From IMG/VR virus record IMGVR_UViG_3300025162_000064, positions 1 to 53,080 of that record: DNA of 53,080 nucleotides, one strand, 5' to 3'. The notes under the pieces were generated by a model that was not told the DNA's origin, ran no database searches, and saw only the letters and a list, made by a program, of their open reading frames with translations. The translations under genes were made by a program, and so were the position numbers. This document shows, piece by piece, positions 1 to 53,080 of this stretch (position 1 is its first letter; every line of letters begins with the position of its first letter). The stretch comes from a virus. Lineage: Duplodnaviria > Caudoviricetes.

Positions 1-127
1 CAACTGCGCGCTCTGGGTGCCGTTATAGTAGCCCCACTTGGCGTCTGGCCACACTTGGTCGATGAAGGCCTTATTGTCGGCTTCATTGATGACGAAGTAG
101 CCAGTCTGGAAGAACGAGTTCATCGCG
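1..127. repeat. 127-bp terminal direct repeat, identical to 52954-53080 (circular-contig assembly overlap)
   Basis: caactgcgcg...gttcatcgcg occurs at both ends. 127 bp matches a common assembler k-mer and the repeat lies inside a gene. Confidence 0.95.
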
Positions 128-2112
128 TTGCCATCGGCGTCGGTAGACGTCTCGTGCTGATAGATATATTTGCTTACGGGGTCAGCACCAATAGGCGGCC
201 CGAAGATGGATTCGTTAATCCAGGCAGACCGGCCAAGGGAGCCGTAATCCCATTGCCCTATGACTGTGTTATACTTGACGTAGGCAGCCACTTCGCCATT
301 GCTGGTGGTGGTCGGATAATACCACGCCACTTCATTGAAGCGGGAATTGACAGCCACCCTGATCTTGTTGACGTTTGACATGTCGATTTGCTGGAAGATC
401 ACGTCCCAGATGGGGCATGGGATGGGCTGAACGCCAGAACCGGACAGCGAAAAAAACTGGCTCTGCCCCATCCAATAGACGACGCCATTGAACGATCCGG
501 CAGCCTTTCGACCGATCATACCGCAACCGGCGGCAATCTCGTTGAAGCTATAGATATAGGGTTGTCCAATATACTGCATCGACCACACGGCAAGGTCCGT
601 CCACACCAAACCCTGCTGCGGACCTTGGATGCATCCAACGATCTTTGAACCTTTTGGGATACGGAAAGAGCCGGCTTGATTGGTGCTTTGGGCAATCCAT
701 GCGCCGTAGTTTTGAACGTCACACCAGCGGATCAAAAGGGGGTCAGCAATGCCGCTAAAGGTGGAACCCCAAGCAATGATCTGGCGTTGTGGCATAGCCA
801 CAAACATGCCGTCATTGACAGGCGGTGCCTGGGGGATAACCGTGGCAATCGGCTGCCCTGATGTCGGGTCGTATTGGAAGATAGGCCCAGAAGCCGGGTC
901 GATAGATTGGATGAGTGCCGCTGACGTTTGTGCGCCGGTTGCGGTGCTGGCAAAAGAGATGGTGCCAGGGCCAGAAGCGGTGACTGTGAAGGTTCCGTTA
1001 TAGGCATTTGGAGTCGCGCCGCTGATGGAGATAATATTTCCGACCGGGATGACGTAGGTGCTGGCAAAGGTTATGGTTGCCGTGGTGCCAGTTCCGCTCA
1101 TGGTGGCGCTGTTGAAGTCCACATCAAATTCAGGCGTCGGGCATGCGATCAGGATTTCGCCCCAGTTGTCCAGGGTCCAATCATTTGTGTAGACAGGCAC
1201 GCCCGTAGTCGGGACGATGCCGGCACCCGTGCCATATCCACCAGAGCCATATCCGTCAATACCGTAGCCAGTCCCAGCAGGGACAGTCCCAAAGCCAATA
1301 TAATAAACAAAGTTTGCGTTTCCGCTGTTCATAAATACAGAAGCGGATGACGTCGCAGTATTACTTGCCTGTATTGTGAATGTGTTGCTGCTTGGGACAG
1401 TCAATACATTATAGTCGCTGAACAATACTATCCCGCCGACACTTACGGGGATATTTATTGGAAAGCTACTCCCAACAGAATACCCATGATTGGCTAGGGT
1501 GACGGTCGTTAGACCAGTCCCGGATACTGTGGTAAATTGCGGCGTGGCACCGCCAGAAGTCACAGTAGATGTGGCAGTCAGGGGGTTGCCGAATAAGTCA
1601 ACGGCGTTGATGGTGTATGTCGTCCCGCTAACAACCGTCACGGGATAAAACCCGAACAGGACTAAGCCGCCGACACTGATCTGTGTCGAAATAAACACCG
1701 AATCGTAGCTTGTTGTGGTTATGCCGGCGTCAACGATGGTGACGACATTGCTGCCGGTCACGGTGGAGAAGTTGACAGCAGGGTTCGTCGTGATCGTGCG
1801 CGGCGTGATATCGATTAAGTTGCCGTTGGTGATGACGGCAAGCTGTGCCTGATAGGAGGACGCTGCGGCCTCATTGCCGACAGCCAAATGCTGATTAGAG
1901 TTGGTATCTTCCCATGCCCATAGGGCGCGGGTGATGGTCTGCATGGCGGTTGGAAAAAATTTTGTCCACCCTCCTAACTTTTGCGCAAGACCTAAGCCCG
2001 TTCTGTCTGGGACAAAACGAATCAAATTACAGGAAGAAATAGCCGCCTCGTTAAGGGCGGGTGTCTTGTTTACGTCAACGCCTGGGATGAGTTTAAGCGA
2101 GGCATGTGCCAC
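1..2112 (-). CDS. Tail tubular/nozzle ('stabilisation', P22 gp10-like) protein, 5' part; continues across the junction into 52753-52953 (about 770 aa in total)
   Basis: Absent from the ORF track. GTG at 2112 gives MAHASLKLIPGVDVNKTPALNEAAISSCNLIRFVPD...QKLGGW. The frame was open where spot-checked and is in frame with the C-terminus ...ISPRLRGRLVSINVGSNDVDSFWRIGNIRYRFQADGKY. It lies between an adaptor gene and the ejection genes. Confidence 0.75.
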   Translation of the reverse strand, partial: MAHASLKLIPGVDVNKTPALNEAAISSCNLIRFVPDRTGLGLAQKLGGWTKFFPTAMQTITRALWAWEDTNSNQHLAVGNEAAASSYQAQLAVITNGNLIDITPRTITTNPAVNFSTVTGSNVVTIVDAGITTTSYDSVFISTQISVGGLVLFGFYPVTVVSGTTYTINAVDLFGNPLTATSTVTSGGATPQFTTVSGTGLTTVTLANHGYSVGSSFPINIPVSVGGIVLFSDYNVLTVPSSNTFTIQASNTATSSASVFMNSGNANFVYYIGFGTVPAGTGYGIDGYGSGGYGTGAGIVPTTGVPVYTNDWTLDNWGEILIACPTPEFDVDFNSATMSGTGTTATITFASTYVIPVGNIISISGATPNAYNGTFTVTASGPGTISFASTATGAQTSAALIQSIDPASGPIFQYDPTSGQPIATVIPQAPPVNDGMFVAMPQRQIIAWGSTFSGIADPLLIRWCDVQNYGAWIAQSTNQAGSFRIPKGSKIVGCIQGPQQGLVWTDLAVWSMQYIGQPYIYSFNEIAAGCGMIGRKAAGSFNGVVYWMGQSQFFSLSGSGVQPIPCPIWDVIFQQIDMSNVNKIRVAVNSRFNEVAWYYPTTTSNGEVAAYVKYNTVIGQWDYGSLGRSAWINESIFGPPIGADPVSKYIYQHETSTDADGNAMNSFFQTGYFVINEADNKAFIDQVWPDAKWGYYNGTQSAQL

Positions 2113-2115
2113 GAT

Positions 2116-2898
2116 TTACCCCCTGGTCGGCGTTGCGACAGGCGAAATAGAATTAGATGACCAAGCAGCAGCTTCGAATTTCTTGCGGTATTCTTCGCCT
2201 TGGGCACCCTTCAGAAGGGTTTGGTATTGCGCCTCGTATGTCGGACCCATTTGAGGATCGTTCGAAGCTGGGCCAAAGTTGCGCTGGAACTGGCTGATAT
2301 AAATCATAGATGCCTGGAGCAGCATATCAGGCAGATACGTGCTGATAAACGTCGTTCCGGTGTTCGCCAGGGCCGTCGTAGCGTTGACAGCAAGGGTCTG
2401 CATGCGGACCAAGCCAGTCAGCGTCACCGGATATGATTGGTCCGGGTATGGGCCTACGATGTAAATCTGGGACGTGTTGCCATATGTGGCTGCGTCGCCG
2501 CCGTATGGCGCGAAGTATGCCGGCATCGCCGTGTATGCAGTATCCCCGTAGACATTTTGCAGAACTTGCTTGGAAACGGGCAGCAAGGGATAGGTCGCGC
2601 CGCCAGAAACAATAGAAATGGTCTGCAAGGTGACGAAATCGTTGATACTCAAGGTCAGCAAATTGCTGCCGGCAGTCAGTGTGTAGCTAGTGTTGCTCGA
2701 AATGGCTGGGAAAAGGTCTAAATCACGCTGAATGCGCAATTCGGCGTAATTCAGCATCTGCGGGATAATGGCGTTAAACGCAGCATCGACACCGACAACA
2801 ACACCGCTTGACGTCGTCGTGTTCACAATGGCCATCGTCGCCACCTGGGTGACGTAGCCGTTGTAGGTCAGAGGTGTCGTGGCCGGAGAAGTGGTCAT
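2116..2898 (-). CDS. Head-tail adaptor/connector protein
   Basis: 260 aa with AELRIQRDL, IVGPYPDQSYPVTL and ISTYLPDMLLQAS motifs typical of podovirus adaptor proteins; lies upstream of the nozzle gene. Confidence 0.65.
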   Translation of the reverse strand: MTTSPATTPLTYNGYVTQVATMAIVNTTTSSGVVVGVDAAFNAIIPQMLNYAELRIQRDLDLFPAISSNTSYTLTAGSNLLTLSINDFVTLQTISIVSGGATYPLLPVSKQVLQNVYGDTAYTAMPAYFAPYGGDAATYGNTSQIYIVGPYPDQSYPVTLTGLVRMQTLAVNATTALANTGTTFISTYLPDMLLQASMIYISQFQRNFGPASNDPQMGPTYEAQYQTLLKGAQGEEYRKKFEAAAWSSNSISPVATPTRG

Positions 2899-3128
2899 TT
2901 ATCGGCCTTGTTATCCAGTTTGTCGAAAATCTTTTCGAACATATTGCGGATTTCCCGCATTGTATCATTGAAGTCTGTTTTTGACACATAACTTGTTGGC
3001 AATGATACTTCGATTTTTCTAATATCTGTTTGTAAGTCTTTGACGGATTGATAGAGTTGACGTGCAAACCATCCAATGACAGCCAAGATGGCTCCCCCGA
3101 CTAGGTTAATGGTGGTTTGCACGTCCAT
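2895..3128 (-). CDS. Small membrane-anchored coiled-coil protein (holin/XhlA-like)
   Basis: N-terminal TM segment (INLVGGAILAVIGWF) followed by a coiled coil ending KLDNKADK; ATGA-type coupling to the next gene. Confidence 0.6.
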   Translation of the reverse strand: MDVQTTINLVGGAILAVIGWFARQLYQSVKDLQTDIRKIEVSLPTSYVSKTDFNDTMREIRNMFEKIFDKLDNKADK

Positions 3129-3137
3129 TTTGGCCTC

Positions 3138-3350
3138 TTAGGCGGCAGGGGTTTCGGATGCCGGTGCAGCAGGTGCATCGGCGGTGACGGTCGCTTGCGG
3201 CGCTTCCGGCGTCACGCCCATCTGCGCTTCCGCCATGCTCTTGATCTTGACGATCAGATTGGCGACTTCCTTGAACGGGCGTTCGGCAAGCGCCATCAGG
3301 ATGGAGTTCAGTTCTTCGACGGTGTGTTCGATGGTGACGAGGATTGACAT
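3138..3350 (-). CDS. Small tail-associated protein (possible fibre chaperone)
   Basis: GAGG RBS before the ATG at 3350; ELNSILMALAERPFKEVANLIVKIK pattern is common next to fibre genes. Confidence 0.55.
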   Translation of the reverse strand: MSILVTIEHTVEELNSILMALAERPFKEVANLIVKIKSMAEAQMGVTPEAPQATVTADAPAAPASETPAA

Positions 3351-3410
3351 TGTGACCTCTTTGGTTGGTGGTAGAAGCAAAGACGTTTTATCTTGGTTCG
3401 CGGTGGCGGT

Positions 3411-4406
3411 CTACCTGAACATGAAAAAGAAGTTGTTGGTGTTGGTGTAGACGAGGACGACGAAGCCGTTGCCACCAATCGAGTTTCCTGAAGCCGCGCC
3501 ACCCGCACCGGCACCGTAGGGTGCCTGCCCCGGCTGAGTCGTGTCGGAGCCGCCGTTGCCGCCACCAGCGCCAACAGACACACTTGTGGATGAGTCAGTG
3601 AAATCGGCTGGGTAGGTCCCAGAGCCGCCGACAGTGTTGGTGGTACGGAACCCGCCGCCGCCGCCGCCGCCGAGGGTAGTCGTGCCGTTTCCTGCCGGCG
3701 TGGATGATGTTGCACCAGCACCACCAAAACCGCTCGAATAACCTGAGTTTCCACCGGCGCCGCCAGCCGTTGACGTGCCGTTGCTTCCGTTGGAACCATT
3801 ATTGCCGCCCCCGGCCGTCGAGGTACCGCCGCCGCCGCCGCCGCCAGAACCGCCAGACCCAGATGCGTAACCAGCACCACCAGCACCCCCCGAGTTAGCA
3901 AAACCACCGGGAGTGATTATGGGGGCGCCGCCGCCACCGCCGCGATTGTTGTTTTGTGAGGTTTGCCCGGCACCGCCTGCAGATCCGGCGAGTGTTGCCG
4001 CACCGCCGCTGTTTGCTACTGTTCCCCCCGCCCCCGCCGTTGCCGCAGATGCCGCGCCTCCGCCAGCCGCCAGAACTCCGCTGGTTCCGGTAGACCCGGT
4101 TCCAGGGCTGGCGTTGGTGCCGATATTGGCCCAGGTGGCACCGCCTGCCGCACCGCTGGAGCCAGCGCCAATCGAGACGTATATCTTGGTCTGTCCCGGC
4201 GTGATCGGAGCGGTGACATACACGTTGCTTGTGAATGCAGCCGCACCCGATCCGCCACCGCCGGCCCCAGTCGAACCACCGACTGTGCCCCCTCCGCCAG
4301 CCCCCAGTGCGATCAACTGGAACGGCTTCGATGCGTTCATGTCCGCTGGCATAGTGTAGCCAGTGGAGGTGTTGCTGGTCGTATAAACGACTGTTTTGGT
4401 TGCCAT
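3411..4406 (-). CDS. Glycine-rich tail fibre/spike protein
   Basis: 331 aa with repeated GGGGG/GGAGG runs and a GNGFVVLVY terminal strand typical of phage Gly-rich domains. Confidence 0.7.
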   Translation of the reverse strand: MATKTVVYTTSNTSTGYTMPADMNASKPFQLIALGAGGGGTVGGSTGAGGGGSGAAAFTSNVYVTAPITPGQTKIYVSIGAGSSGAAGGATWANIGTNASPGTGSTGTSGVLAAGGGAASAATAGAGGTVANSGGAATLAGSAGGAGQTSQNNNRGGGGGAPIITPGGFANSGGAGGAGYASGSGGSGGGGGGGTSTAGGGNNGSNGSNGTSTAGGAGGNSGYSSGFGGAGATSSTPAGNGTTTLGGGGGGGFRTTNTVGGSGTYPADFTDSSTSVSVGAGGGNGGSDTTQPGQAPYGAGAGGAASGNSIGGNGFVVLVYTNTNNFFFMFR

Positions 4407-4588
4407 TACGCGCTCGGATCAGTGAACAAGCCGGTGGCGGGGTCGTAAATCCAGCCGGGCGCGCACGGTGGGCCATCGGTTACGTCAATGGCAAAAGTCC
4501 CCGGCTGGCCCCAATCGTCCAGAGAATTTGCAACAACGATGTTGTCCACGATGTTCGTGACGTTCTCCACGATGGCAACTCGCAGCAT
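4406..4588 (-). CDS. Small fibre-associated protein
   Basis: TAATG coupling at both ends; AIVEN..VDNIVVA...GWIYD..TG.F pattern is usually found beside Gly-rich fibres. Confidence 0.6.
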   Translation of the reverse strand: MLRVAIVENVTNIVDNIVVANSLDDWGQPGTFAIDVTDGPPCAPGWIYDPATGLFTDPSA

Positions 4589-7500
4589 TACAGCGTCCCC
4601 ACGGCCAGCACGTCCCAAAAGGAGTCGGCAGAATTATACACGCACCCGACATATGCAACACCCGTTGTGGCGTTGCTGGGAGTGGCGGTCGGCAAAGTCG
4701 CGCCGATCACGCGATACGCGCCGGATGTCGTCGTCCAAGTGATCGTCTGCGCGGTGACGGTGCCGTTATTCTTGATGCGCAGCATCAGTTTCTGGCCGTC
4801 AGTCGGCGTCCCAGAAGGTGCGGCGATGGTCAAGGTGCCGGTGGCGATGACCTCATACTGGTCGGAACTATCGCCGGTCGGTGTGACCGTGCCGGTCGTG
4901 GTGACGGTGCCAACCCGAGGCGTGACGCGCTTGTTCGTCAACGTGTCGGTCGTTGCCCGGCCCACAAGCGTGTCGGTGCTAGTCGGTAGCGTCAACGTGC
5001 CGGTGTTCACGATTGTGCCGATGACCGGCGACGACAGCGTTGGTCCAGTCCCAAGAACAACGGAACCCGATCCGGTGCTTGTTGTGACGCCAGTGCCACC
5101 AGAGCCGACAGCCAGGGTGCCGGCGAGTGTAATAGTGCCAGCGCCCGTGACTGGCCCGCCAGATGTCGTTAGGCCGGTTGTGCCACCGCTGACAGCCACG
5201 CTGGTGACGGTGCCTGTCGCGCCGTTGGCCACGTTGAGGGTGCCGGTGGTAATGGACAGGCCGGTGCCGAGGGAGATGGCTCCAGTGGTGCCGCCAAGGG
5301 ATGCCACGGTGTTCCCGGTCGTGGCCAGCGTGCCACTGGTCGGGAGCGTGAGCGTGGTGGCACCGGTCGCGGTGAATGTCGTGCTGAATGCGCCAGACGT
5401 TGCCAGGGTGCTGCTATTGGCAATCGTCAGCACGCCGGTTGTGCTGGTGATACCAAGACCGTTCAAGCTAGTCGCCAAGGCAGCCCCAAGGGTCGGCGTG
5501 ACCAGCACCGGGCTGGTCCCGAGGACGTTGGCGCCCGACCCTGTGCTTGTCGTGACGCCCGTTCCGCCCGAGGCGACAGCAAGCGTGCCGGCAAAGGTGA
5601 TCGTCCCAGCACCCGTAACCGGTCCACCGGTGGTCGTCAGGCCGGTCGTGCCGCCACTGACAGCCACGCTCGTCACTGTTCCAGTCGCACCGTTCGCCAC
5701 GTTAAGGGTGCCAGTGGTGATAGACAGGCCCGTTCCGAGGGTAATGGTTCCGGTCGTGCCGCCAAGCGATGCAACGGTGTTTGCGGTGGTCGCCAGGGTG
5801 CCGGTGGTGGGTAGCGTTAGGGTCGTAGCACCCGTTGCCGTGAACGTGGTGCTGAACGCGCCTGACGTCGCCAGGGTGCTGCCGCTTGCAAGCGTCAGAA
5901 CGCCCGTCGTGCTGCTGATCGTCAGACCGTTGACGCTGGTAGCCGTGGCAGCGCCAAGCGTTGGCGTGACCAGCACCGGGCTGGTCGCCAGGACAATAGA
6001 ACCAGAACCGGTTGTGGCGTTTCCCAGCGCCGTCAGGGTGCCAGTGGTCGGCATAGTTACCGATGTCGTCCCGGTCGTGGTCACGGTCAGCGGGAATGCG
6101 CCTACGGTCGTGACGTTGCCGGCGATGGTGATAGTGTTCGTGCCATTGTTGACGCCAGTCCCGCCAGAAGCACCGCCAAGCGTTCCGGCGAGGGTGACCG
6201 CACCAGTCGTGGCGGTGGACGGCGTTAGGCCCGTCAGTGACGTCTGGAAGGTCGCCACGCCTGACGTGCCACTTGCACTAATCGTCCCCGCACTCAGCGA
6301 CAAACCAGAACCAACGACAAGGCCGGAAACAGTTGACCCGGTAGACGCATAGTAAGCAAGCTGACCGGCAGTCCCGGCGCTGACCGTCCCAGAGCCGCCG
6401 CCACCTGAAGCGTTCAGAGTCCCGGACGTGATCGACAAATTGGTGCCAAGGGCGAGGCTACCCAAGGTCGTGGTGCCAGAGGCGTAAACCAGATTCCCGG
6501 CGGTGAATGCCGACAGGCCGGTGCCACCCGCTCCCACAGCAAGCGTGCCGCCGAGCGTGATGGTCCCGGCAGTGGTGATCGGACCACCCGTGGCAGTTAA
6601 GCCAGTCGTCCCGCTGCTGACATTGACGCTGGTGACGGTCCCAGACCCGCCAGAAGCTGCAATGGTGATCGTCCCGGCGGCGTTGGTGATGGATATGTTG
6701 CTGCCGGCAGTCAGGGTGTTGAGCGCATAGCCGGAGCCATTACCAATCAGAAGCTGACCGTTGGAGGGTGCAGCCGTAAGGCCCGTGCCGCCATATCCAG
6801 GGCTGACAGTGGCTGCATTCCACGTCCCGGCAGTCAGTGTGCCGACGCCAGTAATGCCCGTGTATGAGCCTGTGAGACGCCCTGAAGGCAATGTGCCTGT
6901 CGTGATATTGGTGGCGTTTGTCGCGTCAATGGTGGCCGACGCCACCAAGCCAGATACGGCAGACGAAGCAATGGCGATGGCAGTGTTAGAAGCCGCCGTC
7001 AGTTGCCCCTGCGCGTTAACAGTGAACGTCGGGACAGATGACGCCGAACCATACGAAGAAGCCGTGACGGTGGTGTTTGCCAGGGCAATCGTGCCGGCAG
7101 ACGTGATCGTCCCGCCAGACAGGCCGGTTCCTGCTGTGATGCTGGTGACGGTGCCAGACGCGGTCGCCTGCGCCTTCACAAAGGCCGTGGTGGCAATTTG
7201 CGTCGAGTTGTCGGACGTGGCCGGCGTCGGCGCTCTTGGCGTGCCAGTGAACGTAGGAGACGCCAGAGGTGCAGCGCCAAGCATCGTCATAACGCTAGCA
7301 ACAGACAGGTCAGTCGGCGCTGCTGTCGAACCGGTGTTGTTGCCCTTCAGCGTCAGCGTCGGCATGGTGCCGAGGTAGTTGTTGGTGACGCCATTGCTGC
7401 TCAGGCCAATACTGCCCGTGCTTATGATCGGGTTGCTGCCACTGGCATAGAGCGGGCTATTGATGGTGAGCGAAGTAATGGCGTTGACGTTGACCGTGGC

Positions 7501-7620
7501 GAGATTGGCAATGGCCTGCGTCGTCGTGCGGACAGACGTATTCGACTGGACAACCTCAACCTGCTCACTGCCAGTCAGTGCAATGGCTGACGGGAGGTTT
7601 GGAATGGTGATGTTAGCCAT
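4588..7620 (-). CDS. Long Thr/Gly-rich tail fibre protein
   Basis: 1010 aa with the APLASPTFTGTPRAPT...QIATTAFV fibre motif and repeated GTVTSV/GTLAVxxGGTG units. Confidence 0.8.
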   Translation of the reverse strand: MANITIPNLPSAIALTGSEQVEVVQSNTSVRTTTQAIANLATVNVNAITSLTINSPLYASGSNPIISTGSIGLSSNGVTNNYLGTMPTLTLKGNNTGSTAAPTDLSVASVMTMLGAAPLASPTFTGTPRAPTPATSDNSTQIATTAFVKAQATASGTVTSITAGTGLSGGTITSAGTIALANTTVTASSYGSASSVPTFTVNAQGQLTAASNTAIAIASSAVSGLVASATIDATNATNITTGTLPSGRLTGSYTGITGVGTLTAGTWNAATVSPGYGGTGLTAAPSNGQLLIGNGSGYALNTLTAGSNISITNAAGTITIAASGGSGTVTSVNVSSGTTGLTATGGPITTAGTITLGGTLAVGAGGTGLSAFTAGNLVYASGTTTLGSLALGTNLSITSGTLNASGGGGSGTVSAGTAGQLAYYASTGSTVSGLVVGSGLSLSAGTISASGTSGVATFQTSLTGLTPSTATTGAVTLAGTLGGASGGTGVNNGTNTITIAGNVTTVGAFPLTVTTTGTTSVTMPTTGTLTALGNATTGSGSIVLATSPVLVTPTLGAATATSVNGLTISSTTGVLTLASGSTLATSGAFSTTFTATGATTLTLPTTGTLATTANTVASLGGTTGTITLGTGLSITTGTLNVANGATGTVTSVAVSGGTTGLTTTGGPVTGAGTITFAGTLAVASGGTGVTTSTGSGANVLGTSPVLVTPTLGAALATSLNGLGITSTTGVLTIANSSTLATSGAFSTTFTATGATTLTLPTSGTLATTGNTVASLGGTTGAISLGTGLSITTGTLNVANGATGTVTSVAVSGGTTGLTTSGGPVTGAGTITLAGTLAVGSGGTGVTTSTGSGSVVLGTGPTLSSPVIGTIVNTGTLTLPTSTDTLVGRATTDTLTNKRVTPRVGTVTTTGTVTPTGDSSDQYEVIATGTLTIAAPSGTPTDGQKLMLRIKNNGTVTAQTITWTTTSGAYRVIGATLPTATPSNATTGVAYVGCVYNSADSFWDVLAVGTL
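5050..5990 (-). repeat. Internal tandem duplication in the tail fibre (period 468 bp, 156 aa)
   Basis: accagcaccgggctggtc at 5501 and 5969; the block TSPVLVTPTLGAA...GGTGVTTSTGSG occurs twice. Confidence 0.85.
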
Positions 7621-7621
7621 T

Positions 7622-8347
7622 TTACGGTCCCGTTTGAGGTATCTGGGCGTAGTTATACGGCAATCCGACCAAGGCGGTAATAATATTCGTCGTATTGGTC
7701 AGAAGCGACCCAGATGGAATAGCAGAATAGGTCGAGTAAGTGAAGGCTGTAGCTGAAGTCACGGTTACTGAATAGAATCCATCGGCATTATTGATCGAAA
7801 GACCTTCGATGGATACTTGGCTATTGTTTGACAGGCCATGCGCTGAACTGCATGTGACGGAAACCGTGGTCGTGCCATTCGAAATAACCGAAAGGGCAGG
7901 TATCTTGGCTCCATACGTCACCGTGCCGACAAGGGGCATCACCGCGCCCTGCTCAAGACCATTCGGGTTGCCGATCACCTGCGTTGTCGCGTTGTTACCG
8001 TCCTGGGTGACGATGTTTACCGCAGGTGGGATAGGTATGCCGGTGATAGGGTCATACACAGTCGGCGCGGATGCCGTCCTGTAATCAGTTTCATCCACCG
8101 AATAAGGCTCAACACGCGCGTTGATGATGGGCGTAGGGTCTGCCGGCACAATGATGGCGCGTAATTGCTCTTGCGGAGTATCATAGCAGCGGTTGCAAAC
8201 CAGAAAACGCAGGTTTTGCAGCGTGGAACCGCGCCAATCAAACTGCCACTTGAGGTTTACGTGGTTGTAGAGGAAGCCACACCGGTCACAGATGGCAAAG
8301 GCGCGGGGGTTGCGGGCGCTTACCCTCGCCCTGCCATGTGGCCTCAT
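7622..8347 (-). CDS. Conserved phage protein: N-terminal CxxC/CxxC zinc ribbon plus C-terminal FCCH-like beta-barrel
   Basis: AICDRCGF...LVCNRCYD.PQ; C-terminal VTCSSAHGLSNNSQVSIEG...GFYSVTVTSATAFTY. Confidence 0.6.
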   Translation of the reverse strand: MRPHGRARVSARNPRAFAICDRCGFLYNHVNLKWQFDWRGSTLQNLRFLVCNRCYDTPQEQLRAIIVPADPTPIINARVEPYSVDETDYRTASAPTVYDPITGIPIPPAVNIVTQDGNNATTQVIGNPNGLEQGAVMPLVGTVTYGAKIPALSVISNGTTTVSVTCSSAHGLSNNSQVSIEGLSINNADGFYSVTVTSATAFTYSTYSAIPSGSLLTNTTNIITALVGLPYNYAQIPQTGP

Positions 8348-8964
8348 CTGTAATAACTTTCTACTAAAGAATTTCTTTTAGAGCAATTTTCAAATGCCGT
8401 AATCACTTGCAGGTTCCAAGGGACGTGCAATCCAGCAACGCCTTCCCCTCGAAGTGGGATAATATGGTCAACGTGATGTTTAATGCCAGTTTGAATATTC
8501 AAAGCCACAGCAATCTCATAATGTTCTTCTATTTGTGCCTTTTGAATTGCAGTTAACCAATTTGGCATAGCGCGCATTTTTTGCGTTTGTCTTGCGCACA
8601 CTTTAGCCACACCCCTAGCTGGGTTTTTTTGATACCAAATCCTTTTGCGTGTGGTTTCCCAAAGGCGATGTATAGGACATTGACGCCTATTCTTTGAGCG
8701 CACTTTAGATTCTTGGATTATTTTATCTTTGTTAGCATAATAGTATTCTTTTGATTTTTGTTTTTTGCCCGTAGAATGGTTTGCATAGCGCGCGTTTTCT
8801 CTGTTTCTATGTTTTTTAGCGCCTTCGACAGTGGAGCGATTTTTACGAACGCTCTCGCAGTTGCATTTTTTACACCAATAACTAATGCCGTCTTTACGTT
8901 GTCTCGCAACGCCAAAAGCGGATAAATCTAAATTTTTATCGCATTTTGAGCAGTGCCTTAACAT
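8344..8964 (-). CDS. Free-standing HNH homing endonuclease
   Basis: N-terminal CxxC...CxxC zinc finger and C-terminal HHVDHIIPLRG..VAGLHVPWNLQVITAFENCSK; AT-rich and inserted in a structural operon. Confidence 0.85.
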   Translation of the reverse strand: MLRHCSKCDKNLDLSAFGVARQRKDGISYWCKKCNCESVRKNRSTVEGAKKHRNRENARYANHSTGKKQKSKEYYYANKDKIIQESKVRSKNRRQCPIHRLWETTRKRIWYQKNPARGVAKVCARQTQKMRAMPNWLTAIQKAQIEEHYEIAVALNIQTGIKHHVDHIIPLRGEGVAGLHVPWNLQVITAFENCSKRNSLVESYYR

Positions 8965-9650
8965 TATCTATAATATCCCTGTATCTGCGGACTGATGTAT
9001 GTCGCTGCGTTTTCCACGTTCTGTTCGGCAGCGATATTATACGCTTCGTCAGCAATCGGCTTCAGCATCGGGACTTTGTCGGGCGACCAGATCAAGGCAA
9101 GGCGGAATGCCAAGGCATAGGCAAACGCTTCCATCCACAAGTAAGGCACATCCACCGTTTGACCAGACGTGAAGTTGGCGTCTTGGATTTGGCGCAACCG
9201 GTAGTAGCTGAACGACACCTCATTGCCATCTGGGACAGGCCACAGCGTCACGGTGGGTGCCAGTAGGCGGTCGAACCAAAAAGTTGTAGGCCAACCTTGC
9301 TGGGTCTTATTTGGGTAGCTGGCGTATTCAGTGCGGCTTACCGGCATGATGATGCGGTCAATAGCCGTAGTTCCTGATCCGGTCGTTACATAACCATCCA
9401 GGATCATCACCGTGCTTGGGTCAACGGCATACGTTGAAACCCCCTGCACCAGCGGCGTTGTGACAAGATCAACCTGCCACAAGTTCACGCCGCGATTAGA
9501 GAACGACGCAGCCACCATGTTGGCCGCCATGCGAGCCGATTCCATGTGTTCCTGCAACAGCGACGTGTTGCGAAGTCCACACAGATTGAAGGCGTAGAGC
9601 GTGATTTCGCCCAGCGACGGATTGAAATTATATGTGCCGCTGGTGGTCAT
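8964..9650 (-). CDS. Head-tail connector / tail tubular protein A-like
   Basis: MTTSGTYNFNP, NRGVNLW, SRTEYASYPNK..QG.P..FWFDR and LWPVPD motifs seen in podovirus adaptor proteins. Confidence 0.7.
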   Translation of the reverse strand: MTTSGTYNFNPSLGEITLYAFNLCGLRNTSLLQEHMESARMAANMVAASFSNRGVNLWQVDLVTTPLVQGVSTYAVDPSTVMILDGYVTTGSGTTAIDRIIMPVSRTEYASYPNKTQQGWPTTFWFDRLLAPTVTLWPVPDGNEVSFSYYRLRQIQDANFTSGQTVDVPYLWMEAFAYALAFRLALIWSPDKVPMLKPIADEAYNIAAEQNVENAATYISPQIQGYYR

Positions 9651-9659
9651 AGTTGATCC

Positions 9660-10451
9660 TTATAGGGTGCCGTCATTCAGGACCAGCACGCCACCGATGT
9701 TCACGCCAACGACAGCAGCCGTGGCCGCGCTGGAGGCGATTTGCCACCTGATGTCGGTGCCAGGGGCATACGCGAACGGGAAGTGGCGCTGAACTTCGTA
9801 GAAGGTGTTGAACGGCGACTGTAGGATGATGCGCTGCACACCGGATGGTAAGTTGATGATGGCCCGGTAGGTCGTATAGTTCACGCTGTTGCCGTTGAAG
9901 GACGAATATGCGCTAAACTGATAGCCATACATCGAGTAGCCGGCAGGGACGGTGTAGACAGCCATCTGCGACGTGCCGACGCTGCTCGTCACACCATTGA
10001 TGGTCGCCGTGTTGATCTGAGCGTAGATCACCGTGCCGCCCGTATTGGATAGCGTAATCACGCCAGAAGGATTGGTCGCACTGCCCGAGGAAACAGAGAT
10101 ATTGTTAATGCGGAAGTATTGGTTAACCGTCGGCACATTGGTCGTGCCATTCAGAACAAGAACTTCGGAAATGGCGTTGTAGTTTGCATCCAGGCCGGAG
10201 ATCGTAATCGAAGCGGTATCGCCGGCCACGGTGCTGACAAGGTTCATGGTGATGGCAGAGGTCGGAAACACGTAGTCCGTAGTGGACATGTTTTCCCAAG
10301 CCGTGCGGAACAGGCCTGCGGTTGCCGGAGTCGTGCCATATCCGAAAACATTCAGCGATGAATGGCCCGTAATCTGACCACGCGACACCTGAAGTTCGAA
10401 AGGCTCATAACGACCAGCGCGGGTGATGGATTGGTTGACGACGCCGACCAT
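9660..10451 (-). CDS. Conserved virion structural protein (beta-rich)
   Basis: 263 aa with FGY, ISGLDANY and QMAVYTVPAG motifs; in the head-tail region. Confidence 0.55.
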   Translation of the reverse strand: MVGVVNQSITRAGRYEPFELQVSRGQITGHSSLNVFGYGTTPATAGLFRTAWENMSTTDYVFPTSAITMNLVSTVAGDTASITISGLDANYNAISEVLVLNGTTNVPTVNQYFRINNISVSSGSATNPSGVITLSNTGGTVIYAQINTATINGVTSSVGTSQMAVYTVPAGYSMYGYQFSAYSSFNGNSVNYTTYRAIINLPSGVQRIILQSPFNTFYEVQRHFPFAYAPGTDIRWQIASSAATAAVVGVNIGGVLVLNDGTL

Positions 10452-10462
10452 GATTTATTCCT

Positions 10463-10732
10463 TTAACACTTCACATCCCAGCGTTTCAGCGCGAGATTGA
10501 TCCTGCTATTCGGATCGTGCGCCGTCTTCGCTGAAGTGAGTTTTTCTTTCATGCCGCACATGCGTGTGCGAAAATTATCACGGCGTTGCGCCGATTCTGG
10601 GCTGTGCTTGGCTTCAGAAGCCGTAACCGGGCGCTTGATGTTGTGGCCTTCAGCCTTCAGTGAGGCCCGCCCGCGTTCATTAAGACCGCCAGCCGGGTTC
10701 TTGCCCTCTTTGCGTGTCCAAGCGCCTGACAT
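10463..10732 (-). CDS. Small basic phage protein (DUF6321-like)
   Basis: AWTRKEGKNPAGGLNERGRAS...FRTRMCGMK...DPNSRINLALKRW; GGAG RBS upstream. Confidence 0.7.
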   Translation of the reverse strand: MSGAWTRKEGKNPAGGLNERGRASLKAEGHNIKRPVTASEAKHSPESAQRRDNFRTRMCGMKEKLTSAKTAHDPNSRINLALKRWDVKC

Positions 10733-10752
10733 GGCTTTCTCCAAATGGTTTA

Positions 10753-10771
10753 CGGGGGCACTAGGCCCCCG
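10753..10771 (-). terminator. GC-rich hairpin, possible attenuator/terminator
   Basis: cgggggc-actag-gcccccg directly after the stop of 10783-11280; no clear U-tract. Confidence 0.35.
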
Positions 10772-10782
10772 CATACCTTTTG

Positions 10783-11280
10783 TTAGTCCATCGTTTCCGG
10801 CTCAAGGTGACGGCCCTTAGCGGCCTCACCATGGCGAGCAGAAGTGAACGGGCTAGTATCGGACGAGGCGCGGCCACCGGACTTGCGCGGCTTGCGACCG
10901 GCATGGTGCTTCGCGTGTTCGCCCTCAACGTGGCCGACATGCTTCATGTGATGAAGCTTGCCACCGTGCTTGCGCTTGGCGCGACCACCGTGCTTCTTTT
11001 CGTGCATGGCTTCCGCCTCGCCGAAAATATTGTGGGCGTTGTGGCGGTGCTCCGGCTTGTCCTTGAGGTCTTTCTCGGCTTCGTTGTAGCCGTAGGTAGC
11101 AGCCTCGTGGCCCTTGCCGGTGCCGACGATGTTGTCCTCAACCTTCCCGCCAGCCTTGCGCGCCTTGCGAGCATGATGGACACCATGGTGCGCCAGTTCA
11201 TGCACGCCGTGGTGAGCGGTGTGATGGGCGACGTGGTGAGCGGAATGCTTCACGCCGTGATGCTCTTTATGACCCTTCAT
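10783..11280 (-). CDS. His/Lys-rich basic protein with four K/R-x-x-GG motifs
   Basis: 165 aa, very His-rich; contains RKAGGKV, KKHGGRA, RKHGGKL and RKSGGRA; AGGAGG RBS. Confidence 0.75.
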   Translation of the reverse strand: MKGHKEHHGVKHSAHHVAHHTAHHGVHELAHHGVHHARKARKAGGKVEDNIVGTGKGHEAATYGYNEAEKDLKDKPEHRHNAHNIFGEAEAMHEKKHGGRAKRKHGGKLHHMKHVGHVEGEHAKHHAGRKPRKSGGRASSDTSPFTSARHGEAAKGRHLEPETMD

Positions 11281-11292
11281 GGGTGCCTCCTA

Positions 11293-11823
11293 TTACGACG
11301 CGAGGTTGATGCCCTGAACGTAAAATACGCTCAGGGTGACGACGGCAGACCCAGTCGCGCCGAATGTGACAACGATCTGCACGTCGGTGTTGCCGACGTT
11401 GTCCCAGTTGCCAATCTGCGTGGAACCGGTCCCAGGCACGATGGTGATCTGACCAGCAGTGGCAACGCTTACGGCACCAGCGGTGGTGAAAGCGGTTGCG
11501 CTTGCGCTGGAACCGATACCCATGGTGCCGGCAGATTGGGTTGTGGTCACCATGGCATAGATGTCAGTGATCTGACTCTGCGCCGGGATAACGATGTTGG
11601 TCGTCACAGCCGTGCCGCCAGAACCGGGCTGCTTCACGACAACCGACTGCACCATGCTGGCATAGCCGAGGTTCGCCGCACCGGTCGTTTCGCCGACACC
11701 GGCAAGGGTGCCGGAACCATCGCTCGCCACGACGTTGCCAGCCACAAGGGGGCCAGTAAAGGTCGAAGCCGGCCAGATCGGGCTTCCGTTGGCGTTCGGA
11801 TAAACGCCGCCATTAATATCCAT
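11293..11823 (-). CDS. Head decoration/structural protein
   Basis: STFTGPLVAG and IPAQSQITDI motifs; follows the MCP gene, separated only by an endonuclease insertion. Confidence 0.6.
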   Translation of the reverse strand: MDINGGVYPNANGSPIWPASTFTGPLVAGNVVASDGSGTLAGVGETTGAANLGYASMVQSVVVKQPGSGGTAVTTNIVIPAQSQITDIYAMVTTTQSAGTMGIGSSASATAFTTAGAVSVATAGQITIVPGTGSTQIGNWDNVGNTDVQIVVTFGATGSAVVTLSVFYVQGINLAS

Positions 11824-11859
11824 GGTCAGGCTCCTTTCGGCATACTTGTTCGTTCATCA

Positions 11860-12537
11860 TTAGGCAGCTTCCTTTTGACTGTGCCGGTCCAGGTAATCGG
11901 CGGCGGCACGGAGGACTTTGGAGTTATCTTTGGCTTCACCAAGGATATGATTGCAGGAGTTGCAGAGAAGATTACGAATGGCTCCAGTAGCATGATCGTG
12001 ATCTACAGAAAGATCACGGGTTCGACTGTCGCTATCTTTAGTCTTACGCCCCGGCAACTTGGAAGTTTCTTTCAGGCCGCAAATAGCACAAACGCCACCC
12101 TGTCGGGCATGCATTTCTGCATATTCTGTGTAAGAAATCCCATAAGAACGGGCCAAACCATAATGACGCGCTTGTTCGGTGTTCATTTTGTAGCTGGTTT
12201 TACCATCCTTACCTGTAATCCGTATCGCTTTGTGTTCCGCAATCTTCAGGTTTGGAGCCCGAAGATTGTCTGGATTTTCATCAATGAAGAAAACCGAACG
12301 ATCCGGCCATTCTTTTGTCAGGAACAGCCATGCAACTTGAGCGCCAGACATTTTTCGACCACGATAGGTGATCGAAAGATAATCCTTGCCATTTTGCATG
12401 CGTTGCCGAACGCCAGCCAGACCGCCAGCCAACGCCCTGGAGCTAACTGACACTTTCCAGGTGAACTCACCTGTCAGCGGGTCGTAATCCAGAACTTTTG
12501 CTAAGTCTTCGTAAGTGAAGTCTACAGCCTTCGCCAT
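11860..12537 (-). CDS. Homing endonuclease: degenerate HNH-like N-terminal domain plus endonuclease VII domain
   Basis: N-terminal YDPLTGEFTW...WP...NLR.PNL; C-terminal YGIS..EY..M...QGGVCAIC...LSVDHDH.TG.IR.LLCNSCN..LG. Confidence 0.85.
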   Translation of the reverse strand: MAKAVDFTYEDLAKVLDYDPLTGEFTWKVSVSSRALAGGLAGVRQRMQNGKDYLSITYRGRKMSGAQVAWLFLTKEWPDRSVFFIDENPDNLRAPNLKIAEHKAIRITGKDGKTSYKMNTEQARHYGLARSYGISYTEYAEMHARQGGVCAICGLKETSKLPGRKTKDSDSRTRDLSVDHDHATGAIRNLLCNSCNHILGEAKDNSKVLRAAADYLDRHSQKEAA

Positions 12538-12648
12538 GTCATATCCTTCCATCGCCAAGATTGGCGACGGAGAATGTAGACTGACTGACGAAGGCTGTAA
12601 ATACCCCATTATACTTTAGACTTTCGGCTAACTCATTGAAACCAAAGG

Positions 12649-13563
12649 CTACGAGGTCGGGAAGCTACCCCAGATGGAACGCCAATTGTAGTAACCAAAA
12701 CTATAACGTTCATAGCCTTTCACCAAGAGGTTGTCTGTGACAAAATCGACCTGCATGTCCGTTTCGAACTTGACACGTTCCATGTAGGACAAACCGTCGA
12801 TGTTCGTCAGCAGGAACCAAGCATACGGCGACGTCAAGTAGTCGTTGATCATGTAACCTTCCGGCAAGCCGCCGGCAGTGGTCAAGATCGCGTTGACGTC
12901 GTTGTCGGCGGTGCCGGGGCGAAGTTCCGTCTTGGTCAGACGGACCGCAACCGGCTCCAACTGCGGCGGCACAACCAGCTTGCGGCCACGGGCGAAGACC
13001 TTCAGGCCAGCCATGTCCTTGAAGTTGGTGCGGATGCTGATCATGCCGTTCAGCAGGGTCGCCTCGTTCAAGTCAACGTCAGTCGTCGGGCGGTTCGCAA
13101 TGGTGCTGCCGTCAATCGGATGCGCCGTGGAACACAGAGCCACACCGTCACCGCCGACGTTGGCGTTGTAGGTGGTGGCGGTGTTCAGGATGTTCGCGCC
13201 GTAGATTTCCTTGGTCTGCTGAAAGGATTCAATCAGGCCGAGGTTCGACGGATGGAACTGGGTCTTGTAGAGGTTGTCGTCCACCGCCTTGCGGGTGATG
13301 GCGTAACCAAGGGCAATTTCAGAATGCTCTTGGTTGTAGATAAACCGTTCACCAGCGCCGTTGTCGAAGGAGGTCTGGCCACCTTCAGTCTTCAACTGCG
13401 CGAGGCCGAGGAACCGCATTTCGGCGGTGCGTTCGAGAGCCAGTTTCGAGTCGTGCTTCGTGAAAATCCGGTCGTATTGCGACGGGATCATCTCGTATTT
13501 GCCTTCAATGCCACGCAAGCCCGGCAGGAGAAGGTCTTTAATCGCTGAAAGATTGACAGCCAT
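12649..13563 (-). CDS. Major capsid protein
   Basis: 304 aa; MAVNLSAIKDLLLPGL, GGDGVALCSTAHP, LVVPPQL, AWFLLT and KGYERYSFG motifs of an HK97-fold MCP family. Confidence 0.9.
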   Translation of the reverse strand: MAVNLSAIKDLLLPGLRGIEGKYEMIPSQYDRIFTKHDSKLALERTAEMRFLGLAQLKTEGGQTSFDNGAGERFIYNQEHSEIALGYAITRKAVDDNLYKTQFHPSNLGLIESFQQTKEIYGANILNTATTYNANVGGDGVALCSTAHPIDGSTIANRPTTDVDLNEATLLNGMISIRTNFKDMAGLKVFARGRKLVVPPQLEPVAVRLTKTELRPGTADNDVNAILTTAGGLPEGYMINDYLTSPYAWFLLTNIDGLSYMERVKFETDMQVDFVTDNLLVKGYERYSFGYYNWRSIWGSFPTS

Positions 13564-13579
13564 TGGTGCCTACTCCCTG

Positions 13580-14293
13580 TTAGATGCCGGCCACGCCAGA
13601 CTTCGTCGCCATCGTATTGAAGGCAACAACAATCCGGTTGTAGGCAGAGGTGAAGTCATTGCCGTTGATGCTCTGGAGCGGGTTGGACCCGTCGGGAGTG
13701 TAGTTGGCAAGGGCGATGACGCGGAACGGCAGAGTGGCGCTGGTGCCGCCCGGCGTGGTCAGCGTGTATTGGTCGGCGTAGGCGGTGGACAGGCCGGTGG
13801 ACACGTTGCCCGGCGTGGTGCCGAGGGTGTTCGTGTTCGATCCGGTGCCGGTGCCGTAGGCGAAGCCGATGTTCTGGCCGATGGCAGAAACGCCAACCGC
13901 AGTGGCAGTCGTGTTGCTGTTGGCAGTCTGAACAAGGAACTGAGCGTTCGGGTCCGTGATGACGTAGGCAGTCACCGCAGCGGCAGTGTTCACGTCACCA
14001 ACGCCAGGGAAGTAGTTCGACCAAACGGTGCGCTTGTTCGACACCGACAGGTATTTGCAGCCGGCAAAGATGCCGATCATGCTACCAGCGGCGGCGGCAT
14101 TGGCCGAGGTGGTGCTGTTGGTGCCGACCTGACAGATGTAGCCCGTCGAAAGCTGCGCCACTGGATCACCCGAGAAAATCTGCGGGTTGGTAGAGTTGGT
14201 GGACGAAATCGCAAGCTGCACTTGCTCATAGGTCGGGGACGAACCGGTCCCAGAATACTGCGAAAAACCGAAAGGCGCGTTTGTATTCGCCAT
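13580..14293 (-). CDS. Minor capsid/cement protein
   Basis: MANTNAPFGF...IFSGDPV...GIFAGCKY...AYVITDPNAQFLVQ, directly upstream of the MCP; AAGGAG RBS before the ATG at 14293. Confidence 0.7.
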   Translation of the reverse strand: MANTNAPFGFSQYSGTGSSPTYEQVQLAISSTNSTNPQIFSGDPVAQLSTGYICQVGTNSTTSANAAAAGSMIGIFAGCKYLSVSNKRTVWSNYFPGVGDVNTAAAVTAYVITDPNAQFLVQTANSNTTATAVGVSAIGQNIGFAYGTGTGSNTNTLGTTPGNVSTGLSTAYADQYTLTTPGGTSATLPFRVIALANYTPDGSNPLQSINGNDFTSAYNRIVVAFNTMATKSGVAGI

Positions 14294-14438
14294 GACGGGT
14301 TCTCCTTCATAAAAGGAGGCTCCATCATCGCACACCGGGGCGATGGGAAACCGGGTGATAACTAATACCAAACACCCCGAGGTATTTGGGAGGGATAAAC
14401 CCTGCTGCTCGTCAACATACACAAGTCAAAAAGCAAAT

Positions 14439-14462
14439 AAAAGGGCTTTTTACGGCCCTTTT
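14439..14462 (-). terminator. Rho-independent terminator
   Basis: aaaagggc-tttttacg-gccctttt hairpin with a U-rich tail on the minus strand, after 14476-15099. Confidence 0.55.
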
Positions 14463-14475
14463 ACTTCGTGTGCTC

Positions 14476-15099
14476 TTACTCGTCGGCAGGAATGGCAATA
14501 GGCGAGTAGCTTTTGTTGATTTTCGATCGAACCTGGGCATGATCGCGCCCGAATTGACCGTCAGGTGCGGAGTTGAGTTGCTCCTCCTTCTTCCGAACCT
14601 GATTGCGCGCCTCCTTGTTTTCGATCTGGCGCACTTCGTCAGTGATTTCCTTCGGTCGTTCCATCAGGACCATGCCCTTGCGAGACACAACGCCCTTGGA
14701 ACCGATGGGCATCATTTCAGGGTGTCTGCTTGCATCGACGGCTTCCCACCCCTTGCGAGCCAAGGCGACTTGATACGCGGGGTCTTCCTGGCCGAGGATG
14801 GTGTTGCGCTTCCATTCATACGTCCAGCCGTCAGGGACGAGGTGCGGCGGGATAAAGAACTCGTCAGTTCCTTCATCCATGTCGCCAATGTTGCCGCGCA
14901 GTTCGGCGGCGCGACGTGCGGCGCGTGCGCGGGGGTCTTCGTCACGCATAGCCTGTCGCATGGCAGCACGTTGCGGCGCGTCGGGAACCTTGATGTCGGT
15001 CACAACCGGTGCGTCGGCAGTCTCAGGTGTTTCAAGCGCCTGTTGTAGGACGCTTTTGGGCGCGGATTTCATCGCACGCCGTGTAATTGAACCACTCAT
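14476..15099 (-). CDS. Conserved head-module protein
   Basis: PDGWTYEWKR...GWEAV...GMVLMERP motif, commonly found between scaffold and capsid genes. Confidence 0.6.
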   Translation of the reverse strand: MSGSITRRAMKSAPKSVLQQALETPETADAPVVTDIKVPDAPQRAAMRQAMRDEDPRARAARRAAELRGNIGDMDEGTDEFFIPPHLVPDGWTYEWKRNTILGQEDPAYQVALARKGWEAVDASRHPEMMPIGSKGVVSRKGMVLMERPKEITDEVRQIENKEARNQVRKKEEQLNSAPDGQFGRDHAQVRSKINKSYSPIAIPADE

Positions 15100-15110
15100 G
15101 TTCTATCCTT

Positions 15111-15992
15111 TCAGTGGATTTTGCCTTCACGCTTCAGCTTCAGCTTTTCTTTCCCGTATTCTTCGGGCGTCATCTTCATCATGCTCGCCATTTCGCGTTC
15201 TTCGGCGCTCAGGCGGACGACCGTTTGCCGGTCGCTGGATGATTGACGACTGACGGGTGCCGCTGCCGGCGCTGCGTTGGGCGAAACACGCTGTTGCGTG
15301 ACTTTTGCGGTCTGTTCCATGGGTGTTTCAGCCTGGGTGGCTGCCGCGCCACGGTTGATCTTCAGGGCGCTTTCGACCTCGGCAAAGTATGCGTCAGTGT
15401 CCGGCTGGATGCCGTCTGCAACAGCAAGGTTGTGTGCGTTGATCATCTTGTTGAACAGGCGCTGATCACGCGCGAACTCAGGATGACGCCGGATCCACTC
15501 GGCAGAGCGAGGGGTAAGCTGCGATGCTAGCGCCTCGACCGGGTCTGCGGGTTGCTGTCGCGGCGGTTCCTGCCTGGGCGCAGCTTCCATCGCCGCCTTG
15601 CCGTTCTCCAGTTGCAGGCGCTTGGCTTCGTTGGAGGCCATTTCCTGCTGGATTTCGGCTGCACGCCCATAGTCACCTGCCTGCATCGCTTCAGCGTAGT
15701 GCGACTTCAGAATGCCGGTGTTCGTGTTGACCGTATAGATGGCGTTGTTGATCAACTGAAGGTCAGTGTCGGCCTTTTCGTTGCGCGCTGCATATTCACG
15801 GCTCTGGGCCTCGTGAATGCGGCGCTCGGCGTTGATACGAGCCTGCTTTTCAGCTTCAAGTTGCTGTTTTAGCTGCTCAATACTGGCATTGAAGTCGGTT
15901 TCAGGCTCGTTTGTGTCTGCAACCTGAATTTCAACGCCTTCTTTCGGCGTTTCTTCAACAACGACGCCATCAATATTATTTTCGTCTGCCAT
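15111..15992 (-). CDS. Capsid scaffolding protein
   Basis: Acidic N-terminus, long coiled coil, C-terminal VRLSAEEREMASMMKMTPEEY capsid-binding-type motif. Confidence 0.75.
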   Translation of the reverse strand: MADENNIDGVVVEETPKEGVEIQVADTNEPETDFNASIEQLKQQLEAEKQARINAERRIHEAQSREYAARNEKADTDLQLINNAIYTVNTNTGILKSHYAEAMQAGDYGRAAEIQQEMASNEAKRLQLENGKAAMEAAPRQEPPRQQPADPVEALASQLTPRSAEWIRRHPEFARDQRLFNKMINAHNLAVADGIQPDTDAYFAEVESALKINRGAAATQAETPMEQTAKVTQQRVSPNAAPAAAPVSRQSSSDRQTVVRLSAEEREMASMMKMTPEEYGKEKLKLKREGKIH

Positions 15993-16007
15993 GTTGATGC
16001 CCCCTTA

Positions 16008-16412
16008 TTACCAAACTTGGTCAGGCGCTTGAATGCGACCACGGATATTCGTGTCATCAAGCATGCGACAGACGACGTTGTTGATTGTCACGCTCCACCC
16101 GTCGGAGGGGCGGAAGAACACCCAGTCGTCAAGGCTGATGTCGATGCCTTCAAACCAGTTGTTTGACGGGTCAACGAAGGCTTGCGGGCCTTTCTTCAGC
16201 ACCAGACCGACCTTGCCCTGGATTTTGTCTTCGTCGCGGGTGCCGCTGGTCAGATAGATGCCGCTCTTGGTCTTTTCAGGCCGCATATAGACAGCAACAA
16301 GCACCTGATTGTTGAAAACTTCGACGTTATTGACGTTACCGACCTCCTTTTTCAAGGCTTGCTTAGGGTCGGTTGAATGCTCCATCACCATGAAGGGCAT
16401 ATTGTTCTCCAT
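16008..16412 (-). CDS. groES: GroES-like co-chaperonin
   Basis: VLV....PEKTKSGIYL...GLVLKKGP.A...DWVFF...CRMLDD..I pattern of Cpn10. Confidence 0.8.
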   Translation of the reverse strand: MENNMPFMVMEHSTDPKQALKKEVGNVNNVEVFNNQVLVAVYMRPEKTKSGIYLTSGTRDEDKIQGKVGLVLKKGPQAFVDPSNNWFEGIDISLDDWVFFRPSDGWSVTINNVVCRMLDDTNIRGRIQAPDQVW

Positions 16413-16424
16413 TACTTGCGTTGG

Positions 16425-16613
16425 TTAAGTATTGGACAGCAGCTTGTTTGCTTCATCGCATAAATCAAGGGCTGTTCTTAGGCCGGTAATAATTCCGACC
16501 TCTTTTTGGTAATCTAATGCGTGGCCGAAGGACAAATCGTCTTTGCGTCTTTCGATAGTTTCAATCAGTAATTTACGCAATTCCTTCTCAAAAAGCATGT
16601 TGTATGTGAGCAT
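16425..16613 (-). CDS. Hypothetical protein
   Basis: 62 aa helical protein (DYQKEVGIITGL), the type commonly found upstream of phage groES. Confidence 0.6.
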   Translation of the reverse strand: MLTYNMLFEKELRKLLIETIERRKDDLSFGHALDYQKEVGIITGLRTALDLCDEANKLLSNT

Positions 16614-16632
16614 TTACTTGGTCCTGGAATAC

Positions 16633-16667
16633 AAAACGGGCAGTAACACATCTATGTTACCGCCCGC
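16633..16667 (-). terminator. Rho-independent terminator
   Basis: Minus strand reads cgggcggtaaca-tagatg-tgttactgcccg followed by ttttgtatt. Confidence 0.6.
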
Positions 16668-16696
16668 CAAGTATTAATGCAAATCAGGCCGAAGAA

Positions 16697-17986
16697 TTAC
16701 TTCCGGTGACCGTATTCCTTGATCTTTTCAAGGCGTCCTTTGCCGCCACCTGCGCCGAACTCCATCTTGGCTTCAGCAACGCGACCACCGGTCTTGCGCC
16801 CCATCATCGGAGGCATGCCGCCAGGAGGCGGTGCGCCGGCACCCGGAGGAGGCATCATCGGCGGCATACCGCCAGGAGGCATACCCATAGGAGCGCCAGC
16901 GCCTGGAGGAGGCGGAACAGCAACCGGCATAGCGGGAGGACGCGGAGGCATGGTCGGCGGCTGACCGCCACCCATCTGGTTATCCATGCCCTTGCCGGTG
17001 CCGATAATGATGTTGATGTTGGTCTTGCCCTTGGTGCGACCACCATCCTTGCGAGCCATGCGCCCACCGGTCGGACGAGTGCCCTCCAGAGCGCCGTCAG
17101 ACACGCTCAGGCTGCCACCACGCTTCTTGGCGACACCACCATGGCATTCATGGCAACGGCACCCAGGACCATGCTCGGCCTTGCCACCGCGTTTGCGAGG
17201 CTGACCGGTCCACAGGGCATTCGGGTCATTCGGATCGGGGCGCGTGTCCAGATCAGGATAGGTTTCACGCCGACGCTGTTTGCCGCCACCGGCCTTAATG
17301 ATGGCAGCAAGGGCGGCTAGATCCGGTTTCTGCGATGCAGGTGCCAGATACGGTTTATCGCCCGCACCCGTCCCCATAGCTTCGCCGCCATCATACTTGT
17401 GCGCCCGACCACCGGTAGCCTTGCCGGTCAGGGCATTCCCCTTCACCATCTTCTTCACCAGGGCGCGGTCTTCGCGTTCGTCGGGGTGTTCGGCTTTCCC
17501 GCCACGCTTCATCGGGCCAACGCCCGGACGCATCGGCATACCCTGACCGCCGGCCATTTTTGCTTTCATCAACGCGAGGACGCGCGGGTCCATGCTGCCG
17601 GCGTTGGGCGCACCCATCATCGGCCCGCCGACCATTTTATGCGCCCGTCCGCCCTTGTTGAACCCGCCGACATGCTTGCTGCCATCACGCTCGGCGTTGG
17701 CTTCTTTGGCGTTGCGGTTGATCAGGCTGTCAGCAGACAGGGCCTTACCACCTGACTTGCGCGGCTTGCGACCAGCGTGGCGTTTGGCGTGTTCGCCATG
17801 AACAGCGCCGACAACCTTACCGCCCTTCTTGAACTGCCGGCGCGAGATCGGTCGCATGCCGGTCTTTACGTCAGCGTCAAGGGCGTCTGGCGGCGTGTAG
17901 CCGGATGCATCAACTTTCGCCCCCTGCGGGTCGGTTCGGGTGATCCGGTGTGCTTTAGCGCGTGCGCGATCAGTTGCTTGCGACAT
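16697..17986 (-). CDS. Basic, low-complexity protein with about 12 K/R-x-x-GG motifs and a Pro/Met-rich C-terminal region
   Basis: 429 aa; FKKGGKV, RKSGGKA, FNKGGRA, MKRGGKA, KATGGRA, KYDGGEA, RKRGGKA, KKRGGSL, RKDGGRT, RKTGGRV; AGGAG RBS. Confidence 0.75.
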   Translation of the reverse strand: MSQATDRARAKAHRITRTDPQGAKVDASGYTPPDALDADVKTGMRPISRRQFKKGGKVVGAVHGEHAKRHAGRKPRKSGGKALSADSLINRNAKEANAERDGSKHVGGFNKGGRAHKMVGGPMMGAPNAGSMDPRVLALMKAKMAGGQGMPMRPGVGPMKRGGKAEHPDEREDRALVKKMVKGNALTGKATGGRAHKYDGGEAMGTGAGDKPYLAPASQKPDLAALAAIIKAGGGKQRRRETYPDLDTRPDPNDPNALWTGQPRKRGGKAEHGPGCRCHECHGGVAKKRGGSLSVSDGALEGTRPTGGRMARKDGGRTKGKTNINIIIGTGKGMDNQMGGGQPPTMPPRPPAMPVAVPPPPGAGAPMGMPPGGMPPMMPPPGAGAPPPGGMPPMMGRKTGGRVAEAKMEFGAGGGKGRLEKIKEYGHRK

Positions 17987-18051
17987 GTCTTCGTTCTCCT
18001 ACCGGCGTCCCGGCGTTTGTTTAACACAAATACCATATAGCTTTGGCGATA

Positions 18052-19992
18052 TCATCTTTTTATTGCTTTGCGTGCAATGGATAGTGCGTGGGTTATGGCA
18101 TTCCCGCCACTAGAAAAGCTTTCAACGTTTTTGCCGCGCACCTCAGGTATCGTAAATGGTTTTTTCTCCACAAGAGGCATACCGAATTTAACCCGCGATT
18201 TGTTGGTTTCGGCAATTCTATCGTCGTAATTTACTATAGGTTGCGGGTCATACCCCCATTCATGATGACTGTCGCCGGAAGTATATAAATCTTTTGCTTT
18301 TACTGTTTTTTTTAATATTTTATAATTTCCATTTAAAGCCGAATCGCCGTGATCTTTTGCATACTGAGGATGAAGGGTAACCCAATCGCCTGGATTAATG
18401 TCTGTTATAGTTTTATCTTTGGGAACTGCTCTATATACAGTATGCCTTGAATGAGGCTTTCCTTTTGCTTCAGACAATATATTAAATGCTTGCCTGTCAT
18501 AACTATTTCCTTGTTCTCCGTAATAACGGAATCCATTGGGGCCATAAACATCGGGTGGATAAACGCCGGTTACATCATGCAATGGCGAACCGTCATCTTT
18601 GCTGGGAGCTTTGTGTTCGCCTTGATATTCACCAACATCCCCGCCGCCATTAGCGTGCGTCACGCTATCGCCGAACCACTGGCTAAAATTGGGATTGCTG
18701 GTGACGTCGCCACCGTCGGCCTTGTGGATGGCTTTCTGCTTAGGATCGAACGCACCGCTATTGCCAATGGCAGATTTGATCTGCGTTGGATGCCGCAGCA
18801 TGACGGCAAGATTGCCCTTCAGCGACGAAGGCATCCAAGAGTCATGCCCGGCTGCGCGCAACTGGTCAAACCAGTCTGACTGCGCCTTTTTGTAGTTTTG
18901 CGCCCGGCTTAGAGCCTCTGGCCGCTCTCCAGTGTATGGATTTTCTGCCTTCAAATACGCCGGAATAACCCGGCTTGCGGTGTTTGTCGGCTGGAATCTG
19001 CCGTTCTCCCACACATGCCCTTGGCTGTCATTGCTCTCGGCGTATTGACTGGCTTCATGAGGATCGGTCGTAAACCATGCACCATGCCGACCTACGTTAA
19101 ATGACGTGAAGTCCTTATCTTTCGACGTGCCTGTATAGTATGTGCGCGGGACGCCATTATCGTGCGTCACGCTATTGCCGAACCACTGGCTAAAATTGGG
19201 ATTGCTGGTGACGTCGCCACCGTCGGCAAACCCAGGCCGGCGCGGCAAGTCAGCAACGCCATGTGCGTCATTGATCGCCTTCACCTCGTCATCGCCTAGG
19301 ACGCGATTGACTTTCATGCCACCGCTGATGAGCCAATTACCGGACATATTCGGATTGGTTTTGTAGCGGTAGAAGCCACCATGCGGGACTTGGTCCGTAA
19401 TGTGGGCGGTGTTGGGGATAGGTTCGCCTTTGGCGTTCATGCGTGCGCGGCTATTAGCCAATGACTGCCAATCGACGTCTGCCGGATGCTCAACTTCAGC
19501 CCACACATGGTTTGACGGTCGCGTGTCTGGCGCTTTCAGGTCCGCATGCGACTTGGCACCAATGTGCGTGGCTACAGGAAGGTCGCCAGAGTGCCAGCCA
19601 GGACGGTATGCCAGATCGCCAAGGGTAGACTTTACACGCCCTTGTGACTTGCCTTGCGGCCCTTCTTCGGCAGTCAGCCACTGACCAACAGGAACCGGCT
19701 TATTAGCGTTCACAAACAGCGGATACAGCTTGCCGTTTTTCGTCTTGAACAGCTTGTATGCCTTCACCGTCTTCTGCGGTTCCGGCATGTCGCCAACGTC
19801 GCCACCGTCGGCATATCCATCGGGGATCGCGGTATGCTCATCACCCATACCGGTGACATGCACACCAGGGATCATGGAAGCCGGATGTGGCGGCTTTGGG
19901 TGGTCGCCGGTAGGTAGTGGCCCAATCTCCTTAGCAAGCCCCTTGGCGACCATTGTAGCGCGTCGGATGGCTTTGTCTGGGGATTGCATCAT
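18052..19992 (-). CDS. Polyvalent multi-domain protein with ADP-ribosyltransferase-like domains separated by ADGGDV motifs
   Basis: Domain 2 (NFSQWFGNS...FNVGRHGAWFT...VIPAYLKAENP...QIKSAIGNSGAFDP) resembles the ART of polyvalent proteins. Domain 3 has VYRAVP...INPGDWVT...HEWGY (R-S/T-E ART-like). The gene is coupled to the portal gene. Confidence 0.7.
   Translation of the reverse strand: MMQSPDKAIRRATMVAKGLAKEIGPLPTGDHPKPPHPASMIPGVHVTGMGDEHTAIPDGYADGGDVGDMPEPQKTVKAYKLFKTKNGKLYPLFVNANKPVPVGQWLTAEEGPQGKSQGRVKSTLGDLAYRPGWHSGDLPVATHIGAKSHADLKAPDTRPSNHVWAEVEHPADVDWQSLANSRARMNAKGEPIPNTAHITDQVPHGGFYRYKTNPNMSGNWLISGGMKVNRVLGDDEVKAINDAHGVADLPRRPGFADGGDVTSNPNFSQWFGNSVTHDNGVPRTYYTGTSKDKDFTSFNVGRHGAWFTTDPHEASQYAESNDSQGHVWENGRFQPTNTASRVIPAYLKAENPYTGERPEALSRAQNYKKAQSDWFDQLRAAGHDSWMPSSLKGNLAVMLRHPTQIKSAIGNSGAFDPKQKAIHKADGGDVTSNPNFSQWFGDSVTHANGGGDVGEYQGEHKAPSKDDGSPLHDVTGVYPPDVYGPNGFRYYGEQGNSYDRQAFNILSEAKGKPHSRHTVYRAVPKDKTITDINPGDWVTLHPQYAKDHGDSALNGNYKILKKTVKAKDLYTSGDSHHEWGYDPQPIVNYDDRIAETNKSRVKFGMPLVEKKPFTIPEVRGKNVESFSSGGNAITHALSIARKAIKR
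18646..19227. repeat. 75-bp direct repeat (18646-18720 and 19153-19227, 2 mismatches); its 17-bp core recurs at 19796-19812
   Basis: gccatta[g/t]cgtgcgtcacgctat[c/t]gccgaaccactggctaaaattgggattgctggtgacgtcgccaccgtcggc. Confidence 0.95.
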
Positions 19993-22271
19993 TGCTGTTC
20001 AGCTTGCTTTGCGATGGGGGCGGCAATCGGTGCCGCCTGGGGATGCAAGGCGATGTCGCGCGCCAGTTCGAGTAGCTGGATTTTTTCGTGGCTGGCACGG
20101 TCGGCGGCGCGGTTGCGGTCTTCCTGCATGACGTCATCTTGTTGAATGCCGAGGGCGTGACGCTTCGTCTGCGCGTCCATCAACTTCGCCCTTGCCGTCA
20201 TCAGATCGACAGGCGTGTCCACCTGCTGTTGCTGAACATCATGCGGCGCGCTCGCTTGGTGTTGCGCCTTCAGCATGTCCGCCTGGGCCTTCAGCGTCTG
20301 TGCGTCGGCCTGCTGCTTCTTGACCTGCATTTCCGCCATCTGCTTCTGCATTTCCGGCGGTGGCGCAGCCTGGGCAGACGGAGGAGCCATGAACTGGTCT
20401 GGGTTGGAGAAGCCGAGGGCCTGGATGCACGCACGATCAATAGCAATCGGGTCATACATCGTCGGGTTAGAAGCCTGTAGCTGCTTCAGCGCGGCAAGCT
20501 TCATCATACGCTGCGCTGCACTGGCTGTGTTCGGGTCTGCCTGGGGCGACAGTTCGTTGTCCTCTAGCGCCTTCAGGAACACCTTCTCGTCCCACGTATA
20601 TGCGGGTGTCTTGTTACGCTGCCAGAAGCTGTTCGGGTTTTCCTTGAAGCAACGTGCAAGCAACCGAAATTCCTCGGCCTGCGATGCGTGCATGCGCTTG
20701 TGGACACTGTTCAGCACCTTCGCGGCCTGTTCGATCATCGCCAGGGTGGTGCCGACAGGCGCGTCTGCGCGTCCTTCACCGACCTGCTGCTCAGACGTGC
20801 CGCCGATCCGCATACCCGTCGTGGCGATGTCATTAACCAGCGCCATCAAGGCTTGCGATGGTTCTTTATACGGGAGAGGCATGATGGCCTGATTAATGGG
20901 CATGCCACCGGTTTTGACCGGAGCGCCACCACCCGGCGGAACGCGGAAAATGTTAGTGTTTTGACGCGCGCCAGTATCCGCGAACAGAAAGCCAGGGAAA
21001 TTAGAATACATCCCAGCATCAAGCAACTCACGCCAAGCAGCAGTAATAGCGTTGGTAGTATTACCAAGTATATGCAGTAATCCAATGTCGTAGAAGCCGA
21101 AGCCAGGAACGAATGTATACTTGACGAAATTAGCACGCGGGTCAGGAAGTTCTTCGTCGTTCTTGTCGTAGTTTCGAACAATAGACAGGATTTGCTTCGA
21201 AGATACGTCAATAGTGACGCGATACGGGACTTCCAAGCCACTGATTTTGCCCTTGTATTTGTGTTCGTAGCCGACGATATCGAGTTCGCAATAAATCTCG
21301 TAAATTTCGCGGTCGCGGTCGTCAGGGTTCTTGGTTTCGGAACTGATGCCCTGCTGTGCGTCCTTCTCCTCCTTGACGGCATCAAGCTTAGGCGCGGCAG
21401 CCTGCGACAATTCGGTGTCGCGGTAGACGCCCATGATTTGCAGTCGCTTGACCGTCGATGGCTTCATCGAAACGCGGTGCGTGATGCGCCGGGCGTTCTG
21501 GAGGTCGGATGCGTTGTTGCTGACGATCAGATCGTCGGCGTCAACAGTCTCGCTCACAGGCCGGTTGCGCAATGGACAAAAATAGACCTTCTTGAACGCT
21601 GTGCCGCCGAAGCCAAGCAACAGCAGCATGCGGTCGGTGTCGGGATAGTATTCCGTCGCCGTGCTGGTGAGGTAGTGGTTAAAGTCCTTTTCCAGCGCGT
21701 CGGCCAACTGGTCCTGTTCGGCGGTGCTGCCGTTGCTGTCGTCCCTGATCTTGACCGGTCCATCGGTGGGCAGCATTTCCGAACGCGCGTTCGCCTGGAA
21801 GCGGAGGACAGCCTCCAGAAGCAGCGGGTGACGGACACGGGACATACCCTCGACAGGAGCGCCGTCAGACGCGCCGGCAAGGTTGGGTATCTCCACCTTC
21901 AGACCGAGAAGCTTAATGCCCTGTGCGCGGTCCTCAATCCATTCCTGTCGGGTTTCAAGGTCGTCCTCTACGCCGCGTAGCAGTTCGCTGCTGATGCGGC
22001 TTAGTTCGAGGTCGCTGATGTCCTCGGCCAGATTGTCGAACCAGCCCTTCGGACCACGGCTTTCGGCCTCGTCAATGGGCTTTCCGTCTAAGCTGACGGT
22101 GATCGAACCATCAGGGTGTTCAATGCGTAGGATCGCACCCTTGTCGTCATATTCCGGCGTATCCTGCTGCTCGTCGTCGTCTGCCACCACCACGTCCATC
22201 GGTGCAGGCTGCAAACCCGGTTCGGGTTCAGACAGCCGGATGTTCGGTGATAGGCCAGGAACGAGCGACAT
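19989..22271 (-). CDS. Portal protein
   Basis: 760 aa downstream of terL; HPLLLEAVLRFQA, GTAFKKVY, FVPGFGFYDIGL and APVGTTLA motifs of P22-like portals. Confidence 0.85.
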   Translation of the reverse strand: MSLVPGLSPNIRLSEPEPGLQPAPMDVVVADDDEQQDTPEYDDKGAILRIEHPDGSITVSLDGKPIDEAESRGPKGWFDNLAEDISDLELSRISSELLRGVEDDLETRQEWIEDRAQGIKLLGLKVEIPNLAGASDGAPVEGMSRVRHPLLLEAVLRFQANARSEMLPTDGPVKIRDDSNGSTAEQDQLADALEKDFNHYLTSTATEYYPDTDRMLLLLGFGGTAFKKVYFCPLRNRPVSETVDADDLIVSNNASDLQNARRITHRVSMKPSTVKRLQIMGVYRDTELSQAAAPKLDAVKEEKDAQQGISSETKNPDDRDREIYEIYCELDIVGYEHKYKGKISGLEVPYRVTIDVSSKQILSIVRNYDKNDEELPDPRANFVKYTFVPGFGFYDIGLLHILGNTTNAITAAWRELLDAGMYSNFPGFLFADTGARQNTNIFRVPPGGGAPVKTGGMPINQAIMPLPYKEPSQALMALVNDIATTGMRIGGTSEQQVGEGRADAPVGTTLAMIEQAAKVLNSVHKRMHASQAEEFRLLARCFKENPNSFWQRNKTPAYTWDEKVFLKALEDNELSPQADPNTASAAQRMMKLAALKQLQASNPTMYDPIAIDRACIQALGFSNPDQFMAPPSAQAAPPPEMQKQMAEMQVKKQQADAQTLKAQADMLKAQHQASAPHDVQQQQVDTPVDLMTARAKLMDAQTKRHALGIQQDDVMQEDRNRAADRASHEKIQLLELARDIALHPQAAPIAAPIAKQAEQQ

Positions 22272-22274
22272 ATG

Positions 22275-22454
22275 CTACCTCATGAGTGCGCCGTGTTCGG
22301 CAATAAAGCGTTCGATGGCTTCTTGCGCGGCATAATTATCAGCGATTGCTTTTACTGTATACGTCGCAGTAATTCCAGCCAAATCAGGCGACCATACTTC
22401 CACGGTGAAAGAACCGTCGCCATTGTCTTCAAGTGCCGCTTGGCATTTTAGCAT
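22275..22454 (-). CDS. Small hypothetical protein (59 aa, not in ORF track)
   Basis: Manual translation MLKCQAALEDNGDGSFTVEVWSPD...AAQEAIERFIAEHGALMR; fills the terL-portal gap. Confidence 0.55.
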   Translation of the reverse strand: MLKCQAALEDNGDGSFTVEVWSPDLAGITATYTVKAIADNYAAQEAIERFIAEHGALMR

Positions 22455-22456
22455 GA

Positions 22457-24130
22457 TTACACCGGATATAGAGGTTGTGGCGGTTTGCCTTGATGCCGGT
22501 TTGCTGCGTTCAACTCCGCAATACGCTCGGGGCTGCGGACAAGCAAGCCGAGGTCGCGCAGGTGACGGAGCGCCATGCTGACGGTATCGACAATGTCGTC
22601 ATGTCGCCCTTTGGGGAACTGACCGACCTGGGTGATGACCATATCTGCCCAGGCAAGATCAGGCGCGTATACCATGCCTTCGGAGAACAAAGCCTGCACG
22701 CTGTAGAGGCGCGCTAGCTTGTCCTGCGCCTTCGGATCGACCAACTGAACGGCGAAGTCTTCGTGGCCATACATGCGGCGCATCTCCTGCGACACACTGA
22801 TGCCAGACGCCTTGTTTTCGATCAGCAGCTTGTCAACCTTCAGCGTCCGGCAGGTCTTTGCTACCTTTTCCACGAGGTCATGTAATTCCAGACGTTCCTG
22901 CCAAGCCGTCATCAGCATGACCTTAGGCAGACCGTCGATGGTGCCGGTGCCTGACAATGCCTCGGCGTTTGCGCCATACCGATTGACCGTGCGGGTGGCG
23001 CGGGTGTCGGTTGATCCATACCATACGCCCCAGACCGTCAGGGCGCTGAAGTCATTCTCTTGCTTCGTGGTGTATGCGGTGTCCAGGCTGGCGATGATGA
23101 AATCGAACGGCGGGAAAGCTTCGTCAGGCCAGAGGTTCCACCACTCTCGCTTGATCACGCCGCCACCAGCCGGTTCAGGGCGCTGCTGTAGCTGGCCGGC
23201 TGTAGCCCATGGCCCTAGGGTCTTCTCAAGCAGCCTGACCTGCTCCTCGTCGAACCGCTCTGGCCACAACAGTTCCCCTGGCGTCTCGCGCGGGTCTTTC
23301 CATTGGATCGGAATGCCATCATCGGTCGCCCAGGCGGGCACCAGGGTGGTGTGGAATGACCGGTCTGGTTCGTATCGCATCGGTAGGCAGAGGTGCTGCC
23401 AGTCGCCAACACCGCGCTCTAGGACGTGTCCGCTGATGTCCTGCTCCGACAGGCGCTGCGCGATGACGATGCGGCAACCGAAACCGGGCTTCGAATTGTT
23501 CAGACGATTATACCACGCCATGTCCCACCACTCGATGGTAGACTTGATAATGGCTTCGCTGTTCGCCTCGGCGCTGTTGTTGAGGTCGTCGCCAATCAGG
23601 TAGGAGCCGCCAAGTCCGGTCGTGGCACCACCGACAGACACTGTGTTGCGTATGCCGTTCTTGTCGTTCTGAAATCTCTGCTTGGTGTTGGTATCGCCGG
23701 TCAGCTTAAACCGGCCTCCCCAACGCCGCTGATACCAGTCGGATTGGATGAGCGTGCGGCACTTAACGCTATCTTGCAGCGATAGCGCCATGGCGTAACC
23801 GGCGTGGAGGAATTGCACACCGGGACCAGACAGCGACGTGTTTGCTTGCTGCGCCCAAACCCAGGCAGGGAACATAACGCCGCAAACCGTCGATTTGCTA
23901 AATCGCGGCGGAATATTAATAAGCAGGTTGTTAATATATCCGTCCGCGCAAGCTTCTAAGTGTTCGCAAACAGCTTGTAGCGCGTAACCGCCAGTAGCAA
24001 ACTCTGCGCTGTCAATATGAGGCCAAGCGGCAACAGTAAAGTCATACAGCGATGCTTCCAGTTCGCACCGCTCTATTTCAAGTAACGCCTCATCTATATC
24101 AACGTTACTGTCGCCATACTTGATTATCAT
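22457..24130 (-). CDS. terL: Terminase large subunit
   Basis: LLINIPPRFSKS (Walker A variant), LIGDD (Walker B), SLDTA, IENKASG and FPKGRHDDIVD nuclease motifs. Confidence 0.95.
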   Translation of the reverse strand: MIIKYGDSNVDIDEALLEIERCELEASLYDFTVAAWPHIDSAEFATGGYALQAVCEHLEACADGYINNLLINIPPRFSKSTVCGVMFPAWVWAQQANTSLSGPGVQFLHAGYAMALSLQDSVKCRTLIQSDWYQRRWGGRFKLTGDTNTKQRFQNDKNGIRNTVSVGGATTGLGGSYLIGDDLNNSAEANSEAIIKSTIEWWDMAWYNRLNNSKPGFGCRIVIAQRLSEQDISGHVLERGVGDWQHLCLPMRYEPDRSFHTTLVPAWATDDGIPIQWKDPRETPGELLWPERFDEEQVRLLEKTLGPWATAGQLQQRPEPAGGGVIKREWWNLWPDEAFPPFDFIIASLDTAYTTKQENDFSALTVWGVWYGSTDTRATRTVNRYGANAEALSGTGTIDGLPKVMLMTAWQERLELHDLVEKVAKTCRTLKVDKLLIENKASGISVSQEMRRMYGHEDFAVQLVDPKAQDKLARLYSVQALFSEGMVYAPDLAWADMVITQVGQFPKGRHDDIVDTVSMALRHLRDLGLLVRSPERIAELNAANRHQGKPPQPLYPV

Positions 24131-24597
24131 TATGTTTTTCTGGCTTTTCGCGCAGCACGAGATTGCCGAACGATATCATTCCACATTTCTTCTTTTTTAT
24201 CGAAGGAGATACCTTCTTGGCGCAAATAGTTTCGAAGGGCCTTTGTGCATATTTGCCCAATCCGCGAGTCTGTCAATTTATGCATTTTCGCTAATTCGGT
24301 CTGGGTGTATCCCTGTTTATATTGCTCCAAAATAGCATGATAGCGCGCTATGCTTTTCTTCCGGTTCTCCGCCTCTAATGAAGCGCGCGAGGGCTTAACT
24401 GTCACGCCTTGACGAAGCTGAACACCGTGCTTGCCAAGCACTTCTATTAATTCAGCCCGTGTTATTCTACCCAATCCATACACATTAAGTAATTCAGCAG
24501 CAGAATACTTTTCCAGTTCTTCTGTTGTCTTGATTCCCATCCAAGTAATTAAGCAATTACGCGCCCTAGTAGACAGTTCTAGTTCGTCGATGTCCAT
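24130..24597 (-). CDS. RNA polymerase alpha-CTD-like domain fused to a sigma-4-like HTH
   Basis: IDELELSTRARNCL...IKT.EEL......ELLNVYGLGR....E, then GYTQTELAKMHKLTDSRIGQICTKALR. Confidence 0.75.
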   Translation of the reverse strand: MDIDELELSTRARNCLITWMGIKTTEELEKYSAAELLNVYGLGRITRAELIEVLGKHGVQLRQGVTVKPSRASLEAENRKKSIARYHAILEQYKQGYTQTELAKMHKLTDSRIGQICTKALRNYLRQEGISFDKKEEMWNDIVRQSRAARKARKT

Positions 24598-24620
24598 CTT
24601 CTTTGTCCTATACTGTTTGT

Positions 24621-25184
24621 TTACTTGTTCTGTTCTTTAGCAGCCAATAAAGCCTGCTTTAACGCATCCCGCGCATGAGCATCCAGTGAACTCGCGTCAA
24701 TACTCGCAACCTGCTGTGTCTGTATTGGCGCACCATTTGGTCCGCTCACCTCAGTCTTGTTCACATCGCCGTAAGTATTTCGGTTCAGTTTACTTGCCAG
24801 CCACTTGCGCGTGTCTACCATTACACGCTTTTGGTCTGACGGAATACTGTTGTCGTCTGAAATTGCAATCAGTTGGTCTACGTAAAACGACTGTTGGTCT
24901 TCACGAGCGCGTGTATACATCAAACTAAATTCAGGGTGAACACGCAACCAATTATACACCGTTTGTAGCGTTGGAACGCATTCGTGTTCCATTGCTATTT
25001 TATACAACGACTTGCCCACCGCAATTTCAGAGCAAATCAGTTCAGCAACTTTCACGTCATAGGTTGACGGATTGCCATTATTCGCCCGGCCATCCTTCTT
25101 CTTCGGTTGTTCGGCAGCCAGATCGGTCGTGCGCAGGACGACAGCCGGCGGTGCTTTACCTGAACCCTTACCCTTGACAGCCAT
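24621..25184 (-). CDS. terS: Terminase small subunit
   Basis: ICSEIAVGKSL...PTLQTVYNWL...YTRARE...VDTRKWLASKL...YGD...SGPNGAPI. Confidence 0.85.
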   Translation of the reverse strand: MAVKGKGSGKAPPAVVLRTTDLAAEQPKKKDGRANNGNPSTYDVKVAELICSEIAVGKSLYKIAMEHECVPTLQTVYNWLRVHPEFSLMYTRAREDQQSFYVDQLIAISDDNSIPSDQKRVMVDTRKWLASKLNRNTYGDVNKTEVSGPNGAPIQTQQVASIDASSLDAHARDALKQALLAAKEQNK

Positions 25185-25194
25185 CACATGCTCC

Positions 25195-25237
25195 AAAAAA
25201 ACGGTGGTTGATATATACATCAATCACCGCCCTTTTT
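25195..25237. terminator. Hairpin flanked by A- and T-tracts (possible bidirectional terminator)
   Basis: aaaaaa-cggtggttgat-atatac-atcaatcaccg-cccttttt between the early genes and terS. Confidence 0.5.
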
Positions 25238-25384
25238 CTACTGCTTCGGTTTTTTGGCCTTCCAAGCCGCCTTGATCTGCTCCCATGTGGCCGGGTTCTT
25301 CGGCGGGGGTAACTTGCGCGCTGCGGCCAGGAAACTGTCACCAGGGCGCCTGATGGCAGTTTCGTGGTAATCCTTGGTCGCCAT
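25238..25384 (-). CDS. Small basic hypothetical protein (48 aa, not in ORF track)
   Basis: MATKDYHETAIRRPGDSFLAAARKLPPPKNPATWEQIKAAWKAKKPKQ; AGGA upstream. Confidence 0.4.
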   Translation of the reverse strand: MATKDYHETAIRRPGDSFLAAARKLPPPKNPATWEQIKAAWKAKKPKQ

Positions 25385-25390
25385 GCTTTC

Positions 25391-25636
25391 CTACATCCCC
25401 AGGTTGCGGCGGTAGAGGTCCAGAAGGGCCTGCTCCTCCTCAACGTCAGCCTGCTCGCGCTTGCGGTCGGCGATCAGCCGGCGAAGCACCCTCTTGTCGA
25501 ATCCGGCGCTGGAAGCTTCGGTGTAGATATCTTTGATATCGGATGCGAGGGATTTCCGATCACTTTCTAAATTTTCGATGCGTTCGATGATGCTGCGCAG
25601 GCGTTCGGTGGAAATGTTGTGGCCGATTTCAGACAT
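25391..25636 (-). CDS. gapR: GapR-family nucleoid-associated DNA-binding protein (DUF2312)
   Basis: RLRSIIERIENLE.....LASDIKDIYTEA...GFD...LR.LI..RK.......EEQALLDLY...LGM is the GapR signature. Confidence 0.9.
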   Translation of the reverse strand: MSEIGHNISTERLRSIIERIENLESDRKSLASDIKDIYTEASSAGFDKRVLRRLIADRKREQADVEEEQALLDLYRRNLGM

Positions 25637-25871
25637 TTTTCTTCTCCTGTTCGAGCAAGTCATGCAACGTGTGCCGCATGATGATTTGTGCTGCATTCAG
25701 CGTTTTAGTCGGGGTATCGCTTTCGCTGGCAAGCACGGCTGTCAGCGTAGACAGCCCGAAAATAACCTCACCTAGCTGATTACGCTCATAAAATTTCTCC
25801 CTTTCGAAGATTTCATGGATTTCTTGGGCTAATTTAAGCGAACTCTCGCACCACTGTTCGAAGCTACTCAT
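25629..25871 (-). CDS. Hypothetical protein
   Basis: Coupled ORF in the early gene cluster. Confidence 0.5.
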   Translation of the reverse strand: MSSFEQWCESSLKLAQEIHEIFEREKFYERNQLGEVIFGLSTLTAVLASESDTPTKTLNAAQIIMRHTLHDLLEQEKKNV

Positions 25872-26169
25872 CTTCTTCGCTTTCCGATTTTTTATCATGC
25901 CTTGCAAAGAACATCGACATTCGGACTAATTCAAGGCCAACTACAGTGATAGCATCTGTTACATTATTGGCCCGGGAAACTTGTTCCGCCAGGATGACTG
26001 TCAGAACATAAATTTGCATACCAAGCGGCACATCGTGCATGATATTATTTTGAATAAACAGATCTAAAATCTGTTCATAATGTTTCAAGCATTCTTCATA
26101 CGAGGATTTGTTCATCACCGACGGATCAATGCTGTTTTTTAGCTGCGCGACAACATCTTCAATAGCCAT
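25864..26169 (-). CDS. Hypothetical protein
   Basis: GGAG RBS before the ATG at 26169. Confidence 0.5.
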   Translation of the reverse strand: MAIEDVVAQLKNSIDPSVMNKSSYEECLKHYEQILDLFIQNNIMHDVPLGMQIYVLTVILAEQVSRANNVTDAITVVGLELVRMSMFFARHDKKSESEEDE

Positions 26170-26315
26170 ATTGCTGTTTCTCCGTTTGATGGCCACAGAA
26201 TGGCCTGTGAAGCCGCTACAGCGGCATAGGGTATCATTCGGTAGTTGGATACCAGTGGCCACAGCAGGGTGACCCAGAAGGCCACCCAGAGGGCTGTGTC
26301 TAGGCTAATAATCAT
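26139..26315 (-). CDS. Small hydrophobic hypothetical protein
   Basis: ATGA overlap with the upstream stop; TM-like N-terminus. Confidence 0.3.
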   Translation of the reverse strand: MIISLDTALWVAFWVTLLWPLVSNYRMIPYAAVAASQAILWPSNGETAIWLLKMLSRS

Positions 26316-26578
26316 CCGGCGCACTTCGCCTTCACGCGGAGTGTTTCGACGCATGCGACTTTGTATGGCGTTGCGTGGCCGAGGATCGCCTTGACGGCAT
26401 CAGCGTCAATCGCTTTGCGCTCGCTGATAGTGACGCAGATGTCGGCGGTTTCGCCCGTGATGACATCCATGCCGGTTTCGAGGAGGGCCTTGCGCGCTGC
26501 GGCGACAGCCTGTTTAGCGGATTCTTCGGCGGCTTTAGCTTGCATGTAAGCGAGGACGAGGGGAGCGGTGTTGGACAT
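26312..26578 (-). CDS. Hypothetical protein (coiled coil plus beta tail)
   Basis: 88 aa with an RBS and a sigma70-like promoter upstream. Confidence 0.55.
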   Translation of the reverse strand: MSNTAPLVLAYMQAKAAEESAKQAVAAARKALLETGMDVITGETADICVTISERKAIDADAVKAILGHATPYKVACVETLRVKAKCAG

Positions 26579-26624
26579 TGTGTGTTTCCTATCATGTAAA
26601 CTGCACCGTTCTTGGTGCTGAAAC

Positions 26625-26855
26625 CTATATAAAACTAACCACTTTCTTTGTCAACTTCACCCTTGGGATTTTTGATGCTTTTTTGACGAGAAGTTCGAAA
26701 TTTTTCGTTTCTTCGTTCCGCCGCGTTGTGACGATGATCGCCCCGTCATCATGCATCGACCATATCACCATTTGATCTGCGTCCGGCTCCCACCTCCATG
26801 TGCCATCACCAAAGTGCCGAGTTGCAGCGATGTTCCATTGGTCAGTGATGTGCAT
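26625..26855 (-). CDS. Hypothetical protein
   Basis: ATG at 26855 immediately after the upstream stop. Confidence 0.45.
   Translation of the reverse strand: MHITDQWNIAATRHFGDGTWRWEPDADQMVIWSMHDDGAIIVTTRRNEETKNFELLVKKASKIPRVKLTKKVVSFI
26626..26654 (-). promoter_or_regulatory. Sigma70-like promoter
   Basis: Minus strand TTGACA-17 nt-TATATA, upstream of 26578. Confidence 0.55.
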
Positions 26856-26856
26856 G

Positions 26857-27075
26857 TCAGTGGCTTTCGAGGTTGATGTCGCAGTCTTCGCAAATGCCGG
26901 CGAAGATATCGGCTGGAAGGCGACCTGACAGCACAAGCAGCGCCATATCGACGGTCAGGCTGAGATCGTTGTCAGAAATGTTCTTACGCAACTCTGCCGC
27001 AGCATCGGTAGCAATCGCCACCAATTCATCAGACGGCAAGTTGATGTATGTATTATACAAATGGTTCGGGTTCAT
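26857..27075 (-). CDS. Hypothetical protein
   Basis: AGGA RBS, 72 aa. Confidence 0.45.
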   Translation of the reverse strand: MNPNHLYNTYINLPSDELVAIATDAAAELRKNISDNDLSLTVDMALLVLSGRLPADIFAGICEDCDINLESH

Positions 27076-27085
27076 ATGTATTATC

Positions 27086-27445
27086 CTATTCTTCGTCGTC
27101 GGTATCGTCGTCGTCATATTCGCCATCTTCTTTAGCTTCAGCAATTTCTTTGTTGAATAAATCCTCCATAGCAATTCGAACTCTCGGAATTGAAGATTTC
27201 AACCCCTCGAATGGATGGCTCCCTGAAATCATAATTTTATCATACTCCCAGGGAATAAAATACGTTTTTTGTTCAAAAACTGTAATTCTTATCCCTGCCG
27301 GTGTGAGGTTGATGATGGCTCCATCGGCTTCCTCAAATTGAGAGTCGAAAGCCTCGACGATATTTTCTTGGATGATCGTCGTTAATGTTTTGGTCGGATC
27401 AATGTCGTCACAGTCCCAGTCTCGTGCGAAGTTTTTATCGGCCAT
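27086..27445 (-). CDS. Acidic hypothetical protein
   Basis: 119 aa, strongly acidic; AGGAG RBS. Confidence 0.55.
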   Translation of the reverse strand: MADKNFARDWDCDDIDPTKTLTTIIQENIVEAFDSQFEEADGAIINLTPAGIRITVFEQKTYFIPWEYDKIMISGSHPFEGLKSSIPRVRIAMEDLFNKEIAEAKEDGEYDDDDTDDEE

Positions 27446-27457
27446 TTGTCTACTCTC

Positions 27458-27754
27458 CTATTTCCAAGCCAGTGCGCAGATTTTGTCGGACAGGTCGGCC
27501 ACAGGCCCGACTGCTGAACCGTCGATGATGGTCTCATCAGGCTCCAGGCCGTATGCACAGACGCGAACCCACCCGATGTTGCGGCCATCAGCGTCGTGGA
27601 AGTGAACGAATACATCATCGCTGACGTCGGTAACGGCGCGCCAAGCCTCGGCTGCGTTCTTGCCGTCATACCCAGGCTCCTCGTCATACATGACCGTGAT
27701 GATCCACTTGTGGCGTTCGGCCTGGGTGAACAATTCGCGTGCTACGTTGATCAT
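27458..27754 (-). CDS. Hypothetical protein
   Basis: TAATG coupling at 27754. Confidence 0.5.
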   Translation of the reverse strand: MINVARELFTQAERHKWIITVMYDEEPGYDGKNAAEAWRAVTDVSDDVFVHFHDADGRNIGWVRVCAYGLEPDETIIDGSAVGPVADLSDKICALAWK

Positions 27755-28029
27755 TATTGGTTTCCCTTCTGCTCGCGGGCTGCGACGCGCGCCTTCAGCG
27801 CATCGGCCATTTTGTGATTTTCGTTGATCAGGTCGTCCATCGCATCCTGTTCGGTGTAACCACCGCCGACAGAACCGGTCCACTTGCCATCGTCGTCAGG
27901 CTCGTCATTTGCGTAGACTGCCGACCAGAACTCCTTTCCTGCTTTCATGACGCAGCAGGTGACGATTTCGAAGCGGCGACCGAAGCTATCACGGCGGAAG
28001 TGGCTGTAGGTGTTGTCTTGAAAGTTCAT
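27754..28029 (-). CDS. Hypothetical protein
   Basis: GAGGAG RBS; WSAV...D....G.G.TEQDA..DL pattern. Confidence 0.55.
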   Translation of the reverse strand: MNFQDNTYSHFRRDSFGRRFEIVTCCVMKAGKEFWSAVYANDEPDDDGKWTGSVGGGYTEQDAMDDLINENHKMADALKARVAAREQKGNQ

Positions 28030-28057
28030 GTGAAGCAACTCCTCATCTGATGACCAA

Positions 28058-28086
28058 CTTGTAGAATTATCTCAGACGGAATGCAA
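28058..28086 (-). promoter_or_regulatory. Sigma70-like promoter
   Basis: Minus strand TTGCAT-17 nt-TACAAG, upstream of 28029. Confidence 0.4.
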
Positions 28087-28115
28087 CACATAAAACGCAT
28101 AAAATCGAAAATATT

Positions 28116-28712
28116 TTAGAAGGGAAGATCGTCTTCATAATTTTCGTTCCAGGACAGACTGACTGGGTCTGCCTTGCGCCTCGCAGCGGTCACCGTAGCG
28201 CCAGGGAAGGTGTGTTTGATTTTTGCAATTTCCGGGTAGGCGGCGAGGATGCGACCCACTTCAGCGAGGCTGTAGACGGTGCATGCGCGGTTGTTGCGTG
28301 CCACATTGATAGCGTCTAATTCGTCGCGGACGATAATAATCACCTCAAGCCCGTCTTCGTTCATAATTTCCCATTGCTCTGGGGCGAGAGGTGACTTGCC
28401 GGCTGCCGACGCTTCAGCGTCGAGTTTACGCCATGCAGCAGCCATACGCTTTGCTTCATGTCGCACATCGTCAAGACTGCCACGGTCGATAGCCTCGTTA
28501 TACATCCGACGCTGCCGGTCGAACTTTTCGCGCCATTCGTCAGACACCAAAAGACGTAGGCGACCAACACCCCATTTAGCTTCCATCTGGACAGCCAGTT
28601 CATCTGTGCCATCGGTAGCTGCTCGTCCGGCTAGATAAAGGTCGGGCGTTTGCAGCCAGGGTGCCATGGATGCCGGTATCGGTGCCTGCTTCTTTTCGTA
28701 TTTCGGTTTCAT
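28116..28712 (-). CDS. Conserved hypothetical protein downstream of the primase
   Basis: MEAKWGVGRLRLLV....REKFDRQ...AW..LD.EA and K..FPGA.V motifs; ends in an SSB-like acidic tail EDDLPF. Confidence 0.65.
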   Translation of the reverse strand: MKPKYEKKQAPIPASMAPWLQTPDLYLAGRAATDGTDELAVQMEAKWGVGRLRLLVSDEWREKFDRQRRMYNEAIDRGSLDDVRHEAKRMAAAWRKLDAEASAAGKSPLAPEQWEIMNEDGLEVIIIVRDELDAINVARNNRACTVYSLAEVGRILAAYPEIAKIKHTFPGATVTAARRKADPVSLSWNENYEDDLPF

Positions 28713-28757
28713 CTGTTTTTTCCTTTCTGATATGTGTGCGTGCTCTCACTCCGTGAC

Positions 28758-28911
28758 GTGCTCCGGCTCGCGTATCTATAGATACGCGGGAGCACTGGAG
28801 CACCACGTGATTTTTGGCTGGAGCACGCTGGAGCACGCTGGTGCACTTGGTGCACGTATTGATATCATTGACTTTTTCTGGTGCACCTCTGGAGCACAAC
28901 CTCTGGAGCAC
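28758..28911. promoter_or_regulatory. Candidate replication origin: 20-bp perfect palindrome plus a TGG(A/T)GCAC iteron array
   Basis: cgcgtatctatagatacgcg at 28769-28788; eight tggWgcac copies at 28796-28911; AT-rich spacer; directly downstream of the primase-helicase gene. Confidence 0.65.
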
Positions 28912-28913
28912 GT

Positions 28914-31058
28914 TCATTTGAGTATGTTAATGATATCATGATTGACTCCGATGTATTTCATGGTCGCAAGTTCAGACATACGCCCTCTAAATCCAGCCGT
29001 TTTACGCTTCCTTTCTGCGCCGTCGTCGTCGATTTCGAATGCTTCGACCAACCCTTTGCGCTGGCATTCAGCCAACCATACGGCACGTGTCGTCTGCCCA
29101 GGCGTGCCGGAAACCACTACGGCATCCAGTAGCGCGTCATACTGCGCTTGCGCTGACGGCTTCAATCCGCCTCCCTTCCCCTGCTTTTTGGCGTCGCTTA
29201 GCGGCTCCCAAATCCACTCATCATCTAGCAAGCGCACGGTCATCGGCTGGAACTGCTTCCAATTCTCAGGCGTCCGACGCCGCGCTTTGCCGGGGTGATC
29301 GAAGGACAGCGTGAAGCCGGTAGCGCCTCCAGGACCGTCGTCCTCAGTCTGGTCGTCCTCCTTGATGGGTGCCATCACACCCACGGCATCGAACCGCCAT
29401 GCCTTCGTGCTTGACCCATATTGGCGGTCGTTGTTGTGGCCGGTGTGGTCGAGCCATAGCTGCCCGATCCGCATCACGGTCAATTGTGATACGAGGTCTA
29501 GGACGGCCGACCAAGCCAGTTCGTCTTTCTGGTCGCCTTCCAGGAGCGACATGACGTTATCGAAAATGATGAGGTCAACGCCACCGACGGCCTTGATTAG
29601 GGCCATCAGGAACGCATTGCCGGCGTCGGTGTTGAGGGGGGCGAAGGGCGGCAACGCCGGGCACACCTGCCGCGCCTCTGCTTCAATGTCGCGACCGAAG
29701 ATCATAAGGTTGCCGGCTGGGATGCTGACAGCCCCCAGGCGACGTATGACATCGATAGCACGCGCCTTGATAAGTTCAGCCGGCATCTCGCCGTCAATGT
29801 ATAGGACACGCATGGGGCGGGAGGCTTTCCAGGCCAGAAAATCAGTGCCGGAAGCCGCCGCTGCTGCAATAGCAAATCCCAGCAGGGTTTTACCCAGACC
29901 CGTGCGACCGACGAGAAAAACGCGGGCAGTAGTGGTCAGAAAATCACCTAGGATGCGATCGGGTTCGGGTATGTCGCGCATAGACCAGTCTCCTATAGAT
30001 AGAATATTTTTTAAGTCGGGTTCTTCTTCAACTTCGCCACCTAAAGTCTCGCCGTGAATTTCCCCCGTAACCGTGTCGTAATTTTCTTGGGTAATTTTTT
30101 TGTGCGGGTTGGGTTGCTGCGCCGCCTCGGCGACTTTGTCGTGCCACTTCCCGATTGCGTAATGCCATTTTTCTTCGAACATCGTATGTCCGCGCCCCTC
30201 ACGCTCCAGCAGGATCGATCTAGGCGTGACGGCGTCGTAGAGGCGCGGCTTGGATTTGCGTTCGTAGCGTTGGTAGACCTCGCGGCATTTCTCCGCCGAT
30301 TCATTTGGCGGCGGCTTAATTGGGCACTCGCGCCACCAATCCAGCACCGCCGCCCAGATTATTTTTGTTGCTAGCTGTTCGCGACCGTCTACAACCTGAC
30401 CGAAGAAGTTTTCGACAATGCCGCCGGCGTTATTGTTGGGGCCTGGGATGCGTTCAACCTGGGTGCCGCGTTCCGAGCTGATGCCGCCGATCAATTTGTC
30501 TATGGCGTCGCAAAGCCACTGCGGTGCTTCGAGGATGTCTACCTCCCAAGGCGCACAGCCGGCGTCCCAGGCATATTCACGCCCGCTCTCGTGCATGGAT
30601 GGCGGTGCCATCACAAAACCGCCCTGGCCGCGTATATCGACGCCTATGGCGGTCTTGTTGGTGGGTGGCGTCCAGAAGTCAGGCGTCTTGAAATAGTATT
30701 GCTTGCCGCCGCCGCCCGTTGTGACGATAGCGGTTTCAAGGTCAAGGTCGCTGTTCTCCACCGCCAACAATCCACGCCACCATGCCAGCGCCTCGGGGCC
30801 TTTGTGGGTGTCAAGGTCGAGGACGAAGATGCCAGAGCATTTGCCGGTGACGATCCCCATCTGCCCGTTTGATGTGCGAGGGAACCAGCTTACGACGGTA
30901 TCGCCATCGACAAGGTCGTTTTCATGCTCACGCCACTTGATTGCCGGTCGCTTCCACTGACCACCCGAAGAGGGGTGCATTGCCGGGACGACTTGCAGGC
31001 CATAGCCGTGATACATCGCAGCCCAATCTAATGGGCCGGCAAAGTCAGGTTCAAACAT
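28914..31058 (-). CDS. Bifunctional primase-polymerase (Prim-Pol) fused to a RecA-family (AAA_25/RepA-like) helicase
   Basis: GIVTG...VLDLD, TGGGG.QYYF and DIRGQGGFVMAPPS.H.SG..Y.W; Walker A GRTGLGKT, VLYIDGEM, LIIFDN, DHTG. Confidence 0.9.
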   Translation of the reverse strand: MFEPDFAGPLDWAAMYHGYGLQVVPAMHPSSGGQWKRPAIKWREHENDLVDGDTVVSWFPRTSNGQMGIVTGKCSGIFVLDLDTHKGPEALAWWRGLLAVENSDLDLETAIVTTGGGGKQYYFKTPDFWTPPTNKTAIGVDIRGQGGFVMAPPSMHESGREYAWDAGCAPWEVDILEAPQWLCDAIDKLIGGISSERGTQVERIPGPNNNAGGIVENFFGQVVDGREQLATKIIWAAVLDWWRECPIKPPPNESAEKCREVYQRYERKSKPRLYDAVTPRSILLEREGRGHTMFEEKWHYAIGKWHDKVAEAAQQPNPHKKITQENYDTVTGEIHGETLGGEVEEEPDLKNILSIGDWSMRDIPEPDRILGDFLTTTARVFLVGRTGLGKTLLGFAIAAAAASGTDFLAWKASRPMRVLYIDGEMPAELIKARAIDVIRRLGAVSIPAGNLMIFGRDIEAEARQVCPALPPFAPLNTDAGNAFLMALIKAVGGVDLIIFDNVMSLLEGDQKDELAWSAVLDLVSQLTVMRIGQLWLDHTGHNNDRQYGSSTKAWRFDAVGVMAPIKEDDQTEDDGPGGATGFTLSFDHPGKARRRTPENWKQFQPMTVRLLDDEWIWEPLSDAKKQGKGGGLKPSAQAQYDALLDAVVVSGTPGQTTRAVWLAECQRKGLVEAFEIDDDGAERKRKTAGFRGRMSELATMKYIGVNHDIINILK

Positions 31059-31097
31059 TCTTTCCTCTTTTTAAGTATATATTATGTAGGAGCCAAG

Positions 31098-31544
31098 TTA
31101 TCTGACAGTCAAAGCGCCATACTTTGCAATCAATGCTGCCTCAGCACGCCCGTCATCTTTCTTTCGACCGAACATTGTGTTCGCAGGCCATAGATTGATT
31201 GCCGTCCACCGAGAAGCTTCTTTGTCAGACGACAATTTATAGTGTCGCTTCCACGTCGTCGGCGTTACGAGGTGAACGGGGATATAGCTGCCGGCGACAA
31301 CGCCACGCACCAACCCATATGCGAACCCGAAGTTGAACATCGAAACAGCGCCATTCTTCGGCATGGCATGCACACGTTCGATGATCGCGAACTTCGGCTT
31401 AAATTCCCGGATGATGCGTGCCACCTCGGCTGCGTTGACTTCGCCGTCAACCACCGGCATGTCGAACACATCGACGGTATCCGCGTCGGGGTCATAAAAA
31501 GCCAAAGCACCGGATTTGCCGGGATCGACACCCAGGATGATCAT
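31098..31544 (-). CDS. RuvC-like Holliday junction resolvase
   Basis: ILGVDPGKSGALA, IERVHAMP..G..SMFNFG, VTPTTWK and KKDDGRAEAALIA. Confidence 0.85.
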   Translation of the reverse strand: MIILGVDPGKSGALAFYDPDADTVDVFDMPVVDGEVNAAEVARIIREFKPKFAIIERVHAMPKNGAVSMFNFGFAYGLVRGVVAGSYIPVHLVTPTTWKRHYKLSSDKEASRWTAINLWPANTMFGRKKDDGRAEAALIAKYGALTVR

Positions 31545-31608
31545 TTTCTGTCTTTCAAAAAGTTGAAGCCGACGCCAAAACAAGCACGGTCATGACGTCG
31601 GCGTCAAT

Positions 31609-32043
31609 TTAATCCCAGCGGGTGAAGATTGGTGGAGCGTGGTAGACTTCGGTAGGCGTGGATGTCGAACGCGGTTCGGTAGGTTTGCCTAATCCCAATT
31701 CAAACGCGGCCACCATTTGATTTTTCATGGCTTCGTGAAGGGCGATGTCCCGCTGGCGTTCGACTTCAGCCATAGACTCCAGATGCCCAGCCCACGCCGA
31801 GTAACCGGCTTGGTCTGTGTAGTTGTCGAGGTTGTGCCCGCCGCATACAGAACGGGCGACCTTCAGTAGGACCATCAACTGCGCAACATCGACCTCAGTG
31901 ATGGATACCGACATTGATGCCGCTTCTTGCAAGTATGCCGTCCAGAACTTCGCAATCAGGTCGAAACTGTTTTCGGCCCCGTGCGTGCTGCGCTTCCCAT
32001 CGGCAATGTCGGAGGCTTTTTTCAGGATTTCTTCAGGTTTCAT
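31609..32043 (-). CDS. DUF6378-like protein
   Basis: ILKKA..I..G.R..HG...SF..IA.FW.AYL...DVAQLMVLLKVAR.......DNYTD.AGY. Confidence 0.75.
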   Translation of the reverse strand: MKPEEILKKASDIADGKRSTHGAENSFDLIAKFWTAYLQEAASMSVSITEVDVAQLMVLLKVARSVCGGHNLDNYTDQAGYSAWAGHLESMAEVERQRDIALHEAMKNQMVAAFELGLGKPTEPRSTSTPTEVYHAPPIFTRWD

Positions 32044-32089
32044 TGTCGTCCTCCGGTTCCAGTTAGGTTCAGAACATAAAGCCGGTATT

Positions 32090-32335
32090 TTACCCCTTCT
32101 TCCATTCTGTGATTTCCTTTGCATTTTCTTCTCTGATCCATTGGTTGAAGAACGCTTTCTTCGTCAGCCAGGAAGCCTGGGCGTTCGGGCGTTTCCAGTA
32201 GACGAATTTGTCATCAACATCGCAAATGATGCGGACCCGCCCGCTTGCCTGCCATTCCTGCCCCTTCGCCGGCAATGGGTCTGGCAAGGGGTAATTGAAC
32301 CGCATCTTCAGTTCAGGTGGCAGCCGCTTTGTCAC
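32090..32335 (-). CDS. Hypothetical protein
   Basis: GTGA overlap with the upstream stop; GGAGG upstream. Confidence 0.45.
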   Translation of the reverse strand: MTKRLPPELKMRFNYPLPDPLPAKGQEWQASGRVRIICDVDDKFVYWKRPNAQASWLTKKAFFNQWIREENAKEITEWKKG

Positions 32336-32568
32336 GCCAGCCTCCAGACGCGCACGCCCTCGACACCATCTTCTGTCACCGTCCTCGTCACCCACTTTGA
32401 TCCTGGGATGGCCCTTGTGCCAACAGTATACGGATTGACATAGCGCAGCTTCCCACCATGGGTGCTGGCGCATCCGGGCATAAAAACCGAATCACCAACC
32501 TGCATCATATACATTGGATACCTAACGCGATCCGCAGGGATCGGAATTTTCTTGTCGATCTTGAACAT
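32332..32568 (-). CDS. Small DNA-binding-like phage protein
   Basis: FKIDKKIPIP...YP...MQVGDSVF...GVRVWR motif is widespread in phages. Confidence 0.65.
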   Translation of the reverse strand: MFKIDKKIPIPADRVRYPMYMMQVGDSVFMPGCASTHGGKLRYVNPYTVGTRAIPGSKWVTRTVTEDGVEGVRVWRLA

Positions 32569-32665
32569 AGCTGAATCTTTCATGTGTTATATGCCGATGT
32601 TGGCGCTATAATAAATTCACGAAAAATCTTATGCGTCAACCCGTAAAATGCGAAAAGATGAGTTG

Positions 32666-32932
32666 ATGAAAAATATCTTAAAGATGATGTTCACGACCGC
32701 CGACAACTCCACGATTGATCTGGGTCGGATTTTGTGGGCCAAGATGTCGATTGCCTTTGTCGGCCTGAGCATATGGGGCTATGCCTACGGCCACGCGACC
32801 TTCGACCCGGTTTCATGGTCGGCGGGCGCTGCCGGCGTCCTGGCTGGTGGTGCCGGAGGATTGAGGATCAAACAGTCAACTGAACCAAATGGAGGACAAA
32901 ATGCTGGCACTTCTGACCAGCCCGGTCGGTAA
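32666..32932 (+). CDS. Putative holin
   Basis: Two hydrophobic segments (ILWAKMSIAFVGLSIWG; WSAGAAGVLAGGAGG); first gene of the lysis cassette. Confidence 0.6.
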   Translation: MKNILKMMFTTADNSTIDLGRILWAKMSIAFVGLSIWGYAYGHATFDPVSWSAGAAGVLAGGAGGLRIKQSTEPNGGQNAGTSDQPGR

Positions 32933-33167
32933 ATACATCGCCATACTGGCCGGCGCTTCGGCGCTGTTCATTGCCATCGGCGTCGGCGGTCACCTCTACT
33001 TACAGTCTGTCCGCAATGCAGCCGTCGAGCATGATCGTGCGATGCAGGATGCTGCCGACATCACGCGACAAGAGAGCGTGTTGACGGTCGGCAGTATCGT
33101 TGACGCCGCCGTGAATGCTGACAAGAACCCCCAGGCAACTCTACAGAAGGAATGGGAACGCCCATGA
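32901..33167 (+). CDS. Inner-membrane spanin (Rz-like)
   Basis: N-terminal TM plus helical periplasmic domain; GGAGG RBS; overlaps a lipoprotein gene. Confidence 0.65.
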   Translation: MLALLTSPVGKYIAILAGASALFIAIGVGGHLYLQSVRNAAVEHDRAMQDAADITRQESVLTVGSIVDAAVNADKNPQATLQKEWERP

Positions 33168-33352
33168 AATCGCTTTTGCTGGTCATCACGGCCCTATTCC
33201 TGGCCGGCTGCGCCGCGCCTGCGGTGAAGGTGACGGATACGTCCTGCCTATGGGTGCGCCCGATTTACATCGAAAAAAAAGACGTATTGACAACCGAAAC
33301 TGCATCTGAAATCTTAGCGCATAACGACAAGTGGAAGGAGAACTGCAAATGA
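33164..33352 (+). CDS. Outer-membrane spanin lipoprotein (Rz1-like)
   Basis: Lipobox LAGC, then DTSCLWVRPIY...D.LT..TA..ILAHN..W...C. Confidence 0.8.
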   Translation: MKSLLLVITALFLAGCAAPAVKVTDTSCLWVRPIYIEKKDVLTTETASEILAHNDKWKENCK

Positions 33353-33717
33353 CCTGGGTTTATCACCAAAACAATGGCGGCATTTATCGTGATGGCGCAT
33401 TGGTCGGCCTTGGCTATTCCGGCATCAATGACGGATTGGACAATCCCGCCGAGCAGAATGTGGCTGACGTTGGGCCTATCCCTGTCGGCACGTATGACAT
33501 CGGCGAGGCGTTCACGCACCCGCAATGCGGTCCCATGTCGATGCGCCTGACGCCGCAGGATGGCACGAACACGTTCGGTCGTGACGGCTTCCTGATCCAT
33601 GGTGACAATCAGGACATGAACCATACCGCCAGCCACGGATGCATCATTCTGCCGAAGATCATCCGCGCAGCGATCTCCGCTTCAGGTGACACCGTTCTGA
33701 CGGTGGTGGAGGGCTGA
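33349..33717 (+). CDS. Tlde1/DUF2778-family L,D-transpeptidase-fold peptidoglycan enzyme (probable endolysin)
   Basis: GYSG...NP......GPIP.G.Y.I...GRDGFLIHGD......ASHGCII with the intact His...Cys catalytic motif. Confidence 0.85.
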   Translation: MTWVYHQNNGGIYRDGALVGLGYSGINDGLDNPAEQNVADVGPIPVGTYDIGEAFTHPQCGPMSMRLTPQDGTNTFGRDGFLIHGDNQDMNHTASHGCIILPKIIRAAISASGDTVLTVVEG

Positions 33718-34013
33718 TGGCCTGGGTGTTCGACATCGACACTGGCGAGTTTAGCCGCAACGGGAAGGTATTTTGCCATTCAGAGCGGTTTAACTTGCCG
33801 GTGGGAACTTACTTAATTGGGTATGTCCGCACCCACCCTGACCTGGGTGAGGTCGTGATGATGGTCTACCGGGAGATGATGGAGGTAGTGCAGGATGAGG
33901 GCATTATCTGCGGCGAGCCGTGCATCGTCGGCCATTACCTCAATTTGCCGCGCATCGTTCGTCTTCGGATTGCTACCAGCGAAGATAGGGTCTTGGAGGT
34001 TGTCCAAGACTAA
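33717..34013 (+). CDS. Degenerate paralog of the upstream Tlde1-like gene
   Basis: Aligns at the N-terminus, at PVGTY.IG...THP..G, and at the C-terminal LP.I.R..I..S.D.VL.VV, but lacks the HG...SxGC motif. Confidence 0.65.
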   Translation: MAWVFDIDTGEFSRNGKVFCHSERFNLPVGTYLIGYVRTHPDLGEVVMMVYREMMEVVQDEGIICGEPCIVGHYLNLPRIVRLRIATSEDRVLEVVQD

Positions 34014-34041
34014 TTGACTCAAAACCAAGGCAATACATGAC

Positions 34042-34509
34042 ATGACAGAATGTAAAAAAACAGAATACCGCAAGATGACCGGACAGGAAGAAATCCTCCC
34101 GCCAGACCCGACCGTAGAAGGTTGGTGGTGGCTGGCTATTGACGATGCCAAGCGACCGTTCCGCTGGGTTCCGTGGCCAGCAACAAAAAGTAAAACCAGC
34201 ATCCGGGCGGGCTTTTGGCGCGGTCTTTTACAAGACATGTCGCCTGAAGTAGCGCACAAAAACCGCTGGAAGCTTATCGCGCCGGTTGCGACGCCGGAGG
34301 AAGTGGATGCGTTGCGGGCGGCACTGGAAGATGCGCGCTCCAACAATGACAATCTTAATGTGGAAGTCACTGATCTTCGGGCAGAGAACGCGAAACTGCG
34401 GCGGGCGCTTGGTCGAGAACATCGTCCAGGCCACCGCCCGGGACCTCCAGCGTTTCGCGATCCTCAACCAAGAGAAGGCCGGCTACCCCATCGTGCTGCA
34501 CGTCTATGA
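34042..34509 (+). CDS. Hypothetical protein (Trp-rich N-terminus, coiled coil); the 3' end reads through a polA relic out of frame
   Basis: PDPTVEGWWWL...PVATPEEV.ALR; the last ~35 aa overlap the polA fragment in another frame. Confidence 0.5.
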   Translation: MTECKKTEYRKMTGQEEILPPDPTVEGWWWLAIDDAKRPFRWVPWPATKSKTSIRAGFWRGLLQDMSPEVAHKNRWKLIAPVATPEEVDALRAALEDARSNNDNLNVEVTDLRAENAKLRRALGREHRPGHRPGPPAFRDPQPREGRLPHRAARL

Positions 34510-34651
34510 CGAGAACGTGGCCGAGGTACCGGAGGGGTGGGGCAGCGTCGAGGAGTTCGAGAGGCTGATGTCGCTCACGCCTGACTGGGCCGCGGGATGG
34601 CCGGTCAAGGCGGCGGGTGGCTGGCGCGGCAAACGATACAGGAAGGACTGA
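34400..34651 (+). pseudogene. C-terminal fragment of a phage family-A DNA polymerase
   Basis: GGRLVENIVQATARD...GYPIVLHVYDENVAEVP...M...PDWAAGWPVKA.G...RYRKD matches polA motif C and the C-terminus; no start codon or upstream domains. Confidence 0.8.
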
Positions 34652-34654
34652 GGA

Positions 34655-34843
34655 ATGGGTGTGTTTTCAATGGCGGTCATCGCCTTGCTCGGCACGACGG
34701 TGATCACACCGCCCGAGCGCGTGTTTGCTAACCTTGACATGTGTTTGGTCGCGAAGGCCGGCACTATGGAAGACCTCCAGGCGGCGGGGGCTAGCATCCT
34801 CACCGCCCGATGTGACCTGCGCCAACTGGCGCCAATGAAATAG
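34655..34843 (+). CDS. Small hypothetical protein with a signal-like N-terminus
   Basis: 62 aa, hydrophobic N-terminus, two Cys. Confidence 0.45.
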   Translation: MGVFSMAVIALLGTTVITPPERVFANLDMCLVAKAGTMEDLQAAGASILTARCDLRQLAPMK

Positions 34844-34852
34844 GAGCGTAGA

Positions 34853-35098
34853 ATGCAAGAGATATTTCTTGAAATCGCCGAGACTATCGAGCAACTATGC
34901 GAACTGACAAAGCGGTGGACCGCGCACGAAGATATCCCAAAATCACAACAACATGAATGCAGAACTCTCGGCCGTGAACTTCACAAGATCGGCGGCGAAT
35001 CTCTGATGCGCGAAGCCTTTTATGTCGCACGGGGACGCAACCCTGCCGCCTCAGTAATCCAATGCTACTGGGATAACATTGGAGATTGGCGATGGTAG
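34853..35098 (+). CDS. Hypothetical protein
   Basis: AGGAG RBS; R.LG.ELH.IGG..LM...WDNIGDW pattern. Confidence 0.55.
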   Translation: MQEIFLEIAETIEQLCELTKRWTAHEDIPKSQQHECRTLGRELHKIGGESLMREAFYVARGRNPAASVIQCYWDNIGDWRW

Positions 35099-35325
35099 AA
35101 GGTGAATTTCTGACAACTGCGGCAGCGCCTAGCGCGGAACAAGCCGCAGTAGCGCGATCTCCGATAGGGGTTAGCGACGAAGCAATGACGGGAGCATGGC
35201 GCGTTATTATCGCGCGAGTGCCTGATCGCTATGTGACTTACTACTACCACGAAAACGATGACGCGCGCCTGAGGGCAGCACTTCAGCTTCGAGCTGAACG
35301 CTGGGTGGCCTCTCATGAAGGGTGA
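35092..35325 (+). CDS. Hypothetical protein
   Basis: Overlapping start; GGAG upstream. Confidence 0.4.
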   Translation: MVEGEFLTTAAAPSAEQAAVARSPIGVSDEAMTGAWRVIIARVPDRYVTYYYHENDDARLRAALQLRAERWVASHEG

Positions 35326-35458
35326 CCTGCGCTGCATCGAAGGACGGCTTACGCGCCACGATCCGCAGGATGATGATCCGTACCTTGAGACGGACGTGGG
35401 CGAATGCCCCGGCTGTTCCGGCGATGGCTGCGGCGATCTCCCCGCCAGCAAAACATGA
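35315..35458 (+). CDS. Small Cys-containing protein (47 aa, not in ORF track)
   Basis: MKGDLRCIEGRLTRHDPQDDDPYLETDVGECPGCSGDGCGDLPASKT. Confidence 0.45.
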   Translation: MKGDLRCIEGRLTRHDPQDDDPYLETDVGECPGCSGDGCGDLPASKT

Positions 35459-35480
35459 TTAACCTCGAAGGAATAACGTG

Positions 35481-35801
35481 ATGGAAAAGAAACTAACCCG
35501 CTTCAAAACGAATGTGTATTTCTACAAAAATGGCAAGAAAATTGAAGGGTTCCCGCCCCGTGTGTCGGGCAGCCTGACCGGCGTGTCGGGCAACCTGAGC
35601 GACGTGTCGGGCAACCTGAGCGACGTGTCGGGCAACCTGAGCGGCGTGCGGGGCGACCTTACCGGCCTGCGGGGCAACCTGACCGGCGTGCGGGGCTATC
35701 TGAGCGATTGCGCCATCACCGACGAAGATCGCGCGTCTGGAATTGATATCATCGACCTGATCGACAGCGCCGAACCGCTGGCGAAAAAGATGGGCGCATG
35801 A
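35481..35801 (+). CDS. Heptapeptide-repeat protein (V-S/R-G-N-L-S/T-G/D)x7
   Basis: 21-bp tandem repeat at 35562-35708. Confidence 0.65.
   Translation: MEKKLTRFKTNVYFYKNGKKIEGFPPRVSGSLTGVSGNLSDVSGNLSDVSGNLSGVRGDLTGLRGNLTGVRGYLSDCAITDEDRASGIDIIDLIDSAEPLAKKMGA
35562..35708 (+). repeat. 21-bp tandem repeat, 7 units
   Basis: Consensus gtgtcgggcaacctgagcgac. Confidence 0.9.
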
Positions 35802-35877
35802 TGAGCCGGATGGGTTGCAACCATTTTGACAATATGCTCAAATCCACTCGCTAAACACATCACATATGGATTGTAAA

Positions 35878-36219
35878 ATGACTGAAGAACGCAAGGTTGA
35901 ACTAACTGCCCCGAAGCGCAAGAAGGCAGAGGCAAAGGTTTACTATTATTCCAAGAGCGCTAAGGATCGCCTGTCGCTCCAGCACATCAAGGATGCAAGC
36001 GCGGACAGCATCGTCAACGCGTGCCGGGCGCACCTTGAGCAATGCATGGCTAACAAAGAGTTCGACCGCCTCCCGCATGACCCGCTCACTGCCATCCGCG
36101 CTGCGTCATACGCCCTCGGCGTTGCTCATGCCCGCATTTCCGAAATGAACCTTGAACTTTACAGCTTGAAGCGACCGCGCAGCATCCTGAACCGGATTTC
36201 CTGCTGGCTGAACTTCTAA
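35878..36219 (+). CDS. Hypothetical protein
   Basis: 113-aa ORF, start after GGA. Confidence 0.5.
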   Translation: MTEERKVELTAPKRKKAEAKVYYYSKSAKDRLSLQHIKDASADSIVNACRAHLEQCMANKEFDRLPHDPLTAIRAASYALGVAHARISEMNLELYSLKRPRSILNRISCWLNF

Positions 36220-36235
36220 TAAGGAGGCACATGAC

Positions 36236-36715
36236 ATGACCCGTGAAGAAGCCCTGAAGCTTGCCCTCAGCAGCACTACAAGCATCCCGGAAGCCATCAA
36301 GCAGGCCGAGGACATTATGGCCTACTTGAGTGGCGAAAACCCGTCCATCGGGTCTACGTGGGCCTTAGACACTGCCATGGTCGCAGGTGAATCTTTGCAG
36401 ACGAAGCAGCACCCCCTGCCCCAAAAGACACCGGAATTGGATTTGGAAATTTCCACCTTATTGGGCAAGGTTTCCAAAAGCCTGCGTTGGAGCAAGGAAA
36501 GCGAAAATGTGTTGATCAAGTGGATTTCCAGCGGATCGAAGACTGCCTTGTTTGATGCTGCTGTCGATCTGCAATGCTCAGTCAAGGCTTGCTACGTCCG
36601 AATGACCAGAATGGAGCAATTCAAGTCGATGACCAGAAACCAATCCGCACTGCTTCTCCATGGCGCGCGTGAGGCGTTGATGGAGTATTGCGGCGAAACG
36701 GGTTCGATGCGGTGA
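36236..36715 (+). CDS. Hypothetical protein with a possible Myb/GcrA-like HTH
   Basis: AAGGAGG RBS; RWSKESENVLIKW...AAVDLQCSVKACYVRM. Confidence 0.5.
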   Translation: MTREEALKLALSSTTSIPEAIKQAEDIMAYLSGENPSIGSTWALDTAMVAGESLQTKQHPLPQKTPELDLEISTLLGKVSKSLRWSKESENVLIKWISSGSKTALFDAAVDLQCSVKACYVRMTRMEQFKSMTRNQSALLLHGAREALMEYCGETGSMR

Positions 36716-36915
36716 TTTACCTCTGCGCCGCCGTTGTTACCTTCACCGCATGCGTTCAGGTCAGCACTTTGGCTGAGTGTGGGAAGCTGATGGAGGACAG
36801 CAATGTTGGTGCAGGTTGGTATTTCTGCTCGAACGTCTTCCCTGCTAATCTCGCCGCCCCGCCAGTCCTGGGGCCTCCCGTCATCAGGCATGGCAAAAAG
36901 ATGGATAGAGGATAA
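36712..36915 (+). CDS. Small hypothetical protein
   Basis: GTGA coupling; hydrophobic N-terminus. Confidence 0.35.
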   Translation: MIYLCAAVVTFTACVQVSTLAECGKLMEDSNVGAGWYFCSNVFPANLAAPPVLGPPVIRHGKKMDRG

Positions 36916-36916
36916 A

Positions 36917-37087
36917 ATGCCGCGAATTGGTTATGACCTGGGCGACGGAACAATCGTTGAAATTCCATACCTTCCAGTGGAAAGGGCGGGGATTCCGATT
37001 CCCGGATGGGTGACGAAACCGGAAGGGAAAAAGGTTTTTGTTTTCCTGCTTGAATACGGGGTTGAACAGAAGACGGACGCCGGATAG
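36917..37087 (+). CDS. Small hypothetical protein
   Basis: GAGG RBS before the ATG at 36917. Confidence 0.4.
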   Translation: MPRIGYDLGDGTIVEIPYLPVERAGIPIPGWVTKPEGKKVFVFLLEYGVEQKTDAG

Positions 37088-37117
37088 AATACAAACGCCT
37101 CATAACAGGAGATTCAC

Positions 37118-37390
37118 ATGAGCAATACCACCGATTGGCGCGACATTTTGATTGAAGACACTTCGATCAAACCTGCGATGATCCGCGCCTTGTGTTCCCA
37201 TTTCGACACTGAAGTCGTCACCCTCGGCGCTGTTGCCGATCTGAAGATGTCGGAATTGAAGGCCATGAAGGGCGTCGGCAAGATCGCCATTCAGTCGTGC
37301 ATGGATGCAATCGGTCGCGCCGTTCGCGGTGAGCCTCTGATTGGTGCTGGGCCGACCGTTTTTGACATCGTGACCAAGTCAGCAGCGTGA
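37118..37390 (+). CDS. RNA polymerase alpha-CTD-like (HhH) protein
   Basis: IEDTSI....IRAL.......TLGAVA.....EL..MKGVGKIAIQ; AGGAG RBS. Confidence 0.6.
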   Translation: MSNTTDWRDILIEDTSIKPAMIRALCSHFDTEVVTLGAVADLKMSELKAMKGVGKIAIQSCMDAIGRAVRGEPLIGAGPTVFDIVTKSAA

Positions 37391-38136
37391 ACCCCTTCGA
37401 GCGCCACGGTATCCAGCATCTATCGCCGTCGGCGTGTAGCCTGTTCACCGGCAGTCCGGCGATGTTTGTTTTGGAAAAGCTTCTCAAGCGCCGTCAGCCC
37501 GTAGGGCCGGCAGCGCATCGTGGGACAGCAACCGAAACAGGCATCGTCCACGGCCTCACAGAAGGCGCTACAGCGGGTGAATGCGTTGCCAAGGCTCTTG
37601 CGCAGTTTGACCAGTTGACTGCCCTCCTACCCGGCCAGAAGACTGAGAAAGAGCGTGCCAATATCCCTGGCATGATATCCGAGGGCCTGAAGGAGTTACT
37701 TCCATACGGCAAACCGACGGCGACACAAGGCAAGATCGAATACAAGTTCGATGGCCTTGACGTCCCGTTCATCGGATATTTTGACCTTGAGTGGGGGCAG
37801 CATGGCATCTTGACGGACATCAAGACGACAAATGCCATGCCAAGCGCCATCAAGGTAGCACATGCCCGTCAGGTGGCCTTATACGCCGCCGCACAGGGCA
37901 ACAACATTAGCCCGAGGGTGACATACGTCACGCCGAAGAAGTCAGTCACATACCTGCTTGAGAACGCTGAAAAGCACCTCGACGACTTGCGACTGATCGG
38001 CATGACCATCCAAAGGTTCTTGGCAAAGAGTGATGACCCGTTGGAACTGGCTTCACTCCTCGTTCCGGACGTTGATAGTTTCTACTTTTCCGACCCTGCG
38101 GTTCGGCATGAAGCATTCAAGGTTTGGGGCATCTAA
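37387..38136 (+). CDS. PD-(D/E)XK exonuclease (RecB/Cas4-like)
   Basis: HLSPS...AAHRGT...GYFDL.......DIKTT....H.RQVALY. Confidence 0.85.
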   Translation: MNPFERHGIQHLSPSACSLFTGSPAMFVLEKLLKRRQPVGPAAHRGTATETGIVHGLTEGATAGECVAKALAQFDQLTALLPGQKTEKERANIPGMISEGLKELLPYGKPTATQGKIEYKFDGLDVPFIGYFDLEWGQHGILTDIKTTNAMPSAIKVAHARQVALYAAAQGNNISPRVTYVTPKKSVTYLLENAEKHLDDLRLIGMTIQRFLAKSDDPLELASLLVPDVDSFYFSDPAVRHEAFKVWGI

Positions 38137-38208
38137 AAGGGTCAATGCCGGCAGCCCTGCTGTAGAAATGTTGGCAAAAAAGACAATCGTTAAAAGGTAA
38201 CTGAACAA

Positions 38209-38883
38209 ATGGCCAAAAGCTTTTTTTCTTCTGCTTCGTCCGAAAACACCGAATATCTTCCGTTCATCAAATATGACGCCAGAAGCGGTCGCTTGTTCCG
38301 CGTAGGGAAAGATGAAGACGGCGCTACAGCTAACGTCGAAATCACCAAGACCTTCAAAGCCGTCATGGATATCGACAACTACGAACAGGGGTTCATCGAA
38401 TTTGGTTTGGGTGGCACCCCGCCGCGCTATGTTGTCGCACACAATATGATGCCGGCACCCTCTAAGCCTGCTGAAGGCAAGTTTAAGAATGGCTTCCGCG
38501 TTCGTCTTCGTCTGTCTAAGGCGTGCGGTGATGACGTGCGTGAATTTTCGAGCAGTGCTGCATCCGTCGTTAAGGCTTTTGCTCGCCTTGTCGAGGACTT
38601 TATTGCCACTGAAGGTGCCAACCCAGGCAAGCTTCCAGTCGTGCAGATGAGCGACACGATCCCCATCACGTCGAACATCAAACAGCCTGACGGCACCACC
38701 ATGAAGTTGACAAACTACGAACCGGTGTTCGAGATTGTCGGATGGGCACCCCGTCCTGCTGATCTTTTTGCCGTCGAGGCTAAGGCAGCCGCTGCACCCG
38801 CCAAGCAGCAGACGTCCACAGGATCTACGCGGGCTGCACCGCCTGCAACAAAACAAGTGGCAGACGAAGACGACTTCGGGTAA
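38209..38883 (+). CDS. Probable single-stranded DNA-binding/annealing protein
   Basis: IKYDARSGR...NYEPVFEIVGWAPRP, flexible Ala/Pro linker and acidic-aromatic tail DEDDFG; adjacent to the exonuclease. Confidence 0.7.
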   Translation: MAKSFFSSASSENTEYLPFIKYDARSGRLFRVGKDEDGATANVEITKTFKAVMDIDNYEQGFIEFGLGGTPPRYVVAHNMMPAPSKPAEGKFKNGFRVRLRLSKACGDDVREFSSSAASVVKAFARLVEDFIATEGANPGKLPVVQMSDTIPITSNIKQPDGTTMKLTNYEPVFEIVGWAPRPADLFAVEAKAAAAPAKQQTSTGSTRAAPPATKQVADEDDFG

Positions 38884-38888
38884 TAGAG

Positions 38889-38913
38889 AAAGGGGGGGCG
38901 AAAGCCCCCCTTT
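38889..38913 (+). terminator. Rho-independent terminator
   Basis: aaagggggggc-gaaa-gccccccttt hairpin with a GNRA loop, after the SSB stop. Confidence 0.65.
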
Positions 38914-38937
38914 AACTATATGCCCCAAGAGGATTTA

Positions 38938-39195
38938 ATGAAACTTCTCATTACTATGAATATGCCGGCACGCGCTGGCGCTTTAGTCCACCAAGTATAT
39001 GCAGAATACGACTGCGATACTTTGCAGGACTTCATGAATGTCCTCATGGAAAACGAATTTCTGATCGTTGAGGAACTATACCGCGACCGCGAGATTGCCA
39101 CCAAGTTCACGCCCGTTGGTCAAGTGGTGCTGAACTACCGGTATATCGGCAAGGTCAAGGAACTATACGCTAACGGGAAGCCGATGGCTTCGTGA
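38938..39195 (+). CDS. Hypothetical protein
   Basis: GAGGA RBS; 85 aa. Confidence 0.55.
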   Translation: MKLLITMNMPARAGALVHQVYAEYDCDTLQDFMNVLMENEFLIVEELYRDREIATKFTPVGQVVLNYRYIGKVKELYANGKPMAS

Positions 39196-39407
39196 TGCTA
39201 CAGCTAGACCCGCCCATGCCTGTCGTGACGCCAAATGGCAATGCCATGGCGCACGTCCTGATTGACTACGGCCCAGAACATAACCTGTTCTGGGTGTGCT
39301 TTCAGGACGCGACAGGCGAGTGCTGGACGTGGGCGAACAAGGACATTCGCGCACAGTCCAACATTACGCTTGGGCGGGTTGTGCCGACCACGGCGGCGGC
39401 AGGTTAA
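39192..39407 (+). CDS. Conserved small phage protein
   Basis: LQLDPPMPVVTP.G...A..LIDYG.EH.L.WVCF....GECW.W.N..IR...NITLGR. Confidence 0.65.
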   Translation: MMLQLDPPMPVVTPNGNAMAHVLIDYGPEHNLFWVCFQDATGECWTWANKDIRAQSNITLGRVVPTTAAAG

Positions 39408-39711
39408 CGTTAGTCGGCGTAATCTGCTGCTGGATTTGACCGTCGATGTTTGCCTCCAGGGCAGCAACTTGCGTCGGCCCCATGGCATCCACCACCCATC
39501 CCTGGACCTGCGCTTCAGTCAACTGCGCATATGGCGTGAACGGGCTGCCGGCGACGTATGCAAGCGCCTGGGTGCCGTAGACAGACCCGGTATGGCCGTT
39601 GCCGTCATCGCCCGTCAGAATCCAGTGGACGGTGTAAACAACGTCTGTCTGGCTGGCATATTCGGGGTATGCGGTGAGGGTTGGGAAAGTCCAAGCGTAG
39701 GTGTTGGGCAT
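39364..39711 (-). CDS. Tail-fibre-associated protein
   Basis: DVVYTVHW.L...YG......FTPYAQLTEAQVQGWV..AMG...PPW, a pattern typical downstream of fibre genes. Confidence 0.65.
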   Translation of the reverse strand: MPNTYAWTFPTLTAYPEYASQTDVVYTVHWILTGDDGNGHTGSVYGTQALAYVAGSPFTPYAQLTEAQVQGWVVDAMGPTQVAALEANIDGQIQQQITPTNVNLPPPWSAQPAQA

Positions 39712-39722
39712 ATTAGGTTCCT

Positions 39723-39935
39723 TTAATTTCGAGCCGGCGGGACGTAGGGTCCGATAGGTATCGACGCTTGATTGGCAATAATGGTGTCATAAAGTTCAAC
39801 GCCATATGGCTCTACGTCATTTTTCGACGCCGTAAATGGCACCGCCGTCCCATCTTCCAGGGTAAGTTGACAGTTAATCATCGACCCATCCGCAGACGCA
39901 TAGACAGGATCGGCGTAAGACACCCACACGGTCAT
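39723..39935 (-). CDS. Tail fibre assembly-like small protein
   Basis: YASADGS.INC......PFTAS.ND.E.YG.EL...I.PY.PP. Confidence 0.7.
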   Translation of the reverse strand: MTVWVSYADPVYASADGSMINCQLTLEDGTAVPFTASKNDVEPYGVELYDTIIANQASIPIGPYVPPARN

Positions 39936-42628
39936 TATACGGTCCTCAAAAATAAACCGCTAGTAATGTAAACGGTGGCGGCTTGACTAGTGTCATAGAT
40001 GTTATATTGCGAAACGCTCATGCACTTCCACGTCCCCGAGCTTTGGCCCATAGCGGAGCCGGAGTAAGAAGTTCCTTGGGTAAACGGAACCGAATTTGAT
40101 GTGGACGACTGTTGATACGAAGCATAAGCACCCACCGCACCCGCCGTTGAAACGATTGCCAGCGTCCCGGTGCTGGTGATCGGTCCTCCGGTTAAGCCGA
40201 GACCGGACGCAACGCTGGTCACGGTGCCCGTGGCTGCCGGCGCGGACGACACCCAGGCAGAACCGTTTGACGTAAGGACGTTGCCGGAAGTCCCAACCGA
40301 TCCAAGGCCCGTGCCACCTCTGGCAACGGCCAAAGTGCCGCCGCTGATGTTATTCGCGTTCGTCGTGTCGGTAGTAGCAGAAGCAGCCAAGCCGGAGACA
40401 GCGCCAGAAGCAATGGCAATGGCAGTGTTGGATGCCGCCGTAAGTTGCCCTTGAGCATTAACGGTAAAAGTCGCCACCGACGAAGCCGAGCCATAAGACG
40501 CTGCGGTAACGGTGGTATTTGCCAGGGCAATGGTGCCGCTTGACGTAATGGTGCCACCCGACAGCCCGGTGCCGGCGGTAATGCTGGTCACGGTGCCAGG
40601 ATTGCCACCCGGAATTGCAGCCCACGTCCCGTCACCGCGCAAATAAGTGCTGCTTGATGGAGTGCCAGTAATCGGGTTGTTGGCCGGATTGGTGACGCTT
40701 GATAGCGCGGTGCCGCCATTGACAAGAAGCGACCCTACAAACCGGCCTGTGCCGTTTACGTCTAGCAGATAGGCTGGAGCGCTGGTGCCAATGCCAACAT
40801 AGTTTTGGAACTGATAACTTCCTGCCGCAAAAATCATTTGGGCCGTACTGGAAGCCCTAAGTTCGATGGCGGTTGTGGTGTTGATGTTGATGCTGAAAAC
40901 GCGATTGTCCGCCGATGAGTAGCTGACGGTGTTCGCGCCGTAGTTGTTCGTGTTGATCAGAGTGAGCAGCGCGCCCGCATCTGGGCCGGCTGTTCCGGAC
41001 GAGTAAGACGCAAACACGCTCAAATTGCTCTGGTAGATGCTGTTGAGGTACGCGTTCCCAGTGACAAGAAGCGACCCCGAAAACTGCCCCGTGCCATTCA
41101 CATCCAGCAAATAGCTAGGTGAAAGTGTTCCGATGCCGACGTTCCCGGCTGCGGTGATCCGCATGCGTTCATTGCTGCCAAAAATCCATGCCTCAAAATT
41201 GACGCTAGAACCATATGTGTTTGTAAAAAACGGAGAACCGTTATTGTCAGCTAATTGCTGATTTAGAAATGATTGGGATGTCCCTCCAATCATAAAGTTT
41301 TGAGTCATGGCGCTTGCACCGACAACATTGTTGCCAATACAAAAAGTGGTGGCGGCATTCTGGTTTTTGACAACAGCCAACGCGACCGCGAGGCCATAAA
41401 AGCTATCTGGGTTTGACGTGCCAATACCGACGTTACCCGCTGCCGTGATCCGCATACGTTCGGCGGCGTTGTTAGAAAAAATCATCGGCACATTATCGCC
41501 AGTGTAAATCGAAACATTGCCGGCTGCTTGGTTCTGCGTAAGTTGAACGCCAGTCCAGCTTTGCGCAGCGACATTCACAAACGCCTGCGCAGACGCGCCA
41601 GTGCTGGCGTTGCTGATGTAAAGACCATCAGTGGCGTTATTGTTTGCAGCTACCTCCAATTTATATCCAGGCGAAATCGTACCGATGCCGACCTGTCCAG
41701 TAGAACTGATGTAAAATCTGGTTCCTGCGCCATAAGTATCGTCGTAAATGAAGAAGTTCTGATCGCCAACGCCGAAAAGGTCAACGCCCATTTCCCATTT
41801 CGAAGTATTGTTGTTTTGGAATATGATTCCGCTTTTGTATGATCCGCTCGAAGTGTTATTTAGCAGAAAGTTCAAATATCCAGTGCCGCTAGAGCGGATG
41901 ACTCCAGAAACATCCAGCGGGGTAGCGGGCGTTGACGTCCCAATACCAACGTTGCCCGCTGCAGTGATGCGCATGCGTTCAGTGTTGTTGGTGTTGAGAA
42001 TAAGCGGGCCGTTGTCTTGCTGATTGATAAAGACGTTGCTGCTGCTGTCTTCGTTTATAAGTAGGCCAGATTTCCCAGTGTAGTATGCATTGATGGTTCC
42101 GTTGACATTGACGGCACCGGTCACGGTGAGCGTGTTGGTGCCATAGTTCCAGGCTAGATTAGACGAACCGCCGAACACGCCCGATTGATTAAATTGGATG
42201 CTGGTGTCAGCGCCCCCAGGCGACGTGACGGTATTGACCGAAAGGGTGACATTCGTGCCATCAGACACGATCAGGGTCCGCGTCCCCTGCGTGATGGTGA
42301 CACTGCTTCCGCCGCCACCGGACGATAGCGTCAGCGTAAAGGCACCTGACGTGCCGTTGTAGACCACCCACTGCCCGCCCACGCCGGATGGCACCTGATA
42401 GTTCACATTGGCCGACAGCGTGCCGCTAAACAGGATGTAGAGGTTCTGGTATTGCGTGGTCGTCAGTGCGGTGGTGCCAGACACGCCAGTAGCGTTGATG
42501 ATCAGGTGACCGCCGAAGGCCGTGTCGATGATGTTGAAGTTGGAATTGACGGGCGTTGACCATGTGTTGACGTAATCGCCATTTGCCGGTTCTTCGATTG
42601 CCTTGTTGGTCGAGTAAGTGCTGGTCAT
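39935..42628 (-). CDS. Tail fibre protein
   Basis: 897 aa; N-terminal attachment segment (STYS..K.IE.P..G....TW...VN.N...ID.A.GG) and repeated ERMRITAAGNVGIGT units. Confidence 0.85.
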   Translation of the reverse strand: MTSTYSTNKAIEEPANGDYVNTWSTPVNSNFNIIDTAFGGHLIINATGVSGTTALTTTQYQNLYILFSGTLSANVNYQVPSGVGGQWVVYNGTSGAFTLTLSSGGGGSSVTITQGTRTLIVSDGTNVTLSVNTVTSPGGADTSIQFNQSGVFGGSSNLAWNYGTNTLTVTGAVNVNGTINAYYTGKSGLLINEDSSSNVFINQQDNGPLILNTNNTERMRITAAGNVGIGTSTPATPLDVSGVIRSSGTGYLNFLLNNTSSGSYKSGIIFQNNNTSKWEMGVDLFGVGDQNFFIYDDTYGAGTRFYISSTGQVGIGTISPGYKLEVAANNNATDGLYISNASTGASAQAFVNVAAQSWTGVQLTQNQAAGNVSIYTGDNVPMIFSNNAAERMRITAAGNVGIGTSNPDSFYGLAVALAVVKNQNAATTFCIGNNVVGASAMTQNFMIGGTSQSFLNQQLADNNGSPFFTNTYGSSVNFEAWIFGSNERMRITAAGNVGIGTLSPSYLLDVNGTGQFSGSLLVTGNAYLNSIYQSNLSVFASYSSGTAGPDAGALLTLINTNNYGANTVSYSSADNRVFSININTTTAIELRASSTAQMIFAAGSYQFQNYVGIGTSAPAYLLDVNGTGRFVGSLLVNGGTALSSVTNPANNPITGTPSSSTYLRGDGTWAAIPGGNPGTVTSITAGTGLSGGTITSSGTIALANTTVTAASYGSASSVATFTVNAQGQLTAASNTAIAIASGAVSGLAASATTDTTNANNISGGTLAVARGGTGLGSVGTSGNVLTSNGSAWVSSAPAATGTVTSVASGLGLTGGPITSTGTLAIVSTAGAVGAYASYQQSSTSNSVPFTQGTSYSGSAMGQSSGTWKCMSVSQYNIYDTSQAATVYITSGLFLRTV

Positions 42629-42640
42629 GGCAGGCTCCGG

Positions 42641-44572
42641 TTAGATGGCTTGGTTGGCGACGTGAAGCGCCTTGACGATGGTAGCGTCGGGGACGTTTAG
42701 CAGAGGTTCGGTTGTGTTGTTCACATCTTTCTTCGCGCGCTCTGCAAGGGTCATCAGGCGGCTTACGAGGCGTTCGTGGTGGTCACCTACCCTGCCGCCC
42801 GTGGCGCGGGGGATGGGGGGTTCATAGTTCTCATTAAAATCCCTTGTCAGCGCATAAGTAGACGGGGTGCTGGCGATCGCGCTTATTCCTGGCCTCAACG
42901 GGGCATACAATCTTTCCCCTGTGCCTATCGCGGCTTGCGTTTGTCCGGCTATCTTAGGTGACGCAAGTGCGGCGGTTCCGACTATAGATGGCCAAGCTGC
43001 CGGGTGCATTAAAGTGGCCGCAGCAGCCGGGGCATATTCAACAATTTGCTTTAACGCCCCGCTTTGTGGCATCCAAGTTGATGTCGCTGATCCGGCAAGC
43101 ATGGCTTCTAAATGCTTCCCTTCCGGTGTAGAAGTTAAAGTGCTTAAAAGGTCTTGACCTGAAACAGAGCCTGTTTTTTTTAACGTGCTTGTAACAATTT
43201 GCGTGGCTGTTTTTTTATTTGAAACACCCAAATCTTTTTTATATTGATTTTGTAAATCTAATGCATCCGACCAATCCTCTAACATTTCAGCGTATTTTGG
43301 GTCTTTTGCAGAAATGGTATCTTTAATAGATTTAATTAAGTTATTGTATTGAGGACCAACGCCGTTGTTTCCAAAAATATCGTAATTTGATGCAATTGAC
43401 CTTTTTAAATTCATTAAATCATCCATAGTCCTAGCAGAAGGAGAGGTAGATTGGATTGTATCTAAAATCTGTTGATTAACGTTTTGCAAATGTGATTGCA
43501 ATTGCGGGTATCTCGCGCTTGTTCCTGAGCGCGCCACTTCATTATTCAATTCTTGTAATGCCGCTCCTATTCCGTTCATAGGAAGCTGATCGGTTGAATT
43601 AGCTAACCCTTGCGCCGTGCTTTGATAAGATGCGCTAGCTCGTTGTTTTTGAGCATTAGCAGCATCCAAAAGGGTTGTTGCAATTTCGTTGTAATCGCCG
43701 GTCCCGTTAGCAAATTGTTTAAATTTATCAATAGCTTCTCCGTCTCCTGATGCATAAATATCTTGAATTTTTTTTAACAATGGAGGCGGCACGTCTCCCA
43801 TTACTCCTTGAGTATTTCTCAAGAGATAATTCGAAAGTTTGCCAGTTCCTCCTGCAACTGAGCTAGCAACAGAAAGCGGACCCTGTATTGGGTCTATAAC
43901 TTTTTGAGCGATGTTTCCCGCTTTAGCAATAGTTCCAGCAATCCCTCCAGCTTCGCTTGCCAATCCAGCCGCGCGCAGAGGGGCGCCTACAACGGGGGCA
44001 AGCAACGACGCATCCATCCCAATATCAAATGGATTTGTAGCAAGGGATTTTTTTATTCCCGATGTATCCCCGTTTAGCAAAGGCCCGTATCTATCAATAT
44101 ACGGTTGAGCAGCTACATTAAACATTTTTTCATTGTATTTTTCTTCATCTGTCACGGGAAGCGGGGCGGGGGATATTCCAGGCGAATTGATAGTTCTGGG
44201 ATAGGTCGCTGGCATTCCAATTTGCGAAGAAGCATCTTCAAAAGCTGGAAAGAAATTTTCAACAGAAGGAAGCTTTGCTACTCCGCCTTGAATGGCGCTT
44301 GACGCAACCTTAGCAGTTTCAATGGGGTTCGTAATGCTATTCCACAACCCTTCCCATGCATTAGCAGCCCCTTGCGGAGCAGCTTTCAACGCCCTAAGAC
44401 CTACATCTCCCCAACCCATATGAGCATAATCTGGTTCTGGTTCTGGTGTTGGGGTTTTCCCATACTCAGTGTAGCCAATATCGGCGGCAGTCAAAGGTTT
44501 TTGGCTAGATGATGAACTGTCAGGATCAAACGGAGTATAGCCAATATCAGCCGCAGTTAACGGATTTGCCAT
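42641..44572 (-). CDS. Internal virion/ejection protein
   Basis: 643 aa, helical, AT-rich core; last gene of the ejection cluster; C-terminal RATGGRV...ALHVANQAI. Confidence 0.6.
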   Translation of the reverse strand: MANPLTAADIGYTPFDPDSSSSSQKPLTAADIGYTEYGKTPTPEPEPDYAHMGWGDVGLRALKAAPQGAANAWEGLWNSITNPIETAKVASSAIQGGVAKLPSVENFFPAFEDASSQIGMPATYPRTINSPGISPAPLPVTDEEKYNEKMFNVAAQPYIDRYGPLLNGDTSGIKKSLATNPFDIGMDASLLAPVVGAPLRAAGLASEAGGIAGTIAKAGNIAQKVIDPIQGPLSVASSVAGGTGKLSNYLLRNTQGVMGDVPPPLLKKIQDIYASGDGEAIDKFKQFANGTGDYNEIATTLLDAANAQKQRASASYQSTAQGLANSTDQLPMNGIGAALQELNNEVARSGTSARYPQLQSHLQNVNQQILDTIQSTSPSARTMDDLMNLKRSIASNYDIFGNNGVGPQYNNLIKSIKDTISAKDPKYAEMLEDWSDALDLQNQYKKDLGVSNKKTATQIVTSTLKKTGSVSGQDLLSTLTSTPEGKHLEAMLAGSATSTWMPQSGALKQIVEYAPAAAATLMHPAAWPSIVGTAALASPKIAGQTQAAIGTGERLYAPLRPGISAIASTPSTYALTRDFNENYEPPIPRATGGRVGDHHERLVSRLMTLAERAKKDVNNTTEPLLNVPDATIVKALHVANQAI

Positions 44573-44579
44573 TTTGTCC

Positions 44580-47500
44580 TCACTGAACCGCTGTAGAAAA
44601 GTAGCGATATGTACCCGGGTGATTTATTTCAATATTTTTCGGTGAAGAAAAATACTGTCCCTTGTCGGGGTATTTGCTAGTTTCTGGCGATTGAATTATA
44701 TAATTTAAAGGGGAAATGCCGCCCAATCCCGGTTGAGGCGTCATTAAGTGCATTAAATATAACTTATCTTGTTGTTGTTGGGCTAGGCCGTGGTCGGTGT
44801 TAAACGCAGACTCTACGAAAGCCGGCGCTCCCAATTGCATACCCGTTTCCCGAGAACCAATGGCACGGTAATTTTTAGCATAAGCATTAATGTCTATATC
44901 TCTTTGATTGGAAACCAAAAGGTCTGCAATTATGCTTTTGACCGTTCCAGAATTTAATGTACTATTTGCCATGCCTTCCGAAAGATTGCTTAAAGCAGAA
45001 ACAGCGCGTTCGTTCATTCCACTTGCTTTGGCCGCAACCAAAGCTTTTGAAATTTTTTCACCAAGTTGGGCGGAATTTACGCTTTCTGAAAGTGCTTCGT
45101 GTTTAATGCCAACAATATCCAAAATTGAGTTTGCAACAGCAGCTAAGTTTTGAGTAGTTGGAGCTAATGAGCCTGTAGAAAGGAATCCTTCTGGCCGCAC
45201 CAATGTCCCGGCAAGCTCAAGGAGTTGCTGCTTTTGTTTTATAGCTTGAGCGGAATTGGCCGCTAATGTGTCTTGATAAGCTTTCAACGGCTCGGGAGGT
45301 GGCATGCCAGAAGCTTGGTATGTGCTTACTTCTTGCGCAATTTGCGCTTTGCCGCCATTTCCAATGACGGGAGTATATGTATAAGTTTGTGGCGTTTCTG
45401 CGGTTGTTGATATCCTGGGTGTGGTGCCGGCAGGCGGCGTGACGGAGGAAGCTACAGGCGGCGCGGCGGGGGGAGCTACAAGCGCGGCGGGGGGAGCTAC
45501 AGGCGCGGCGGAGGAAGCTACAGGCGGCGCGGCGGAGGAAGCTACAGGCGGCGCGGCGGAGGAAGCTACAGGCGGCGCGGCGGAGGAAGCTACAGGCGGC
45601 GCGGCGGAGGGATCGACAACAGATGAAACAATTGCCCCCGCAGGCTCACCAAAAACCGGAGGCCTGCCCCGTTGATACCATTCAGCTTGATTAATAATCG
45701 CTCCATTACGCAACATAACCATCGGAATGAGGTTTGGAGTTTGAAAGAACGCTTTTTGTGTAATTTCTTGTTGTTGTTTAAGCATATCTTGTTGGCTCTT
45801 GGCAACCGTTTGACGTTGGCTACCCGCTTGACTTTCGGCAAGGTTCCGCGCGGCTTCGCTTGTCGCTTGATCTGCAAGAGCTTTTTGTCCAGCATTGAAG
45901 CCCGACGCTCCACCACCAACGGCACCCAGGATGGCGGCTATGGGGTTGCGAGCGCCGCGCATGCCACCGATTGCACCAGCAACTCCGCCGAGAACATCTT
46001 GATTGCGCTGGAACCAATTCAAAGGCTGCGCTTGCATTTGCTGGTATGGGCTTCCGTTCGGCGGGATCAAGCCAGCGGATTGTGATTGGTCAGTAGAAAT
46101 AGAACCTCTACCTAAGCCAGAAGTCTCGCCACCGCCACCGCCATCACTTCCCCCTACAACATTACCGTTACCATCATTCATGCGTGACATGACATGCTGG
46201 ACGTAATTCGGGTCTCCACCACCATTATATGCCGCTAAAGCCGTTCGACGTTGAGTGGGATCATTCAAGTTTGAAGCGCCGCCAGCCAACCCTTTGGCTT
46301 TAAGATAATCCAATGCAAAATTTACATTGTTATCAATATTTTCTGACCCAACCAAGGTTGCGGGATCAACTCCTGTCATTCCATATCCGGGATTTCGCGC
46401 GGTGCTGGGCCGAATTTGACCCAATCCAATTTCTTCGGCTCCGCCCGTCAAATTTGGATCAAAAGAACTTTCTTGGTTAAACATGGCGAGCGCTAAATTG
46501 ATTGGGATGCCTCGTTTAGCAGCGGCTTCTGTAATAGTTTTCTTAACCGCTTCAGGAGTTGATGCGTCTGCGTTGGCATTACCACGAGAAATAATGTCTT
46601 TTAATCTTTGATCTGTATTAGTGTCTGTGTTGGTGTCGGTAGGCACAAACGGCGCAGGAACAGAAGGCCGAGCATTGTCTGCATTTGGACCGCCAGCAAT
46701 AGATTGAGCCGCCTGAATGGCAGCTTGCATACGGGCATCGTAATTGCCTCGCATGACATCCACGCGGTCATTCAGCGTGTCGCCAGTGATGGGTTGCGTC
46801 TGATTTCCAGGGGAAAGGTCATTGGAATATGGAGCCTGTTCAGGAGTTTTCGCGCTCAAGTCCGAAACGATTTCATTGACGGCGCTGGGAGATAACCCAG
46901 TTGCACTTTTTTGCGGATTCAACCAGCGCCCAAAAATGCTTTGATTTTCCGGGTCTGGTTGATAGGTGTCGGAATTATCGGTTGTTGCGTCATTAGTGCC
47001 GACGCTTCCGATTAGGGCATACCCCTTTCGACCATCAACGGACCCACCATCCTTAAAAACGGAGCCGATAAGGCCAGCAAGTTTCAATAAATCACCAAGG
47101 CCGCCCCCGCTGCCGCCCTTGGACCCGCTGGATTGCTGCGGCTGCTGAATCTGCGGCGGGTTAAACGGAACGTCAGGGATATTAAAGTCGATGTCGGAAT
47201 TATAGTCAGGGATGGCGGCTTCTTGCCCAGCAGACGTGTAAACGCTTCCTGCGTTGGCGTAGTGCCCACGGCCAGCAAGACCGCCAGAGGCAAACCCAAG
47301 AGCAGAGCCAATGGTGGACAAAAGACCTGGGTTGCTACTGTTCGACTGTGTGTTACTCGACTGCGTGTTGCTGTTGTCGCCGGCAAAGAAATTATAGTCG
47401 TTCTGAAGCGCCTTCAGATCGTTGACGCCATGGGTCAGTCCACCGACGACAGAGGTGTTGTTCGGTTGCTGAATGAATGGGCCGCGCATGATCTGGCTAG

Positions 47501-50500
47501 GATGAGCCTGCATATTGATGCCAGCAAGACCATGACCGGGTTGTGCATTCATGCTGGTCATGGGCTGATAGCCAGCCGGCATGCCCGGCAGAAGGCCATT
47601 ATTCGCCTGCATCATCGCCTGAATGTCGGAAATTTGCTGCAAAGACAAACCAAGGCCGGACGCCGCGCCGCCGTAGTATTTACCTACGCGACCACCGCTA
47701 TTGCGTTCATCTGGTCCTGCGCCGCCGTTCCTTGGTTCGGACTCTTCTTGAGAAGCGGTGCCGCCGTAAGCGCGGTGGATGCGACCGCCGTTGGCATAAA
47801 CGCCGCCCGACGATCCAACGTTAGGATTTCCGCTGTCGCTTTGGGATGGGCTAACGCTATCGTGAGCGCTCTCCATAGCCGCTTCCATTACAGCGCCATC
47901 GTTCGCGCTGACGCCCGGCCCCCAACCGCTACCACCAGTTGCAATGTTATCGAGCGCCGCGCCCAGCCCCTTAACGTCGCCCATGAAGGAGCCTGTCCCG
48001 ACAGAAGCACCAGTCCCGGTGTTCGGCCCACCCATACCACCAAGCTCACCGGCACCAAGGCCGGTAGACGTCGCGCTCATATATGGGATGCTAGACGTGG
48101 TCGTCGGAGCAGACGACGTAGTCGTGCCAGACGAGGATGTGGCCGGCGGTGCGCGTAGGGCAGCCGGGTTTAACAGCGAATAATCAGACAACATCTGGCT
48201 TGCGGACGGTTTGGCAACGGTTTGGCTGCCTAGCGTATTGAAAATATCACCCCAGGCTGCGCTGGAAGGAGCAAGGCCATATGAGGCGGTTCCGGTCGGG
48301 TTATAAATCGCCTGAATGGCGCTCATAACATCAGGGGTGCCACCATATGCAAACCCTTCGCCGGCATGTTCTTCGCCAACCGCGCCACCCATGCTCGACG
48401 GGATCAGGCCACCGGATGCGTATTTTGAACGCACCGAACCGCCGCGTGCATTGCCAAAGATCGACATTGGCTGGGTCGTTGTCGTCGTAGCGCCATACAA
48501 CGGACCCAGGGAACCAACGGCATTGGTGTAGAATTGCGACGTCTGGAATGGGTATGCCTGCTGTTGCAGGAACTGATTGTATAGGGCGGTAAGGCCGGCT
48601 TGCTGCGTCTGTTGAGCGACTTGACCTGCGCCCATCTGTGCCTGCGCACCCTGCAATGCAGCACCCTGAGCGCCCGTCCCTAGGGCAGCAAGCTGCTGCG
48701 AAGCACCGGTCCCCATGCCATACAACTGATTGCCAAGAGCAGCCTGCTGCGCCGCCGTAGTGGCACCCTGCGTGAACGCCTGATTGCCTACGCCGGCAAG
48801 GCCCTGTGCGGCACCTGTTTGTTGACCGTAAACGTTCTGACCGAGGCCAGCCAAAGCTTGACCGGTGCCGGTGTATTGGTTGTAAGCCTGATTGCCGAGG
48901 GCAGCCTGCTGTGCAGCCGCGCCCATGCCTTGAGCATACTGTTGCTGACCAAGAGCGCCGACACCCTGTGCGACAGTGGTCCCTTGACCGAATACGTTCT
49001 GACCCAGATTAGAAAGCGCCTGTCCGGTTCCGGTATATTGGTTGTAAGCCTGATTGCCGAGAGCAGCCTGTTGTGCAGCCGCACCCATGCCTTGGGCATA
49101 CTGCTGCTGACCAAGGTTGCCGATACCTTGCGCAACGGTCGTCCCTTGACCGAATACGTTCTGTCCAAGATTAGAAAGCGCCTGACCTGTCCCAGTGTAT
49201 TGATTGTATGCTTGGTTGCCGAGAGCAGCCTGTTGTGCCGCAGCACCCATACCTTGGGCATATTGCTGCTGACCAAGAGCGCCGACGCCTTGGGCAACTG
49301 CCGTTCCTTGACCGAAGATATTTTGACCAAGATTAGACAACGCCTGACCGGTTCCGGTGTATTGGTTGTATAGGTTCTGGCCTGTCGTCTGCAACGCGGC
49401 GCGATTTGCCTGCTGTGCGGAGAGATTTACACCCTGTTGCTGCTGTGCCGCCGTAAGTGCCTGATTGTATCCGGTATTAAGGAAATTGGCGTTTGTTTGC
49501 GAGTTGGCTAAATTCTGCTGATAGGCAAGATTTGCCTGGGCAATGCCAGCGCGATCACCGCCGAATGCACCAGCCTGGATGGAATTACCTTGCAGGCCGG
49601 ACGCCTGTTGGGCGTTCTGCATGTTTTCGCCGGCCAACATCGAATTGTATGCCGAGCCGAGGAACGGCGACATAAACTGGCCGATCTGCTGCCCACCGAT
49701 CTGCTGGGCATTGACTGCCTGTCCACCGCCATAGGTATAAGGATTGGCAGCTTCTATGCCGGCACTATAAGCAGAACCAGCCGCCTGATTGTATGGCGAC
49801 ACAGCCTGTTGAGCCTGCCCATACTGGCCCATAGCAGCCATATTAGCCATTGAACCTTGCTGTTGAGCCTGCCCGACATTTTGGGCGCTCATAGCATTCA
49901 TCGGCATGCCGGCAGCTAGTCCGGCACTATACGAAGCGCCTGCTGCTTGGTTGTATGGAGATACAGCCTGTTGAGCCTGTCCATACTGGCCCATAGCAGC
50001 CATGTTAGCCATAGAACCCTGTTGCTGGGCTTGCCCGACATTTTGGGCGCTCATGGCATTCATGGGCATGCCGGCAGCTAGGCCAGCACTATACGAAGCG
50101 CCTGCTGCTTGGTTGTATGGCGACACAGCCTGTTGAGCCTGCCCATACTGGCCCATAGCGGCCATGTTAGCCATAGAACCCTGTTGCTGGGCTTGCCCGA
50201 CATTTTGGGCGCTCATGGCATTCATGGGCATGCCGGCAGCAAGACCGGCACTATACGAAGCGCCTGCGGCTTGGTTATATGGGTCAGCAGCGCCGGGTGC
50301 GCCGGCATATCCATATGCAGCAGCCTGATTAAGTCCGGCACCGATACCCTGGGCCTGACCCAGCGTGTTCGCGGCACCATAAATAAAGGGTTGGGCTTGC
50401 CCCATGCCAGTCGCAAGAGCGCCAGTGGCCGCTTGATAATATGGCTGCGCCTGACCGGCGGCAGCGTTGGTATTGGCAATACCGGCCTGCTGGGTGTTGT

Positions 50501-50663
50501 TTAGACCGGCGACAAAGGCATTGGGGTCGGATGAATATGACTGGAATGGTGTGCCGGCGGCGGTGGCAGCGTTAGTTACGGCAGTGTTGTAGTTCGCCGC
50601 AACCTGCTGGGGGATGCTCGTGGTCGAAGTAGAAGTAACAGGCTGCAGAAACGGGTTAGACAT
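44580..50663 (-). CDS. Large DNA-ejection protein with Gln/Gly/Ala helical repeats, AFGGxR motif, multiple GG motifs and an SLT lytic transglycosylase domain
   Basis: 2027 aa; SLT motifs at about 46190-46560 (ALAMFNQESSF, IGLGQI.P.TA, ALAAYNGG); GAFGGDR in the N-terminal third. Confidence 0.8.
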   Translation of the reverse strand: MSNPFLQPVTSTSTTSIPQQVAANYNTAVTNAATAAGTPFQSYSSDPNAFVAGLNNTQQAGIANTNAAAGQAQPYYQAATGALATGMGQAQPFIYGAANTLGQAQGIGAGLNQAAAYGYAGAPGAADPYNQAAGASYSAGLAAGMPMNAMSAQNVGQAQQQGSMANMAAMGQYGQAQQAVSPYNQAAGASYSAGLAAGMPMNAMSAQNVGQAQQQGSMANMAAMGQYGQAQQAVSPYNQAAGASYSAGLAAGMPMNAMSAQNVGQAQQQGSMANMAAMGQYGQAQQAVSPYNQAAGSAYSAGIEAANPYTYGGGQAVNAQQIGGQQIGQFMSPFLGSAYNSMLAGENMQNAQQASGLQGNSIQAGAFGGDRAGIAQANLAYQQNLANSQTNANFLNTGYNQALTAAQQQQGVNLSAQQANRAALQTTGQNLYNQYTGTGQALSNLGQNIFGQGTAVAQGVGALGQQQYAQGMGAAAQQAALGNQAYNQYTGTGQALSNLGQNVFGQGTTVAQGIGNLGQQQYAQGMGAAAQQAALGNQAYNQYTGTGQALSNLGQNVFGQGTTVAQGVGALGQQQYAQGMGAAAQQAALGNQAYNQYTGTGQALAGLGQNVYGQQTGAAQGLAGVGNQAFTQGATTAAQQAALGNQLYGMGTGASQQLAALGTGAQGAALQGAQAQMGAGQVAQQTQQAGLTALYNQFLQQQAYPFQTSQFYTNAVGSLGPLYGATTTTTQPMSIFGNARGGSVRSKYASGGLIPSSMGGAVGEEHAGEGFAYGGTPDVMSAIQAIYNPTGTASYGLAPSSAAWGDIFNTLGSQTVAKPSASQMLSDYSLLNPAALRAPPATSSSGTTTSSAPTTTSSIPYMSATSTGLGAGELGGMGGPNTGTGASVGTGSFMGDVKGLGAALDNIATGGSGWGPGVSANDGAVMEAAMESAHDSVSPSQSDSGNPNVGSSGGVYANGGRIHRAYGGTASQEESEPRNGGAGPDERNSGGRVGKYYGGAASGLGLSLQQISDIQAMMQANNGLLPGMPAGYQPMTSMNAQPGHGLAGINMQAHPSQIMRGPFIQQPNNTSVVGGLTHGVNDLKALQNDYNFFAGDNSNTQSSNTQSNSSNPGLLSTIGSALGFASGGLAGRGHYANAGSVYTSAGQEAAIPDYNSDIDFNIPDVPFNPPQIQQPQQSSGSKGGSGGGLGDLLKLAGLIGSVFKDGGSVDGRKGYALIGSVGTNDATTDNSDTYQPDPENQSIFGRWLNPQKSATGLSPSAVNEIVSDLSAKTPEQAPYSNDLSPGNQTQPITGDTLNDRVDVMRGNYDARMQAAIQAAQSIAGGPNADNARPSVPAPFVPTDTNTDTNTDQRLKDIISRGNANADASTPEAVKKTITEAAAKRGIPINLALAMFNQESSFDPNLTGGAEEIGLGQIRPSTARNPGYGMTGVDPATLVGSENIDNNVNFALDYLKAKGLAGGASNLNDPTQRRTALAAYNGGGDPNYVQHVMSRMNDGNGNVVGGSDGGGGGETSGLGRGSISTDQSQSAGLIPPNGSPYQQMQAQPLNWFQRNQDVLGGVAGAIGGMRGARNPIAAILGAVGGGASGFNAGQKALADQATSEAARNLAESQAGSQRQTVAKSQQDMLKQQQEITQKAFFQTPNLIPMVMLRNGAIINQAEWYQRGRPPVFGEPAGAIVSSVVDPSAAPPVASSAAPPVASSAAPPVASSAAPPVASSAAPVAPPAALVAPPAAPPVASSVTPPAGTTPRISTTAETPQTYTYTPVIGNGGKAQIAQEVSTYQASGMPPPEPLKAYQDTLAANSAQAIKQKQQLLELAGTLVRPEGFLSTGSLAPTTQNLAAVANSILDIVGIKHEALSESVNSAQLGEKISKALVAAKASGMNERAVSALSNLSEGMANSTLNSGTVKSIIADLLVSNQRDIDINAYAKNYRAIGSRETGMQLGAPAFVESAFNTDHGLAQQQQDKLYLMHLMTPQPGLGGISPLNYIIQSPETSKYPDKGQYFSSPKNIEINHPGTYRYFSTAVQ
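45443..45610. repeat. 24-bp VNTR encoding AAPPVASS
   Basis: cggaggaagctacaggcggcgcgg in four identical consecutive copies, plus 21-bp variants. Confidence 0.9.
48855..49372 (-). repeat. 162-bp (54-aa) repeat x3, arm B
   Basis: YNQYTGTGQALSNLGQN.FGQGT.VAQG.G.LGQQQYAQGMGAAAQQAALGNQA. Confidence 0.9.
49780..50280 (-). repeat. 162-bp (54-aa) repeat x3, arm A
   Basis: YNQAAGASYSAGLAAGMPMNAMSAQNVGQAQQQGSMANMAAMGQYGQAQQAVSP. Confidence 0.9.
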
Positions 50664-50666
50664 ACG

Positions 50667-51164
50667 TCAATGCTCCACTGCATCATTAGGCTTGGAGTGG
50701 TCGGCTCCATACAAGAAAAAAGACCCGGTAGACTTACCGAATTGACGTTCGTATAGACGGACTTTTGCTTCAGCTTTATCTTTGGATTCAAGTCCAACAT
50801 AAAGAGGTATTGATAGTGAATCGGCTATCTTTTTGGCAAACTCACACAAAGACCTTGCTCGACCGCCTTTTGACCCTCTGAAGTCAGGGTGAACAAAAAC
50901 TTCGCGCTCAATAAGCACATTGTATGTTGAATACCATGTTTCACTAATATCTAAAAGAACAAAACCCTGGGCGCTACCATCATCGCCCATAGCAATGCCG
51001 CAAATCCCGCTTTGTTTATTGAGCGCGCTGTAAACTGTCTTGTAGACTTTTTGTTCATTTACTTCAAAAATACCAGTTTCTTTTAGGGAGAGCATAGCAA
51101 GAGACATCACCTGATCAAGGTGGCTCATGTTAGCAACTTTTACTGCAAAATTTTTATCGTTCAT
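50667..51164 (-). CDS. GNAT-fold protein upstream of the ejection genes
   Basis: FVHPDFRG acetyl-CoA-binding motif, L..FAK..A and RLYER; position matches the GNAT-like assembly proteins of podoviruses. Confidence 0.7.
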   Translation of the reverse strand: MNDKNFAVKVANMSHLDQVMSLAMLSLKETGIFEVNEQKVYKTVYSALNKQSGICGIAMGDDGSAQGFVLLDISETWYSTYNVLIEREVFVHPDFRGSKGGRARSLCEFAKKIADSLSIPLYVGLESKDKAEAKVRLYERQFGKSTGSFFLYGADHSKPNDAVEH

Positions 51165-51177
51165 ATCACGTTCCTAA

Positions 51178-52386
51178 TCAGTCTTTTTTTGGTCCGGGTA
51201 ACTTTTGCAAAGTCTTGATTGTCTTCGCTCGCATACGCTTAATCCAATCATCCAAAACCCGATGACCAGAATCCATGTCGCCGTCACCTGCCCAAGCAAC
51301 CTCATGGGGAGCCAGGACATATTCGCCGCCAGCAGCGACAATGGGGACGGCTCCTCCATCATTTTGACCACCAGCGGCACGGTGCGGCATTACAGCCCCA
51401 TATGGACCGCTAGACTGACCATACGGCATAGAACCGCCACCGTATGGCATCCCGCCAAAGATGCGCTTCACCTGCTTAAAACCAGCCATAGTGTTCCCCT
51501 CGCCCATCGCACTGACGATGTCGGCTGGGATGACGTATGATCCTGACGGGACATGCATCGGCAGGTGATCGGTGCGACCGGCCACACTGCTATGGATCGG
51601 CCCTGTATGCAGGTGAGGAGACATCTTAGGATTGAAGCCGACCGTGGAAGTCGTGGTGGTTAGTTCGCCGCCATCAAGCCTTGCCGTTCGTTCGGATTGT
51701 TCAAATGCTTTTGCCGTAGGAGCGCCCTGGCTCCCAGGCTTGCGCATGTGTTCATGTGAACCGTGTGCGATGCGTTCTTGTTTGGCGTGGATGTTTGCGT
51801 AAAGACCGCCGCCGGTTGCGCGAGGGACGCGGTCAGAATCAACAATATGAGAAGTGTCAAAAACAGCAATGTGTTTTCCGGTGCGCCCAGGCCCTTCATG
51901 TATTGCGGCAGAATATCCTGCTTTTTTTAACCCTTCGGCTACACTTCCATATCTTTTTTCTAAAGTTAGAAGTGGAACAGCATCAACCTGACGACCTAGC
52001 ATATTCGATATAGGAGTAAGTTCATTTTTAGATAATGGTCGAGAGAGATCAATTACTTTACCATTAACATAGCCAGAAAGCGTTTTTCCCGACGAAAGGT
52101 GACTTGGGTTCCAAGTTCCTTCCAATGTTGCGTATAATGCTGGACCCAAAACGCTATTTGGGTTTGCTTTAGACATATCAAAATCAGATAATTTTTCTAT
52201 TGGTGCATTAGTTGTATGAAAAATGGGTCCGGTCATAGATGAATCGACATTCCCACCAGTCCCACGCATCTTACGCGCCACATTCAACGCCGCCGCAACC
52301 GCCTGATCCTGCGGGTGGCCGGCATGCACCATTTCGTGGATGTTGTGGCTGATCGTCGCCTGCGACTTACCCTTCGTGAGCGGCAT
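51178..52386 (-). CDS. Modular protein: short basic leader, ART-like insert, GLYANIHAK module and GEYV domain, separated by GG motifs
   Basis: RGTGG, RATGG, RLDGG and RAAGG separate recognisable modules. Confidence 0.7.
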
Positions 52387-52398
52387 TCAGTCCTCCAT

Positions 52399-52752
52399 TC
52401 AAGAATAGCTGATGGCGGCGGTCATGCCGGTCCCGGTAGTAACTACAATACCATAAGCGACAGGGAAATTGAGAGTAAAAACGCCGACAGTATTTGGAAT
52501 TGTCGCAATCGCTCTTGCTGATGTCGCCGTTGCCGTATTCGATGCATCATAAATTGTTCCCGTGGAAGACCCAGCCACAATAATACTCACAACACAAACG
52601 CGGCCAGGAACGTCAGATACAAGCTTTGTAGTGGCACCAGCAAGTGAAAGAGAGTTACGCGCACCAGCTAAATTAATAGTCGTCTGCGCTTCACTGTTGA
52701 GTGCAGTTACTACGTTCTTTGTGGCTGTAAGTAAATCGTCTAAAGATGCCAT
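52399..52752 (-). CDS. Small virion structural protein
   Basis: MASLDDLLTA.KN.V.A...GTIYD...GIVV..GTG, directly after the nozzle gene. Confidence 0.55.
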   Translation of the reverse strand: MASLDDLLTATKNVVTALNSEAQTTINLAGARNSLSLAGATTKLVSDVPGRVCVVSIIVAGSSTGTIYDASNTATATSARAIATIPNTVGVFTLNFPVAYGIVVTTGTGMTAAISYS

Positions 52753-53080
52753 TTAATACTTTCCGTCTGCTTGGAAGCGGTATCTGATATTCCCTATTCT
52801 CCAAAAGCTATCGACGTCATTACTTCCTACGTTTATTGACACAAGGCGACCACGAAGCCTGGGAGAAATAAACGTGGTGCTTTGCGTCAATGTGAACGGG
52901 CCATAGGATATGGGTGTCTGTCCTGCATAGTCATCGGTGTAGAACGTCATATTCAACTGCGCGCTCTGGGTGCCGTTATAGTAGCCCCACTTGGCGTCTG
53001 GCCACACTTGGTCGATGAAGGCCTTATTGTCGGCTTCATTGATGACGAAGTAGCCAGTCTGGAAGAACGAGTTCATCGCG
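52753..53080 (-). CDS. 3' end of the tail tubular/nozzle gene that begins at 2112 (spans the circular junction)
   Basis: Same frame as 1-2112 through the 127-bp overlap; R.RGR...WR.G C-terminal motif. Confidence 0.75.
   Translation of the reverse strand, partial: AMNSFFQTGYFVINEADNKAFIDQVWPDAKWGYYNGTQSAQLNMTFYTDDYAGQTPISYGPFTLTQSTTFISPRLRGRLVSINVGSNDVDSFWRIGNIRYRFQADGKY

Follow-up and report, generated by a model that had tools for sequence, protein, structure and literature searches.

A modular gene behind the portal gene of a freshwater phage as a candidate carrier of exchangeable virion cargo

The gene directly after the portal gene of a freshwater phage encodes a 646-aa protein in which three modules are placed between conserved ends and bordered by short GG tags. 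Its build resembles that of a natural carrier into which proteins can be plugged, and the phage probably brings these proteins into its host. Comparison of the window, i.e. the whole stretch of 53,080 nt that was analyzed (IMG/VR record IMGVR_UViG_3300025162_000064), with related loci leads us to favour, with somewhat more confidence than doubt, a virion cargo carrier of the polyvalent kind, composed of a conserved chassis and passenger modules that are shuffled by way of their tags. Polyvalent and MuF-type virion effectors are known, whereas the way in which their domain sets are so rapidly rebuilt and the feature that marks a domain as cargo are not. New are a junction motif that is simple and can be searched for, a chassis of minimal size with a natural empty allele and, at the population level, near-identical freshwater phages that differ mainly in the ART-like and other modules carried.

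Setting and anatomy of the gene

The cargo gene is located in a late/packaging context, overlapping the portal gene at its start and with a terminase gene upstream, and it is translationally coupled to the portal gene. The portal protein matches Pfam SU10_portal (E 1.3e-18). The phage belongs to a widespread group of podophage-like viruses from aquatic habitats that is related to the HTVC023P type; megablast of positions 14000-24000 against phage records gave no match. An ORF at 10780-12450(+) is probably spurious, because four minus-strand ORFs occupy the same stretch. Features are listed in Table 1.

Table 1 Features of the cargo gene and its neighbours (positions in the window)
Feature	Position	Strand	Residues	Remarks
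Portal gene, SU10-type	19989..22271	(-)	760 aa	Anchor for collecting orthologous loci
Cargo gene, whole (modular/polyvalent protein)	18052..19992	(-)	646 aa	Start codon overlaps portal stop
Chassis, N-terminal part	19816..19992	(-)	1-59	Amphipathic helix PDKAIRRATMVAKG and HPASMIPGVHV motif
Tag 1, YADGGDV	19795..19815	(-)	60-66	Holds 17-mer at 19796-19812
Module D1	19231..19794	(-)	67-254	PHROG 30118 (unknown function)
Tag 2, FADGGDV	19210..19230	(-)	255-261	Holds 17-mer at 19211-19227
Direct repeat, copy 2, 76 nt	19152..19227	(+)		2 mismatches
Module 2, ART-PolyVal (PF18760)	18724..19209	(-)	262-423	Pfam match
Tag 3, KADGGDV	18703..18723	(-)	424-430	Holds 17-mer at 18704-18720
Direct repeat, copy 1, 76 nt	18645..18720	(+)
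Stub TSNPNFSQWFGDSVTH	18655..18702	(-)	431-446	Duplicated first 16 residues of ART-PolyVal module
Tag 4, ANGGGDV	18634..18654	(-)	447-453	Hybrid junction tag, directly after stub
Module D3	18118..18633	(-)	454-625	PHROG 2579, very widespread phage domain
Chassis, C-terminal part	18055..18117	(-)	626-646	Tag 5 FSSGGNA (626-632), running into amphipathic helix ITHALSIARKAIKR (633-646)
Basic Gly/Pro-rich protein, next gene	16697..17986	(-)	429 aa	At least 8 tags, K/R-x-GG-K/R flavour
GroES-like gene	16008-16412			Same gene block as cargo gene; Pfam and PHROGs

The protein carries five GG tags. The 17-mer ACGTCGCCACCGTCGGC occurs exactly at 18704, 19211 and 19796; no further match was found at ≤2 mismatches, and 0 of 100 shuffles gave any match. 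The A-D-G-G-D codons are identical in all three of these tags, with a chance of ~1e-4 under the codon usage of the window. The two copies of the direct repeat (97% identity, spacing 507) flank the ART-PolyVal module and code for the tag plus TSNPNFSQWFG(N/D)SVTH, the N-terminal start of this module. Judged from its sequence, the stub is a scar that remained where a junction formed within a second ART start. The anatomy described in the sequence-only reading (three modules, tags, 17-mer at three sites, ART-flanking repeat) was thereby confirmed, with the repeat measured at 76 nt and a fifth tag added.

The N-terminal helix also opens the orthologs, and the A-L helix tail is present in 26/26 aligned ortholog tails. 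The HPA..IPGVH motif, part of the N-terminus here, forms the C-terminal ending in other orthologs. The chassis is made up of the amphipathic helix at the N-terminus and, at the C-terminus, a GG tag running into a helix of the A-L-x-x-A-R type. As suggested by the position of the gene, coupled to the portal, it would get the protein into the capsid. A predicted complex of the portal with the 60-aa C-terminal tail scored 0.00 in a run without controls, which is neutral either way.

Three effector-like segments had been proposed for this protein. For the second module this is borne out by Pfam: ART-PolyVal PF18760 matches residues 278-415 over model positions 2-140 of 140 (E 3.4e-15, 57.5 bits versus a cut-off of 31.2). 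D1 and D3 were found to be ART-like only at low Z. The D1 structure model (pLDDT 83.9) gave a weak best hit in VIA-align of Z 5.0 (rmsd 4.0, 123 aligned); ~40 of 50 rows carried ART superfamily titles, all at low Z, and the match in Atlas scored 0.80 only. The D3 model (pLDDT 88.9) gave a similarly weak best Z of 5.3 (rmsd 2.8, 73 aligned), again with mostly ART-superfamily titles. Foldseek, proposed earlier as a check on these segments, found nothing in the PDB at E <= 0.001 for either model. D1 and D3 may therefore be said to resemble ADP-ribosyltransferase folds weakly, at Z <=5.3, a range in which hits of this aligner usually count as noise. The D3 profile matched only a 31-residue lysozyme stretch among PDB sequences (E 0.002), which was judged a chance hit, and the whole 646-aa protein matched no PDB sequence. 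Both modules are also met as stand-alone or otherwise combined proteins. D3 has a GC content of 0.41 and a GC3 of 0.31, compared to 0.56-0.60 and 0.58-0.64 for the upstream modules, and GC3 was observed to fall from ~0.6 to 0.31 at tag 4. This low GC suggests that D3 was recently acquired.

Cassette variation among related phages

The best 80 of 314 portal-anchored loci were compared. The proteins encoded behind the portal gene in these loci are 85 to 1648 aa long, and they keep the N-terminal helix and the C-terminal 'GG + A-L helix' tail while the modules between them differ. This is the pattern of shared termini and tags with varying modules that had been predicted for orthologs, and module order proved variable too: D1, ART and D3 were found in every order. 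A Pfam scan of 41 complete orthologs showed ART-PolyVal in 16, GNAT, M15 and VanY in 2 each, and LPD23, Zeta toxin and PcfJ in 1 each.

Homology breaks were observed at 19796, 19230 and 18704, i.e. at tags 1-3, in 10 loci with ~95-96% identical portal DNA. In L001, L002-L005 and L023 homology to the window stops at 19796 (tag 1), and in L003-L005 the leader is joined straight to tag 2, D1 being absent. Homology of L003-L005, L009 and one contig of run X10, in which 18048-18639 is uncovered, stops at 18704 (tag 3). Internal blastn HSP ends of nine close genes lie ≤12 nt from a tag GG in 41 of 83 cases, compared to 5% for random positions, these counts being of non-independent events. L050 is a cargo-less allele of 85 aa that consists of helix, GG and tail. 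Its flanks are 99.6% and 98.1% identical to those of L040, which encodes 473 aa, and the left break falls on the GG codons. The 132-aa ORF of L080, which looks truncated or frameshifted, was left out.

The expectation that breakpoints coincide with GG motifs was thus upheld by homology breaks, HSP ends and the GC3 switch, but not by the left side of the stub junction, which lies inside the ART start, away from any tag. Taken as sequence comparisons, these data support cassette exchange among near-identical phages (flanks ~95-99%) with breaks at the tags. The tag breakpoints could partly result from selection for in-frame domain borders rather than from homology-driven exchange, and some of the metagenome contigs among the relatives could be chimeras. 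No recombinase was identified apart from a PD-(D/E)XK nuclease.

In the proposed cargo carrier, zero to many autonomous effector modules would be placed between the chassis ends, in this phage three: one ART-PolyVal ADP-ribosyltransferase and two modules with ART-fold-like models. These passengers would presumably be injected with the DNA and modify host targets. Each module ends in a tag, disordered in the models, that is the first half of the C-terminal signal of the clade. The internal tags may be copies of this signal that were retained as handles at the junctions, serving in docking or trimming. Because every module carries a tag, modules could be added, deleted and reordered in frame when the stretches that code for tags (17-20 identical nt in this lineage) recombine, either inside one gene or with the gene of a co-infecting relative. 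Whereas the anatomy, the motif counts, the breakpoints, the empty allele and the GC3 switch are direct observations, we infer packaging, injection, enzymatic activity and a partner that binds the tag. Candidates for a partner of tail or tag are the portal barrel, the major capsid protein, a scaffold and a 62-aa helical protein (16425-16613).

Nature of the tag and alternative explanations

The tag consensus is [K/F/Y]-[A/K/S]-x-G-G-x-[V/I]. Strict tags were found 199 times in 70 orthologs, compared to 13.8 +/- 3.6 after shuffling, and position preferences at -3, -2 and +3 hold over 436 distinct contexts. Among 44 D1 proteins whose neighbouring modules differ, at least 90% retain the GG behind D1. 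Tags beside D3 elsewhere are rare (8 strict and 22 any-GG of 130), and beside ART-PolyVal in two unrelated phages they are absent. Tags also occur in the 429-aa, 165-aa, 2027-aa (SLT), 643-aa and 402-aa proteins. The 165-aa protein is basic like the 429-aa protein, whose gene is conserved beside the cargo gene in relatives; neither is a cassette array, nor is the 2027-aa SLT protein. Likely internal virion proteins of this phage are among these tagged companions. The 402-aa protein (51178-52386) was rejected as an ART relative (BLASTP E 0.43 versus the ART module, no Pfam match).

Distant lineages were found to write the same tag residues with different codons (e.g. 1/6 and 3/6 shared), which indicates selection on the peptide. 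Codon identity among tags was seen only in the lineage of the window, GG codon pairs differ among lineages, and no DNA-level signal common to all tags was found. The tag is primarily a protein-level motif, and given these different codons and the tags in non-cassette proteins, its DNA identity is a lineage feature and does not explain why there is a tag. The sequence-only reading had taken the tag-coding DNA as a recombination site; the breaks at tags agree with this, whereas the variation of codons in distant lineages places the protein motif first.

One alternative, which we hold to be unlikely, is a true polyprotein. Its GG tags would be cut by a phage or host protease after assembly, freeing the effector domains, and the basic neighbour protein would be cut into small DNA-binding peptides. 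Such a scheme would be comparable to the way in which some large eukaryotic DNA viruses process their core polyproteins at Gly-Gly-X and in which ubiquitin-like precursors are trimmed. It agrees with the presence of a tag at each border between modules and ahead of the C-terminal helix, with the disorder of the tags (pLDDT <50 in the models), which would leave them accessible, and with the sharing of the tag by several likely internal proteins. Natural C-termini 2-5 residues past a tag point the same way; the first cargo gene of MW202675 ends in ...HARGGVAK, and L020, L043 and L021 end alike. However, the cleavage implied by the term polyprotein, as used earlier for this gene, found no enzyme: no processing protease family was recognized in 37 ORFs with Pfam and 17 with PHROGs, a scan that excluded the four small minus-strand ORFs at 10463-12609. 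The SprT-like protease of the relative MW202675 has no counterpart in the window (tblastn best E 3.2). In addition, tandem tags 8-10 residues apart, as in the 2027-aa protein and many orthologs, suit multivalent binding better than cutting.

It is less probable still, and in our judgement improbable, that the tags are without function in the protein and persist only as cassette homology, comparable to integron cassette ends, or as neutral fusion hinges. Identical codons in this lineage and breakpoints at tags would fit, as would the lack, behind internal tags, of the helix that follows the terminal tag. The use of other codons for the same residues in distant lineages, the position preferences kept across 436 contexts and the abundance of tags in proteins without cassette structure argue against it.

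Mimicry of the GroES mobile loop, by which tags would recruit host GroEL so that the multi-domain cargo is folded or held by it, was also considered. The GroES loop KTKGGLI of Pelagibacter phage HTVC027P fits the strict tag pattern, a subset of tags has GG followed by two hydrophobic residues, and the phage itself has a GroES-like gene. This is nevertheless very improbable, as GG is mostly followed by a charged or small residue (D, E, R, K, G, A) and conservation is lacking at the third hydrophobic position; the tags of the cargo gene read GGDV and those of the basic proteins GG[KR]. Moreover, tag flavour tracks phage lineage, whereas GroEL is nearly invariant.

That the shuffling is an assembly artefact, with strains joined at short shared tags or at the exact 51-nt repeat, hardly merits belief: although the relatives are all metagenome contigs and the shared 51-mer breaks Logan contigs, the same architectures occur in separate samples (L003/L004/L005; L055/L056/L057/L060; L078/L079), tag identity of 17-20 nt is below the word sizes that assemblers normally use for final contigs, reading frames are open through all junctions, and GC3 and protein divergence shift together at tag 4. 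Nine runs from three studies, which may be the source samples of the window itself, contain 0.97 of its sampled words, and the contigs of three runs are interrupted nowhere but in the 51 nt that both copies of the repeat share exactly. The depth of the 516-nt ART piece equals that of its flanks in three runs (20 versus 19.5; 93.9 versus 95.4/90.8; 30.1 versus 29.7/25), the shared 51-mer having about double depth. The repeat is thus no obvious misassembly. A variant with the 507-bp deletion between the repeats, as foreseen in the sequence-only reading, was not seen as a joint in the contigs of four runs; since contigs drop rare variants, this is not evidence of its absence.

Relation to known systems

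Iyer, Burroughs, Anand, de Souza and Aravind (2017; PMC5512222) described polyvalent proteins, which are found in phages and in conjugative elements. They combine, as here, several effector domains in one polypeptide, are encoded beside portal or terminase genes, are predicted to be packaged and injected, and contain one or many copies of ART domains (Tox-ART-HYD2 type, Pfam ART-PolyVal). The GNAT, LPD, peptidase and ART modules of the orthologs match this repertoire. Recombinational variability is raised there for one kinase locus, but the words 'linker' and 'glycine' and an inter-domain tag do not occur in the accessible text, whereas here a GG tag ends every module. The present protein also differs in its small chassis, conserved even without cargo, in exchange documented among near-identical phages, and in lacking an MPTase or other peptidase domain. 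Judged by sequence features, it is best classed as a virion cargo protein of the polyvalent kind whose junction motif is new and well defined. Literature searches turned up no description of a GG tag between the modules of phage cargo proteins, a point on which the alignments of Iyer et al. could bear; the accessible part of PMC12014285 holds nothing relevant to it.

MuF polymorphic toxins and SPP1 gp7-like proteins (Jamet et al. 2017; PMC5576092) are likewise encoded immediately downstream of the portal, combine a conserved head-associated part with variable toxins including ARTs, and are proposed in the accessible text to be delivered with the DNA, as proposed here. Recombination, motifs and linkers are not mentioned in that text (0 occurrences each). 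In contrast to MuF proteins, several serial modules instead of one C-terminal toxin are present here and both ends are conserved; Pfam at E <= 0.1 detected no MuF domain (Phage_Mu_F and relatives) in the 646-aa protein.

In polymorphic toxins such as CdiA-CT and Rhs, a short conserved pre-toxin peptide marks the recombination point at which toxin cassettes are swapped, and the Rhs pre-toxin motif is a processing site too. These toxins are secreted by bacteria, are accompanied by immunity genes and orphan cassettes, and vary at the C-terminal tip only. A conserved motif borders exchangeable cassettes here as well, but in a predicted phage virion protein with multiple tags and a conserved basic protein as downstream neighbour.

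Internal proteins of phage T4 are directed into the prohead by a short peptide signal that is removed by the prohead protease; this capsid-targeting signal differs from the tags in being N-terminal and single and in the site after which it is cleaved. T4 Alt, an ADP-ribosyltransferase carried in the head and injected, is a non-modular member of the R-S-E clade, according to the accessible text of PMC5512222. Unlike in T4, a prohead protease was not recognized here in the ORFs scanned. Core proteins of adenovirus are processed at Gly-Gly-X. The same holds for core polyproteins of ASFV, as stated in the accessible part of PMC10308890. The likeness, virion-internal polyproteins and basic core proteins with repeated GG sites, is an analogy only, as the lineages are unrelated, the residues before GG stand in another register and a clan-CE-like protease was not recognized among the ORFs scanned.

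A wider reading of the cargo carrier is tentative and rather doubtful: the GG tag and terminal helices might form a portable code of this phage clade for capsid loading and release, used by all internal proteins, with a clade-specific receptor that would bring any domain set between tags into the capsid, separation or trimming of the cargo at GG and delivery to the host. If true, this would be a natural plug-and-play system for protein delivery, and perhaps the equivalent in phages of Gly-Gly polyprotein processing. If tag or tail acts as a loading signal, it would offer a direct route to cargo-packaging tests, e.g. with foreign proteins brought into capsids, and an annotation rule for a hypervariable, otherwise unannotated gene of aquatic podophage-like viruses. 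Such a code would organize the effector carrier together with the basic proteins that associate with DNA and the giant SLT protein for ejection.

Layout and domains of the cargo gene

Nearly all genes of the window, a phage genome segment, are carried on the minus strand. The cargo gene encodes a protein of 646 aa, and its ATG overlaps the stop of the gene for a 760-aa SU10-type portal. The modules D1, ART-PolyVal (ART, ADP-ribosyltransferase) and D3 are separated by tags, short GG motifs of the strict pattern [K/F/Y]-[A/K/S]-x-G-G-x-[V/I], numbered 1-5 along the protein. The sequence-only reading had reported a 17-mer identical at three tags, and a search of the 53 kb indeed found exact copies at 18704, 19211 and 19796; with up to 2 mismatches allowed, no further copies were found in the 53 kb or in shuffles. 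The five codons of A-D-G-G-D are identical in all three tags (chance ~1e-4 with the phage's own codon usage). The direct repeat noticed around the ART domain is real (76 nt, 2 mismatches, spacing 507). D3 and the tail have a GC of 0.41-0.44 and a GC3 of 0.31-0.33, versus a GC3 of 0.58-0.64 upstream, and the switch in GC3 falls at the fourth tag. D3 with the tail was probably acquired recently, from a relative of lower GC and with tag 4 as the joint; on its left side this junction would have involved the beginning of a second ART copy, as shown by the stub, a duplicate of the first 16 residues of the ART-PolyVal module.

Features of the cargo protein and of other proteins of the window
Feature	Position	Strand	Remarks
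Cargo gene	18052-19992	-	646 aa
Cargo protein, N-terminal end	aa 60-66		leader, YADGGDV (60-66), D1
Cargo protein, middle	aa 255-261, 424-430		FADGGDV (255-261), ART module, KADGGDV (424-430), 16-residue stub
Cargo protein, C-terminal end	aa 447-453, 626-632		ANGGGDV (447-453), D3, FSSGGNA (626-632), 14-residue helical tail
Basic neighbour, 429 aa	16697-17986	-	many K/R-x-GG-K/R tags; most tags outside cargo gene
Paralogue of 429-aa protein, 165 aa	10783-11280	-	K/R-x-GG-K/R tags
SLT transglycosylase-domain protein, 2027 aa	44580-50663	-	SLT aa 1376-1483
643-aa protein	42641-44572	-	near C-terminus RATGGRV, then helix ending IVKALHVANQAI
402-aa protein	51178-52386	-	near N-terminus A-L-x-x-A-R helix, then RGTGGNV; more tags
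GNAT gene	50667-51164
331-aa protein	3411-4406	-	extremely glycine-rich
GroES-like gene	16008-16412	-	within head gene block
Helical protein, 62-66 aa	16425-16613; L050:7180-7380	-; 	between basic-protein and GroES-like genes
Portal C-terminus	19989-20400	-	long Q/A-rich helical extension, ~120 aa
155-aa protein	24130-24597	-	beside small terminase gene
128-aa protein	33331-33717	+	Tlde1 / L,D-transpeptidase (YkuD) matches
PD-(D/E)XK nuclease	37387-38136	+	E 2e-6

The middle module was identified by Pfam as ART-PolyVal (PF18760, 57.5 bits). In PHROGs the sole match of D1 was PHROG 30118, of unknown function, and D3 matched PHROG 2579, labelled 'ParB C-terminal domain'. Structure models reached a pLDDT of 83.9 for D1 (alignment of 44 sequences) and 88.9 for D3 (35 sequences), and Foldseek returned no significant match for either. 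Nearly all chains listed by an exhaustive aligner belong, by title, to the ADP-ribosyltransferase superfamily (RES toxins, Arr, PARPs, diphtheria-type toxins, DarT, Tpt1), at low Z, the best being only 5.0 (D1) and 5.3 (D3); a language-model lead for D1 pointed to the same superfamily. Because these lists are so uniform while the best Z is low, the ART fold is considered probable, but not proven, for D1 and D3. D3 itself is found widely, in 3393 representative clusters with proteins of 146 to 4392 aa. Several ARTs within a single polyvalent protein have already been described (PMC5512222), and by the criteria tested the cargo protein belongs to this polyvalent class. The cargo gene occupies the same position as the genes of MuF toxins, but Pfam found no MuF domain in its protein. 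The 155-aa protein matches the RNA polymerase alpha subunit C-terminal domain (Pfam E 4e-11), with an additional weak match to sigma-70 region 4. It is notable in an ART-carrying phage because T4 Alt modifies the alpha subunit (PMC5512222).

Exchange of modules among related phages

With the portal as anchor 314 related viral contigs were found, of which the best 80 were fetched. In 76 of these 80 loci the portal is directly followed by an ORF of 100 aa or more; in L008, L041, L072 and L075 the contig stops right after the portal. The complete orthologs are 225 to 1648 aa long, and the version of locus L050 is just 85 aa. The expectation that orthologs share their ends and differ in modules was thus borne out, all module orders being present among database homologues (ART before D1, D3 before D1, D1 directly before D3). 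Even phages with portal DNA ~95-96% identical to that of the window carry cargo genes for 537, 770, 892 or 1095 aa. Alignments to the window are interrupted at 19796, 19230 and 18704, corresponding to tags 1-3, and also just past the start codon, where relatives have an additional module ending in KARGGMID. In three relatives (L003-L005) the leader is fused directly to the ART module via a 20-nt stretch alignable to both tags, and a contig from an independent run diverges at 18704 with another module beyond. Of the 83 internal blastn HSP ends among nine close genes, which are not independent events, 41 lie within 12 nt of a tag GG versus 5% at random; among 70 distinct orthologs 27.8% of 1412 internal protein HSP ends lie within 3 residues of GG versus 7.7%.

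The clearest pair is formed by L050 (5096-5353), an empty allele of 85 aa composed of N-terminal helix, GG and tail, and L040 (9307-10728), with a 473-aa version. Between flanks that are 99.6% and 98.1% identical, L040 has ~1.25 kb of cargo in place of the ~85 nt of L050, and homology is lost at the GG codons on the left and where the tail helix begins on the right. The predicted coincidence of breakpoints with GG motifs therefore holds at tags 1-3, at the left break of this pair and, as an enrichment, in the HSP-end counts. In MW202675.1 (11301-18798), which is the closest phage in the database and has a portal 66% identical, the cargo is distributed over a row of three genes (739, 847 and 898 aa), each with its own N-terminal helix; the first of them stops two residues past a tag.

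Sampled words of the window were present (0.97) in nine runs of three studies, among which may be the source samples. In three runs contigs break only at the exact 51-nt core of the repeat, and the 516-nt inter-repeat piece has the depth of its flanks while the shared core has about double. This argues against the repeat being a misassembly and fits the order of the window, with one ART module per genome. The joint of a 507-bp deletion was not seen in the run contigs, in which rare variants are invisible.

The gene is best explained as encoding a cargo carrier, a small conserved chassis (N-terminal helix and C-terminal GG-and-helix tail) with exchangeable passengers, which would be exchanged by recombination within or beside tag-coding DNA. 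The sections consulted of PMC5512222 and PMC5576092 describe neither a tag between modules nor a chassis without cargo nor exchange between near-identical phages, and no such description was found in the wider literature, supplements aside. The PD-(D/E)XK nuclease may belong to a recombination module of the phage; no annealing protein was recognised.

The tag motif and its candidate role

Strict tags number 199 in 70 orthologs (49,865 aa), versus 13.8 +/- 3.6 after shuffling (maximum 26, 200 shuffles), with preferences for K/F/Y at -3, A/K/S at -2 and V/I at +3. Tags are disordered in the D1 model (pLDDT <50). Because distant lineages encode the same residues with different codons, clade-wide conservation is that of the peptide, not the DNA, and the identical codons in the lineage of the window reflect a recent, lineage-specific state. 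The earlier proposal that tag DNA serves as recombination site thus stands as to the location of the breaks, but not as a DNA element conserved across the clade. The tag is a property of the phage clade and not of the passenger domains: it is missing from ART-PolyVal in one phage of Pseudomonas and one of Caulobacter, and among 130 D3 representatives only 8 have a strict tag upstream and 22 any GG.

The final tag of orthologs runs directly into a helix, GG-x-[VI]-x-[KRH]-A-L-x-L-x-R, present in 26 of 26 aligned tails. Since the last tag continues in this way, internal tags resemble the initial half of such a terminal signal. A second ending type, HPA..IPGVH..PIF.GG, terminates other orthologs; in the window it is found in the leader.

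The favoured candidate role of the tag is that of a signal for docking or handling during incorporation into the virion, because a chassis lacking cargo is still maintained, tags can form tandem arrays and their flavour follows phage lineage. The main rival is cleavage of a polyprotein at GG; the term polyprotein, used in the sequence-only reading, implies such cleavage, and no protease was found among the ORFs scanned. Mimicry of GroES loops was suggested by the loop 'KTKGGLI' of the homologue in Pelagibacter phage HTVC027P (L082:14089-14556), but it fits only a minority of tags and the window's own GroES-like loop has a single G.

Other tag-bearing and neighbouring proteins

The 429-aa protein is conserved in relatives, where it is likewise encoded next to the cargo gene. 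It and its 165-aa paralogue are very basic, rich in Gly, His, Lys and Pro, and have the stretch 'GEHAK.HAGRKPRKSGG' in common. ORF 10780-12450(+) was rejected as probably spurious; four minus-strand ORFs (103, 165, 176 and 249 aa, the last HNH-like by eye) lie within 10463-12609. The 2027-aa protein, likely an ejection protein, has a low-complexity stretch (aa ~735-1210) with tandem tags every 8-10 residues. By their motifs, the 643-aa and 402-aa proteins would both belong to this signal-bearing group as well. The GNAT gene sits between the genes of the 402-aa and 2027-aa proteins. None of the 24 GG runs of the 331-aa protein has the flanking preferences of the tag.

The 62-66-aa helical protein is conserved, and its H-A-L and R-T-A-L-D-L stretches recall the tail helices; it is a candidate partner. 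In the portal extension R-H-A-L and E-L-A-R-D-I-A-L stretches resemble cargo tails. The Tlde1 and YkuD matches of the 128-aa protein have E values of 3e-13 and 3e-6.
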